64,000 bases of DNA from Penicillus capitatus. Lineage: Eukaryota; Plantae; Chlorophyta. Below the pieces are notes generated by a model that was not told the origin of the DNA, did not search any database, and saw only the letters and a program-made list of their open reading frames with translations. How positions within the stretch are numbered: the stretch's first letter is position 1; each line of letters opens with the position of its first letter. The stretch spans positions 769,635-833,634 of the forward strand of contig OZ287697.1 of NCBI GenBank assembly GCA_965649825.1, read 5' to 3'. Positions 1 through 64,000 of the stretch are shown one piece after another. The position numbers were made by a program, and so were the translations under genes.

Positions 1-929
1 AGTCCTCTTCTCATGCTGTCGTCATGCATGACGAGCCTCCCGTACCGAACGTCACACCATTATCAAATCATCATGCGCATTCCCACATTCTACGTCTGAA
101 AAAATGCTAATCGTTATACGTGACTGTCGTAGCGCATGTAAAGGACGCAACGCGACAAACGCTTTGTTTAAAGAACAAGTCTGTTTGGTCCATCGCCGAT
201 AACAGACCCTCCGGATCCAGACGGACGACGGTATATCGGCGATCGAGATGACAGATGACGGCATCTGTTATCTCATCGATAATAAGCTCACAGGCAGTGG
301 TTACCAACATATTTAAAGCACACACAACTGTAAAATACACAAATTGATTGATCTCAATTCCGAGCCATTCTTATCATCTATTCTCGGTTCTTACCTTAAG
401 AGAAGTCTTGGGCAAATAAAACTTCCGCTTCGCAAAAGAATGTCAGAACAAGGAAAAATTCGCGTAGAAGAACTCAGCTAAAGGGGAAGATGTGCAGCCA
501 AACCAAACGCTCCCCGATGCTTGAAGACGAAGATTCGCCAAAAATACTCTGTCGATTACAAATACTTTTATCGTCGATTTGTTAAACCATCACGGCCAAC
601 TTGCGTCTCTTTTTACATTTCTGTTTTCAACAAGTGCCATTCACTCCTATTTAAAGAGAACTGAAACTCGGGAGGACAAGTAGATCAAACCAAGGTAAAG
701 TGTCGCACGATAACACTCAGCAGTTTTGCATTCTTTGAACGGACAGACAAAGACAAGTCCGACATTCGGCGCCACTTCCGGGAATGGTGATTGCTTTTTA
801 AGAGCACAGACAAGGAGGTTCTATAGACCGGTAGAAAAATAGATTCCCCCAAACCAGCGCAGAGCAAACTAAAAACCCAGCCAAGAAACGAATTTTATCA
901 TCGACAGACAGAAAACAGATTGATTGGGT

Positions 930-2974
930 TCATCTGTTTGTGTAGAATGGCGCCTCCGGACATTCTTCGCGAGTGCGAATCGGAACCACGTTGCAGCCAC
1001 ATCCATCCAAAGAGGTGTCGTACCCTTCGTCGGTACAGCACCTCTCCAGGTTGGCCCCATTCCAATTCCATCTGGCACAGAAGACAGTCGTCATGGAGCA
1101 TTCTTTGGTAACGGTGCACCTGTCGGGGGCAGAACCGATGAACTTGTCTTCGGGATCGAGCGCTCTCACAGCACACCCGAAATCGCACCAGGTATCCTTG
1201 TAGTGCTCTGCGCCGTTCCAACATCCGGAATCCGGCCATCCGGCCTTGCCCCAGTGCAGACGACTAGGTGAACAGGCTTCGTCGTCCACGAGGTAAGCAA
1301 TCAGCTGCTTGAACGGCAAATTGCTGGATCTAGGTCTAGAAAGCACAACAATGTCAAAGAGAGTCGGTATCCGAACTGATCACCCACTCGCGATTGTAGT
1401 AAAAGAAGTCGACAAGTTGAAACCAGACGTATGCTCGGTCATACGCAACTGACAACAATCCACTCTCTTTTCCGACGAATCTGATAAGCAGAGGCTGTCG
1501 CAAAAATGTCCCGGCTGACAAATCCTCGGCTAGATTCAAAAGGCCGTCTATACACTCTGCTGCTTTTTCCAACGGCACACCGATTTCGTATTGGTCAATA
1601 GATCCCGGCTCATTCACACCCTCTGCAGGAGTTAGTAACTCCACTTCATGTGTTTCTCCGGTGACGTTTCCAAACAGAATCGATAACGAAGCTGGAGAAG
1701 ATTCGACAAGCGATGCTGTCAAATCCGGATCGCTTAGATTCAGATTTGGAGGAATCGGATCGGGGACGGTCCATTCGATACCATCAACAACATCGGAGCC
1801 AGATCCCCAGAAATGGAAACTGCTCGAATTGCTACGCTCTTCGTATTCTCTTACAGGAGTTGCTTGGTAGATCTCTAATCTGCGAGAGTTGCATGTCATT
1901 TCCGCATCGCCTTCTTCAACGTCTAGATTTTGGAGTGTCAAGCGCGTAAACTGCAGCTCCATCTTTAGCGGTATTCAGACGCGGGCATTTCTTACCGTGG
2001 TGTTTTCAGAGAACGCGATGAAATACGTGACACCTGCTATCCACCCAGGGATCGCGTCACCCGAAGCGTAAGCTGCTTGAATCTCTCGGATTTCCGATAA
2101 GAAGTCCTCGCGGACAGTCGACTGCGTGATGGTCCTCTTGACCAGCCTCTCGCGAACGATCCGCATCTTCACATCGGTCACAACTCCGAGGCGTCCGACG
2201 CTGACCTGGAACGCCCTGAAGTACAGCGGATGTCGATCTGGGTAGATCTCCGTCAGCGTTCCGTTGGCCAGCACCACCCTGAAGCCGATCACCTGGTGTG
2301 AGAGCGAGTTGTCTACCAAACTGCTGCCGTGTGTATTGGTCGCAATGGCCCCTCCGATCGTCTGATTAACATAGATTGGGGCTTTTGCCAGAGCGTAACC
2401 TGGAAGCATCATTCTCGTTCTCGAGGGAAGACGCGTGGACTGAAAGCACCTCTAGGCGAGGCATCTGTGACGTAGTCTCCGAGGAAGCTCATCAGATCCC
2501 AGATGATCGCTCCCGCGGAAACCCACACGGACATCTCCTCTTCGTCGACATGGATCTTGAGAGGCCGGATGCTGGTCATGACGATGTTGGCTGCCGTTTT
2601 TCCCTCTTCGAATGCAGCATCGGCGCAAAAGAAACCCTGTCGCAAACGCACACGTGTCAGGCAGATGGGTTTGCGGTGGATGGCAGTGGCGCTACTCTGT
2701 TGAAGGAGTGGCCAACGCCGACTGCAGCGACGCGATTGTAGCGCTCCACCGCTTTCTGCACGTCGGCGACTTTCCTCGGCCTGTGTCAGCGGTGACGTGT
2801 CAGTGCAGAGAAAAGACTTCATTGAAGACGAGCCCACCTGACGAGGCGGACTCTGGTGTCGCATACGTATTCGTTGGAATAGTTGCTCAGGTCGTCCGGT
2901 AGACTGCAATTCGCCGAGCGGAGGACGCAAAGCAGCGTGAGCCAAACTGCAATTGTTCGGCAGGCCGCGGACAT
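930..2974 (-). CDS. FAD-linked oxidase of the L-gulonolactone / D-arabinono-1,4-lactone oxidase (ALO/GULO-like) family, multi-exon, N-terminal signal peptide, Cys-rich C-terminus
   Basis: Exon ORFs 2819-3064, 2409-2945, 1975-2412, 1354-1962 and 930-1346. FAD-binding motif TIGGAIATNTHGS, VSVGRLGVVTDV, and the C-terminal HWGK motif (RLHWGKAGWP). Hydrophobic N-terminus MSAACRTIAVWLTLLCVLRSANC with ATG at 2974. Confidence 0.8.
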
Positions 2975-3321
2975 CTCGCCTGGAGAAATTCGTTTTTTGG
3001 CGAGAACTGGTTCGTGTTCAAACGAACGCTTCAGAAGTTTTCGAGAACCCAAATTCAGCTGCAAAGTAGAAACGCAAACACGGGAGAACGTTGCAGCGCT
3101 AAAACGGCGGTGCCGGATTTACTGCCGAAATCATGCAGACAACGAGGCATTTCTGACTAGTTGCTAAAAACCACGTGTGTGTCGGAATGTACCTTCATTC
3201 CTCCATGTGGACGTCATGCAGAAAATTGTCCGTCGACAGTCGAAAAGCACGGCTGAGTGTGAAGGTTTTCCGCGACGACCAGACGTTGAAACTCTTTTTG
3301 ACTCGGAAAACTGAGGGTGGG

Positions 3322-3527
3322 TGACGGGTAGAGGACAACGGTTGCGGCCCTGCGGACCGGACAGGCTGTCCACTTCCTGATATGACAGCGGTCCGCAGGC
3401 GCCGAGGGTACTTAAGTGACTGGACTCGCCATGTAATCAGTCTCTGCATTGACTCTTTACAGCTCCTCCGTTTCTGCACACGCGTTGGCGCGTTCGCGTC
3501 GCGCCGAAGTCCGACGAATCCCCGTCA
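3322..3527 (+). repeat. 5' LTR (206 bp)
   Basis: Identical by eye to 4173-4378. Starts TGACGGG, ends CCCGTCA, and contains TGTAA (chlorophyte-type poly(A) signal). Confidence 0.95.
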
Positions 3528-3530
3528 GAC

Positions 3531-3546
3531 TGGTGGACCTCCGGGG
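3531..3546 (+). promoter_or_regulatory. Primer-binding site of the LTR element (probably tRNA-Ala-complementary)
   Basis: Begins TGG 3 nt after the 5' LTR. Its reverse complement CCCCGGAGGUCCACCA fits tRNA positions 61-76 with C61, U70, A73 and CCA. Confidence 0.7.
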
Positions 3547-4172
3547 CAGTGGCGCCCTCAATGCCACACGTGGAGGGGCAAGGTGCTGCCGTCAGTGGGT
3601 ACCCGACCGCGGAGATTCCGACCCCGTCAAGCGACCTGTGGAAGACGCTGCTGAGTCCGCAGCCGGAGAGACGACGCTCTCCACGAAGCCGGCCGACCGA
3701 AGACCGACGGCATGATGTCCGTCCCGTTCAGGGCTGATGTGCGCGGCCATCGGCACGGAGGGGCCTCGACGAGCAGGCGGGGTGGCGCGCGCAGCGCGAG
3801 CCGATGAGGCTGTGGCGTCGCTGCTGCTGCCCGTAGACATCCCCCTGTGGGCCCGTCAGACCGACCGGTGTGCGCTCGCACCCGGGTTTTCCTTCGCGCC
3901 TGTTTCCGTGGGCTTTCATTGTGTTGCGTCCTCCGTCCGCGCAGGGCAGTCGCAGACCGTAGTCGCGCTGTCGGTGCCCACGATAACGATGTGACAGGAG
4001 CATCGTGCGCGACGGAGCGACTGTTTCATTTTTTGTAATTTTACATTTGATTGTTTGCGTCGTTTTCTCTGAGTGTCTGTGGTGACGCGACGTTTCTTTC
4101 CGCGTCTTTGGTCGTTCGCTCCCCGTTGGAGCGGTTGGCGCGAGGACGTTATGTCAACCGCTGGGGGAGTCC

Positions 4173-4378
4173 TGACGGGTAGAGGACAACGGTTGCGGCC
4201 CTGCGGACCGGACAGGCTGTCCACTTCCTGATATGACAGCGGTCCGCAGGCGCCGAGGGTACTTAAGTGACTGGACTCGCCATGTAATCAGTCTCTGCAT
4301 TGACTCTTTACAGCTCCTCCGTTTCTGCACACGCGTTGGCGCGTTCGCGTCGCGCCGAAGTCCGACGAATCCCCGTCA
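4173..4378 (+). repeat. 3' LTR (206 bp)
   Basis: Identical by eye to 3322-3527. Preceded by a polypurine tract and followed by the TSD GTGGG. Confidence 0.95.
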
Positions 4379-4539
4379 GTGGGTGTTGCATCCTATTCTG
4401 GCCACGTACGCGCCAAACAATCACAGCCGAATCCTACTGAGTTTATCAACAGAGCAAGGCGTATGTGATCGATCGGCCGCGCACGTTTCGCAAATGAGCC
4501 ATCGTTGAAAATTAAGTGATCTGGCTTCCACTTTGCATC

Positions 4540-6060
4540 ACACTTCTAACAACTGATTTCTCATGGCCATCGAGAAGCAGAGTTGGTCCTTGGTCCTTGC
4601 GATGATGAACCCGACTTGCCATTCTTCGTTCGCTGAAGTCGGCCCTTGTATTGATTCTAAAAACTCAAACGGTTCATCAATAACGATGATCTCGGTGACG
4701 TTTGAGAGAAACTTCTTCCTAACCGTCCGATTGCAGCACATCTATGACAGTACTGCAATGGATATGCCCTACTACTTGGTCATCATCACCTCTAACGGAC
4801 TCTTCCGTGCAGAGTAATGATAAGTTTTCTGACAGCTGTCGAGCATCATATTCATTGTCCATTATCAAGAACTTTGATTTGCCAATGTTGCCGAATACTG
4901 CCCTTTTGAACAATACCTACATCAGCAGGAGGATATTTACTCTTCTTTCGGCAGCCACACAGCGATATTACTCAGGGATCGAATGCAGCTGTCTATCCAT
5001 TGATTCATGTAAGACCTGTCTCGGCAACGAGTATGTTTGTATCACTGGAGGGACGTCTGTTGACCTCACTGGAGTTCGTATTCAAATGCGAACGGTGTTG
5101 ACAATAAAGCGTTTTAAGAATGGAAAATACGTGTGCTCTCTGGCTCCTTCTTTTTGTTGTCTTTATATGTAACGATTCTACATCGGATCTTCATTCAATG
5201 CGAGTCGTCCGCCAAAAATTTCTTCTTTCGGGCGGCTTCCTCCGGACTACTAGAACGCGTTCTGTGCTTCGCTGTTCCAGAATCGACGTCTCTGTCGTGG
5301 CAGAAAGAATCCACAGCGCCTTCACAGAAGTTATCTTCGTTTTAGCACCAACTGTTGGTACCTGGCACTTAGGTCTGCATCGAGAACCAAGGTCGTCCCG
5401 CAGCCGCCGCTCTTTCGGACTTTGTTACCGCGTCACTGTTAACGGCAGATGATGAGATCGGACTCGATGCCCTTCTCCTTGAGCTAGGGGTCAGACCTAT
5501 CTTGTCGCATTCATGCACGGAAAGGATCACCCCTCTAGTATGGTGTGGATGCCATTGAAGCTCCAGGCAATCGACTCACATCGTCAGACAGAAGTTACAG
5601 ACGTCAGTGGATCTTGACGGTATTTTGCTACGGAGTGCTACCTGCAAAGAGAATTGGATCTCCTTCTGCAGGTCGTAATGACCCGAACGCTATTTGCAGC
5701 GATGTGTGAAGCGAAAGATGTCACATCAGAGCGTCTTCAGCAGTTGTCCGAGAAAGACCCCTCATTGTTTCGCATCGTCTTGGTCACGTTGCAGCAACTT
5801 ATGACACAGACGACGGATCAACAAATTAAGTTCGATCGATCCCTCGCAACCAGAGGCATGGTTCTACGTCTCCTGCTATCATGATGGCCGCTGTATACAG
5901 GAATCTCGGGAGGCGTGGCATCGCTGTGCATTGTGATCGCGCCTCCATTTATGCCGATCTCGCAATTGGTCCTGCTGACAGTGAAGCATCTCAGAGAGAT
6001 GAATTCACAAGAGAATCAATCCAACTGACCATTACGGAACACATTCTATCTAAGTCATCC
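4540..6060 (+). CDS. Possible multi-exon gene for an uncharacterised protein
   Basis: Short ORF pieces flanked by GT/AG signals, e.g. VCIENQGRPAAAALSDFVTASLLTADDEIGLDALLLELG and VVMTRTLFAAMCEAKDVTSERLQQLSEKDPSLFRIVL. No recognisable domain, and the model could not be assembled fully. Confidence 0.3.
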
Positions 6061-6068
6061 ACTGTCTC

Positions 6069-8785
<2,717 letters not shown>

Positions 8786-8883
8786 CGGGCGAACGAACGA
8801 ACAAGTCTCTTGCTTTCTTTGACGACGACGAATGAAAAGTCGAAATGTTCATCATCGAGACAGGCTGTCCGTTTGACGTCACA

Positions 8884-10158
8884 TCACAGTACACGCATCA
8901 CAACACACTTTAAATAGTTCCCTTCGGGGTGATTCAAATCGTAAACGTGATCGGACGCTGCGCCTGATTCGCGAAGGATCGTCAGTCGTTTTCCAATCTG
9001 GTCAGCCGCTTCCCACATGACCTTGACGAATCGATCGCGATCAATTGATCCGGAACACGAAAAGGACATTAATACCCCGCCGGAACGAACGATTCGCATC
9101 GCAGCTCGATTCAGCTTCCGATAACGCATCAGAGATTTTCGCTGATCCGTTCGCGTAAATGCCAACTTCGGCGGATCGAGAATCACGATGTCCCATTTTT
9201 CATCATTCGCAGCGTCGACGCGCAGTCGGTTGAGAATATCGCCACATTCGAATCGACAACACGAATCGACGCCATTCAACTGCGCGTTACGCGTCGCGAG
9301 ATCGATCGCCGATTGCGACGAATCGACTCCCAAGACCTCCTTCGCATCGCCGAGGGCGGCGTTGATTGCGAATCCACCAGTATAGCAACAAAGATCCAAA
9401 ACTTTCTTTCCGTGTGAAACCCGTCGTAGAACTTGGCGATTCTCGCGCTGATCAGTGTAGAATCCCGTTTTCTGACCCGACAGCGACATCCGGAATCGAA
9501 CGCCTTCTTCGACGATTTCGATCGTATCGTTCATCGTTCGCTCGGATCGTGTGTTATAGATCGCTTCCTTCGCACCTGGGATTCCTTCTTTATCGGTAAT
9601 GACAGGTCGCAATCTCCAAACGACGGTGTCTACCGCCAGCTTCGACTGCAGAATGCGCACGATAGCCTTTCGATGCATCTCGAGCCAAGCGACGCCTGAA
9701 TGTACGACAACGATGTCGTCGAATCGATCGACGATCACACCAGAGAGACGATCGCCGTCGCTGTTGATGAGACGGTAAGCATTCGTCGTCGACGATGGAA
9801 AGCCCATGAATTCACGTAGTTTCCGAGCAGCCTCCAGTCGCACAGCAAAGATCCGCTCGATATTGAACACTGCTTCCAGATCTTCTTCGCACTCTGCAAG
9901 CGACTGCATCATGCGGACGCGGTAGATGGAGACTGGATTGTATATCCCCCAACCGATGATCTTGTTTGACGCATCCGACACGACGACGTGGTCACCGAGT
10001 TCTGCTTTGGGCCCATTGATGTTGTGTATCGATTCTTGAAAGACGATGTTGTTCCCACGCTCCACAAAAAACGCACAGCCACGTCTAAGGGTTACCAACG
10101 GCACATCTGAAAACAGAAACGTCGTATAACACTGCTGAAGGAACAACGCGAACTTCAC
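8884..10158 (-). CDS. RlmI-like SAM-dependent rRNA m5C methyltransferase with PUA-like N-terminus (probably organellar; true ATG likely in an upstream exon)
   Basis: 424-aa ORF with AYRLINSDGDRLSGVIVDRF, GQKTGFYTDQRENR, KVLDLCCYTGGFA and DIVILDPPK. Confidence 0.9.
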   Translation of the reverse strand: MKFALFLQQCYTTFLFSDVPLVTLRRGCAFFVERGNNIVFQESIHNINGPKAELGDHVVVSDASNKIIGWGIYNPVSIYRVRMMQSLAECEEDLEAVFNIERIFAVRLEAARKLREFMGFPSSTTNAYRLINSDGDRLSGVIVDRFDDIVVVHSGVAWLEMHRKAIVRILQSKLAVDTVVWRLRPVITDKEGIPGAKEAIYNTRSERTMNDTIEIVEEGVRFRMSLSGQKTGFYTDQRENRQVLRRVSHGKKVLDLCCYTGGFAINAALGDAKEVLGVDSSQSAIDLATRNAQLNGVDSCCRFECGDILNRLRVDAANDEKWDIVILDPPKLAFTRTDQRKSLMRYRKLNRAAMRIVRSGGVLMSFSCSGSIDRDRFVKVMWEAADQIGKRLTILRESGAASDHVYDLNHPEGNYLKCVVMRVL

Positions 10159-10470
10159 CGCGGACGGCGGCCGCGTGCAACACCCTCAGCGCCTCTTTGC
10201 CGGATTCGTTTGTTAGACGCCGCGTAAGAGGAGGGAATTTGCGTACGTCGCTCGGACCGGCAGTTGATGATCGTTTCCTGTATCGACTGCTCTGTCTTTT
10301 CTCAGCCGACGCTCCTGCAACAAAAGACTCCGATAGATGTGTGACAATGCGAATTGCTTTCTGCCTTGCTGTGTGCTAGACACGAAGAGGCGCGCAGATC
10401 GTGTCGCTCGAATCTGCAACATCGTCAAGGGTTCGATCGCGTTTAGTGAAAGGACGGATCTCAATCGGCG

Positions 10471-11490
10471 ATGGCAACTGCGTTCAGGAGTGGATCATGG
10501 AGCTACGAGGCCGTCCATACTGTTACGACGTTGCACAGACGCAACCATGTCAGCTGCCGAGCGAGTAAACAGACAACGAGAGAGAATGGCTCGACGCCGA
10601 CCGTGCCATTCAACGTCGCGACGAGCGTCGCCGTCTCTTTAGCGGCGACGACGCTTTTCTGCTCAACAGATATCGCCTTGGCAGCTCGTGTACAGGTCAG
10701 ACTTCGAACCAGCGTCAAGCACCGAGCGAAAATTGGCGAATTTAGGGAGGAGATTTCGGGGATCTCGATCCGTTTTCATCTGCCAAAGTATGATCTCGAA
10801 GAAGCTGTTGCCAAACTGACGGCCTGTACTTTAGACTGGAGTGCAAGTCGCCGAACCAAAATTGAAATCTCCATTCGGTCCTGCGCCGCCGCCAGAGAAA
10901 GAGGCACCCAAGGTTCATTGACCCCATTCCCGGCACGGTTTAACAGAGAGAGATCACAGGTTGCCGAACCGTTACCGCCGCCGGTAGCTGCCTCCAAAAA
11001 GATTGTCAAGAAACAACAAGCGCCTGCAAAGAAACCCGTTGCCAAATCGCAACCTGCCAAGCCTGTCCAGAAGGCACAGCCGGTTCAGCCACCATCGAAG
11101 CCATCACTCAGTGATCTTCTCGAAGAACGGAGAAAAGAACAAGCGGCTCAGAAGATTGTCAAGAAACAACAAGCGCCTTCAAAGAAACCCGTTGCCAAAT
11201 CGCAACCTGCCAAGCCTATCCAGAAGGCACAGCCAGTCCAGCCACCATCGAAGCCATCACTCGGTGATCTTCTCAAAGAACGCAGAAAAGAACCATCTGT
11301 TCAGAAGATCGTCCCGCCGACCAAACCCGCCGCCGCTCCTATCAAAGGAATCTCGACTCCGTCCGTTTCACTGCCCACCCTCTCCACTTCTTCCAAAGAC
11401 GCCACCGAAGCTGGCATCGTCGTTGGCATTGAGATTTTGTTGGCCCTCATTGCCTCGTCGACTGTCAGTGGGCTCCTAAAAAAGGCTTAA
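10471..11490 (+). CDS. Uncharacterised plastid/thylakoid-type protein: transit peptide, Pro/Lys/Ala/Gln-rich repeats, C-terminal TM helix (probably 4 exons)
   Basis: Transit-like N-terminus ending in a hydrophobic stretch and A-x-A (SLAATTLFCSTDIALAA). Three ~50-nt GT-AG introns in 10697-10959 give ...ARVQ/GGDFGDLDPFSSAK/TGVQVAEPKLKSPFGPAPPPEKEAPK/VAEP. C-terminal GIVVGIEILLALIASSTVSGLL. Confidence 0.7.
   Translation: MATAFRSGSWSYEAVHTVTTLHRRNHVSCRASKQTTRENGSTPTVPFNVATSVAVSLAATTLFCSTDIALAARVQVRLRTSVKHRAKIGEFREEISGISIRFHLPKYDLEEAVAKLTACTLDWSASRRTKIEISIRSCAAARERGTQGSLTPFPARFNRERSQVAEPLPPPVAASKKIVKKQQAPAKKPVAKSQPAKPVQKAQPVQPPSKPSLSDLLEERRKEQAAQKIVKKQQAPSKKPVAKSQPAKPIQKAQPVQPPSKPSLGDLLKERRKEPSVQKIVPPTKPAAAPIKGISTPSVSLPTLSTSSKDATEAGIVVGIEILLALIASSTVSGLLKKA
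10999..11313 (+). repeat. Coding tandem repeat, 153-bp (51-aa) period, 2 full copies plus the start of a third
   Basis: AAGAT(T/C)GTC recurs at 10999, 11152 and 11305. The peptide KIVKKQQAP(A/S)KKPVAKSQPAKP(V/I)QKAQPVQPPSKPSL(S/G)DLL(E/K)ERRKE is duplicated. Confidence 0.92.
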
Positions 11491-11561
11491 GCATATTGCG
11501 CGTTCGTCCCTTTGTCCATCTTTTTGGTAAATCAGAGATTTTGTTTGACAGAGTTTCGGGA

Positions 11562-12008
11562 CTAGATGTCCACAATCACAAAGACTTCCGCAAATCCTTC
11601 GCGTTCCACGATCTTCATCGCGCTATAAGTAATCGCCTTCACTTCGGTACCCCTCTCGCGTTTCGTCCAGTCGAACACCTCGCCAGTGCCTTCGGCTTTG
11701 ATGCTCCATGGATCACGGCGCAACTCAACCAGGCGTAGTGTACGACATACGCGGAGCTCTGTATGAAACTGAAAGAGACACTCGTCGAGGAAAGCAAACA
11801 ACAAGGATTCGACATCGTGCCCTTCGGCTTCGAACGCGAAATTCACCTCCCCGGAGAGCCCTTCGATCGGCGTCATGTAGTTATACATACCTAATGCCGC
11901 GTGCAGCAACGCCTCGCCCAGACCTGACCCCCATGCATGAATCTGCACGTCTGCTGTGTGGTCGAGATATTCAAAACAACGTTCGGGTGGATCCGAGATG
12001 ACAGACAT
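11562..12008 (-). CDS. Archease (RtcB tRNA-ligase cofactor)
   Basis: FEYLDHTADVQIHAWG, LLFAFLDECLF, GTEVKAITYSAM, EVFVIVDI* are archease family signatures. Confidence 0.95.
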   Translation of the reverse strand: MSVISDPPERCFEYLDHTADVQIHAWGSGLGEALLHAALGMYNYMTPIEGLSGEVNFAFEAEGHDVESLLFAFLDECLFQFHTELRVCRTLRLVELRRDPWSIKAEGTGEVFDWTKRERGTEVKAITYSAMKIVEREGFAEVFVIVDI

Positions 12009-12079
12009 CGTCCAACAAAGCGTGTCACATAAATGGGTGCCGTACGTTCGTACGTGCGTGCATCCAGGACGCATGGTTT

Positions 12080-13239
12080 TCAGAGATCTCTGATGGAGTA
12101 GTCCGTTTCGCCGATCCAGGATTCGCCTGGTCCAACGATTTGTGGCCCATAACAGGCGTTTTCGACGCAGACGAATTTTTCATAGTAGTCTGGCATGATC
12201 ATATAGGGATTCCAGCAGACGACATCTTTCCACGTCTTCGATGACATCTGCACGAACACACACATTTACAGGGGAACGATATCGGCGGCGAGGACTGACC
12301 GCAATGGCGGCGCCTGTTCCAACATCGAGCTCCACGTAATCTTTGGCGTCGAGAAAAACGCAATCGACATGTCCCGGGAAAGTAAGAACCTCATCCTCCA
12401 TCACTCCCTCGGTGGGATTGTTTGGGTCCGGTACTTTGTTGAGCGTTTTCAGTCCCTGCAGTCCAGTGACACGCGCTTTGCTGACGTGAGCCACTTCAAA
12501 GTACCCATGCAAGGCACCGGTGAAGCTCAAAACGGCATCGCCCGTATTCACCACACGAAATTCGGTACACAGATGATCGCCGTGCAATGTGACTGTATAG
12601 ACCACCTTGAAAGCATGAGGATAGATCTCACGCGTCTCTTCCGAATCTTCCAGCGTCAGTTCGACACGCGGGTCGCGATCATCTGGCTGTGGATCGGCTG
12701 ATGAAGACACAAGCTGCCAATCAAGATTCCGTGCGAAGCCATGTTGCGGCAGCGCTCCGGGGCCAAACTAGACATCCATACGGCCGATAATTAACGATCG
12801 ATGTGATCGCGAATAAGGCGACTTGAGGAAAGCAGATAGGGATGCCGCCAGAGATCGGCTTGGATTTGTCGAAGACGGCATCAGGTCGTACGTAAAGGAC
12901 CTCGTTGCCACTCGGCTGCTTCCATGATGTCACACAGGCGCCAAAGAGATAGATCTCTGCTGCAGCACCACAGGCATGGCGTAGGATGACTTTGGGCAAT
13001 CCGCCTGTTCCTTCGACGACATCGATGCTTCCTTCGATGCCGAACGCCTCCTGAAGCTGCGTGACAGATGTCGCCACTTTTTGTGAGCCTTCCATGGCGG
13101 CCGTGATGACTGCGCCTCGTGGGCCACGTCGCTTCGGAGGGCAAAGACGTCGTCGAGGAGGTGACGGTGGACAGAGATGGCAGGATCGAGGCACGAATGG
13201 ACGTCGAACGGGCGTCGCCGTTTTTGACAGACGCAGCAT
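12080..13239 (-). CDS. Aldose 1-epimerase family protein (glucose-6-phosphate 1-epimerase-like), plastid transit peptide, multi-exon
   Basis: AEIYLFGACVTSWK, KPISGGIPICFPQ/FGPGALPQHGFARNL, FTGALHGYF, DVVCWNP and FVCVENA. Confidence 0.93.
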
Positions 13240-13304
13240 CACGCGGCCCTGTTTGTACGTTCGTCAACATCAACGTTTCTGCATTTTTCTGCTGAGCGCT
13301 GCTG

Positions 13305-13732
13305 ATGAGCGCGATTCCCGACGCAAAGACGTTGGGAGTGCGTGACCCGCTTGAGAACGCAACCGAGGCATCGACCGCTTCGAAGAGTCAAGCCAAGAAA
13401 GACACCGAACAAGAGGGAGCCGTTCACATACGCGTTCAGCAACGCAATGGACGCAAGAGCTTAACAACAGTACAGGGACTGCCGCAACGTCTGGACAAGA
13501 AAAAGATTTTGAAAGCTCTGAAAAAAGACTTCTGCTGTAACGGCACCGTCGTCGAAGATCCCGAACTCGGTTCCATTCTCCAACTCCAAGGCGACCAGAG
13601 AAAGAACGTCTCACAGTTTCTCGTTGAGGTCAGGGTCGAATCGCGTATTGCGAGTTTGGCTGAGGGGATAGGGGATGGTGTGTCCAGGCGAGGATTGTGA
13701 AAAAGGAGTACGTGAAGATTCATGGATTCTAA
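13305..13732 (+). CDS. SUI1: Translation initiation factor eIF1 (SUI1), 2 exons
   Basis: VHIRVQQRNGRKSLTTVQGL, KKDFCCNGTVVED, IQLQGDQR. Exon 2 ARIVKKEYVKIHGF* ends at 13732. Confidence 0.97.
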
Positions 13733-13988
13733 TGCAGTTTGGTCTTTGAGCTTGACAAGACAGGACACAGAGCATGTGTGTGGATTTATTCAATAGAGGA
13801 AGGCTCGATGAAAAACTCGCTGTGTTTCTTGCTGTGTTCCATGCGCGATTCTGACGCGAGAGATGAGTCAACGCCACGCGATTGACGATATTGACGTGGC
13901 AAACAGCGTCTCGACGAGCCACACTCGGGCACACGTACAGAGACGAGTGATTTCAGTGAAGTAAAGGCAAGGGGAGCGTGACGGTGAC

Positions 13989-16900
13989 ATGAAAGCCGCT
14001 CGCGTTCCGAGTCTAAATCGCCATGGATCATTGCGTCCGCAGATGCTCGACTGTCTTGACAAGTCATTGGACGAGTGGCCAGATATCGTCGGCAATGACG
14101 CGGAGGTGACAGAAGTGATCGACTTTGTGCGATTTCGGCACTTGTGGAGGAGAGATCGAAACGTAGGCGTGTTTCTGGGGTCGCCTCAGAATCTGTGTGC
14201 GACGGTTGCTGACATCGGATGTCGTGGAGCGTCTCGTTCTGTTGCTGATTGTGGCGAACTGCATTGCCCTCGGATTCGAAAGCCATCGTCCGGGATTCGA
14301 AGAAACGACAGCGGGCAGAGTACTCGGCGTGCTGGAGTTCTTCTTCCTCTCGGTCTTTACCATCGAAATGCTGATGAAGATGATATCTTTTGGCGTCGTT
14401 TCTGCACCGGGCGCTTATCTCAGAGACGGTAGGATGGTATGACACAGAAGGGCATCCGATGCTGATGTCGCTTGCAGGTTGGAATGTACTGGATTTTGTT
14501 GTGATCGTTCTCGGCTGGGTGGCATTCTCGCCTTCTGTCGGGAACTATTCTTCATTGAGGGCAGTGCGAGTGCTGCGGTCGCTCAGAACGATTACAGGCA
14601 TTCCTGGAATGCGTGTATGTATGCCGCTGCTTCGTGGTGAGGATATCTGAGAAGGCTTTGTTTCTTTAGAGACTCGTGACGACGTTGCTGAAGTCTCTGC
14701 CGCTGCTGTTCGACGTTTTGCTCCTCTGCACCTTCGCTTACTTCATTTTTGGCATCATGGGCGTTCAGCTCTTCTCGGGCGCACTCATCTATCGGTACAG
14801 CACCAACCCATCCTTTGTTCTTACGTTTGGTCTTCGACGCTCAGGTGTGGATGTCCACGAGAGCTGCTGCTATCCGTGGATGCTGTTGTCGAGGGTCAGG
14901 AAGCAACAGCCTGTCAAGAAGGATCGATCTCGGACAGTATTGAGTTCGTCCGACTGAACGCGCAGCTCTATGCCAGGAACGATCATAACGAGCTCGTTTC
15001 GGTCTATCGATGCCCGCAACATACAACAGACGACTGTCCAGATGGACTGGTCTGTGCCAAAACGGGCAACCCCAACTACGGCATCCTGAACTTTGATAAC
15101 ATCCTCTGGGCGTGGCTCACGATTTTCCAAGTCATCTCGATGGAAGGCTGGACCAATGTGATGTATACCATCCAAGATGCCGTCTCTCAGCTCAGCTGGA
15201 TATACTTTTTGGTCCTCATTATCGTCGGGTCCTTCTTTGCGGTCAATCTCGCATTTGCTGTTCTTTACCTTCAGTTCACCAGTGCCGATTCCCGGCCAGA
15301 TGACAACGCGGGAGGAAGCTCGGAGAGTTCCGTCGACGACGTTTCCAGCACAACAGCTGCTAGTCTCGAGATTCCAGTCACATCACAACACTGGCTGCAA
15401 CTCCGTTGTTATCAGCTACAGGACTCCGCCGCCATGGAGATTCTCACCATGATGCTCATCGTGATCAACGTCGGTGTCATGGCCGCTGATCATCATGGGA
15501 TGCCGAAGTGGCAGGAGACAATGGCCGAGATCATCAACACGATCGTCGCTGTGTTCTTTCTCTTAGAAATGGTGATCAAGATGGTGGGACTGGGATGGAG
15601 AGGCTACCTCAGAGATCGCATGCACCTTTTCGACGGCGTCATAGCCCTGGCCGGCGCGATCGAGCTGCTCATCCTTGTGGATGGTGGTGCCATATCTGGC
15701 GTCGGTGGATCGCTCTATGTCTTCCGTGTCTTTCGCCTGCTCAGAATTTTCAAACTCTCACGTTCGTGGAACGAACTGCACAAAATCGTGGGGACCATAC
15801 ATGGAAGCATCGCCTCTGTGGCAAATCTCTGTCTCATCTTCTTTCTCTTCATCATCGTCATGGCGCTCCTCGGGATGCAGCTCTTTGGATTCAGACTGCA
15901 GTTCTGCACCGTTGCTGGAGCACAGTCTCTCTGTCCTCCAGGAAGAAGCCACTGTCCAGATCATCCAGACTGTTATTTTCCTTGCCAGGCGGATCAAAAA
16001 GATCAGTGGTTTTCGATCACTGGCTCTCCTTACAACGATATGGCCTACTGCGAAGCATTCGACACCGAAGTGCTGTCACATCCGTTCTGGGCCCACGTTG
16101 GATCTGCCCATGTACCACGGCACAACTTCGATACATTCTTCTGGGCATTTCTCACAGCTTTTCAGATACTGACAGGCGAAAACTGGAACGAAGTGATGTA
16201 CGATGTCATGCGCTCGACCTCTTACCTTTCAGCCGGCTATTGCATGGTGATCATCATCATCGGCAACTACATCCTCCTCAATCTCTTTCTCGCTATTCTC
16301 TTGGATCACTTTGCTGGACTCGACGTCAACAGCACCTCGGTCGAGAACGAAATGCCACAAGAGGCACAAGTAGAATCGCGACCGGAGACGGAGAGCATCG
16401 CCGATTCGGTAGAGAGTGTGTTCATCAGTACAGAGAGCAGTGTCCAAGATGTTCATATCCAGTGCAGTCGAGCACCATCTTCTGTCCCTACTTCGGAGGA
16501 CACCACCCTCTCTCCCGAAGCATATCTCGTCGGGCACTCGCTCATGGTCTTCTCGCCCACGCATCCCCTGCGTTGGATCATCCACCGTATCGTTTCGCAT
16601 CGATTCTTCGAACGACTGGTCATCTTTCTCATTCTCTGCTCCTCGATCTCGATGGCTATGGAATCGCCGTCTCTGGATGAGAGCTCCGTTACGGGACGCC
16701 TGGTACGCATCGGTGATTCGCTGTATGTTTTGCTCTTTGGCATCGAAGCCGCACTGAAGATCGTGGCTTTTGGGTTTCTGTTCAATGGACCGGGGAGTTA
16801 TCTACGTGACCGATGGAACGTACTGGATTTCGTGATTCTGCTCGTCGGCTTCGTCTTTCAGATTCGGGCCAACATTGAAGAGCTCAAATCCATCCGAGCG

Positions 16901-19262
16901 CTCAGAGTGCTGCGATGTCTAAGGCCCCTGAGACTGGCATCGCGTTTTAAGGGACTCAAAGTCGTCCTCCATTCACTCCTGCAGAGCATTCCACCTTTGC
17001 TCAATGTGGCACTCGTCTGTCTTTTCTTCTTCTTTACATTTGCCATTCTTGGCATCAATTTGCTCAAAGTACAGAAACATTGCCGGCGTCTTATGGGATC
17101 ACCGTGAGAAGTTTCTAGGGAGAGTTCTACTACTGCGCAGACGAAGACGGCAATAGGATAGATCCCGATGCCGCCGGATGTGATATCGATCGGGAATGGT
17201 GTAACGAAGGACAGCACGTCTTCAATACCTCTGCCTATCATAACTCCATTGGCGTTTCCATCCCACCCTACACCGTTCACCATAAGTACCGCCGCCTCGT
17301 ATCGAATGAAAGGTGGTCGGTGCGTGCACATAGGTGGATCAATCGCGCGTCGAATTTTGACAACGTTGGCTCAGCCATGTTGGCGCTCTTCGAGATGAGC
17401 ACGTTGGAAATGTGGCTGGATATCATGTACAACGGTATGGATGCTGTCGGCGTCGATCGACAGCCGAAGAGAGATCACAACAGCGCCATCGCCGTTTTCT
17501 TCGTCAGTTTCGTGATCATCGGCGCCTTCTTCATCCTCAATCTCTTCGTCAGCGTGACCATCGACAAAGTAACCGTCACATCAACGTCGCATCACCGAAC
17601 CGTCGCCCCTTTGCCACAGTTCCACGAAATCAAGCACCGACAGGAAGGGCGGCTCTATTTGCTTACCAAGGAACAGGAGGAATGGGTCATCACACAACGC
17701 TACTTATGGGTGGCACGGCCATTGCGCCACTACGTCCCTCCGAAAGACTCCTGGCGTCGCTGGATCTTCGACGGCGTTCATTCAACCTTCTTCGAATTGC
17801 TCATCATGACAGTCACCCTTCTCAACGTCGCCGCCCTTGCCTGCACACATCACGACATGCAACCGTCTGTCCAGAACGCCATCGACATCGCCAACTTCAC
17901 CTGCACGATCTTCTTCGTCGCAGAAGTCGCTGTCAAGCTCATCGGCCTCGGACCACGGAACTACTGTCGAGTACATCACTCCTGTTCCCATTGTCCTCTC
18001 TCTGCATTGACGAGACGATGATACGCAGGACCGATGGAATCTGTTCGATTTCACAGTGACGGCGCTGTCCCTCGCTGGCAGTCCGTTCATCGTGGCGACC
18101 GAGATGCCACTCGTCTCGATGTTTCGCGTTTTTCGCGTCGTGCGTCTCCTGCGACTCATTCCGAAAGCGACGGGACTCCGAACCCTTTTCCAGACACTGG
18201 CTTTCTCTTTTCCTGCCCTATTCAATGTCGGCGGCGTGCTGTCGTTGTTTTTCTTCATCTATGCTGTTGCTGGTGTACAGCTCTTTGGCGCTATCCGGCG
18301 AGGCAATTACCTCAACCGACATGCGAATTTTGACGATTTTGGACGCGCTTTGCTGACGCTGTTTCGAATAGCGACAGGAGAATCGTGGAACGCCATCATG
18401 TATGACATCATCCAATGCACCAACTGCATCCAACTGACACACAGCCTGACGATCAACGACACCTTCTACCCAAAAGGCATTCCCTGAACGCAATTCCGCG
18501 ACAAGTGCAGGATCGCACGGACGCTGTAGGAACGTGCTTTTCTCCTGGTGATGTGACATTGGATGCGATTCCGGAGTCGGATCTCGGAGATCGATGCCAA
18601 TCGTATTCCTGGATCACCATCATCTACTTCTGCAGCTTCATCCTGCTCGTCGCCTTTATTCTCTTAAACGTCGTCATCGCCGTTATTCTGGACAACTTCC
18701 AAATCAGTTCGCGCAAAGAAGATCTGATTATCAAAGTCCAACACATCGAAGAATTTGCCAAAGTCCATCGCACACCACCTTCCACATCCACCCGTCTCAT
18801 CTCTCTTTGATACAGGTCTGGTCTGAGATGGACCCACAGGCCACATGGTATATTCCCACGTCGAAGCTGCCGATGCTGCTTCATGAACTGAGTCCGCCAC
18901 TGGGGACAAAGGGAACCGTGAATGGAATAGCTGAGACGCTGGCTGTCATTCTCTCGTTGGATATTCCAGATCGAGATTCCCACGTGCATTTCTTGGAGAC
19001 GTTGCACTGTCTCATGGGTCATGCCGCCGGAACGGAGCTTCCTTTGGAGGAGGATCTGCGAATCCATGGACAGATGTTTCATCTCCTTCCCAAAACGACA
19101 GAAGAGCCAGAATACACGGCCGCACACTATCATTCTGGCAAATACGTCCAGGCATCCATTCGCGGATTCTTGATACGTGAGAGAATGGCCAAAAACATCG
19201 AGCAGCACCATCTGTCAGCAGTCCAGACACTCAGACCACAGTATAAGCTGTTGGAGAATTGA
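13989..19262 (+). CDS. Four-domain voltage-gated cation channel alpha subunit, Ca2+-type EEEE filter, multi-exon
   Basis: Four S1-S6 repeats with Arg-rich S4 segments (LRAVRVLRSLR; FRVFRLLRIFKL; IRALRVLRCLRPLR; FRVFRVVRLLRL). Pore loops SMEGW, TGENW, TLEMW, TGESW. C-terminal EF-hand-like WSEMDPQATWYI and IQ-like KYVQASIRGF. Confidence 0.95.
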
Positions 19263-19263
19263 A

Positions 19264-20146
19264 TCAGAGTTGCTGCTCTTTGAGTTGTTCCTCACACAGT
19301 GCCTTGGCCGATGCTCGATCCCGTCCATCACATTGTGACAAGACGTGTGTGAGAAACAGAAGGTGAGGGACGGATGCTGTGCGCAGCCAGATAAGACCAT
19401 TCATTCCCACAATGATCTCAAATCGGATGTGTTGGCCCAAAAGAGAGAGAAGGGGATGGAGGGGAGTCGATAGAAGACTCCTGGCAAAGGCAGTGGTCAC
19501 GTGGGTCAGTGTCCCTCCGTGCAGGACCCCCATGCCGGCTGCCTTTCCGTGTCGATCCACGCAGGAGAGCGTTGGATGGGAGAAGGGATAGGTAGAGGTG
19601 ATCCGTGCATGCACGAGATCTCCTGGTGTCAGAGGAGGGACGTTGCGCTTCGTGACGTTCTCGAATGATGTGACAGGTAACTCAGCAAAGCAGCTTCCGT
19701 TGATGTCCACCAGAAACGCCTGTACAAAAACAAAAGGCATCAGTCGTGGTCGCGGTCGCGGGGGTGGACAATTGTTCCACCTCGGCATTGCGGTCTTGCA
19801 CAATTCCGACCACTGCTTCGTCGGCGGCTGGAACGTATCTAGAGCACATACGTCACATCAGAGAAAGAGTGAGAGACATGTGTGAGATGCCGTTTCTGCT
19901 GCGACTTGATCCAAAGTTTGCCGCTCTTCGTTTGGCTGAGCACGCCCAGCTGCGTCGCGGTAACGGCACTTGGGGTCTGTCCCGTGACCTGCAGTCCAGG
20001 GCCCAGTCGTAGCTTCCCACTCGGCGGCAATGTCGCTAGCACACGATCGCCAGGCAGCACGACCTAAACGCAGAGGCCTGCCGTTGCCTCCCGCCATAAC
20101 TCCAAACGACCTGTCCAACGCGTTCGTGCTTTTTGCTCGTTTTCAT
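19264..20146 (-). CDS. RRP40: Exosome complex subunit Rrp40, multi-exon
   Basis: VVLPGD, LRLGPGL, VTATQLGVL, FENVTKRNVPPLTPGDLVHAR and FEIIVGMNGLIWL. Confidence 0.9.
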
Positions 20147-20229
20147 CGTCGCTACGTATGTCGATGTACAAAATGATGCACCAGTCCTGTTTCACAGTCT
20201 ACGATCTCGTATACGGTTCAAAATGACAT

Positions 20230-22993
20230 TCAGGTCTCATTTGCATTGGGGGAAGGTTCGGCAGATGCCACGCATTGAAAATCGGGCCATTGAGGTTCCT
20301 CAGGCTCCGGTGGCGATTCCTCCTCCGATCTCTGTTCCACCAGTTTCCAACACATCTGTAGATTCACTCTTCCTTGGGCAGGGGCATTGGTCCTCTTGTT
20401 TGTCAGCGGCAGTGTAAAGGGATGCACTTCCCCAGGCGGATCCAGCAAAGCTGCAATGGGCAGCTTGAATACGCCCAAAGATGTGTCCGCCACCACCCCT
20501 TTGTCCTTGACCTCTCCGTGCAGCACCGCTGAATCGCGAACGCGACTCCACGCAAAGGACTCTTTCCAGACAGGATTCAGATTATCGCGGATGAACTTCG
20601 ACACCTTTGGACTGCCTCCAATCTAACACACCCGTAGCAATGCTCACACACGCGTCAGACGATTTGCGAGGCCAGACAGACCTTGAGAATGACAAAGGGA
20701 TCGCTCAGGCTCATGGTATCGACGTTTCTGAGGTCTTCCGCCGAGATGAGGCGAACGAAGAGCACGCCCTGTAAGGATGTATCGACAAGGGATCGAAACT
20801 TTCGCGTCGCTGATCTGTGAACCGGAAGAGGATTGCGATCCAGAGGCACCCATTCAATCAACAGAGACACATCTCCACGATTGCCCTCCAATTCCAACAC
20901 GCATTGCACCGGAGACGGCTGAGCACAGTAGCCGAATTCCTTGGCAATTGGAAGCAAAGGCAATTTGCCCTTGCCAAGCAGACGATCACTGAGCTTGCCT
21001 TTGTCATAGACCTCCACAAAGAGATCTTCCAAGGCACTGACATTGAACCAATCGACCGATTCGTTCCAGACTGGATCCCGGGTGTTCTTCAGTGCCTTCG
21101 TCGTCTTTTTGATGTGATCGAGCCAGAGGACGCAGTAAGGATCACTGATGCCGACGTTGTCGACGGAATGGAGATTGTTACCCTTCAGCACGGTCAGAAA
21201 GACCAGTCCACGCGGAGTGCTGTCTGTTGTACTCTCCTTCGTGTTTCCGGCGCGCATCGCTTCGAGAGAATAGTACGTGAGCTGAAGGCGGATTTCTCCA
21301 CAGCCTTGTCCCGGTCCATCGAGATCTCCCCAGTCTCTGTTGCCGAGGGGATGCCACTCGTCACGCATTTCGCCCATTGTTAAGTTCTGCAGACTTACAA
21401 AGCAGCGTCCCTGAAGCTCAGACGTCGTCATCGTCAATGCACCGACCAGTGTCGATTCCTGATCTCTGACAGTGACTCTGAGAAGCTGCTCGATTTCTTG
21501 GACTTTCAGAAAGAGCGTCTCATTCCATTTGGGACAATCTGTGTTGTGGATGATCTGAAGGGAGCAATGAATGGGGATGGGGCAAGAGTGTGGATCGTCT
21601 CACCTTTGTTTTGATGGGTTTCAGTGCGACAGTCTCTAAGACGGCAAACGGGTCGCCTTTGCCGATGATGTCGGCCTTGGGTAGACCTCTCGCTTCGACC
21701 ACTGTCACTTTGAGCACACCCTTTGTGTGGAGCTCGAGATTGTCGAGGGGTCCAGTCACATCAGGGGGTAGAAGTGGCACGATGATTCTGTTCGGCCAGA
21801 CAAGCATGTTTCCAAGCAGATCGTTCTTGAGAAAAGGAATGAGCCATGATTCGATGAGCTCTCCGATTCCTGGGCCACAATCCAGATCAAACGTGACGAA
21901 AGGCGGCGACTGGAAGGAAAGCAGGAGTGCTCCGACGGCTGGCATTTTCGGCACCATGCGTGCCAGAGCGATGCGAACGTTGGCAAAGAAACTGAGGCGC
22001 TTCACGGCAGGCGTGATGAGTCCGGCGCCCACCACTTCGACACCGATGGCCAGATGCGCATCGCCGTGCCAACTGCAGATGCATACACACAGACGTTGAT
22101 CAGAAGGACCGCAGCATCGACAGGTGGTCACCGGATGCCCATTTCGAGGACAATCTCGCCGATGTCCTCTTTGATCACAGCGACGTGGGTGATCGTGAAC
22201 GGAGCCATACCGAATGTGAGTTTCTTGAATTTGATCGCACTGACGAACACCGGTTTGTACTGCATCATGATGGGTTCCACCGTTTCCGCGATCTTCTTAC
22301 AGATGGCCGCATCATAAAATTTCCAGACCTGCTGGATCAGGTTGTTGATGGAAGAGACTTGCTCGCTTCGCCCAAAATCTATCCAGTATGGCACGGCTCC
22401 CATCAAAACCTTGAGTTCTCGACTGCCATACTCAAAATCCAGAATCTGTCTCGTCCGATCCTTCTCTTTCCTGCCGTTGGAGAACAGACAGATCCATAGG
22501 AGCAGGTCGCGTCAATCACATCACACTTGGTTTTCTTGTAACGTCGCATCAGAGTGAGACCAGTCCAGGCGCCTGCTGCCAAGCCTGCCATGAATTCCAC
22601 CGACATCGACCGAACATGAATCTCCCATCCTCTGAACATTGCCCAGCCGCCTAATCCTGCGTCGTTCGTCCCTTTGCAAGGAGTGAGATGTCGTGGAAAG
22701 GTGTGACCGAATGTAATGGCGTTAAGTATGAGCGAGAGCCGTAGTCCTTTGCGTTTCTTCTGTCGCGGAACCCTCTGCGCCGCCGGACGCAAAGTGGTAT
22801 CCGCTTCTCCGATACCCTCTCCCTCGTCCACCTCGACTGTCTCCATCTCAACCTCCACATTGACATCTGTCGCCACCGCCGGCGCCTCACTCGGTTCCCC
22901 TAGTCGTCACATCCGATCTTCGTATCGACGACAATCGTGCTGCGCACCGTCTTGCGGTTGGATCGTCTCCGCCGTTGCTGCGACAATCTCCAT
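20230..22993 (-). CDS. Synaptotagmin / extended-synaptotagmin-like protein (TM + SMP + multiple C2 domains), multi-exon
   Basis: SMP region (EQVSSINNLIQQVWKFYD...KKLTFGMAPF; MLVWPNRIIVPL) and C2 domains (GVLKVTVVEARGLPKADIIGKGDPF; SDPYCVLWL; LFVRLISAEDLRNVDTMSLSDPFV). Confidence 0.9.
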
Positions 22994-23065
22994 TTTGAAA
23001 AATAGATTTCCGACGCATACAATAGGTGTGTTCGTTCGTCTGTCCCTTCATTCAGGACGTGACTG

Positions 23066-23525
23066 CTATTCTTTCCCTTTTGCTTTATCCTCCACTTCCT
23101 GACGCCCTTCACGATATCCTTGGATGAAATACGCGATCGTTTTGGTCAAGACGCGCGCTTTCGAATAGTAAATCTTCTGAAGGAGAAGACGCAGATCACG
23201 TCCGCTTTCTTGCGTCAACTCTTTCCAATCGATCTCTCCCCAGTCCTCCTTCGCATCCTTTCTCTTTTTCTCCTCCTCAATATACTTGAGATGCACTGGC
23301 CTTATCGGAACGCGACGCCACGAGTCAATATAGTCCAACGTTCCTTCACGAAAAGCCTACATCAAAAGATGTGACCTTCACGTTCGCAGTTTCCCTCCCT
23401 GCCATCTTGTAATCCTTCAGCGTCCACTTGGGAGGCAGCGGCGTCCCGGGTGGCGGCGGAAGACCGGCCGGAGAGAGAATTTCCTTCAAGTCGTTGCGGA
23501 TATAACGGACGATGCGTTGCAGCAT
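23066..23525 (-). CDS. Uncharacterised small protein (2 exons)
   Basis: MLQRIVRYIRNDLKEILSPAGLPPPPGTPLPPKWTLKDYKM/AFREGTLDYIDSW...KTIAYFIQGYREGRQE. A continuous frame needs one ~47-nt intron, apparently with a GC donor. Confidence 0.6.
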
Positions 23526-23593
23526 ATCTTCAACGTGTTCGTACGTTCATCTGTGTGCTGCGCATTGACATTTGCTTCGCATCGTGTTTTCGG

Positions 23594-26002
23594 ATGTCCG
23601 TCATGTTACACCATCATCCAGGACGCACGCTATCGCCGGCGACTAACGGGTCGACGCGTCCGACTCTCGGGCGCACGTCGACGCGTGTTCTCTTCCGGCG
23701 TCACTCGACGCCTCTGAGTCTTCCCCGTCTGACCGCCCGACCTCTGTCGGTGAGAGTACCCCCATTTTCGCGTTAGGTCAACGATCGCGTCTCTGCGTCA
23801 GATTCCGAAGCGTGAGCTGCGCCATGTGTCAAGAAAAGGACCGACGGTCGCCCTCATCGCGACGGAGGCCGTTTCGTCCTTCGCTGATCCCCTTCCTCCG
23901 CGACGGATGGCGACACGGTAATCGGCCTGTCGCTTTCGACGGTCGCGCATCGATCGACCTCGCGTTGCAGACTGTACGCCACTGCGGCCTCAAGCGATGC
24001 CGCGGAGGAGCCGAAGAAATTCGGCGGGTTGACGCTTCTGACGTGGAAGAAGGTCTTTGCCCTAGGCTTTATGTTTTTCTGTATCCTTTTCAATTACACC
24101 ATCCTGCGCGACACCAAAGATGTCTTGGTCGTCACGGCGCCCGGCAGTGGAGCCGAGATCATTCCCTTCCTCAAGACGTGGGTCAATCTGCCGATGGCGA
24201 TCGGATTTACGATCATCTACGCAAAGGTCACGATCTCGTAGCTACCAAGAGACAGCAGAGTCATGGTCTGTCTGTAGCTCTCTAATGTACTGAGCAATGA
24301 AGCGCTCTTCTATACATGCATCTTTCCGTTTGTGGCCTTCTTTGGAGCATTTGCCTTTGTGATGTATCCTCTGAGGGACATCCTACATCCGACGGAGTTT
24401 GCACAGAAGCTCTTGGATTTCGCTGGTCCTCGATTCTCTGGACCGATTGCGATTCTGCGAAACTGGACGTTCTGTCTCTTCTACGTCATGGCAGAGCTAT
24501 GGGGATCCGTCGTCGTTTCCGTCCTCTTCTGGGGATTTGCCAATCAAGTCCGAACACATTCTCTCTCGGCACCACGCATTCGATCACTCTTTGATGTGAC
24601 GTCTAGATCACGAGTGTGGACGAAGCCACACAGTTTTATCCACTCTTTGGTCTGGGAGCCAACGTCGCGCTGATTCTCTCCGGACGTGCCGTCAAGTTTT
24701 TCTCACAGGCAAGAACAGCAGCCCGTGGGATCAACGCGCTCACGTAGTGATGACGGGTGGGTGTTAGATTCGTGCCAAACTGCCGCCGGGAGTCGATGGA
24801 TGGGGTGTTTCGTTAAAGGGACTGATGTCCATGGTCGTCTTTGGCGGCGCCATCATCACCGGTAAGCCCCCGCCTGTCATCACAGCAGCAGACACTCTGG
24901 GTGTTTTCAGCGCTGTACTGGTGGATGAACAGACAGATCGTTCCTCATGTGCCAAAACGCGCGGCAAAGAAGAAGAAGAAGAAAGCAAAGATGTCCGTCG
25001 GAGAAAGCTTTGCTTTCTTGCTAAAATCACGCTACATTCGTGATCTGGCCACTCTGGTGTGTCCTGCCCGCTCTCTTCTGTATGGACACCATCTGTGTTG
25101 CCCCATAGGTCATTGCCTACGGCATCAGCATCAATCTGGTGGAAGTCACATGGAAGAGCAAGCTGAAAGCGCAGTTTCCGAATCCCAATGACTACAGTGC
25201 CTTCATGGGTGACTTCTCTTCGGCTACCGGAACCGTCACACTCTTGCTCATGCTGGCATCTCGTTTCATCTTTGCGCATTTCGGTTGGGGTGTGGCAGCC
25301 CTGATCACTCCAGTGGTGTTGCTCATCACAGGGGCCGTCTTCTTTGGCCTGATTCTGTTTGGACAGCCTCTAGAGCCAACGCTGGCTGCCGTGGGTATGA
25401 CCCCTCTCTTTCTGGCTGTCCTGGTGGGCGCTGCACAGAACATCTTTTCTAAATCCTCCAAATATTCTCTCTTTGATCCCTGCAAAGAGACAGCCTACAT
25501 TCCTCTGGATGATGAAGTTCGAACGAAGGGCAAAGCAGCAATCGATGTCATCTGTAATCCCCTGGGCAAATCTGGTGGGGCACTGATCCAACAGGTTTTG
25601 ATTATCGGATTTGGATCCCTCTCTGCTTGCGTGCCCTATCTCGGTGGCATTCTGGTCTTCATCGTCGGCGCATGGATCGTCGCCGCTCGATCACTGGACC
25701 AACAGTTTACGGCACTGCAGAAAGAAGAGATGCGTGCCAAGCTGGCAGAAGCCAAGAAAGAACTCATCAAGAAACACAAGGCTGTCACACGATACCGCTA
25801 TGAGACGAAAGCGACAGACGAAGGATTTGCCGAAGGCAAGTGGGTGCCTGTCGACAGCAAAGATATCAGCGAACACGATATGGGAGAAGTGGATGTGACA
25901 AAGACATTAGGACAAGAGGCGGCGGCCGTAGAGCCCAAGCCATCCGATAATGGATCACCAGTGGATGTCAAGCCAGACACTTCTGAAACCAAAGCACTAT
26001 AG
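23594..26002 (+). CDS. NTT: Plastidic ATP/ADP transporter (NTT/TLC family), multi-exon
   Basis: FNYTILRDTKDVLVV, IIPFLKTWVNLP, FYVMAELWGSVV, FGWGVAALITP, KYSLFDPCKETAYIPLD and IDVICNPLGKSGGA. Confidence 0.97.
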
Positions 26003-26081
26003 AAAAGACCCATCCTTTTATGTTGCTGATTTTTTGAACTGTCTCGAACGTATGATGATGGTAGTCATGTCACGCCAGGTC

Positions 26082-29000
26082 CTAAAGAATGCTTATTAAG
26101 AAAGATGTCCATTTCGACGACCACGATGGCCAGATCTGAGGCTTGGTCCAAAGTCGCAACTCCTCGGATAGAAACTCTTGTTGGTCTCTCCATCGGGACA
26201 GCAGTGCTTGTCTGGAATGGATGTTGTGTTCTTGCAGCGCCGCCAGGAGCATTCCGAGTTTTCTGTGGCAACGTGCTTCGACAGATACGACATAGGCAGG
26301 CAACATGACAAGGGACTCTTGGGCCCAAGGGGTGTCTGAGGAGAAGACATGGCCTGAGAGCAAGGCAAGGGCAAAGTGTGAGGTGCGGGTTTCGGGTTGA
26401 GTGGATGGAATGCTGAGCAATGGTAGGCACCATCCGTGTCGTCCGTAAGTCACTCTATGCCAACAGCAGATGGCATCCCTCTTGGCATCGTAGAAGGGAC
26501 CCGGGTGCATCTCCGGCGGCTCGTGTACGGTGCACAGTGGCTGTGCAGATTCGGCAATCCATTGTGGCTCGACTCGCGTCACGTGATGCAGATAAATCTT
26601 CTCCGTTGACTGAACAGCACTCACGTATACAACGAAAGGCGGCGCCGATTTGGAAACAGTTGACAACGGATGTATGTGGACAGCTCCTTCCGTCCGATGC
26701 TGCGTACGATAGAGGACGTGTTTTGGTTTCTTTGGACGCTGAGTGTCAACCTGGTGGTGGGCTAGGTGATCACACCAGCCGGCGAGAAGGCAGTGCCGTA
26801 AGTGATCAATCATTTGCTGAGACGGTTCCGGCAACACCATGTCGATTGCATCCGGACAGTCCAGATCAAATGCCTTGACGAATGTCTGACGCAGCTGACG
26901 CTCCAGCGCTGCCATTTCCTTCATAATCTTTTCGTGCAGAAAAGCTTTCCGACAGAACTCCTTCCCATTTGATGACTGTCGATAGTAACATAGGGCAGTG
27001 AGTGATGAGATGGCATCGCTCGTCGAGGAGATGAAGAGACGATGGGCTTGTCTTCTTGCTGTCTTCTCCTCTTGGCCTGTCTCTCTCAAAAAAGGCGATT
27101 CCATACTCATGGCGGCAGCCAACGAGAGAGCATAGAGTGTCAGACCTTCGATTTGCTCTTCTTCTTCGAGCTCCTTCGCTCTGAGAACCATCCGAGCATG
27201 ACGCGATCCGATTGGGAATTCGATCATCTGACGACCAATTGCTGTCACGCATCTTTCCCTGTCCAGAGCGCCAAGAGCAACGAGCGTCTCTTCCGCTGCC
27301 TCGAGTGCCGCTAGATCGGGGGGAGAGGGAAAAGGAAAGTGCGCCACTTTGTGAAGATCCATAGATTTCATGAGGAGGACGACGTCTTCCAGAGCGATGC
27401 ACGAGATCTCCGGCGGCTCAAATTCTGTAAAGCGCTGTCCGAAGTGCGCACTGGAGTAGATTCGATAGCAATGTCCTGGAAGCGTCCGTCCAGCACGGCC
27501 AGCCCTCTGCGTCGCTGCAGCTTTCGAAATCCAGTCAACGGCAAAACGTGAGACCCCCGTCTCCGGCTGCAGAACTTTCTTCTTGGCACGACCGCAGTCA
27601 ACGACATAACGGATACCAGGGATGGTGATGGAGGTCTCTGCCACATTGGTCGCCACGACGATCAGACGATGTCCTTCAGGAAGAGGCTGAAAGACTTGTG
27701 CCTGTTGATGCGGCGGCAGCATGGCATAGAGCGGCAGAATCCTCACGTCTTGACATTGCGCCTCCTGCGACGGCATTTTGGGAGCATCTGCGTTTCCAGG
27801 TACCGTTTCGATATCTTCTTCGGAACTGGCATCGTCGATGTCACTGATTTCTGTGGATGATTTGGAAGGAAGGATCTGTGCGGGTCGTCTCTTCTTGAGC
27901 TGTTTCTGCAGTCGTGCACAGAATCGATCGATTTCTCTCTTTCCTGTCATGAAGACCAGAATACCGCCAGGCGGCAGTTGGCGATGAATCCTGCAGACTT
28001 TTCTGAGGGCAACCGTTTCGTAGTCCTCCACTTCTGTTCTCTTCGAAAAATGGATCGTCACGGAGAACTGCCGAGAAGGAATGTTCAGAACGGGAGGCGT
28101 TTCTGGGAAAAGCAAGGCATTGGACAAGAAAGCCGTCGCTTCGAGAGTGGCGCTCATGATGATCACTTTCAAAGGCATCTGTCCCATCACACGACGTCTC
28201 AACTTCACCACTCTCGACAGCATTCCCAGAATCAAATCTGTATTCAGGCTCCTTTCATGCGCTTCGTCGATGATCAGAACGCTAAAGGCAGAGAGAAGGA
28301 AGTCCCTCTGGAGCTCCCGGATGAGAATGCCGTCCGTCATGAAGCGGATCGCTGTCTCGGCGGACGTTCTGTTTTCGTGACGAATCTGAAAGCCGACGCG
28401 TGAGCCGAGAGGCGCGTCCAATTCATGAGCTACTCGTGCTGCTGTGCTCGTCGCAGCAATGCGCCGTGGCTGGGTGACGCCAATTTGCCCCGCCCTTTCT
28501 GAAAAGGATGCCGAACCGTAACCTGCCTCGTACAGAAATTGAGGCACCTGTGTCGTCTTCCCGCATCCTGTCTGGCCACAGATCACCACGATATCCCGAG
28601 CGGCGACCATTTCCATGATCTCTTGTTCGTATCCCAAAATCGGCAGCTCGGAACGACACCTCTCGACATCCGCCTTACGGCAAACGTGCCGCACTCGATG
28701 CACCGACCCTTCGCTTTTCTTTGGCGGCGGCACTTGTTCAGACGCCTTGCTCTTTTCTGGACGCACAGAAGACGGCATCGCCAATCCATCTGAGATGTCT
28801 TCAGTCAGAGAAGGAAGAGTGCGTTCTGACGGTTTTTCTGGAATGCCAGGAACGTCCAGCGGCATGTCCTCGACAGATTCCCGCTCGTTATCCACTTCAT
28901 CTACCAGGCGTTTCTTTCTCTTTCGTTTCTGCATGACTGCACGAAGCTTTTCGAATTCTTCATGTGGCAGGGCGTGTTGCCGAAGCTCATTGTACACATC

Positions 29001-29243
29001 TTCCATCACCATCGCCTGTGCTTTCTTCTTTTGCACTTGGTCTTGCTTTCGATCCCGTTTCGCTGGCGCATCCAATCCCCTCTCCCTCCGTTTCGGACAA
29101 CGCTGTGCCACCACAAGGCAGTTGCTCGCGTCTTCCGAGCCCAATTTTTGCCGAAGCTCGAGCGACAGGAGATCCGCTTCGTCCTCACATCTTTTCTCCA
29201 CAGCACCGCGTGTCGCTGGTGGGCGTCGTCTCTTTTTCGGCAT
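26082..29243 (-). CDS. DHX37: DEAH-box RNA helicase DHX37/Dhr1, intronless
   Basis: GQTGCGKTTQVPQFLYEAG, TQPRRIAA, IIDEAHERS, SAT, ATNVAETSITIPG and QRAGRAGR. First ATG at 29243 (MPKKRRR). Confidence 0.93.
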   Translation of the reverse strand: MPKKRRRPPATRGAVEKRCEDEADLLSLELRQKLGSEDASNCLVVAQRCPKRRERGLDAPAKRDRKQDQVQKKKAQAMVMEDVYNELRQHALPHEEFEKLRAVMQKRKRKKRLVDEVDNERESVEDMPLDVPGIPEKPSERTLPSLTEDISDGLAMPSSVRPEKSKASEQVPPPKKSEGSVHRVRHVCRKADVERCRSELPILGYEQEIMEMVAARDIVVICGQTGCGKTTQVPQFLYEAGYGSASFSERAGQIGVTQPRRIAATSTAARVAHELDAPLGSRVGFQIRHENRTSAETAIRFMTDGILIRELQRDFLLSAFSVLIIDEAHERSLNTDLILGMLSRVVKLRRRVMGQMPLKVIIMSATLEATAFLSNALLFPETPPVLNIPSRQFSVTIHFSKRTEVEDYETVALRKVCRIHRQLPPGGILVFMTGKREIDRFCARLQKQLKKRRPAQILPSKSSTEISDIDDASSEEDIETVPGNADAPKMPSQEAQCQDVRILPLYAMLPPHQQAQVFQPLPEGHRLIVVATNVAETSITIPGIRYVVDCGRAKKKVLQPETGVSRFAVDWISKAAATQRAGRAGRTLPGHCYRIYSSAHFGQRFTEFEPPEISCIALEDVVLLMKSMDLHKVAHFPFPSPPDLAALEAAEETLVALGALDRERCVTAIGRQMIEFPIGSRHARMVLRAKELEEEEQIEGLTLYALSLAAAMSMESPFLRETGQEEKTARRQAHRLFISSTSDAISSLTALCYYRQSSNGKEFCRKAFLHEKIMKEMAALERQLRQTFVKAFDLDCPDAIDMVLPEPSQQMIDHLRHCLLAGWCDHLAHHQVDTQRPKKPKHVLYRTQHRTEGAVHIHPLSTVSKSAPPFVVYVSAVQSTEKIYLHHVTRVEPQWIAESAQPLCTVHEPPEMHPGPFYDAKRDAICCWHRVTYGRHGWCLPLLSIPSTQPETRTSHFALALLSGHVFSSDTPWAQESLVMLPAYVVSVEARCHRKLGMLLAALQEHNIHSRQALLSRWRDQQEFLSEELRLWTKPQIWPSWSSKWTSFLISIL

Positions 29244-29280
29244 CCCGATCAAACGACGCGATTAATGCCGTGTTTGATGC

Positions 29281-30417
29281 ATGATGGAAGACACACTCGA
29301 CGTCCTCAAAATCTCCCGAGAGGGCGACGGACCGCCGCCAGCGAAAAAGAAAACGCGTCCGAAGACGCGACGGCCAGAAGGGATTAGCCGTGAGGCCTAT
29401 TCCCTTATGGACGGCAATCATCCCATCGTCCAGACGACGCCCTACCGAAAACGTTTCGTTCGGAAAGAAGGACTGAACAAGAAACGCAAAGGCGATGTCT
29501 CGTACGCTATCTGTTACAAATGGAAGTCGTTTCGGAATGAGGCCCGCTCGGATACATTGGAGCTGAAGAAGTGGGTCAAGTGCTATATCAATGGCGAAGG
29601 CAATTTCAGAGAGGCTTTGCCAAACGAATATCCCTTTGCGAAACTGAACAAGCCACCCGATGTGGTGCGGTACTCCGATCTGGAATGGGATCGATGTTTG
29701 GCATCGTTGACGCCTTCGTGGAGCAAAGAGGAGACGGAGTACTTGCTCGATCTCTGTCGGCAGTTCTCTCTCCGATTCCCAGTCATCTACGATCGCTACG
29801 CCTTTTCTGAAAGGGAACGGAGTTATGATGAACTCAAGGAGCGTTACTATGCCATGGCACACGCTCTGGCCTGTTTTCGTTCCGGAGAGGAGCTGCCATC
29901 CAAGTACTTGCAAAAACACCCATACGATGCAGCATATGAGCGAAGGCGACGGGAGGCATGTCGGATGGTGACAGAGATGACATGGGAGGAGGAATGGAGG
30001 GACAATGCGATACTGGAACAGGCCGAACGGATCGAGGCACAACGATTGGAAGGCGCAACGATGACGCCGTCCATTTCATCGGAGGCAGGATCCGACGTGT
30101 CGCTGAGTCAAGCGGCGGAAGGTCAAGAGCAGTGGGAATCATCTCCGCTGCATGACATACAGGGAGAGGCCTACAGACCGGAACCAGGAATCTATGTCCG
30201 CGGCGTGATGACGCGGCAGTGGGTGACGGAATCGGAGAAGCCCGCACAACAGAGTGTGATGCAGGAATTCTCAGTGGAGACATGTTTTCCGACGGTCTGC
30301 ACTCAGAAGCTCATGAAAGCTTGGATTGATCTGTGGAACGATGCTTGTGTTTTGGCCGAGTTACGTGAACAGGTGGATCCCTCGGCGGCACTGAGAAAAA
30401 CGGAAACGCGTTTGTAA
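29281..30417 (+). CDS. DMAP1: DMAP1/SWC4-like SANT-domain subunit (NuA4/SWR1), intronless
   Basis: RPEGISREAYSL, WKSFRNEARSDTLELKKW, YPFAKLNK, WSKEETEYLLDLCRQFSLRFPVIYDRY and ELKERYY. Confidence 0.9.
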   Translation: MMEDTLDVLKISREGDGPPPAKKKTRPKTRRPEGISREAYSLMDGNHPIVQTTPYRKRFVRKEGLNKKRKGDVSYAICYKWKSFRNEARSDTLELKKWVKCYINGEGNFREALPNEYPFAKLNKPPDVVRYSDLEWDRCLASLTPSWSKEETEYLLDLCRQFSLRFPVIYDRYAFSERERSYDELKERYYAMAHALACFRSGEELPSKYLQKHPYDAAYERRRREACRMVTEMTWEEEWRDNAILEQAERIEAQRLEGATMTPSISSEAGSDVSLSQAAEGQEQWESSPLHDIQGEAYRPEPGIYVRGVMTRQWVTESEKPAQQSVMQEFSVETCFPTVCTQKLMKAWIDLWNDACVLAELREQVDPSAALRKTETRL

Positions 30418-30573
30418 TCGATCACCCTCTCTGCGCCATCGACAGAAAATCGCTTTGTTCACATAGATGCATACTGAAAGTGTGAGATAGGGTCGGCCAC
30501 GAAGGATGATGTGACAACCAATGTGTGATAAGATGCCATAAGAATCAGGAATGCGAAAGAATGGTGAATGAAA

Positions 30574-32285
30574 CTAAGCAATTGGTAAAACCAGTTTGCG
30601 ACTTCTGCGCTCTGTAGACACCGGCTTTCTGACAGTCTGGCGCTTCAGCTGCGCAGGGACGGTACGACTGTTGCCGCTGCAGGTACCAGGGATGACATCG
30701 CAGATCGGTTGCTCTTCTGGACAACAGAACTGAAAAAAATACGCCATGACTTGTAGGAAGCCAGCCATCGGGTGCTTACTTTCATATCCCGGCAACAGGT
30801 GCTCGTTCTCCCTGGACAGCATCCCCATTGGAAGCACATGTTCCACACTTGACTCATGCAGCAGCAGCTTTCGTCCTCGCGACAGTAAGCACGCAGGCCG
30901 CATTGAATCGTGGCGGACGGTGTTGGCTGTGGAGGTGGACCGGTCGCGACGGGATACGAGGCAAGCATAGCGACGCCGCACTGACCGTTGCCATTGTTCT
31001 TGTTAAGGGCCAGACGGATGTATCCCTCTTCTCCCCAGAACACCCCCCATGAATTCTTGACAAGAATATAACCTTGGTCGAGGTCATAACCGACAGCGAG
31101 TACGGCATGGGTGAGATCCGTGCCACATTCGGCGTCGAAGATGCCGCCGCCATAGAGCGAAAACGCCAAGAGATTTGCCGCGACGGCCACACTCACAGGC
31201 TAGAGAGGCATCCCTTCACGCACAGCAAGCAGAGGCCCGAGAGTTACCTGTTGAACGAGAGCGCGTATGAGATTCGCTTCGCCGATGTCGAGGGACATGT
31301 GTCCCGCAATCGTCACGTTGTGATGCGTGACTTTGTTTTTGTTGCATGCGTACTTTTCCCCTCTGAAAGTGTAGTCGGCTGCTGTGGTGATGCCGCCGTT
31401 TTCGACGACCCAAGCGAAGGCTGTTTCCATAAATCCCCCACCACATCCACTGTCGTTCCAGTCGCAGTCGATCAGTTCTTGCTCGCTCAGCGTGACGAGT
31501 TGGCCAGTCGAGATCGCATTCAGCCCTTCGATGCTCCCCACTGCCGAAAACGCCCAACAGGCACGGCACTAGACGATCCAACGTCTGGCAAAGCGACGGG
31601 ATATGCGACGCATCTTACGAGGCCTTGATCTCTGATTTGCGTCACGGCGCCCTCCTCGCGCCAGTCCACGCGTCGTGGAACATCTGACAAGTCATCGTCC
31701 GTCGCTTCGGTCCCCATAAGGGGCCCTTGTTCGTTGGCTGTCTTCTCGCTCGGCACTTCGAGTCCATGATAATACTCGCGTACCTCTGACTGCATCATAT
31801 CGGCCATGACCGTCATATCCAACTGGAGCAACCGTCGGTTATCTTCACGCAGGCAAACGCCTCTTCTGCCTTACCCAGTGCGAATCGCTCTTCTTGTTGT
31901 AGTGCACGGCATGATCCAAATGTCTTATCCAAATCTCGTAACGTTTACGCCATTCCTGTGCGCGAGATGATGCGTTGACTGCGAGGCAACGAACGCGCTA
32001 TAGCATTCGCGCCGACTTACTTGGCTCCCCTCGACGTAACTCCTGTTGAAACGTCTCGCCCATTCATTGAAGGCCGCTATCGGATTCTCCTGCCCGAGGT
32101 TGTACAACGGCTGGCCGTTTGTCGACCAAAGGGCGCACCTGCTGAAGCACCAGCTGTCGATCCGTTTCGGCCTTCGCAGAAGGAAAGGCCTCCGAGTTAT
32201 CCCCCTTGCATTGCAAAGCCAAGATGATGATCAAACCACTCGCCGCCGCCGCCACTGACACTCTCCGACGAACAAGAAACGCCAT
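30574..32285 (-). CDS. Papain-family (C1A) cysteine protease with prodomain and C-terminal granulin domain, multi-exon
   Basis: Signal peptide, I29-like prodomain, VDWREEGAVTQIRDQG/CRACWAFS (catalytic Cys), LSEQELIDCD, DLTHAVLAVGY (His), KNSWG (Asn), and Cys-rich granulin CCC...WGCCP...CC. Confidence 0.93.
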
Positions 32286-32460
32286 TGGTGTCTCGAACAA
32301 ATAAAGACAGACGCAGAACTCGAGACAAGAAGAAGAAAGATGCAATGCGTCAAAGAACTCTGACGCGTCCGATGCACTCAGCATGAAATCATCACGACTG
32401 TACAATAGACAACGTGGTGACCTGTCGACGACACATTGTTGTCTGTTTGCCTGGCTACGG

Positions 32461-34923
32461 TTAAGCAAGTTTTTCCAAAGGGATGTACTCAATATGTCCC
32501 AGAGCGCACATAGCGGTCGTCACGATATCTCTTTTCTCTTCCATTGCTGCCCTTGCGCTGAGACACATCCACAGAGCAGAGCCCTATGGAAATCGTATTT
32601 AGAGACGAACAGGCGAGATGACGCGCACGACGTTTAACCGTCTGCAGTACTTTACGGCTCTCTTCCACTCGCCAGCCTGCAGCAGTTCGTGAAGTCGCAG
32701 GAGAAGCGGATCTAGCTGCGTGTGTGTTATCCCTTCCTGCCATGACGCGATCGAACAGATCGACGATCGGAATCCCGCGATGCGTGCATCTTCTTCCAGG
32801 GAATGTGCCACGACGATTCGGAGTGTGCCATCGGCTCCTCGCCGTTTACCAAATGCACTGGCGAGATGCCACACCACCTGCGCCATTTGCCACCTATCTA
32901 AAAGATAACGCAGGGCGAGGGCGACGTGCCAATTCACGGCGAATGATTGCGGCGAGTATGTCATGTTCGCTATGCCATCGGATATCCGTCGCCATTCCGC
33001 CGATCTTGACTTTATCATTCGTTTCTGGCGAGCTTATGAGATAGACATCTCCACGAGTATCCAGAAAAACGCATGCTGCTGGATCGACATCTTTTGTTTT
33101 GCACAGGCTCAAGGCAACGATCTTGTCGTCGTGTTCGTCCGACTGTCGAAGCGCATGTCCTGTCGTCGAGCTGTAAAAGTCAATGACTGCACATACGTAT
33201 CATGCATGCATGATGTGACGTGCAGAAAGCGCGCGTTAACACCTTTGGCATGTGGACCTGCGCAGACAGCGACAACGGTCCTGGTGAGATCAATCTGTCT
33301 CTCATCAACGCCTCGCGTCGCTTTGCCTGTATCCTTAGCGAATACTGACGCAGAGGCTGAGAGATATTCCGTTCTTGCCTGGCCTTTCGAGTGTGCACTG
33401 CATAGTGCCGTTGTAATCGTAGATGACAATGTCGCCCGATACCAGGAGTAGCAGTAGTCTGTCGCACGCGAGTTTGACTGCTCGAATCGTCGCATGCGTT
33501 TCCACTGGATGCAGTTCGCCACTCTCTTCGTTAGCCAGAAGGAAGCAAGCGGCGCCGATTGTCGCCGCCAGGTATCCGTAATCTCACACATCGATCACAC
33601 TTCTCTGTAACCGTCGCCATCTCATTGTGGGTGCACGTACCTTCGCTGCAGTGAGAAACATCGGAAAGGCGATCGTCTTCCGGAAAGTATCGCCGCACCA
33701 TTTCAGTTAAATGCGAGTAGTACTGGTCCGAAAGCGTCGACACATCGACGACCGGCACCACACGAACTATCCATAAGTGTTCAACCGTCGCAACGGCAAA
33801 GGTGTTTTTGTCAGGCGCAAGGACGATGTCGTTCACACCTTCATCGGTCAGCGCCAACTGATGCGTATCTATAGCGCGAGTGATCAACAGATGATGTGAC
33901 GTGTACCTTGGACAAGATGTTGCCAGAGGCGGCGCAGAGATACAGAGAACGTTCTGTCCCGGCGACGAAGCTTCGTCCTTCACACAACCAGACGAACGAA
34001 CGAACACTCGCGTCCAGCGCGTCGCCTCCGCATAGCTGCAGTCCTTTTTCGCTGAGGAGACGAAAACGACGATCTTCGCCGCCGCACACAACGATCTTGT
34101 CAACTGGGCTCCACGCCAAAGCCAAGATCGGTACTGTCACACATCGAGAGCCATCATTCGCGTCTCCTGCCTCAACGAGGACCTACCTTTCAGCTTGAGA
34201 TAATGCGTGTTGCGTTTCTGTTGGCGGATGTCGTTGATATAGATACAGACATCGCTTGTGAAGGCAACATGTGCGCCGTCGTTAGACCAGCCAAGAGCCA
34301 ATATCGGCAATGGCAGTGTGACAACGGTCGCTCGAAGGGTGCCCTTTGCCGACCATAGTTTGACAGAACCATCCACACCGCTGCTAGCTATGGATGTTCC
34401 TGAACGGGCAGGCTATCGTCCATAACACCGGCGGCACAGTGATCGCAGACCATGGTTGTTCCACTTAACGGCTGTCACTTCACCCTCGTGTGCCTGAACG
34501 GACACTTCGATGTTCAGTGTCTTCGGATGGGTCACGCAGAGAACCCCTACACCACGCAATTATCGCTACAAGGCACCGCGAATTAAAATTGGCAACCGTA
34601 CCGTCTCGGCAGCCCAGCAGAAGACGGCGTTGTGGCGTCTCTTCGTTCGGTGAAGACATACAAGGCATGTCGACGCAGGTGATGTTGTGGGCAAAGTTGT
34701 CGATCTGAAACGCATCGGCGTTTCTTGTAAGAGCGATCGATGCTTGACGATTCAGTACTTTAGCAAAGCGAGATGGCATGACCGACGGATAACGACAGCA
34801 ATGGATGCTATCCCCCGTGAACATCAGAAGTTCACGATGCTGACCATCCTGACGCCATAGTACGGGGCCTGTCGCTTCAAGCTGAATGCTCTCGGCGATC
34901 CTCAGCTCTTCCCTCGATTGCAT
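32461..34923 (-). CDS. IFT80: Divergent IFT80-like WD40 protein (intraflagellar transport), apparently C-terminally shortened, multi-exon
   Basis: HEGEVTAVKWN..DGSVKLWSAKGTLR; ILALAWSPVDKIVVCGGEDRRF; VFLDTRGDVYL..KIGGMATDIRW; LHELLQAGEWKRAVKYCR; ALWMCLSARA..ALGHIEY. The motif order matches IFT80 as I recall it. Confidence 0.72.
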
Positions 34924-35115
34924 CTGACGCGTTTGACTTCGTCGCTTTTTGTTTATGTAAGACACCACGCTCTTAAGATGATCATTAGAGCACATTCGAC
35001 GACGACGGACTCAAAAGACGATACCGTAGGGCGCCGTATCTCGGCGCAGACGTTGGAGCTTTGTGTGTATGCCTTTCTAGAGCAAACGAGGGCCAATGCC
35101 ATACGATCCACCGTC

Positions 35116-36660
35116 ATGGAGTGGCCAGCCAAAGCCGTACGTCAGGACTTGGGCATGACCTCGACCGACTTCATCCTAAACAGGCGAGGCCATTCCGTCG
35201 AAGTCGTAAAGGGAGGACAAGTCGCAGAGAAGCTGCTTCTGGAAGAGAAACCCTTTTTCCTATTCGGACGGCAAACAGACTCAGGTCTGGCGCTGCACTT
35301 GGCATCTCCACGTATCACTCATAAATGTGTGAGAATAGATGTTGTGGTCGATCATCCGAGCCTCTCACGGCATCACTGCGTCATCCAGTTCAGCAAAGAC
35401 TGCGACGACGCTTTCCTCTGTGATCTGGGCAGCACGCACGGAACGTTTCTCAACAAGGAAAAACTCGCAGCCCATGAACACCGATCCCTCTCGTTAGATC
35501 TTCTCTCTACTGGACGTCGTCATCACATCAGATGCATCTCTGTATAGAGATGGCGATATTTTTCAGTTGGGCTACAGCACACGATGGTACGTGTACAACA
35601 GAGGATTGCCAGAGGAGGAAGCCAGTGCTCCCGAGATCAAGGTTTAAATATGAACAGTCTTTGGTTCGCTAACAGTAAGGGGGTGTTTCGCAGAAGAGTG
35701 GCGGAAAGAAAAGAAGCAAACGTTGCGTGACGTGGGGCATCGGCGAAGACGTGATTCCCGATGCTGAAGATATACCCGATATCGATTGGAGATCCTACTC
35801 TGAGACACACGAACTCACACAGAAGCAGCAGAAAGTGGCTGAGAAGATCAGGCAGACGATCAAATGGATGCTCCTTGATTCACGCACTCACTATGTACAA
35901 TGGATACTGTAGGAAGTTAGAAAAGCGAAAGGAACGACTGGAGATGGATACCAAGCGCATCCGTGAGAAGGAGGAAAAATTTGAAGAACTGACGCCGGGG
36001 CAGATCGCTGGTCTTCTGAGCAATGAACGATCGCTCGAACAACTCACGGAAGAGCTGGAAGAGCTGGAAGATGCCATCCATACATCGATACTCGAAAAGA
36101 TACACCCGACTGCTGCTCGAGTATCGCTCTTCTGTCACACATCCATACTAAGGAGGAAAGTGTAGGCGAGAGACGAAGCTAAGAAAAAAGGCCATGTGAG
36201 CGACAGTGATGATGACGAATTCTATGATCGCTCCAAAAAACAAAAACCATCCAAACGCGATGCAGACACACAGATCCTCACGGCCGAAAAGCTGATCGCT
36301 GAGAGGTCGACGATCCTTCTCTGATGTGACTGCGATAGCACTCTTTCTCTAGGGAAGCGTTAGAGGAGAGACTGTGTTTTCTTAAGGCCAAGATGGACGA
36401 AGACGAGGAGAGCACAGGTGAAATGCCACCTCAAGAAGATGATGCACTCGATGCCTTCATGTCCACGCTTCACGCAGATCAGCAACGACAAGAGGTCAGG
36501 CAGTTTGCACAGATTCACGGACTTCAGCTCACGAGACAACTTTTTTCAGAGACAAAGTCGTTCTACAGAGATGCAGGACACTGTCCGGCGTCTCGGCGAA
36601 ATCAAAACTCTTCTCACTGTTGTCGATCCGGATGCGTTCTACACAAATAGACAAAAATAA
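35116..36660 (+). CDS. FHA-domain protein, kanadaptin (SLC4A1AP)-like, multi-exon
   Basis: FHA motifs FLFGR, DHPSLSRHHCVIQ and DLGSTHGTFLN, then TWGIGED, a coiled coil, DDDEFYDRS and DALDAFMS. Confidence 0.88.
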
Positions 36661-36748
36661 CATATCCCCCATTGAACGCATCCATCACGCCAGAGTTTGA
36701 GAAATAACAATAAGATCGGCGACAGATCTGAATGGAGAGTTAGTTGTG

Positions 36749-38922
36749 TTATTGTACTGCTGATGGATGTCGTCTCTCATGTGTGGCTTCTGATGGAATG
36801 GAGTGAGAATGAGGCATAAAGAGATAGTTAGCAATGTCTGTCAAGGAGATGATGCCTTCGAGAGCGTGCGATGGGGCATCGATCACCATCAGTCGTTGAA
36901 TATTTGGTCTTGCCAATCGTTCGACCACAGTCTTCAGTGTGTCGCTTCGTGTCACGGAATGGAGCAGTACCGAAGGAGATGTCCAAAGCGAACTGCTTTC
37001 GCCTCTTCCTGCAGCCACGTTCATAAAACTGGCCGTCAGTCCTCCAACGATGCCGCCAGAGGACGAGATGTGCTCGGGTATGGAAGGGGTTTCCCTTCCT
37101 AAAGACAGCGCTTGGTGCACTGTCAGTTCCTCCTGCTGAAGTCGTGTGTAGGCATGATTCTTGGCCAAATGCGTGATATCCGTGCGGGTGTAGATGTCAA
37201 TCAGGATATTGTCGCCGTTGACAACCGGAAGAGCACTCACATCAGCATCGAGTAACAGATTCAGTGCTTCAATCAACGGCGTCTCGGGATGGACAACGTG
37301 AAGATCACCTGTCTTCCGTCGGCATCGGGGATCGTCCTACAACACAGAGATTGTGCAGAGAGGGTTCGTAGCTGCTCGTGAGATATACGTACATCGGGAG
37401 TCTCGTTTGGAAAGTGGACAGAGGGGGACCAGGTCCCGACGTGCAGAGCACTTAGGGGGCGCGAAAGAAAGGGCAGTGACGAAATGGAGGCTTGAAAATG
37501 TCGTATGAGACAGGAAACCACACCCCCCAACGTTGCCGTGTGCAAAACAAAGGGGATCTGCAAACGCAGCCACCTACCTCAGCATCGTCAACAGTGCGTG
37601 TGTGCTTGACCTTTCTATCCTCCTCGATCGCGACAATGGGTGCCATAGAGCATCCCTTCTCGATGAGCGTATGGACGACGTTTTCCAAAGATGCCTCCGG
37701 TTCGACATAGACGAGAGGATCCGTCGGGGCATGGCCATTGGACTGCTGTTTTAAGCCCCGAATGGTATGGCAGTCCATTTCGGCCTAGAACATCACACAT
37801 ACTAAGATCTGTCGCCCATCGTCTCACTCTTTTTTACAGCTGTCAGCGCACCAGCTCCACTGGAGACGCTGTCTCTCAACTGTTTGAGTGCCTGGATGAA
37901 GTCACTGGCACTGATGACACCCACAATGCTCTTTTCGTCGCTATCCCACAAAGCAGCCGATGCAATGCACTGCTCATGCAGCGCGTGGAAAGCCTGTCGA
38001 ATGGAGAGATCTATATCCAAGACAACCACTTTGCCACTCTCCGGTATCAACTCAAACGCCTTGTGTGTATGCAGAAAATCGTGTATCACTTGCAACGTAT
38101 ACTCCTAGGCACACAGAGAATAGATCATGCGTGCTTTTGGAAGGCATCTGTAGTTACAGGCTCTTTTCTTTCTGTCAGGAGATGTGGAATCTCATGATTC
38201 ATTGGCACATCTTCTGAGGTCGTTGTGGGTGAGTAGAACTGCTCTGCGATTTGATTCTGGAGCCTCTGGAAGAGGTTACGGTGTTGGAGGAGGAAATTTG
38301 GGTCGAAGTCCACCGGTGCCGGCTCAGGATTGCGAACAAAGACCCAGTTATTCACGTTCCCGTTCGGGTCTGGCATAGAAGGCGCTTGTTCATCGTGACG
38401 CCACACACTGTCCACAATGAATTTGTATTGATGGTACCTGAACACAACAACGCCGTTTAGACTGCCCCTTCGTTTCACTGTCCGAAGACGCCTCCCAACA
38501 CGATCGCAACGCACGCAAGACACGAACGCACAGACAGATGCGACGACAAGACACGTGATGTGACGTCTCGTGTCTCCTTAACGGCATCCCATCGGCCATC
38601 ACCATGACAACCGCTATCTCCGCCCCCACGGCGCTAGAGAGGCGATACGACGTATCTGTCGACGTCTGCTTACCCAAAGGAGAGATGCACGACGACAAAG
38701 AACACGCCAGGGCTGCCGTCGAGAGGCTGCATGGGCACAGGCTCTACCCAGTGCGTAAACGAACCGACCAGAGAAACCTGTGACAGCATCGTGGACGATA
38801 GCACAAGGAGACGGCCGTGTTCTTATGCTCAGAGTTGAGAGGGGCACCTGTTGTCCTCCATATTTCCACAGAAAACGCGTCGGAATGAGACCAAAGGGCA
38901 GTTCCATTGAGCGTTCAAACAT
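36749..38922 (-). CDS. SNF4: SNF4 / plant-type KINbetagamma AMPK gamma subunit (CBM48 + CBS domains), multi-exon
   Basis: PTRFLWKYGGQQV, YQYKFIVDSVWRHDE, ELIPESGKVVVLDIDLSIRQAFHALHEQ and ALPVVNGDNILIDIYTRTDI. Confidence 0.93.
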
Positions 38923-39105
38923 ATCTTGCCAGAAGACGAAGGTGACGTCGACTTCACTACAGAAGGGCGCTGAACCAAGTGCCCTTAAAACTAAAAAGGA
39001 CTGAGAAATGACACTCGGCCAGAAGTACGTGTACGTTGGTTCGTTCGGGCGGTCGAAACGGCCAACGCGTGGTCGCAATTGATCGGCTGGCGGAATCCGG
39101 GCCAG

Positions 39106-41192
39106 ATGTCGAGGCGCTTTTTTGGGTTGCGTTGCCGAGCTGATGGAGTGGAGCAGTTTCGTACGACGCGTCCACCACCTCCGCCGCCCGACGGTCCGGT
39201 CCAGCGAGGTCGCTGGTGGAGGCGAGCGCCATCGAATGGCGTGACGAAACGTCACTGGAAGGATGAGGAGATACGACAGGCGATGCGCACACAGCGTCGC
39301 GATCCGTATGCCCGACTGGAATTCCTCCGACCTGAAGATGTGGAGGCGCCGTCAGAAGGCCCACCAATGTCCACAGCGATGCCTGTAGAAGATAGGAATC
39401 TCATCAAAGCGACGAAAGTGCGGGAAGTGATCCTTCGACGACTGGAACAGGCTCAAAAGGCAGAACTGCAGCGACAGATAAAAGATGGCGAAGTACGCGA
39501 TATCTATGGCGCTTTTATAATATTCTTGATGTGACAGATCACACAAGACGATGTGGATAGGATGGAACGTGATCTTCGGCGCGCTCAAGAGGATCCCGCT
39601 TTTGCAGAGGAGTTGGATCGGACGCTGCATCCAGAAGGGGAGAACGGAGTCTATGTTGAGTATCCCGTGGAAGGGGATGCCGCATCGGAGGATCGTTCAG
39701 GGATGTCTTTCATCGACCAGTTGATTTCGGATTACCAAGTGCCTGGATACGTCGAATTTGAAGAGATGAAGACAAAGAGTGAGACGACCATACCTGTCGT
39801 GCGCTTGTCGCATTGCAATGGAGAGGAGGTGGTGATCAGTTTGCACGGCGGATGTCTTCTCTCCTGGAAGGGACAGGATGGCAGGGAGCGTCTCTTCCAG
39901 AATCCGGAGGAGACGTATGATAAGCGACGGCCTATTCGGTCGTCGGGATTGACGCTGGCATTTCCACAGTATGGCAAGAGTGGTGTCATGTTGGAAGATG
40001 GCTTTGTCAATCGGTAAGTGGTGTTCCGAATCGGATCTTGATGAAGAGATAGATGTGCATTAGTCTGTTGTGGGACGTGGTGCACAGCGAAGTGGGTGTC
40101 GACTGGTTGCCAGATCCCGCACCGAGTGTTACCCTCTTTTGCAGAGATAATGAAGAAACGAGGAAGATCTGGCCGCATCCTTTCGAAATCTACTTCAAAA
40201 TTACACTGGGCGAGACGGACGAGTTCGGGAAATTTGAAGAACCCATCAAAGAACAGAGACGTTTAATGAAACGGGCCATGGAGATTGGATCGCTCAAAGG
40301 TATGATGGAGGAACTTGAGAACCCAACAGTGGAAGTAGAGGAGGAAGAGGCAGTAGAGGAGGAAGACACGCTAGAATGGAAACCAAGAAAAAAGAAGAAC
40401 AACCCTCAACAGGAAATCAGTGATACCACACAATCCGAGCAAGAGGACAACGGTGAGACAACGACAGCAGAGGACGACGGCAAAGAGAACGCAGAAGAGG
40501 GCAAAGATGATGATGACAGTGATATGACACCGACAGAGCCCATCCCAACCCAGCTGAAGCTGCAGTTCACTGTTCGCAACACAGGTGTCGCCTATCCGTC
40601 GCTGTATGACCTGTGTGATGCTGTGGGTTTGGCAGGAAATGAACCCATGGCGTTTATGCTGGCCTGTCGAACGCATTTCAAGACGCGTGGACTGTTTTAT
40701 TTTGGAGACTTTGTTCGGATTCTGGGCCTCGGTGGACGACACTATATCGACTACAATATTGTCCCAGACCGGCCGTTTCTGCGCGTCTGGGGAGAAGATT
40801 ACTTGGTCCTGAACAGAAGAAAAGAGGGATGGAATGCTATCTTCACAGAGAATGTCTTGAATGATGTGTTTTTCTGTCCGGGACGCGATGAGTATTACGA
40901 AAGCATCACCCGTCAGGGCTTTCCAGATGTCTTGCTCGGTCAGTCCAGTCTGCGCGGCGCTGAACCCCTTGACCTGTCACATCAAATGACGATGGTGGGC
41001 AGAGGACGCGTGACAGTGCCTGCCAGATTGGAGCCAGGAGAGAAATGGGAAGGAGAGTACGTATTGCGTCATCATGACCATTACTTCACAGAACCCATCT
41101 TTGGTTATCAAGGAAACATCCCTCCACCAGACTTCGAAGAAATGGAACTGCCTATTCAGGATCGACCGAACATCATAACAGAACGGCGTTAA
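39106..41192 (+). CDS. Organelle-targeted aldose-1-epimerase-fold protein with N-terminal extension and acidic insert; catalytic residues not conserved
   Basis: VVISLHGGCLLSWK, PIRSSGLTLAFPQYGK, DGFVNR, RKIWPHPFEIYFKITL, FTVRNTG, SITRQGFPDVLL and LEPGEKWEG. Confidence 0.75.
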
Positions 41193-42510
41193 GCTCGATA
41201 GGCCGGTTTGATGCAGTCCATGAGACAGACGGCACCTTCTGGCACATGATTGGCCGTCGCTTCCTCTCGGTGCAGTCTTCTGCAATTGATGTAATGCCAT
41301 TTGCCGCTTTTTTCGTCAAAACTCTTTTCCAAGATGTCGCCAGAAATGGCACAGTGCGATTGGGGATGATCATCGTCGATCGGGACACGGATGGTATCTC
41401 CTGCCGTCCAAGATCGCGGCTTGGACAGTTTTTGAAGAAGCTGCTGAGGAGAGAGGTCTTTCGTATCGGAATCTTGCGCCCAGATTTCGGAAGGCGCATA
41501 CCAGACACGACTCTGGCAGTTCTGTTTTCGCCTTTCGAATCGGACATGGAAACGCCAGTCCAGGTAACGCGGCTTCGTTGTCTTCGATCCCTGAACCAGT
41601 CTTCTATACACGCTCTCATCAAACACCTAGATCTCACACATGTCACTCTCTTGATCCGTCGACAGATCGGCAAAGACGTGTAGATTTCTGAAATCCAGGT
41701 GCATAGACGGCAGGAGCATCTGAGCCGATCGCGGGTTCGGTTGTGGAATGTGTTTGCATTTCTCTGCTGCGTGCATCAGTAGATCCACCAATGACATGAC
41801 AGGCAGCTTCTGATCCATGTCATCTTCACTGTCCGAGTCTTCATCTCCCGAGTCGATGTGGATGACATTGGGATCTCGATTCTTGGACCAGTAAGGCGAA
41901 TCGTTCGTCTGCATCGGAATAGGCGTCATGGCCATCTCTTCATAAGCTGGACGCGGCGTCGTCTCCTGTTTCGAGCGTTTGACAGGGACAGGTGTCGCGA
42001 TCGGCATCTCGGGCTCTCTCTTTGTCGTCTTGGCTGCCTTCATCTTGGTATCGATCGTTTGAATGAGCTCCGGTCCCAGTGTCGTTTTCCAACCTACATA
42101 GATTTTCAGCAATTGATTCCGCACGATGCGGTCTGCTCGACGCCATGCCTGCTCGAAGAGCTACAAAGACAGAGAGCGCTGTTGTCGATGCTAGTGATGC
42201 CTGGCAATCATGTCACACCTCGGGGAGTTCAGATTCAAAGACGTTTTTGAAAGCGGCGCCTGCATTTCGACACAGACCCTCGGCAAATTGCAGTGCAGGG
42301 GGCAGCACTTCAACAGGCGACTGCATCCAGAACCATTTCAGAAGACGACTCGCCTTCGATAATGAGACACACTTGACGAACGTGGTTGCTCAGGACACGG
42401 GCCACGACATTGGGCCTTAACTTTACGGCAGACTGCGTCAGAGCGCTTAATTTGTTCGGTGAGGCGCTCGTGAGCTCTGCCCGCAGCATGACCGAAAATG
42501 CATGCTCCAT
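41189..42510 (-). CDS. PCF11: PCF11/PCFS4-like cleavage and polyadenylation factor (CID domain + C-terminal zinc-finger region), multi-exon
   Basis: N-terminal ELTSASPNKLSALT; LLKIYVGWK CID helices; C-terminal YLDWRF and CAISGDILEKSFDEKSGKWHYINC. Confidence 0.75.
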
Positions 42511-42773
42511 GCCGCGGAAGGAAACAGCAGACGTGATGTGACGTCTGACATTCTAAACAGCACATGGAGCCTGTCTTGTCTGACTCTGCACCTTCCTCCC
42601 AATCTCCACCTGTACACGCGTCTGTCTATGGCTGAACGAAAGTGTGGTCAGACCAGTGGTCTCATTTTTAGTCACATCCTGTTCGACATACTTAGATAGG
42701 CAGATCTGGTTGTCACGTCATGACCCCCCTCCGACTTTATTATCGCCTTCGTTTAGCGAGTTGTCCGTTCAGA

Positions 42774-43993
42774 ATGACATCTACGATGTTTCCTTCTCTG
42801 GATTTGATGCTTCGCGATATGGAAGACCCGTTGCAGGGACATCCGCGTTACGAGAAGATTCGCTGGGCTTCCGGCAGCAAAGACAACGTCCAAATCGCGC
42901 TTGACCGACAATGCAACAAAACGGTGGCCGTCAAATTCTTCCCACGAGGCTCTGCCATCAGCGACTACGTACGCCGTGAGATTCTCCATCACGCTGAGCT
43001 GCATCATGCGAATGTCGTGGCACTGTATCACGTGTTTCTCACATCGGGGTATGTCGCTCCTGCATCTCATACAAGGCCATGAAAGGTCGACGTGTGTGTC
43101 TAGCTACCTCTGTGTCTCTCTCGAACTGGGTGCGCAGAATCTATGGCAGTACGTGCAAGCGCAAGGGGGTCGTTTGCAGGAGGATGAAGTGCAGTCACTC
43201 TTCCTTCAGTTGCTTGATGGTGTAGAGTACTGCCACTCGAAAAAAGTCGTCAATAGGTACCGACAGCATCACACCTCTCACTCTTTTCGTTGATCATCTG
43301 TTATGGGCATTAGGGATATAAAACTAGAGAACTGTTTGATCAATACCCGTTTTCATCAGGGCGTGCGTCACACTGTCCTGAAAATGTGTGATTTTGGCTA
43401 CTGCAAAAATGTCGACACAGATTCGTTGCCCAAATCGATCGTGGGCACTTCGGCATATCTAAGTCTGGATATATTGACACAGAAGTCGAACGAAGGCTAC
43501 GACGCGATGCTAGTCGATTTGTGGTCCTGCGGTGTCCTCCTGTATTATCTCCTCGAAGGCAGATTTCCATTCGGAACAGGTCTGTCCCATCGCATCCTGA
43601 GATCACCCTATCGAAATTCTTTGTCTGCTGTTGACAGAGGAATCCAACGGGAGTCGGGGTGAATTGTTCAGGAGGATTGTGGCTTTGGAATACGATCCCT
43701 GTCATGTCGCATCGTATGGTGCTCAGGATCTGCTATCCCTGATATTCTGTCCGCCAGATATGAGATTTGATATGAAGAGTGTAAGAAACCATTGGTGGGT
43801 CGAGTCAGGATACAGGAGGGCGGATATCAAAGTGCTTCGGATGCTGCAGCGCGACGGATCGTCGTCCAATATGGAAATGCAAACCGTACAAGAAATGGAG
43901 CAGTTGATCGACGAAGCATGCATTCCCCCTCCTGTCGTCGTCAATGACTGGGATGATTATTTCCCTCCCAATGTATCGATGAATATGTTCTGA
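42774..43993 (+). CDS. SnRK2-like Ser/Thr protein kinase, multi-exon
   Basis: VAVKFFPRG, VRREILHH, RDIKLENCL, LKMCDFGY, SLPKSIVGTSAY, VDLWSCGVLLY, and an acidic C-tail MQTVQEMEQLIDEA. Confidence 0.88.
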
Positions 43994-44195
43994 AACAAAG
44001 TGTGGTAAAATGAGAGGATGTTGAATTCACGCACTTCCTTGTCGCCGAACGAATCGCCCTGCTCCATCTAAACGTCAGAAAGGAATCTCCTACACATCTC
44101 CTGGACTCTCACGCGCGGCGCACGTCTTCGATCGATCCGTGGGATGTGGCGGCGGCCATATGATGGTGTGCACAAAGATTACATAAACAAAGGAA

Positions 44196-44724
44196 TCACA
44201 AAACCGTAAGACGAAGTGAAGAGAGGGTCAGAATGTTTCCAAGGTCGCTACCGTCTTCGCGCTGAGCGTCTACAAGCTCGTTGCTTTGGTGATGGGCTTG
44301 AGGAGCTTTAACTGGGTCGCCAGCATGTCGGGTGTCGGTACGAAGTGTCCAATCTGTCGTCGAGATATCGTGGAGGGACGCATGCGTTGCGGCAGCTCTA
44401 TCTGTATTCCGTTCTCGACGATTCTCGCATCTGCGTTTCCGACGGAGCATACCTGAGATCGATGGATGCTCATGTATGCGACACGCGGTCGGCGTACTTT
44501 CAACGGCGGCGGATCTCTCGCTATGCGGTACTCCTCGTCGTCATCGTGCCGCAATGCTGCCGCCGACTCACTCGTCAGAGATTGCACGTGGATGCCGCAG
44601 AGGCAGATACGACACCAACCTGATCGTCGCATCCGAGTCCGAGATGATCGGTGCTGCATTCGAGGCTCGACGCACCGTGAGGAAGACGAAATCGACAGCC
44701 CGTTTTGAAGAAGCAGTCCATGGT
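44196..44724 (-). CDS. Possible small uncharacterised gene
   Basis: 129-aa ORF 44270-44659 with protein-like composition (RDPPPLKVRRPR; HFVPTPDMLATQLKLLKP). No recognised domain. Confidence 0.3.
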
Positions 44725-45336
44725 GATGACGTCGAATAGTCAGAAGAAAAGGGGACGATGCTGTCGTAATGCGCTCGCTAGTATCGGCGACGGTGGCAGT
44801 GATGGTCGAATCTAAGCTGCATGTGGTGCCTTAGTCTGTCAAGATGTGCAAATCATAACAATCGGCGTGAGGAGAAATACAGTAACGCACGGCGGTTATG
44901 GTTTTGCCGAGAGTCGAACGAAGGGCCCCTGATCCAAGTGAAAAAAACGAGGTGACCTTCAAACGTTCGGCATCCAGCATCTCTCTACTCAGAAGGCATC
45001 AGATCTAGACGCCGCAAGACAGCGTCTTTAAGAACTCAGCCTCGGACATCAAGGCACGTCCTTATCACCGTGATCGAGGCGTTTTCTTTAGGATCTCATT
45101 GCCGTGCTTTTGCAGGAGAGGCTAGTGGGTTCTTGTGAACTCCCTGTTGGATGAGCGATGTATGAACATCGAGGGTGAAGCGGAGATGCGTGTAGGAAAC
45201 CGTTTGAGGTAGAGGGTTCTCTTTATCTGTGTGATCCACGTGGACGGTTATGCGATTTCCGTAACGAACAGTCGTTTTCACGATGTCGTTGATGTGATCA
45301 TGCACATGTCTCAAGAAACGCCTTCGCTTTGTTCTC

Positions 45337-46715
45337 ATGGCCGACGACGAAGCGGAATCCGTCGCCTTTTCGAAGCTGCTCTGCAAGATCACGTCGTTTC
45401 AAAATGAGCTTCGCAGTTGTCGATCGAGTATCGCGACGGCGAGAGCAGACGCACGACGTCTCAGCCAGGCAAACCAAACGTCCTTCATGGAACGCTCTTT
45501 TGATGAACGGCGAGTCCATAGGAAAAGGAAGCTGCTGTGCAAAAGCTTCACAAAGCAAACAACGAATGGCACCAACGCGAGACGGAATCATCTCACACTA
45601 TTGCAAAGCTCCAAGGACAGGTTTGTCCGAGAAAAGAGTGAGATGTTATTGAAGGCTATTCCAGGTGGCGGCGCTGACGAAAGACAAAGAATCACTCGAG
45701 CAGCAACTCGCTCAGAAGACGAAACAACTGGACGCCTTACAACAGTTTAGATCGGAATCGCTGGTTCGGCTCGAATCTGAGAACACCAAATTGCGACGAG
45801 ATGTGAAGCGTGTCGAAGAAAAGAGTGAGAGCACAGTTTCCGAACTACGGTGCCAGAAACTCCTGACCGATGCACTGGAGACGGAGCTTCGAACACTCAA
45901 GTCGCTTCATACGGAGCTGCGAGAAGAGTTGACGCAGCAAGAGATGCGCACGAAGGCGTCTTTCGAATCAGTCCAGTCATCCTTGGTCGATCGAGAATCC
46001 CTCACGCGCAGCATTGAGCAACTGAATGTGCGCATCGCCGCCAAGAGACAACGCCACAGTGTAACAGGTTTCCTCTCAGGGACGCATAGAGAAATTGAAG
46101 ATGGAGGCGGAGAATGCAACGCAGGGGAGAATGCACGCCATGAGTGAGCTGCAGATGGAGAGAGGCGCAAAAGAGCGCTTGGAAAAGACGGTGGCGGAAC
46201 TCGAAGAGAGTAGATGCCAAATGGTAAAGGGATTTGAGGAAGAACGGAAACGCAGTGCGGAGTTGATGGAACTGCTCAAGAGTCGCGAAGAAACGGCCAT
46301 CAAAGTCCGTTCGCCGTACAGCCAACAGGAGTGATCTCTTCGTCTCTGCACACTGTAGGTCGAAGAGACCATTTATGAGCAAAACCAACTTATCCAGGAA
46401 TTGAGAGGCGACCTCAAAAACGCTAAAAAGAATGAGACGGAGGATGCAGCGCCAGAGATATCCTTAGTATGTGAAGAGAGAACGGAAAAACCTGCGGCGA
46501 TCAAAATCGAGTCGATTGAACGCGTCAGTGAGGGAGAGACTAAACACGAGAGTGCCTTTTTGCATTCTGGCAAACGGAAGAAGAGTGCGTCCACAGAAGA
46601 CGCAGGACAGAAAACGAAGAGGCCGAGCAGTGAGATAGAGACCAGTCACATCAGGGCAGAAGTCAACCATGGCGGCGAAGATGGCATCGATATCGCCTTC
46701 TTTCACCACAAGTAG
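45337..46715 (+). CDS. Long coiled-coil protein of unknown function, multi-exon
   Basis: Consecutive E/K/L/Q-rich heptad ORFs 45337-45750, 45665-46147, 46095-46334 and 46401-46715 with GT-AG breaks. Basic KRKK motif near the C-terminus. Confidence 0.7.
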
Positions 46716-47034
46716 CAACGCATTTATTGCATCAACGTCATATCAAATCGCCCCGCTTCACGCGCTCGGTGTTCGAATCCGTGATTTGACCGTTGGTCTG
46801 GCTACGTTCTCGTGACAAGACTTGAGGGAAAAAGATGCTGACGTGTGAAATGCCTTCGACGTACAGCGATTCATCGAGAGAATGTAATTCTCACTCAGCG
46901 TACGTTCGTTCACTTTCGCGTTATTTTTCAACGATTTCTATAAAGTGGCCATTTTCTTGAACGATTTGCGTTTCTTTGTCTCGAACGTTCTTTGAAGCGC
47001 GCATCATTTTGAACGTGTTCCGTGAATCTGCAGC

Positions 47035-48331
47035 ATGAACGTCAGAAGACTGAACAAGCAACCAACTGCCTATGAAGAATTGACGTACATCGAAAGGATT
47101 TATAAGACAGAGAACGAGCTGCGGGCCAGATTGACAGAAACGGGTTTCAAAAAATACAGAGACATCGACGTGCCCAAAGTCGACTGCTTTATCTACGTCC
47201 CGTCAGCATTCCCTACATCAGCCAGTCAGGTGCTTGTCGACGATATCACGGCAAACCACGCTGAACGCATTTTGGCGTGCGTTTAAGGCTTTCAATTTTG
47301 CAGCCCTCAGACCGAGTCGCATCACTGTCGGTGTGTGCATCGGCGGGACGACAATGCTGAACGGCTGGGATGCGAAATTGAAACTCGGTATCCAAGGAAT
47401 GCTGGAAACTGCCCATAACAATGACAATGCCGATCTGACAGCCTCGCAGATACTGCAGGCACTTGAAGATTTTTGCGATGCTTATCCACAGCTGTCCAGC
47501 CATCGCATCACCCTCGATGTGTGCATCTGTGGATACTCTCTTGGTGGTCTCTTTGCCCAGGCGACGACTGTCCTGCTGCAGGACTGGGCAGAAAAGACGG
47601 CAAACAATGTGAAATGCCGAACGTTTGATGGCGCTGGTACTCCAGAGGCATATCATGAGACGGCACGAAATTATGGACCGGTACGGGGCGCTTATTGGAA
47701 TCGGATCATAACAAACTACAAATCTTTTCCGAGTCCGCTAAACACCGTCTTTGAAGACATCGGCCGTATTTTTCATCTAAAGAATGCGGCGCTGTTTGAA
47801 ACGGACTGGAGATGGACGACGAAGTGCCTCACAAGCACGACCCATCACATCGCGTCCTTGTCGGATAGCGTGTTCGGCAGTACAACGACGACAGAGGATA
47901 CATCATCTGATACCAAAGACACCAAGAAGAGTGAAGAGGACAAAGAAAAGCAACAGAAGAGCAGGAAAATGATCAAAGATGCTGTCTGGGCATTCGCTAA
48001 ACTTGCGGACATGGGAATGGATGTCAACGAAATTGTCCGCAACCATGACGTCGTGACGATGATGGGGTGTTTCGATGGAGAGACGGGAGAGGCTTTGCCG
48101 GGAGCGAGTGTGGAGATGCGGCAATGGCCGACGTACAGGAGCTTAAACTGGACACCAAACACTTTCGCTGTGGCAGGAGCGCAAAGGCTCATGAATCAAT
48201 GGCTCGGAAATACAAACAACCCCCTGCTCGATCCTGACGAACCTGGATTGTCTAATTTACTCTTGTACGGTGGAAAACGCGGGTACTTGGAAGCTAAACT
48301 CGCAAAACTGCCAGGGTACGTTCCACTATGA
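47035..48331 (+). CDS. Alpha/beta-hydrolase, class-3-lipase-like (probably 2 exons)
   Basis: Nucleophile elbow ICGYSLGGLFAQA followed by TFDGAG. ORFs 47035-47286 and 47234-48331 can be joined by one GT-AG intron (GTCAGG...TTTGCAG). Confidence 0.7.
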
Positions 48332-48996
48332 AAAACTGGGTTGCATTCAGAGTAGCGACGTTGCCCATGCTTTTGCGGGAACATGAAACACGAGTGACTT
48401 CCTTCGACTATGCTTTTTACAAAGATATCGATCGATGACCGCCTCCATAAGGAGGCACATAGTGAATTCGAATCTTGGGTTGAGTTCATCTATTTCTTAT
48501 GTCTTTGCTGTCGATGCAGCGTTGAAACATACGAGAGTTCATATGGTTAGTGAACAAACGGGGTGTCTAAGCTGGTCCTTAATTTCGCATCTGTCTCATG
48601 ATGATCTCCCTTTTTGTTAACAGAGATATCAGATCACATCCCGTGGAACCCATTGTTCGACAAACTTAGCTTCCCAAGACATTATTGCTTAACTGTAAGA
48701 CACCTATTGATCGTTGAGTGTCCAGATGCAACGCATCGAAGCAAGCTATCGGTACTTCTGGAATCTCACTTTTTTCGAAGGGCTTGGGAATTCATGTCCC
48801 TGTCTCTCCGGTCTCAGATCCATGGCCTTTGTATGGACTGTTCATTCTCCGTGGCACACTCGAAGCGCGTGTCTTCATTGGAACCGTCTGTAACAGAACC
48901 GCAACAACTTTCCTTTCCGTCAAGAAACGTTGCGATCTCATCTCGTAGTGAGGGGTGCTCAACTCTCGATAGCGGCGATATACATCACCGTTTGAA

Positions 48997-50314
48997 ATGA
49001 AGGCAGCTGCTCGACTAAGTGTCATTGGTCGTCACGTCTCTGCCTCTACCACGGATAACAAAGACATTTCCAGCTACGCCAAGATCCACGGAGAGGTGTC
49101 GCGGGACCCGGCCACATGGATGAGAATTACAGAGATCGGCGGAGCGGCACTGGAGGAGGTCATCTACGAGAAAACCGAAGAAGGCGTCGCCAAAGTGCCA
49201 CACGTCGTCTCTTGTATCCGTACACCAAGAGGGAGTGATGCCAGATCACGATCAATCGACCAGAAAAACGCAATGCCTTTACGCCGAAGACAGTAAAGGA
49301 GATGTCCCTTTGCTTCTCCGATGTTCGCGATGACCTGCAGATCGGGGTGGTCATCCTCACAGGTCCATCGGCGCATTCCCTTTGGCAGTCTTTTTGAGAT
49401 TTGTTGAAAGGGGCGGGCACGGAAGCCTTCTGCAGTGGAGGGGATCAGGGAGTTCGTTCGTCCAAAGGGGGATATGTGGGAGAAGACAGCGTACCGCGTC
49501 TGAATGTCCTGGACCTTCAGGTAGTGCACCTAACGTCCAGCTGCTTTCTGGTTTTCTGAGAACGGCGTGCATCTGCAGATGCAGATTCGGAGGCTGCCGA
49601 TGCCAGTGATCGCGATGGTTGCTGGTTACGCCGTTGGAGGTGGACATATTCTGCACATGATGTGTGATTTGACAGTGGGTGCAAAATAGATGGTTGTCAT
49701 CTTGACGGATCTGTTTTGGTGTAGATCTCTGCAGATAATGGGGTATTTGGTCAAACAGGTCCTAAAGTCGGAAGTTTCGACGCTGGATTCGGGTCGACAC
49801 AGATGGTCCGACTCATCGGTAAAGATAAAAGCAGCTCGGCAGAAAGATCCCATTGCGGGAACCTCTGATGGACATAGGTCAGAAGAAGGCGCGTGAGATG
49901 TGGTTCCTCTGTCGTCTTTACAACGCACAGGAAGCACTAGAGATGGGTCTTGTCAACAAGGTCCATCTGCAGACCCCTCTTTCGGTAAATGAATGAGATG
50001 TGGATTGTAAGGTCGTCCCTTTGGCGAAGCTGGAAGAAGAGACAATCGTCTGGTAGGGATCTACAGGGCTGAGAGACATCCAGTCAATGGAAAACGAAAT
50101 GTGTAGGTGCCGCGAGATTGTCCGAAACAGTCCGACGGCCATCCGAATATTAAAGGCGGCCATGAATGCAGCAGAAGACGGTCAGGCCGGAATCCAAGAA
50201 CTCGGAAAGAACGCAACGTTGCTGTTCTATCAATCGCAAGAGGGCGAAGAAGGTCGACAGGCCTATCTCGAGAGAAGGAAGCCCGATTTTCGTCGATTTC
50301 CTCGACTTCCCTGA
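48997..50314 (+). CDS. menB: 1,4-dihydroxy-2-naphthoyl-CoA synthase (MenB/DHNS) with PTS2 peroxisomal signal, multi-exon
   Basis: [12 protein letters not shown]2-type nonapeptide; [14 protein letters not shown]; AFCSGGDQ; LNVLDLQ; [14 protein letters not shown]; [14 protein letters not shown]; GQAGIQEL; [14 protein letters not shown]. Confidence 0.96.
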
Positions 50315-50327
50315 GGTGAGTGATGCA

Positions 50328-50987
50328 TCACCAGCCGTGTGGCAGGTCCGATCTCTTGATGTGGGAAACGTACTGTAACGGAATGGGACCCTCTGAAAGC
50401 ACCACGTCGTTTGCGGCCTCAAAGAATACGATCCCGTCTTTCATCGCGGATCCCAAATCCAGTTTCAGCAGAACGCACGCCCATGTGTTTCGTCTCAGAT
50501 GTCTCGAAGAGGAGGCAAAGTGCACGTGGGTGCGAGCCATTCTCCTCAACTCTCTCGACGCTTCGATTTCTCGCCACCTGTGGCAGACCACAGATCTTGC
50601 TTCTGGTGCGAGTGATGGACTGCCCAGTCGCACCTCTCTTCACTGGTGATGTGGATTAAACATGGGAAGCGTTCTGGGTCCGTAATGGCCTCTAGCAATG
50701 GCTGCTCTATCTGCACGGTGTGTCCCTGTGCTGCTCGGATGCGTGGAGGTTGGCTGTCTTCGTCGAGAACGAACCGTCTCTGTTCGTCCGCGTGACGTCG
50801 GGTGAGGTCTGATCGCCTGAGTTCTCACCTTATCGTTCGTCTCGACAACTCGCTTTATGTCTTCGAAGGTGACGTTATGGCGCAAATGCTGCTGCAGAAG
50901 TGGAATAGATACCCATCCGTTCGGATCCGCCTGCGGAAGAGGCGTGTGACGCAGGAGGTATGACATCTCTTTGCTCAGCCGAATCAT
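50328..50987 (-). CDS. TPT1: tRNA 2'-phosphotransferase Tpt1/KptA, multi-exon
   Basis: RLSKEMSYLLRH, GWVSI, VVETNDK, HGT, MARTHVHFA and AANDVVLSEG. Confidence 0.92.
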
Positions 50988-51858
50988 GGTCACACTCGAA
51001 CGATGAATGCTCGTCAGTGGGGTACTTCAATTGCAAACAGCCACGGTCGTTATTCGTCGACCTTTTGAACGTCGTGTCAGAAAGGATGGCGTATCTGGCA
51101 ATGGTTCGACGACAGGTTACCTTTCCGCGAAGGATGAGAATGTGCGGACGTCTCGCAGTGCATTTCTTGTTTTCATTGCAGACGAAGTTACAAAACTGCG
51201 CGGTAGATAAGAATGCGTGATGCGAGCAATGCCACCATCGTTTTTGAAGATCGCTTCTACCATGTAAAGCCGCGATGATTGATAATGCCTGTGCTGCATA
51301 AGACTTTGAAGCTCACGTGTATTATAAGGATGTGAATCATCGCGACCGTCTGCGTTATCACACGATCCGATTTAAAGATGTCAGTAAATGCACCTCAGCT
51401 TGCTAAGCAATGCGATTGGGTGATAGACATACGAGTACGTGTACTTGACGCCCGACACTTGTACGTCCTTATGGAGTGTGTTACGGGTGGATACATGTTA
51501 GATGATGTGATAGGGAATGACGGGCACGAGGAGAGAATGGAGCGCCGTATCAGATGTACACCACGCAGAATGCGAAGAGATGAACGACATTGCACATACC
51601 ACAACACCGTTGGATGCTGAGACGGCAGTTCAGAAATGGCATGGAGTACGGACTTCTCTCAGACGAAGTTCCATAACGCTCACGTTTTGCAGATCAAAGG
51701 ACTTTAGCTTATTGTTCGGCCTCACTCGCCAATCCATTGATCTTGTTGTCTACTCTGCCATGACAGGGTAATACGAAATTTTGTAGGTATGATCATTAAA
51801 CACGAATGCCACGTTGTATGCGCAGATCTCTTCTTTTCGACCATCTTCAGATTCAGAC

Positions 51859-53091
51859 ATGTCCGTCGAGGCGTGGAGTGGCGACCAAACGACGCACTCG
51901 GTGCGCTTTACGTTAATTTTTGCAACTTGGATGCTTCTCATCGTCGTTGCCGTCTCTGGCTACGTCGTCGGAGAATCTGAAGACCCGTGCACCTCCACGA
52001 GAAGAAGCAGTTCACTGCGACTTTCTCTTAACGAAGAACCCTCGCCGGCGTTATCTGCTCAAGATGCGGCTGCATCTCTTGGCCCCTACAACGGCGTTGG
52101 CTTGCATAAGATGCCAATTCCTGCTGAGAACGGCGGCGGCATCATCCGCCTTCTCGGCGGACAGGCTCTTAGCCGACCGTGCTGCACATCGTGGGGTCCA
52201 GCTCGTGTCGACTGCTTCATTCGTGGACCGCAGTCGAACGTGTTGCACATGTCCATCGACAACGGCGAGTACAGCGAATGGGAAGATCTCGAAGGCACGA
52301 TTGTCGGAGACATTGAGTGCGTGAGTCGTGCAGTCGGTATCATCTCTGTGCTAGTGATCGGTACAAACAATGCTCTCTTTGTCAAAACGTACTCAGAAGG
52401 TCAGTGGAGCGATTGGGTGTCCAAAAGCGGACAGCTGATGGAGGTGCCTTCGTGTGTCGTACGCACTCCCGCCGTAATCAATTGTTTGCTCAGAGATATG
52501 CACAACACTGGATTTATCATTAGCGAAGTCAGCGGTACTTGGGACAATTACTCTAACTTAGGCGGGATCTTGTGGAGTTCCTTCGTCGGCTCTTCAAGAT
52601 CGCACAGTATTCTGGACAATTTCATCGTTGGAACTGACCTGCACCTGTGGAAGCGAAGCTGGAATGCAAAAGGTGGATGGGTCAACTGGGAAGATCTGGG
52701 AGGTTTGATAGTGAGTAGACCGTCTGTCACCACTTGGGCCGAAAACAGGATTGATGTATTCGCACTGGGCGTGAAGAACAACGTCGTCCAGAAGACCTAT
52801 GACGGCGGTTCGTGGAAAGACGAGGTCGATCTAGGTGGCGTCTTTGATTCTGCTCCCGAATGTGTTACCACGGGCGTCGGCAGAATTCACTGTTTTGCCA
52901 TCGGTGCCAACTCCTATCTCTACAGGAACGAGTACTACGGGCAGAAATGGAGAGGCTGGACCAGCACGAATATTCCATTCGTCGAAACGCCGTCCTGTGT
53001 CGTTTCCAGAAGGCATGAGGTGTCCTGTTACCTCAGAGCCTTCGACCATCAAGTGTTCGAGGTCGTCTTCCACAACGAATGCTTCGACTGA
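51859..53091 (+). CDS. Secreted/anchored seven-repeat beta-propeller protein, PLL-type lectin-like (copy A), intronless
   Basis: N-terminal hydrophobic helix FTLIFATWMLLIVVAVSG. Seven ~45-aa repeats, e.g. WVNWEDLGGLIVSRPSVTTWAENRIDVFALG and DLGGVFDSAPEC. Confidence 0.8.
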   Translation: MSVEAWSGDQTTHSVRFTLIFATWMLLIVVAVSGYVVGESEDPCTSTRRSSSLRLSLNEEPSPALSAQDAAASLGPYNGVGLHKMPIPAENGGGIIRLLGGQALSRPCCTSWGPARVDCFIRGPQSNVLHMSIDNGEYSEWEDLEGTIVGDIECVSRAVGIISVLVIGTNNALFVKTYSEGQWSDWVSKSGQLMEVPSCVVRTPAVINCLLRDMHNTGFIISEVSGTWDNYSNLGGILWSSFVGSSRSHSILDNFIVGTDLHLWKRSWNAKGGWVNWEDLGGLIVSRPSVTTWAENRIDVFALGVKNNVVQKTYDGGSWKDEVDLGGVFDSAPECVTTGVGRIHCFAIGANSYLYRNEYYGQKWRGWTSTNIPFVETPSCVVSRRHEVSCYLRAFDHQVFEVVFHNECFD

Positions 53092-53564
53092 TGTTTGAAT
53101 ACATGCACGACCTTCTGTTTGTTTGCCGTCAGTTGTATTTCGTATGTGCACGGAATGTGGGAACGTCTCAATTGTTCAAACGTGCGTAACCCTTATCGAA
53201 CAGCGAAGATGAAAGGTTTTAGCCATTGAACAAGGAGTCTTGTTCTTCCTCCTGAAAAGCGATCGAGAGCGCGGTATGTGACGACGATGTTGATGTGACG
53301 CGCAGCCAAATGCTCATTCTTGTGACGCGATGTGACTTCCTATCTGACGGCAACAGCCGAGTAGCCTCCCGTCGTAAAAGAGAGTGACGCATTGCCAAAC
53401 CCTGTCGACACTGTTCATCAGAAGTGATGCACGTCGAGGCGATAACACAGTGGGAGTGGAATGCTGCGCACTCGAGGATGAATCCGAACCAACCCGCTGA
53501 TCTTTAACAAGAAGTCGCCGTGTTCCTGTCAAACTCTGGATTCGAGTTGCCAAAGAGATGAAGT

Positions 53565-54004
53565 GGATAAATTCCACGACATTCCATCAGTAGTAGTAAG
53601 ATAACAAAAAATCACGTTGTCTGTAAGAATGATGCGAGATAGTTTATCGATGAAGCGCGTGTCGAGCGCAAATCGACTCCATACGCTCCATCCCCATCCG
53701 TTTAGACTATATCCGTAGAGGAACAAATCTCCACTGATGGAAAAGCAGTAGTTGACAGTGGATGGTCGTGGGGATAGACATTTGTGACCGGATTCGAATT
53801 TGCCTACCTAACCGAACCACGCACTCCACTCTCCATTGACTGTTTTGTCTACAATCTTGCTGCGCATGTCCAAAGCGAGGAGGTTAAGTCGGTTGCCAGG
53901 CTATGTATGACGTGACACTCTGTGTTTCCTTTGTCCACAGTACGGGATCGAACCGAGGTTCCCAAGAGAGTTTGGGAACTACCGTCGAAGTTCGTCTTCG
54001 AAGT
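53565..54004 (-). pseudogene. 5'-truncated, decayed copy of the beta-propeller lectin-like gene, most similar to copy C (59755-60957)
   Basis: Aligns by eye to the last three repeats of copy C (LALDMR..NGEWSAWF; LFLYGYSLNGWGWSVWSRFALDTRFIDK versus MFLYGNTLDGWEWSGWNRFSIDTRFFDK). In-frame TAG at 53808-53810 (WFG*VGKFES versus WFNLGGKFES) plus frameshifts. Confidence 0.88.
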
Positions 54005-55119
54005 CTACTGAGCGTCGCCTCACACGTGACGAACGATAAATATTCGTGAGCGCAGGCGTCGTTCATCTGATTCCCGAGAATCTCCAAACTAGTAACGAGG
54101 GTGATCTGGCTGTGCTGTAAACAACCGAGAAACACACATAGTTCAGACGCGGTTTTGAGGTCCGTGAGCATTCGTCGAGGTGGACGCGAGGTTAAAGGCG
54201 ATACGTTCTTGGTATTTGAAGAGATTGGCCCAGTTCTCGAATGAACTGCCACAATTTCTTGCACCAGACTATCTCCCGTTTTTGTCTTGCTGTCGAACTT
54301 AGCTCGTTTCGAGTCAACGTCTTTATTACTAGGACTCTATTAACCACGAGCTGTACTGGAGACGTTCGTAAGGTAGGAAAAATCTGATGACAAAGTCAGA
54401 GAGCATTAGAACGAGCTACCAGATGGAGTAGAACGCTGCCAAATCTTCCACCGAATACTGCTACACTTTACATTAATATGTAGGTTTACATGGATTCGTG
54501 CCTCTGACACTAACACGAAACCGATTGTCCAAAACTGCAAGTGATATGTTTACTGAGACGACTTTGTGCATAGTTCGATTTGCTTAAAGTATAGTACATA
54601 GTGTCGGAGTGACGAGCAGCGACGAAGCGGTTTCGTTTGGCACCGAAACGGAAGGACGCGGCAGATGCTGCATGCGTTTTCAGGCGACGATTTGAATGGG
54701 CACGAGGAAGTTGAAATCAAACTTCTCGGCACGTTCCCTCCACCATCTCTGAGTGCCTGTCTTCCGGTTGCCGCGGGAAGACCGCCTCCGAGGAGCTGCC
54801 ACGAAAAACGCGTGACGTCGAGGAGATTCCATACCAAAAGAGACTGCTGACATTTGTTTACCGGGAAATCATGCAAACCACCCAAAAACACCGAATCCAT
54901 CTCACACAACTTGCAGCAAAAAAGGTGCTGTTCACAATCATACTGCCAAACAGACCAATGCAGGCAATGTGGGGAAAATGGTGTTCGTGTGCATTGCATC
55001 CGGTTTATAGAAGGCATCCAACTGCGATGAAGGACACAAAAAACGATTCTCAAACCCATTCCATTCCCCATACACACAACAGGTTCAGTTCTGAAGAACA
55101 GAAATCGAAAGGCAAAGAT

Positions 55120-56343
55120 TTATTCGATAGGAAGATCGTAGGTAATCTGAATGACTTCTTGGCCGACGGATCTTCCAGTGCAAACGATATAATCATCATC
55201 GTCATAGATTCCCTTCTCTTTCAACAAGACACAGGATGGCGTTTCGAGGAATTGAAAGAAGGCCAAACGGCTCCATCCCGACCATCCGTCAAGGTTGAGA
55301 GAGTTGAAATACAGATAGGATTCCTCTCCTACTGCGAAGCAGTAAATGAGGCCATCTCCATACGCCACACACTCAGGCACGGAATCGAAGACGCCTCCCA
55401 GATCTTCCCAGGGTTGTTGTTCGACCTTATCCACCAAGGTAATATGCACAATGCCTTTCGTCATGACTGCCTTGGCAAACACATCTGTTCTGGGCGAATC
55501 CTTCCAGGATGTCACAGAGGGTCGTTCATGTCCTTGGACAACGAAAATCTCCCGAGGGGACCATATACCCGATGTCCACCATTTCGCATAGAGGCGCATG
55601 CCTTCTCGACTTCCAAAGCAATCGAAATCTTCGGATGATTTTGATGTGCATGCCAAAGGGCTCGAAACCCATTCTTGGAAAGAGTCACGGGTCTTCCAAT
55701 CACCATTCTCCTGTTCCAGGTGTTGCAGCAAAGCGTTGTTCATCAGTCTGCCCATGCAGTCGATGATCGTCGGTGTTCGTGCGACACACGAAGGGACTTC
55801 CATGTAGGGTCCACCCACAATTTTCCATTCGCTCCACGTGTCATCCATGTAGGTCTTGTCCATGAGCATACCAGTTTCGTCGCGGGCCAAGACGTCGATG
55901 ATGCCATCGTCGCGACTCACACATTCAATGTCTCCAAGTATCGTCCCTTCCAGCGTCTCCCAGTCATCGTCGTCTCCGTCGTCATCATCATCGACGACGT
56001 CAACGTCGATGTTGATCCACTGCAACCGCGCCGTCGTTCCTTGAACGAAGCAGTCGAGGCGTAGCGGTCCAGATGAAACGCAACAGGGACGAGTTTGCGC
56101 CTCTCCGGCTCGGTTTTTATACCTCCGTATGGATAAATTCGGAGAACTGGAATTGGAAGCGGCTAATATCTCTTCGAGTGCCACTGCCTTCAAGTCGCGA
56201 TTCTTAAAGGATGCTTCTTGAGCGTTCTCTGCTGAAAACGTATACGCCGGTCTCTTTGCCGCAGAGACGTAGATGAGAGTCGGCAGAACTACCGTCAACA
56301 AAGTAATGACGGCGGCGAACAAAACCATACGGCAACAAAACAT
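55120..56343 (-). CDS. Secreted/anchored seven-repeat beta-propeller protein, PLL-type lectin-like (copy B), intronless
   Basis: Hydrophobic N-terminus VLFAAVITLLTVVLPTLIYVSA; RPCCVSSGPLRLDCFVQG; RPSVTSWKDSPRTDVFA; WEDLGGVFDSVPEC; ETPSC. Confidence 0.8.
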   Translation of the reverse strand: MFCCRMVLFAAVITLLTVVLPTLIYVSAAKRPAYTFSAENAQEASFKNRDLKAVALEEILAASNSSSPNLSIRRYKNRAGEAQTRPCCVSSGPLRLDCFVQGTTARLQWINIDVDVVDDDDDGDDDDWETLEGTILGDIECVSRDDGIIDVLARDETGMLMDKTYMDDTWSEWKIVGGPYMEVPSCVARTPTIIDCMGRLMNNALLQHLEQENGDWKTRDSFQEWVSSPLACTSKSSEDFDCFGSREGMRLYAKWWTSGIWSPREIFVVQGHERPSVTSWKDSPRTDVFAKAVMTKGIVHITLVDKVEQQPWEDLGGVFDSVPECVAYGDGLIYCFAVGEESYLYFNSLNLDGWSGWSRLAFFQFLETPSCVLLKEKGIYDDDDYIVCTGRSVGQEVIQITYDLPIE

Positions 56344-59300
56344 GACACTCTTAGAAGCGAGAAATCGACGATCTCTTATGGCAAAGTCTGAAAGAGAGGA
56401 TGAAGAAATAATGAAAACGAACTCGACGAAGGACTACTTGCATGCTGTCTGGCTGTCTGAGAATAGTTCTCTGGTCGATCGTGCCCCGAACATTGTGTAC
56501 GACGAACGCCTTCGACTGATCTTCTTGAGCGATCGCAGGTTCTTCCGTGAAGGAATCTTCGCATCCAACATTCTGCGCGAACGCACGCACGCACACATCC
56601 CGCTGCTGCCACGGGCGAAGCGTTCGCGTGTTGCTGTCGTCCATCTCCAAAAATACCTGTCACGTTTCAGGTGTCTAAGGCCGCTGCGGCGACGAAAAGT
56701 ACGGGTGAACAGGAAGGATGGTTTCGTTGGCGGTCATCTATTAGCGACGAAACCTTCAAGCTCTCTGACCGCACTCTCGCTCTTGCTGTCCGCAGCCCCT
56801 TAGCATAACATAGTTTAGGGTCCGGTGCAGTCGGCAAAACGACTTCATTCCATGCTTCCTTCGCTTTATGAAGTAGAAACCGTAATTCTTTCTATGGCGC
56901 GGCGTATGAAGCGCGATTCCTGCCACAGCACGACGAATAGGTGGCTGCGAAAAGCGAACGATGATTCACTCTTTGTGCGTGCCGTTCGCTGACGGTGACG
57001 GCGAAATGTGCCACAAACTGCTAGCTCGCATGAGCTCTCGAGGACCACCGGCTAGTAAATCCGTTTCCCGAAAGAGAAATCGTGTGCTCTCTTCGTTGTC
57101 TGCATTCTAATGCGGCGATGGCCTTATTGGAAGGAGAAAGCAAAAAAGACAGTTGCTCTTCATTTGCATATCCTACAACCTTCTACGGTCACACATTTCG
57201 AACAACATCGAAGGCGTATCCCTGTCGTCTCACTCTTTCTCACTAACCGCACAGAACACCTCTGAGGGGCGAGGCATTCGTTCGTGCTCCTCTTTCCGCG
57301 CGAACGAACACAGCTCTCTTTCAAAGTCGATGACCCTATCGAATCCCGACCGGCACTTGAGTGTTAACATTCTCTTGTCGACGCATACCTACGATATGCA
57401 TGAACCATGTCTTGCACATTAACGAGGTTACCTGATCGGCATCTTCTCTAGAGACACGGAGGAGGGTGGGGTGGTGCGTAACGTGCAAATGCGCGAAGCA
57501 GCCAAGATCGCACAACTGCTCTGGCTACGTCGCCGATTCGAGGAACGGCTCTTCCGTCTTTCGAAGAGCAAAGCAATGGATGAAAACAACGATGCGTCGT
57601 CACGGACATATGACCTCGCGACTGCTGCCCTTGATGGTGCCGGTTCTGACACGTCTCCGAAGTGTCCGTCTCCTCTCTCTCGATGGATCTAAACGTACTG
57701 CGCTCAACAATCTGCTAAACTCGAAACGAAATCGATGCGGCCTAGTCTCGATAAGATGCTGCATAAACGACTGTCAAGTCCGCCACCTGAGAAGACTGCC
57801 TGCAGCTTCTTCAGCGAGTGAACGGTATGCCATATTTCACCGATTCGCCTTCCGTCATCGTGCGAACGAAAGCCTGAATACCATTGCACATCCACAGAGA
57901 GACCGATACAAACCTTCGTCCAAGAGTGCTGCTGACGTCGTTCAGTCTTTTCCTGTTCCGAACCTCGCCAAAGAAAACAAATTTCCTTGTCGACGTGAAC
58001 TGCCGCATCGTCGATGGCAAGCTGCTCTCGAGTGGATCGAAATCTCGACAAGGACCGAACGCGTCACTCTCTTCTGCTCGTGTCGCGCAGATGCGGCAGA
58101 GAAACGAAAACAAACATGAGAGACAATCGAATGCGTTCGAGCAAGTCCATAGCCTCGTGGGTGGGACCTTCTTTTGAAGAGCTCGTGCTTCACGCCTGGC
58201 ACTGGTGAGGCAATTCGTTCTGCTGCCCGATCTTTCAACATCCGCGACTCTCGAAGGTCTGTTTCACTCCGAAGATGCGAACGGCAGAATCGACGTCTGC
58301 AAGTTCGGACTTCGGTCTGCACGATGACGTGCTTCTTTGTGGATACCCGACGCAGTGAAGGAGCTTTAGAAGACGGCCCTCCATGGCCCTGCGACGCGTT
58401 GTCTCTGTTGCGAGCATCAGACAAACACGCGTATTCATACGACCTCGTGTCAGGAAGACGATCTGTTGGACTTCGTGTGCTGCGCCTGCTGGTTAGAATT
58501 ATCTCTTTGCTCATACACCTGTCCATCTCTTCTAACAGAGTCCATTTCCCTAATGATTGTGTTGTTTTGGTTTTGGCAGGCAAATGAGTGACCGCCTCTC
58601 TCCCTACCGGAGAGAACAGAGATTCGTATGCCGAAGCCAGAGACATCGACCAGTCAAAGAACACTCAGTGACATGAGTGATTCCGCAACATCATAGACGT
58701 GGATGCGATCGCTCCCTGTTCTGTGGCCACTGGTGCCTGTATCCACTGCTGCCTTCGACTGTGAAGGTGTCGGAAGTTGAGAAGGGTTTGAAAGAAACAC
58801 TCACTCTTGATAGTGTGCACGTCTACATGGATCCTGCTAAGAGGCTGGCGCTGCGCGAAACGAATTCAACGGAGCGCATCACGCCTAGAGAGCGTTCTGG
58901 ATGAAAGGGATCCTCAGAAGATTTGACTGCGACCTCGAAGACAACACGAAACAAGCGAAAGGGTCCGTGCTAGAGAACTACAGGTCATACAGTGAACAAC
59001 GTCATCGAAAGTTAGAACATGTCATCCCATGCACTGTATCGGAATCTGTTTGCACGTGGCCTCGTTGGAAGGAGACGAGAAGCGCAGAACGGAGTAGAGG
59101 ATCTCGACTGACAAAAATCACTGTTTCAACGGAAGTGCAGTGCCAAATCACCATCCAGCCATTCATCAAGAACAACACTCACTGACTGGACGGAGAACCA
59201 GTCAGAACGTTGTACGATGGACGACAGCAAACGAATGATCGCGGAATGTTGCATTCACATCCAGCATCTCCAAGACGGGAGGCTCTCGGTCCATCACCTA

Positions 59301-59754
59301 CCATGGAAGGATGGAACGGCTGCTGGTACCTGATCGGTTCCACAGATGTCGAAAGAGTCCATAGCGATACGTCGGCACACCACGCCTTGTGACCTCTGCC
59401 TTTCTGAGCGAACAATGTCGTGCGTGGACATTCATCTGTCCATTCAATGACATGACGCTGGATGGTACTCTGGGAGTGCAGAGTCTGCTGGACTGTCCAC
59501 CTCTGCCGCATAAGAGACCCAATGTCCTAAACATGGCTTTGTCCTGTGCCTAGGACGCGGAGAAAAGGAGAGTCCGCGGAGGGAAGCTGCATGGAAGCAG
59601 AGGCATCAGCGCGCGGCTGCGAAGAATCATTATTAAAGACAGACGATCAATTGGGTCTGCAATTCATTAGCAGCCAGCCTAGGTCTGTTTGTTTTCGGTG
59701 CGGCGTCGTTCTCATTGCCGCTCCGTCGTTCGCTTTTCTCGTTGCGCCTGCACC

Positions 59755-60957
59755 ATGCGTCTGAGTCGTGCGAATCTCTGCGCGTTCCTTGTTTGTCTGC
59801 TGAGCATCATAGGGTCAGGATGCGCCAACGAGGCAGTGCATAGCATGCACGAACTGGAGCCCTTCTTTTCGCACAAGACCCCGCCCTGGAATGCAGATGA
59901 AGTGCCGCTGGAGGATGAAGATGTGCAGGAAGATGAATCGCCTGCCTTGTTCGCCGAGGCACCTCAAATCGCACTCTTCGAGAAGCATTCGAGCGGCGAC
60001 GTTGTGCGCGTTCTCGGCATCGAGTCGGAAGGCTCCGTGTGCTGCGTGTCGAGCAAGCCGGGCCGCGTGGACTGTTTCATACGCGGACCCTGGTCGAACG
60101 TTCTGCACATGAGCGTGGAAAACGGAGTGTACAGCGACTGGGACAACCTCGGCGGCTGGATTACGGGCGACATCGACTGTGTCAGCAGAAAAGAAGACTT
60201 CGTCGACATACTGAGTACCGATTCAGCCAACCACATCATGGTCAAGCAGTACACAGACGGGGAGTGGAGTAAATGGCAGAAAGGAACTGACGTTGTCAAG
60301 GAAACGCCATCCTGCGTTGTGAGAACGTCAGAAGTGGTCGAATGCGTAGTTTTGCACATAAACGCCCGTTTGTACAATCTTATCTCCATAAAAGGAACAT
60401 TTTCACTCAAACTTCTAGATCTTGGTGGTTCCATTAGGAAACGGCCGACATATGGATCATTTGACGAGAAGTCGACCACATACTTTGCCGTGAACTCTGG
60501 CAATAAACTTCAAGGACGAACTCTGACTGTAGTAGTTACGAAACCTGTCTGGGGACCTTGGTTCGATCTCGAGCTGTGGACAAGGGAAAGACCGAGTGTC
60601 ACATCATGGCCTGGGAAGCAAATGCACCTCTTCGCTCTGGACATGCGCAACGAAATCATGCACAAGACATTCAATGGAGAGTGGAGTGCATGGTTCAATC
60701 TGGGAGGCAAATTCGAATCCGCTCCCGAATGTGTCTCGACAGGACCATCCACAGTCTACTGCTTTGCCATCGGCAGAGATATGTTTCTCTACGGAAACAC
60801 TCTAGATGGATGGGAGTGGAGCGGATGGAATCGATTTTCGATCGACACGCGCTTCTTCGATAAGCCATCCTGCATCATTCTCACGGACAGCAAGATCAGT
60901 TGTTATTTGATTTCGACTGGCAGGAAGGTCGTGGAACTCATTACCACCATCTCTTAA
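59755..60957 (+). CDS. Secreted seven-repeat beta-propeller protein, PLL-type lectin-like (copy C), intronless
   Basis: Signal peptide MRLSRANLCAFLVCLLSIIGSGCA, acidic linker, then CCVSSKPGRVDCFIRGPWSNVLHM, WDNLGG, RPSVTSWPG and WFNLGGKFESAPEC. Confidence 0.82.
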   Translation: MRLSRANLCAFLVCLLSIIGSGCANEAVHSMHELEPFFSHKTPPWNADEVPLEDEDVQEDESPALFAEAPQIALFEKHSSGDVVRVLGIESEGSVCCVSSKPGRVDCFIRGPWSNVLHMSVENGVYSDWDNLGGWITGDIDCVSRKEDFVDILSTDSANHIMVKQYTDGEWSKWQKGTDVVKETPSCVVRTSEVVECVVLHINARLYNLISIKGTFSLKLLDLGGSIRKRPTYGSFDEKSTTYFAVNSGNKLQGRTLTVVVTKPVWGPWFDLELWTRERPSVTSWPGKQMHLFALDMRNEIMHKTFNGEWSAWFNLGGKFESAPECVSTGPSTVYCFAIGRDMFLYGNTLDGWEWSGWNRFSIDTRFFDKPSCIILTDSKISCYLISTGRKVVELITTIS

Positions 60958-61206
60958 GCAACCTGCATCGCAGTTTTTTGCATGGACACGGCGAATGCCT
61001 GTTTAGATTTAAAATCAGGGGGTTAATCTGCGTCTGCGGGGGTTCACGACGTTCCAGTTCGAATCGCGGTATCACTCGTCGAGTCTCTCTTCTGATGAAC
61101 GACGGCGGCAGAGGCGTGCAATTCGTCAGTCTCCTCTGAGAAAGGGCTCGGCGAATGGTGTTGGTGCATCAGAAAAACACGTCGCTTCGCAGCACGGTAT
61201 GGCCAT

Positions 61207-62079
61207 TCATTCACTCGTCACGGTTCTGCACGCAAGGTACGTCACACTAAGTTTGCGTCTGTTGTTCTGATGGAATACGATGAGAATAATCTTAGAAAAA
61301 TAAACATTAAAACGGACGCGCTGGAACACAGGATTGTAACTGCGATCTGTACGTTTCACAAACGAACAGCCTACCGCTAACGCGTACTCCCTTACTCTTT
61401 CGAGCGAATTCTCACAACACTGTATCCAGAGTTTCTTCGCCGAACGGTTCTCCCGTCGCAGGGCCGGTCGCTCCAATGCGCCCGGCACTCGATTCTGTAA
61501 AAAGAATTGAAAGCGAAAATCTCTCTGTCGCTGCAGCATCGTCATCGGCGTCAACTGCAACGTGGGATCTTTTGCAGACTGTGGAGGCACTCTTGCCAGC
61601 AAAACAACAGCCGGAGGTTGGTGACCAGCATCTTTAGTAGCGCAGACGCGGCGAGACTCGACGGAAACGATAATTGCTTCGAGGTGCACACGAACGCAAA
61701 ACGGACAGCTTTCAGTGGCGTCTGTCGGAATGCTTTCGTCAGACGATCTGTTTGCAAGCGAACAGCAGACACGCGCTCGGTCGTTGGGCGTTTTAGGTTT
61801 GGCAGCGGGAGCAGGAAGGAGTTTCGCGATTTTGGGATCAAATCTCCGCATTCGATTGGCGGTTTCGTCGAGAAAGCTCTTCGGTGCGATGACCCTTGTG
61901 TCTGTGTCGTTTGAATACCTCTGAGAGAGCCCAAGCAAGGGACGGCGCGAATCTCGCCGTTCTGCAAGGAAGGCGCGTGCGTGTTCCTCGCAACCACCGG
62001 TCATCGAGTTCGCCCCGTTCAGCGCAAACGAACGGATGAGCACGAACACTTCAGCCAAGCGCGTTTGCATGGCTGCCAA
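61207..62079 (-). CDS. Orphan ORF (290 aa), no recognisable domain
   Basis: Long stop-free frame starting at an ATG in a gene-poor stretch. No motif support. Confidence 0.25.
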   Translation of the reverse strand: MAAMQTRLAEVFVLIRSFALNGANSMTGGCEEHARAFLAERRDSRRPLLGLSQRYSNDTDTRVIAPKSFLDETANRMRRFDPKIAKLLPAPAAKPKTPNDRARVCCSLANRSSDESIPTDATESCPFCVRVHLEAIIVSVESRRVCATKDAGHQPPAVVLLARVPPQSAKDPTLQLTPMTMLQRQRDFRFQFFLQNRVPGALERPALRRENRSAKKLWIQCCENSLERVREYALAVGCSFVKRTDRSYNPVFQRVRFNVYFSKIILIVFHQNNRRKLSVTYLACRTVTSE

Positions 62080-64000
62080 ATCAGATCTGCCGGGAGGAGG
62101 ACCGCATGCGTCCAGTCAGACGGCGCGATCGAACCTCGCTCGGTAAGAGGTGTGGATTCTCTGCAGAATTGGACGTCGCTATACAAATCCCACACTCATC
62201 TAATATTCGAGTACGGCAGACCACTTGTTTTCGTACACGAACAACCAGAAGCAGCAATGCGGTGTGGTTTATTCGCCTTATTTTCTAGATGAGAGCCTTG
62301 CAGGATTCAATGGTTCGGATGAAGAGGGGAGAGCTCGATAGAGTGTTCACATGTTGCAGCACGTGTTCCGTTGAAAGTGAGCGTTTCCCGGAGCTTTGCA
62401 CACAAAAGCGAGAACCGATACTTGGCACATGCAAACGCGACTCTGTGGAACATACACTCTCTTGTCAACATTTCGCAGTATCTCCAGTTCTACTATAATA
62501 GCTTCTAACTCGAATCTCCCTAGAAAGAAAGGCAGAGCAGCGGACAGTCTATTTTGCCGATCAGCGGGACCGCAACGAGAAGTTCTTTCGGTACAACGCT
62601 AGCGAATCGTTGTTCGGTTAGAATGACGCCGCATAGAAACGTGGTGGAGCCCACCAAGTGCGATGGACTGTCTACTATGTTGAGATAACCCAAATCGCGT
62701 TTGAAGGGCCTGCGGTCTGTGTGCACGGAGAGCGCGACGACGAGGACGGCGGCGATGAGAAGGCTTGGAAATCGCCTCCGAGTCTGTAAGCAAACACGGC
62801 AAAGGCAGAAACTAGAGCACTCCTGGCAAGAACCAGACAGTCCAAGTATGCATACTCTTCTTCAGAGGTCGACAACAAGAAACTCATTGTTTCCTGAGTC
62901 CAGGAGGAGTGAAGACTGTCGTGTCTCCTGCTCCGCATCAATGAGGCTGCCAAGATCGCCGGAAATCCGTCGAGAACGGAAGCAGCGATAGAGACGCTGT
63001 CGATTGCAAGGCATGTAGCTGCCTTCATAGCAGTTGAGTGGCGTGTCCGGTGCCCAATATTCATACGTGGTTTCCATGTCTTCCAGTCCCTGTCCGACTG
63101 CATCTCCTTCGGGAGTGGATAAGCAGAAATGTCAAGTGCAATCGTCTCAGGCAACAAGACAATGACGATCTGGTGCCCATTCTTACAAAGTGCGTCTGAT
63201 GTTTTTGACAGAAAGCAGTCTAGTACAAACGAATGCCGACATAACATCGGCACCTTCCATTGAACATATCGAGCAGTAGTACATGTAAAGCTGCTTGTCT
63301 CCTTAGACAAAATGATATGGGACACAGTTTATACATTCAAAAGTAGGCGGACGGGCCGCCGATTCCTTGCACGATCCGCAGAGTACGCCAGCTTGTCATC
63401 TTGCTGACTTGACTGGTACCTATGGACGGACTCTTTGCTAATTGGAAGAAAACCTTCCCGTCTGCGGCTTTTCATGCCATCGATCACGTTTAGTCAAATC
63501 ACATGTTTCATCAAAGACGCAGCGAAGGACATTTAAAACGCTCAAGTCCACAAAACGTTCGTAGGGAAAATAAAGATGTTCCACAATGATTGGCAACGAT
63601 TTGCTAGAGAGATCAGGAGCTACTTACTGTAAGATGACTTGGATTTACGGCATGGCAAATTGACGGAGAAGAAGAAGTGGGCAATGCAGAATAACAGGGT
63701 CATTGTCTAACGAAGTATATCCCAGATGGGCGTCACATGATAGGACAGGATCTGTTCGGTCATGTGGCGCCCATCTGGCTTATAGATCGCCAGACAAAAA
63801 TTAGGGTGCCCTCGAAACCGAAACCGGTTACCGAGGGACCTGAGTGAAGAAGGAAGGAGATCTCAAAAATTGAGGAGCGGTGGCCATTACCACAAGAAGC
63901 CTGTCGAACAGGCAGCCCATCGGCCGATATCCTGCGGATCTGCGAGGTCCGAGGTGCGAGACAGCGGAAGGAATGAAGGGAGCACACTACTGGGCCCGCC

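Follow-up and report, generated by a model that had tools for sequence, protein, structure and literature searches.

PLL-type lectins and the algal cluster

To our knowledge, all characterised lectins of the PLL family come from one bacterial genus and target fucosylated and O-methylated host glycans; we know of no characterised algal member of the PLL/PHL class. The Photorhabdus proteins PLL, PLL2-5 and PHL (PropLec7A; PF26607/PF03984) are seven-bladed W-motif propellers of about 320 residues. In the members with solved structures, fucosylated and O-methylated sugars sit between the blades (PMC12203525, PMC5584973). The H-type site, for fucose and O-methyl sugars, is formed by the strand-3 Trp, the second Trp of the WxxW motif and a Ser/Thr in turn T2 (Trp199, Trp214 and Thr194 in PHL) (PMC5584973, PMC12203525). 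The polar, P-type site combines an Arg and a Glu on strand 2 with the second strand-3 Trp, a Gln and the first WxxW Trp (Arg91, Glu93, Trp107, Gln155 and Trp163 in PHL).

A table in a 2024 review places PropLec7A (IPR007132, the PLL/PHL class) in 'Plantae (only Chlorophyta)' (PMC11186620). The statement in the initial annotation that such a system had not been described for chlorophytes is not supported by this table, and because IPR007132 is already listed for this group, the algal propellers presented here are a variant within a listed lectin class and not a new class. Uncharacterised PLL-like (DUF346) homologues have been reported from fungi in a survey of fucose metabolism (PMC10481521); they represent the same repeat family in eukaryotes, in a kingdom different from that of the alga.

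The window, i.e., the whole 64-kb stretch of DNA that was analysed, comes from a green-algal genome, as first proposed. The best named matches of DHX37 were chlorophyte proteins with ~ 42% identity, which indicates a chlorophyte host without a close annotated relative, and the genes adjoining the propeller cluster are eukaryotic. We confirmed three uninterrupted ORFs of ~ 400 residues: ORF1 (positions 51859–53091, plus strand; 410 aa, 12 Cys), ORF2 (55120–56343, minus strand; 407 aa, 14 Cys) and ORF3 (59755–60957, plus strand; 400 aa, 13 Cys). In each, the assigned ATG is the first one past an upstream stop codon. The pairwise identities among the ORFs are 36–37%. The absence of introns says nothing about horizontal transfer, a caution that the initial annotation itself had given.

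Fold and homology

Each ORF encodes seven blades of ~ 45 residues (units starting at residues 103, 148, 193, 238, 284, 329 and 374 in ORF1), which align with one another and with the blades of PHL. Of the repeat pattern given originally, the literal P-S-V-T-S-W...D-V-F-A string stands out best in unit 5; in units 1, 3, 6 and 7, its place is taken by a C-x9-C variant (P-x-C-V...x-C-F).

The proposed PLL-type identity was upheld by sequence, by the Pfam matches of orthologues and by predicted structure. In phmmer searches of the PDB, ORF1 matched PLL2 (E = 2.6e-36) and PHL (E = 1.9e-30), and PLL2 was also found with ORF2 (E = 5.1e-13) and ORF3 (E = 9.4e-12); no other family was matched by any of the three. 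Judged from these alignments, the resemblance to PLL is far beyond chance. AlphaFold AF2 models of ORF1 and ORF2 had pLDDT > 90 in the propeller (residues 90–407 in ORF1; pLDDT of 80 for the ORF2 model). Foldseek searches with both models gave PLL, PHL or PLL2-5 as all top 22 PDB matches, with TMt of 0.73–0.83 over 312–328 columns for ORF1 (PLL2, E = 3.9e-19, TMt 0.82) and 0.71–0.80 over 294–351 columns for the PLL-family matches of ORF2. PF26607 (Beta-prop_PLL) is precomputed on orthologues that are 77–97% identical (P0001, P0013 and others). Our own Pfam scan of the window proteins returned no significant match and no DUF346; the scanned set probably lacked PF26607, since proteins with the precomputed PF26607 assignment also remained unmatched in it.

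The second-tier Foldseek matches (E about 1e-10) were AAL, AFL/FleA and AOL (PF07938), which are also propeller lectins with sites between blades. They have six blades, not seven, and align with TM of 0.5–0.65 and 9–14% identity; the Pfam match to this family was weak (E = 0.046; 13.6 bits, below the curated cutoff of 25.3). An AAL-type six-bladed fucose lectin was thus rejected, as the models have seven blades.

LGG, S-x-P, D-V-F-A and WxxW make up a framework common to the window proteins and the Photorhabdus lectins, which are only 19–26% identical. Unlike PLL, the algal proteins are eukaryotic, begin with a predicted signal peptide or anchor followed by a disordered stalk of 60–90 residues, and carry intrablade C-x9-C pairs in four blades. 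Moreover, their blades are differentiated, whereas those of PLL are near-identical.

Predicted secretion and cysteine stapling

The N-terminal hydrophobic segment described in the initial annotation is present in all three ORFs, with a mean Kyte-Doolittle value of 2.0–2.6 over 19 residues (19–37 in ORF1, 6–24 in both ORF2 and ORF3). ORF3 begins with a predicted signal peptide of the classical kind, MRLSRANLCAFLVCLLSIIGSGCA, with cleavage expected before NE. In ORF2, a signal peptide is predicted at residues 1–29, with cleavage between VSAA and K. The hydrophobic helix of ORF1 (residues 17–38) follows a long n-region, which would suit either a type II anchor or a signal peptide; its start codon is conserved in the orthologue P0001. 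A C-terminal hydrophobic tail is absent from the three translations.

The linker between the N-terminus and the propeller is not conserved among the ORFs, in line with the earlier description, and is predicted to be disordered in the models of ORF1 (to about residue 84; pLDDT < 50 for residues 1–81) and ORF2 (helical/disordered; pLDDT < 50 at residues 1–6 and 15–68). That of ORF3 is acidic. The proteins contain 12–14 Cys residues each, and across 17 family members seven Cys columns are invariant and three nearly so.

These features suggest that all three proteins are extracellular, either secreted or anchored. A signal peptide or signal anchor would lead into a stalk that is flexible and not conserved, and then into a closed propeller of seven blades. 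An N-terminal 'R-x-L-G' velcro strand ('IIRLLGG', residues 94–102 in ORF1) would close the ring, and disulfides formed by the C-x9-C pairs within units 1, 3, 6 and 7 would stiffen it; a Cys link between units 1 and 2 is also probable.

Rearrangement of the cluster

A decayed fourth copy, reported previously at 53565–54004, is real, but its location is 53586–54009 on the minus strand, tail-to-tail with ORF1. It is an ORF3-type remnant that retains only the last ~ 140 codons (units 5–7) and lacks the 5′ part. Two in-frame stops, one frameshift and the loss of one conserved Cys mark it as a pseudogene. It is 58% identical in amino acids to residues 277–388 of ORF3 and 76% identical in nucleotides to the ORF3 orthologue in the locus L002. 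No propeller copies beyond the three ORFs and this pseudogene were found within the 64-kb window.

The pseudogene and its 3′ flank form the left arm (53380–53905) of an inverted repeat, the right arm of which (60605–61133) comprises the 3′ end of ORF3 with its 3′ flank. The arms are 71–79% complementary (I1, I2, I4) and lie about 7 kb apart, and the segment they bracket is inverted in the L005 locus of a relative. Close members of the family were located solely on metagenome contigs from this algal lineage, where they make up several clusters that include pseudogenes and segments duplicated in inverted orientation. The cluster is rapidly rearranged, and the birth-and-death evolution suspected at the outset is borne out by the pseudogene, the inverted repeat, the L005 inversion and the clusters of relatives. 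Segments are duplicated in inverted orientation or inverted, and copies are truncated or become pseudogenes.

Origin of the family

A search with a cutoff of E ≤ 1e-3 returned 9223 related representative clusters. Of the 20 top matches for which names were looked up, all named proteins are bacterial. Neither the close matches nor the 150 best ones from an exhaustive HMM search included a named protein from a plant or alga. Among named relatives, the algal profile scored best against bacterial PLL-like propellers with Cys pairs, located in secreted multidomain proteins, e.g., from a Nitrosomonas/Burkholderiales MAG (MCB1985814.1), Polyangium spumosum (WP_153819929.1) and Povalibacter (HKE93938.1). 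These modules and the algal proteins have the same C-V-S-W...D-C-F pair on blade strands 1 and 2. The bacterial ones, however, consist of seven near-identical blades, all with the Cys pair, and are appended to a catalytic domain (trypsin, M23 or, judged by eye, alpha/beta-hydrolase-like), whereas the algal proteins stand alone, with blade-specific sequences and Cys pairs in some blades only. Taken together, the bacterial propellers are fused to secreted peptidases (M43, matrixin, trypsin, M23), to an N-terminal domain that by eye resembles alpha/beta-hydrolases, and to melibiase, glucose/sorbosone dehydrogenase, tyrosinase and Ser/Thr kinases.

A neighbour-joining tree separated eukaryote-like from bacterial sequences in 298/300 bootstraps, and eukaryote-like plus Cys-pair bacterial from Cys-less bacterial sequences in 278/300, although this is a simple distance tree of repeats that diverge strongly (maximum p-distance 0.86), in which bacterial sequences are few and the metagenome proteins carry no taxon label. 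The groupings suggest a single shared origin of the algal family and the Cys-pair PLL-like modules of bacterial secreted hydrolases.

The horizontal acquisition put forward in the initial annotation is borne out only in part: it agrees with the bacterial names and with the position of a single clade beside the bacterial Cys-pair subgroup, whereas the composition is host-like. The ORFs have GC of 0.50–0.53 and GC3 of 0.56–0.61, compared to 0.50–0.54 and 0.48–0.61 in seven neighbouring genes. Their RSCU correlates with that of the host at r = 0.66 (0.75 between two halves of the host set). A recent acquisition from bacteria was rejected, as neither GC, GC3 nor codon usage is atypical for the host. 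Furthermore, another contig of the same alga bears deeply divergent paralogues among typical eukaryotic genes. Any transfer must therefore be ancient, and the simplest account would be one bacterium-to-alga transfer in the distant past, followed by full domestication.

The host-like composition and the divergent paralogues would also suit an old eukaryotic family, inherited vertically and lost from most sequenced lineages, with the bacterial likeness due to common descent or to transfer the other way. In the tree, a single clade with deep internal branches holds the eukaryote-like sequences, and PropLec7A is recorded in several eukaryotic groups (PMC11186620), fungi among them (PMC10481521). 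Given such patchy occurrence (PMC11186620), vertical inheritance followed by losses, or transfer from eukaryotes to bacteria, would be formal alternatives. Nevertheless, the distribution in eukaryotes is very patchy, bacterial diversity and domain contexts are far greater, and every recovered name is bacterial; we thus consider descent without transfer from bacteria unlikely, albeit worth keeping in view. We lean towards an explanation of the whole locus as a lineage-expanded set of extracellular, ligand-binding PLL-type propellers of ancient bacterial origin, subject to birth-and-death evolution.

Candidate binding sites and proposed function

An H-type site in most inter-blade clefts, as in the PLL lectins, was not observed. 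The complete canonical set occurs in one of the 21 units of the window, namely unit 4 of ORF1 (Thr259, Trp264 and Trp277). Apart from this unit and unit 6, the strand-3 position of the H-site is occupied by Leu, Phe, Met, Val or Gln. Only in unit 6 is an aromatic pair shared by the whole close algal family, in which Tyr355 and Trp367, together with Trp364 (ORF1 numbering), are invariant. Trp364 and Trp367 are also present in all ten distant relatives, and Tyr355 in six of them. None of the 21 units has a complete P-site. The strand-3 'b' Trp of this site was found once in the window, in unit 4 of ORF2, which has Asp in place of the strand-2 Arg and lacks the second site Trp; beyond the window ORFs, it is present only in a few units of distant relatives. 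Units 1 and 5 alone retain the R-x-D motif. Since residues are lacking from the majority of the H-sites and from every P-site, in contrast to PLL, the sugar specificity of PLL is not transferable to the window proteins.

By analogy with the solved lectins, and in view of the bacterial enzymes to which the module is appended, the most likely function would be multivalent binding of a carbohydrate or another small surface epitope between adjacent blades, with the proteins, whether secreted or tethered to the surface, serving in recognition or adhesion. The residue patterns point to unit 6 (Tyr355/Trp367 and Trp364) and to unit 4 of ORF1, which is of the fucose type, as the best candidate pockets.

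The replacement of most canonical residues could also mean that lectin activity was lost and that the likeness to PLL reflects ancestry only, leaving extracellular scaffold or protein-binding modules. Conservation is mainly in the core, the Cys residues and the WxxW/LGG framework; beta-propellers are generic interaction platforms, and many non-lectin propellers were found by Foldseek with both models, at weaker scores. We consider a pure scaffold unlikely. Throughout the close family, the H-site positions of unit 6 hold the invariant aromatic pair, both WxxW tryptophans of this unit persist in every distant relative, and ORF1 unit 4 retains the full site. Moreover, the next-best structural relatives are the fucose lectins AAL/AFL/RSL, and in bacteria the module is joined to enzymes that are secreted or act on glycans.

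A disulfide-stapled, secreted and blade-differentiated eukaryotic branch would broaden the known structural and ligand range of the scaffold, which is useful for glycan probes, and would be a further probable example of a gene that green algae acquired across domains long ago and domesticated. The small intron-free family could serve as a test bed for whether rapidly evolving secreted lectins help microalgae to recognise partners or enemies.

Divergence of ORF2

ORF3 and P0013 are 97% identical in amino acids with dN/dS of 0.30, and ORF1 gave 0.39 against its orthologue P0001. The identity of the ORF2 coding sequence, on the other hand, is only 77–87%, compared to 92–99% for its flanks, i.e., it diverges 3–5 times as much, with dN/dS of 0.74–1.11. 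Its reading frame is nonetheless intact, and the ORF2-type copies keep all 12 propeller Cys residues. In simulations of 16% random substitution, the ORF survived in 0.06% and the Cys residues in 0.5% of runs; because either is so rarely preserved, the intactness and Cys retention of ORF2 are incompatible with neutral decay. ORF2 also has poly-Asp inserts in units 1 and 7. The tract in unit 1, encoded by an 18-bp tandem repeat (55963–56008, minus strand), translates as DVDVVDDDDDGDDDD and is missing from P0012 and P0014.

The ORF2-type member combines high amino-acid turnover with retention of the fold-defining residues. A bolder reading, which we rate as a long shot, is that it is a hypervariable extracellular recognition determinant, i.e., a domesticated, bacterial-derived lectin propeller, and that the inverted-repeat cluster is an algal self/non-self locus for gamete, symbiont or pathogen recognition. 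Diversifying or balancing selection would then maintain allele or paralogue lineages older than the flanking DNA, the same logic as in plant R-gene and fungal het loci. The island of divergence at ORF2 is the most testable lead from this locus; the remainder is the expected kind of lineage-specific expansion.

That the ORFs are non-functional relics, chance ORFs, bacterial contamination or an assembly chimera, as the pseudogene, an interrupted ORF1 orthologue in one relative and the ORF2 dN/dS near 1 might suggest, is very improbable and largely refuted by the low dN/dS of ORF1 and ORF3, the preservation of ORF2, a composition identical to that of adjoining genes, and intact orthologues in the same arrangement, with eukaryotic flanking genes, in at least three independent assemblies.

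Genes of the cluster

The three intact propeller genes were found as uninterrupted frames at exactly the coordinates listed in the initial annotation: ORF1 at 51859-53091 (+ strand, 410 aa from the first ATG), ORF2 at 55120-56343 (- strand, 407 aa) and ORF3 at 59755-60957 (+ strand, 400 aa from the first ATG). Pairwise identity among the proteins was 36-37%. The decayed fourth copy reported in the same annotation does exist, at 53586-54009, but its strand had to be adjusted to minus. This pseudogene matched residues 250-388 of ORF3 (58% identical, two in-frame stops, one frameshift) and lacked the 5′ part. A tblastn search with the three proteins against the whole window revealed no further copies.

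All three N-termini were strongly hydrophobic (Kyte-Doolittle mean 2.0-2.6 across 19 residues). Those of ORF3 (MRLSRANLCAFLVCLLSIIGSGCA|NE) and ORF2 (...LIYVSAA|KRP) resembled cleavable signal peptides. In ORF1, an n-region of 16 residues preceded an h-region of 21 residues; judged from its sequence, the segment may be either a signal anchor or a signal peptide, the anchor fitting equally well. The next 60-80 residues showed no conservation between the paralogues, and this linker was predicted to be disordered, with low-confidence isolated helices in the AlphaFold model of ORF2. The remainder of each ORF was formed by seven ~ 45-residue units, which aligned with one another and with the blades of the Photorhabdus lectin PHL. 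The repeat pattern 'PSVTSW...DVFA' noted initially was present, its exact string being typical of unit 5 only.

Family identity and fold

Searched with phmmer against all PDB sequences, the three proteins matched only Photorhabdus lectins of the PLL family. ORF1 gave the strongest scores (PLL2 2.6e-36, PHL 1.9e-30, PLL 1.7e-22), and PLL2 was matched by ORF2 at 5.1e-13 and by ORF3 at 9.4e-12. A precomputed Pfam match to PF26607 (Beta-prop_PLL) was present on orthologues 77-97% identical. Our Pfam scan of the three ORFs returned Fungal_lectin alone, below threshold; the Pfam set used probably lacked PF26607, as it stayed blank even for proteins with the precomputed match.

ORF1 and ORF2 were modelled with AlphaFold from an alignment of 17 family sequences; pLDDT was >90 in most of the propeller and lower in the poly-Asp insert of ORF2. 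For both models, the best 22 Foldseek matches in the PDB were PLL, PLL2-5 and PHL, with E-values down to 3.9e-19 and TM-scores on the target of 0.73-0.83 for ORF1 and 0.71-0.80 for ORF2. The next tier, at ~ 1e-10, was formed by six-bladed AAL-type fucose lectins. The phmmer and Foldseek results thus bear out the proposed PLL-type seven-bladed propeller. A short 'IIRLLGG' strand (ORF1 residues 94-102; family consensus R-x-L-G) comes before unit 1. As the WxxW-LGG strand is missing from unit 7, we infer that this N-terminal strand closes the ring as a 'velcro' strand.

Cysteines across the 17 family members occupied seven invariant and three nearly invariant columns and recurred regularly as a C-x9-C pair along strands 1 and 2 in units 1, 3, 6 and 7 (P-x-C-V...x-C-F). 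The extra cysteine of unit 1 and the lone cysteine of unit 2 are likely partners. Together with the signal peptides, the cysteine pattern would argue for an oxidising, extracellular destination. The pair is no eukaryotic invention, since bacterial relatives (Nitrosomonas/Burkholderiales, Povalibacter and Polyangium) carry it in all their blades.

Candidate binding sites

Two types of sugar site have been described in this family (PMC5584973, PMC12203525). The hydrophobic (fucose/O-methyl sugar) site is formed by a strand-3 Trp (Trp199 in PHL), the second Trp of WxxW (Trp214), a turn Thr (Thr194) and backbone atoms, and the polar site by Arg91, Glu93, Trp107, Gln155 and Trp163 of PHL. We mapped these residues in the 21 window units as well as in 14 close and 10 distant colinear relatives. 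Among the window units, a complete hydrophobic site was found in unit 4 of ORF1 alone (T259/W264/W277). A complete polar site was present in none of the 21; its strand-3 Trp occurred once, in unit 4 of ORF2, where the other residues of the site were absent. WxxW was retained in unit 2. In unit 6, Tyr355, Trp364 and Trp367 were invariant in the window ORFs and in essentially all 14 close relatives (one had Arg for Trp364), and among the distant relatives both Trp residues were kept in 10/10 and the Tyr in 6/10. Each protein would thus carry one to three preserved-looking candidate pockets at most.

Because so few canonical sites are kept, lectin activity and specificity cannot be transferred from PLL/PHL to the window proteins, although fold and homology place them securely in the family. 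The most likely predicted role of the proteins is to recognise ligands, probably glycans, multivalently outside the cell, by means of a disulfide-stapled propeller carried on a flexible stalk.

Rearrangement of the cluster

A 1.46-Mb contig of a relative carried three clusters within ~ 260 kb. The first (~ 99-106 kb) contained P0006 and P0007, and the second (~ 295-300 kb) P0014 and P0013, an ORF2-type copy and the ORF3 orthologue. The third (~ 344-352 kb) comprised an ORF1 orthologue with a frameshift and an insert, a truncated copy (P0016) and P0012, another ORF2-type copy. In DNA alignments, window positions 54600-64000 were colinear with the second cluster at 91% identity, and 54600-60480 also matched the third in inverted orientation (84-95%); positions 51917-53503 were 94-97% identical to the ORF1 side of the third cluster. 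ORF2 is bracketed by an inverted repeat whose arms, ~ 7 kb apart, are the pseudogene plus 3′ flank on one side and the 3′ end of ORF3 plus flank on the other; this repeat is a plausible substrate for the inversion. In a third genome (L001), an ORF1 orthologue was followed by an ORF3-like copy, tail-to-tail. The birth-and-death evolution suggested initially is shown directly by the duplicated, inverted and truncated copies across relatives and by the pseudogene of the window.

At the relative's locus with the inverted segment (L005), the ORF1 orthologue (3089-5238) had a frame change near 3556 and a 937-bp insertion (3895-4832) that the window lacks. It may have decayed into a pseudogene or gained an intron or other insertion, or the interruption may be an assembly error from long reads. 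ORFs with faint Chlam_PMP/Beta_helix matches were also observed within a few kb of PLL-like genes at two different loci (L001 1575-3422, L007 6073-7611). They could represent another family of secreted repeat proteins that lies beside the propeller genes, or their position could be due to chance.

Divergence of ORF2

Pairwise dN/dS was 0.30 for ORF3 against its orthologue P0013 and 0.39 for ORF1 against its orthologue P0001. Comparisons among ORF2, P0012 and P0014 gave 0.68-1.11, with dS of 0.17-0.26, exceeding flank divergence. In 250-bp windows, the flanks of ORF2 were 92-99% identical to both homologous segments and its coding sequence 77-87%; on the same segment, ORF3 was 95-100% identical to the colinear segment of the relative (L002). 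The spacers at 56400-59700 and 61000-64000, holding only ORFs with no Pfam matches, were 92-100% identical to the relative's duplicated segments and so exceeded the ORF2 coding sequence in identity. Among the three ORF2-type copies, dN equalled or exceeded dS in units 1, 3 and 5 (also in unit 4 for ORF2 against P0014), and units 2 and 6 stayed conserved. All three retained the full ORF and, by alignment inspection, all 12 propeller cysteines; under simulated random substitution of 16%, the ORF survived in 0.06% and the cysteines in 0.5% of cases. High dN/dS combined with intact ORFs and cysteines suggests that the fold is constrained and that its surfaces change rapidly. The cause of the divergence may be diversifying or balancing selection, or gene conversion between paralogues. 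Poly-Asp tracts in blade loops (aa 113-127 and 384-387) were found in ORF2 alone, absent from P0012 and P0014, and are coded by an 18-bp tandem repeat at 55963-56008.

Genomic context

The window is eukaryotic by its content of Sec23/24, DHX37, DMAP1, a TLC transporter, an ion channel and Tpt1. Sec23/24 (-) was split over two ORFs within 6387-8588, with the zinc finger and trunk at 7713-8588 and the beta-sandwich and helical domains at 6387-7298, so the genome has introns; DHX37 (26082-29252, -) and DMAP1 (29281-30417, +), unlike Sec23/24, are single ORFs. With the C-terminal 190 residues of the TLC-type ATP/ADP transporter (25139-26002, +), these two genes lie within ~ 5 kb (25139-30417), showing a very compact genome. 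Tpt1/KptA (RNA 2′-phosphotransferase; 50328-50993, -), the immediate left neighbour of the propeller cluster, was likewise divided between two neighbouring ORFs, with profile positions 4-66 in 50640-50993 and 110-177 in 50328-50633, implying that a short intron or a frameshift interrupts it. Neither the Rfam nor the tRNA scan of the window gave a match.

The best named matches of DHX37 were all chlorophytes ([Myrmecia] bisecta, Bryopsis, Ostreobium, Trebouxia, Coccomyxa and Picochlorum) at only ~ 40-42% identity, and the host is thus a green alga with no close annotated relative; ENA metagenome contigs matched at 99% and 88%. DHX37 was shorter by ~ 100-350 aa than most of the named homologues from plants and algae among the matches listed. 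In GC, GC3 and codon usage, the three ORFs were indistinguishable from neighbouring genes. This composition and synteny in independent assemblies rule out contamination or an assembly chimera.

Distribution and origin

In word-indexed searches, with ORF1 as the first query and then a family profile, close relatives were confined to a few ENA contigs (4.08 Mb, 1.46 Mb, 192 kb, 37 kb, 25 kb and 6 kb); the profile added only a few bacterial multidomain proteins, one named Streptomyces. No close relative was confirmed in IMG/VR viral contigs, JGI metagenome contigs or GTDB bacterial/archaeal genomes using algal-specific patterns, which have little bearing on distant relatives. An exhaustive HMM search of 1.84 billion representatives yielded 9223 related clusters at E ≤ 1e-3, 767 of them at E ≤ 1e-30. 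Names were looked up for 30 further matches: the ten colinear, blade-differentiated, eukaryote-like relatives were metagenome proteins only, and in the 20 other top matches every organism name was bacterial (Nitrosomonas, Povalibacter, Polyangium, Solirubrobacterales, Nitrospira).

The initial annotation proposed a recognition or adhesion system not known to be described in chlorophytes. A 2024 review table already records PropLec7A (IPR007132) in 'Plantae (only Chlorophyta)', fungi, Bigyra and some animals (PMC11186620), and fungal DUF346 homologues have been reported (PMC10481521); a literature search found no paper on an algal PLL-like protein. What is new is detail, namely the Cys-stapled algal subfamily with its differentiated blades and the divergence island at ORF2, and not the kind of system.

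A neighbour-joining tree on 305 profile-aligned columns separated all eukaryote-like from all bacterial sequences in 298/300 bootstraps, and the eukaryote-like plus Cys-pair bacterial sequences from the Cys-less bacterial ones in 278/300. Both splits fit one ancient transfer from bacteria followed by long residence. Vertical descent with losses may explain them instead, given the crude method, near-saturated distances and many sequences with no taxon label. The horizontal acquisition proposed initially is thus plausible as an ancient, unproven event; a recent one is ruled out by host-like composition and deep paralogy. A giant-virus link was rejected, as Foldseek against viral structures gave generic propellers only.

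The alga of the 1.46-Mb contig carries deeply divergent paralogues elsewhere: P0163, one of the ten eukaryote-like relatives, is on a 954-kb contig with the same sample and 41x coverage, where it sits among Hira, WD40, Y-family polymerase and retroelement genes. One retroelement (RVT_1 plus integrase rve/H2C2; L006 2357-4053) is ~ 6 kb from P0163.
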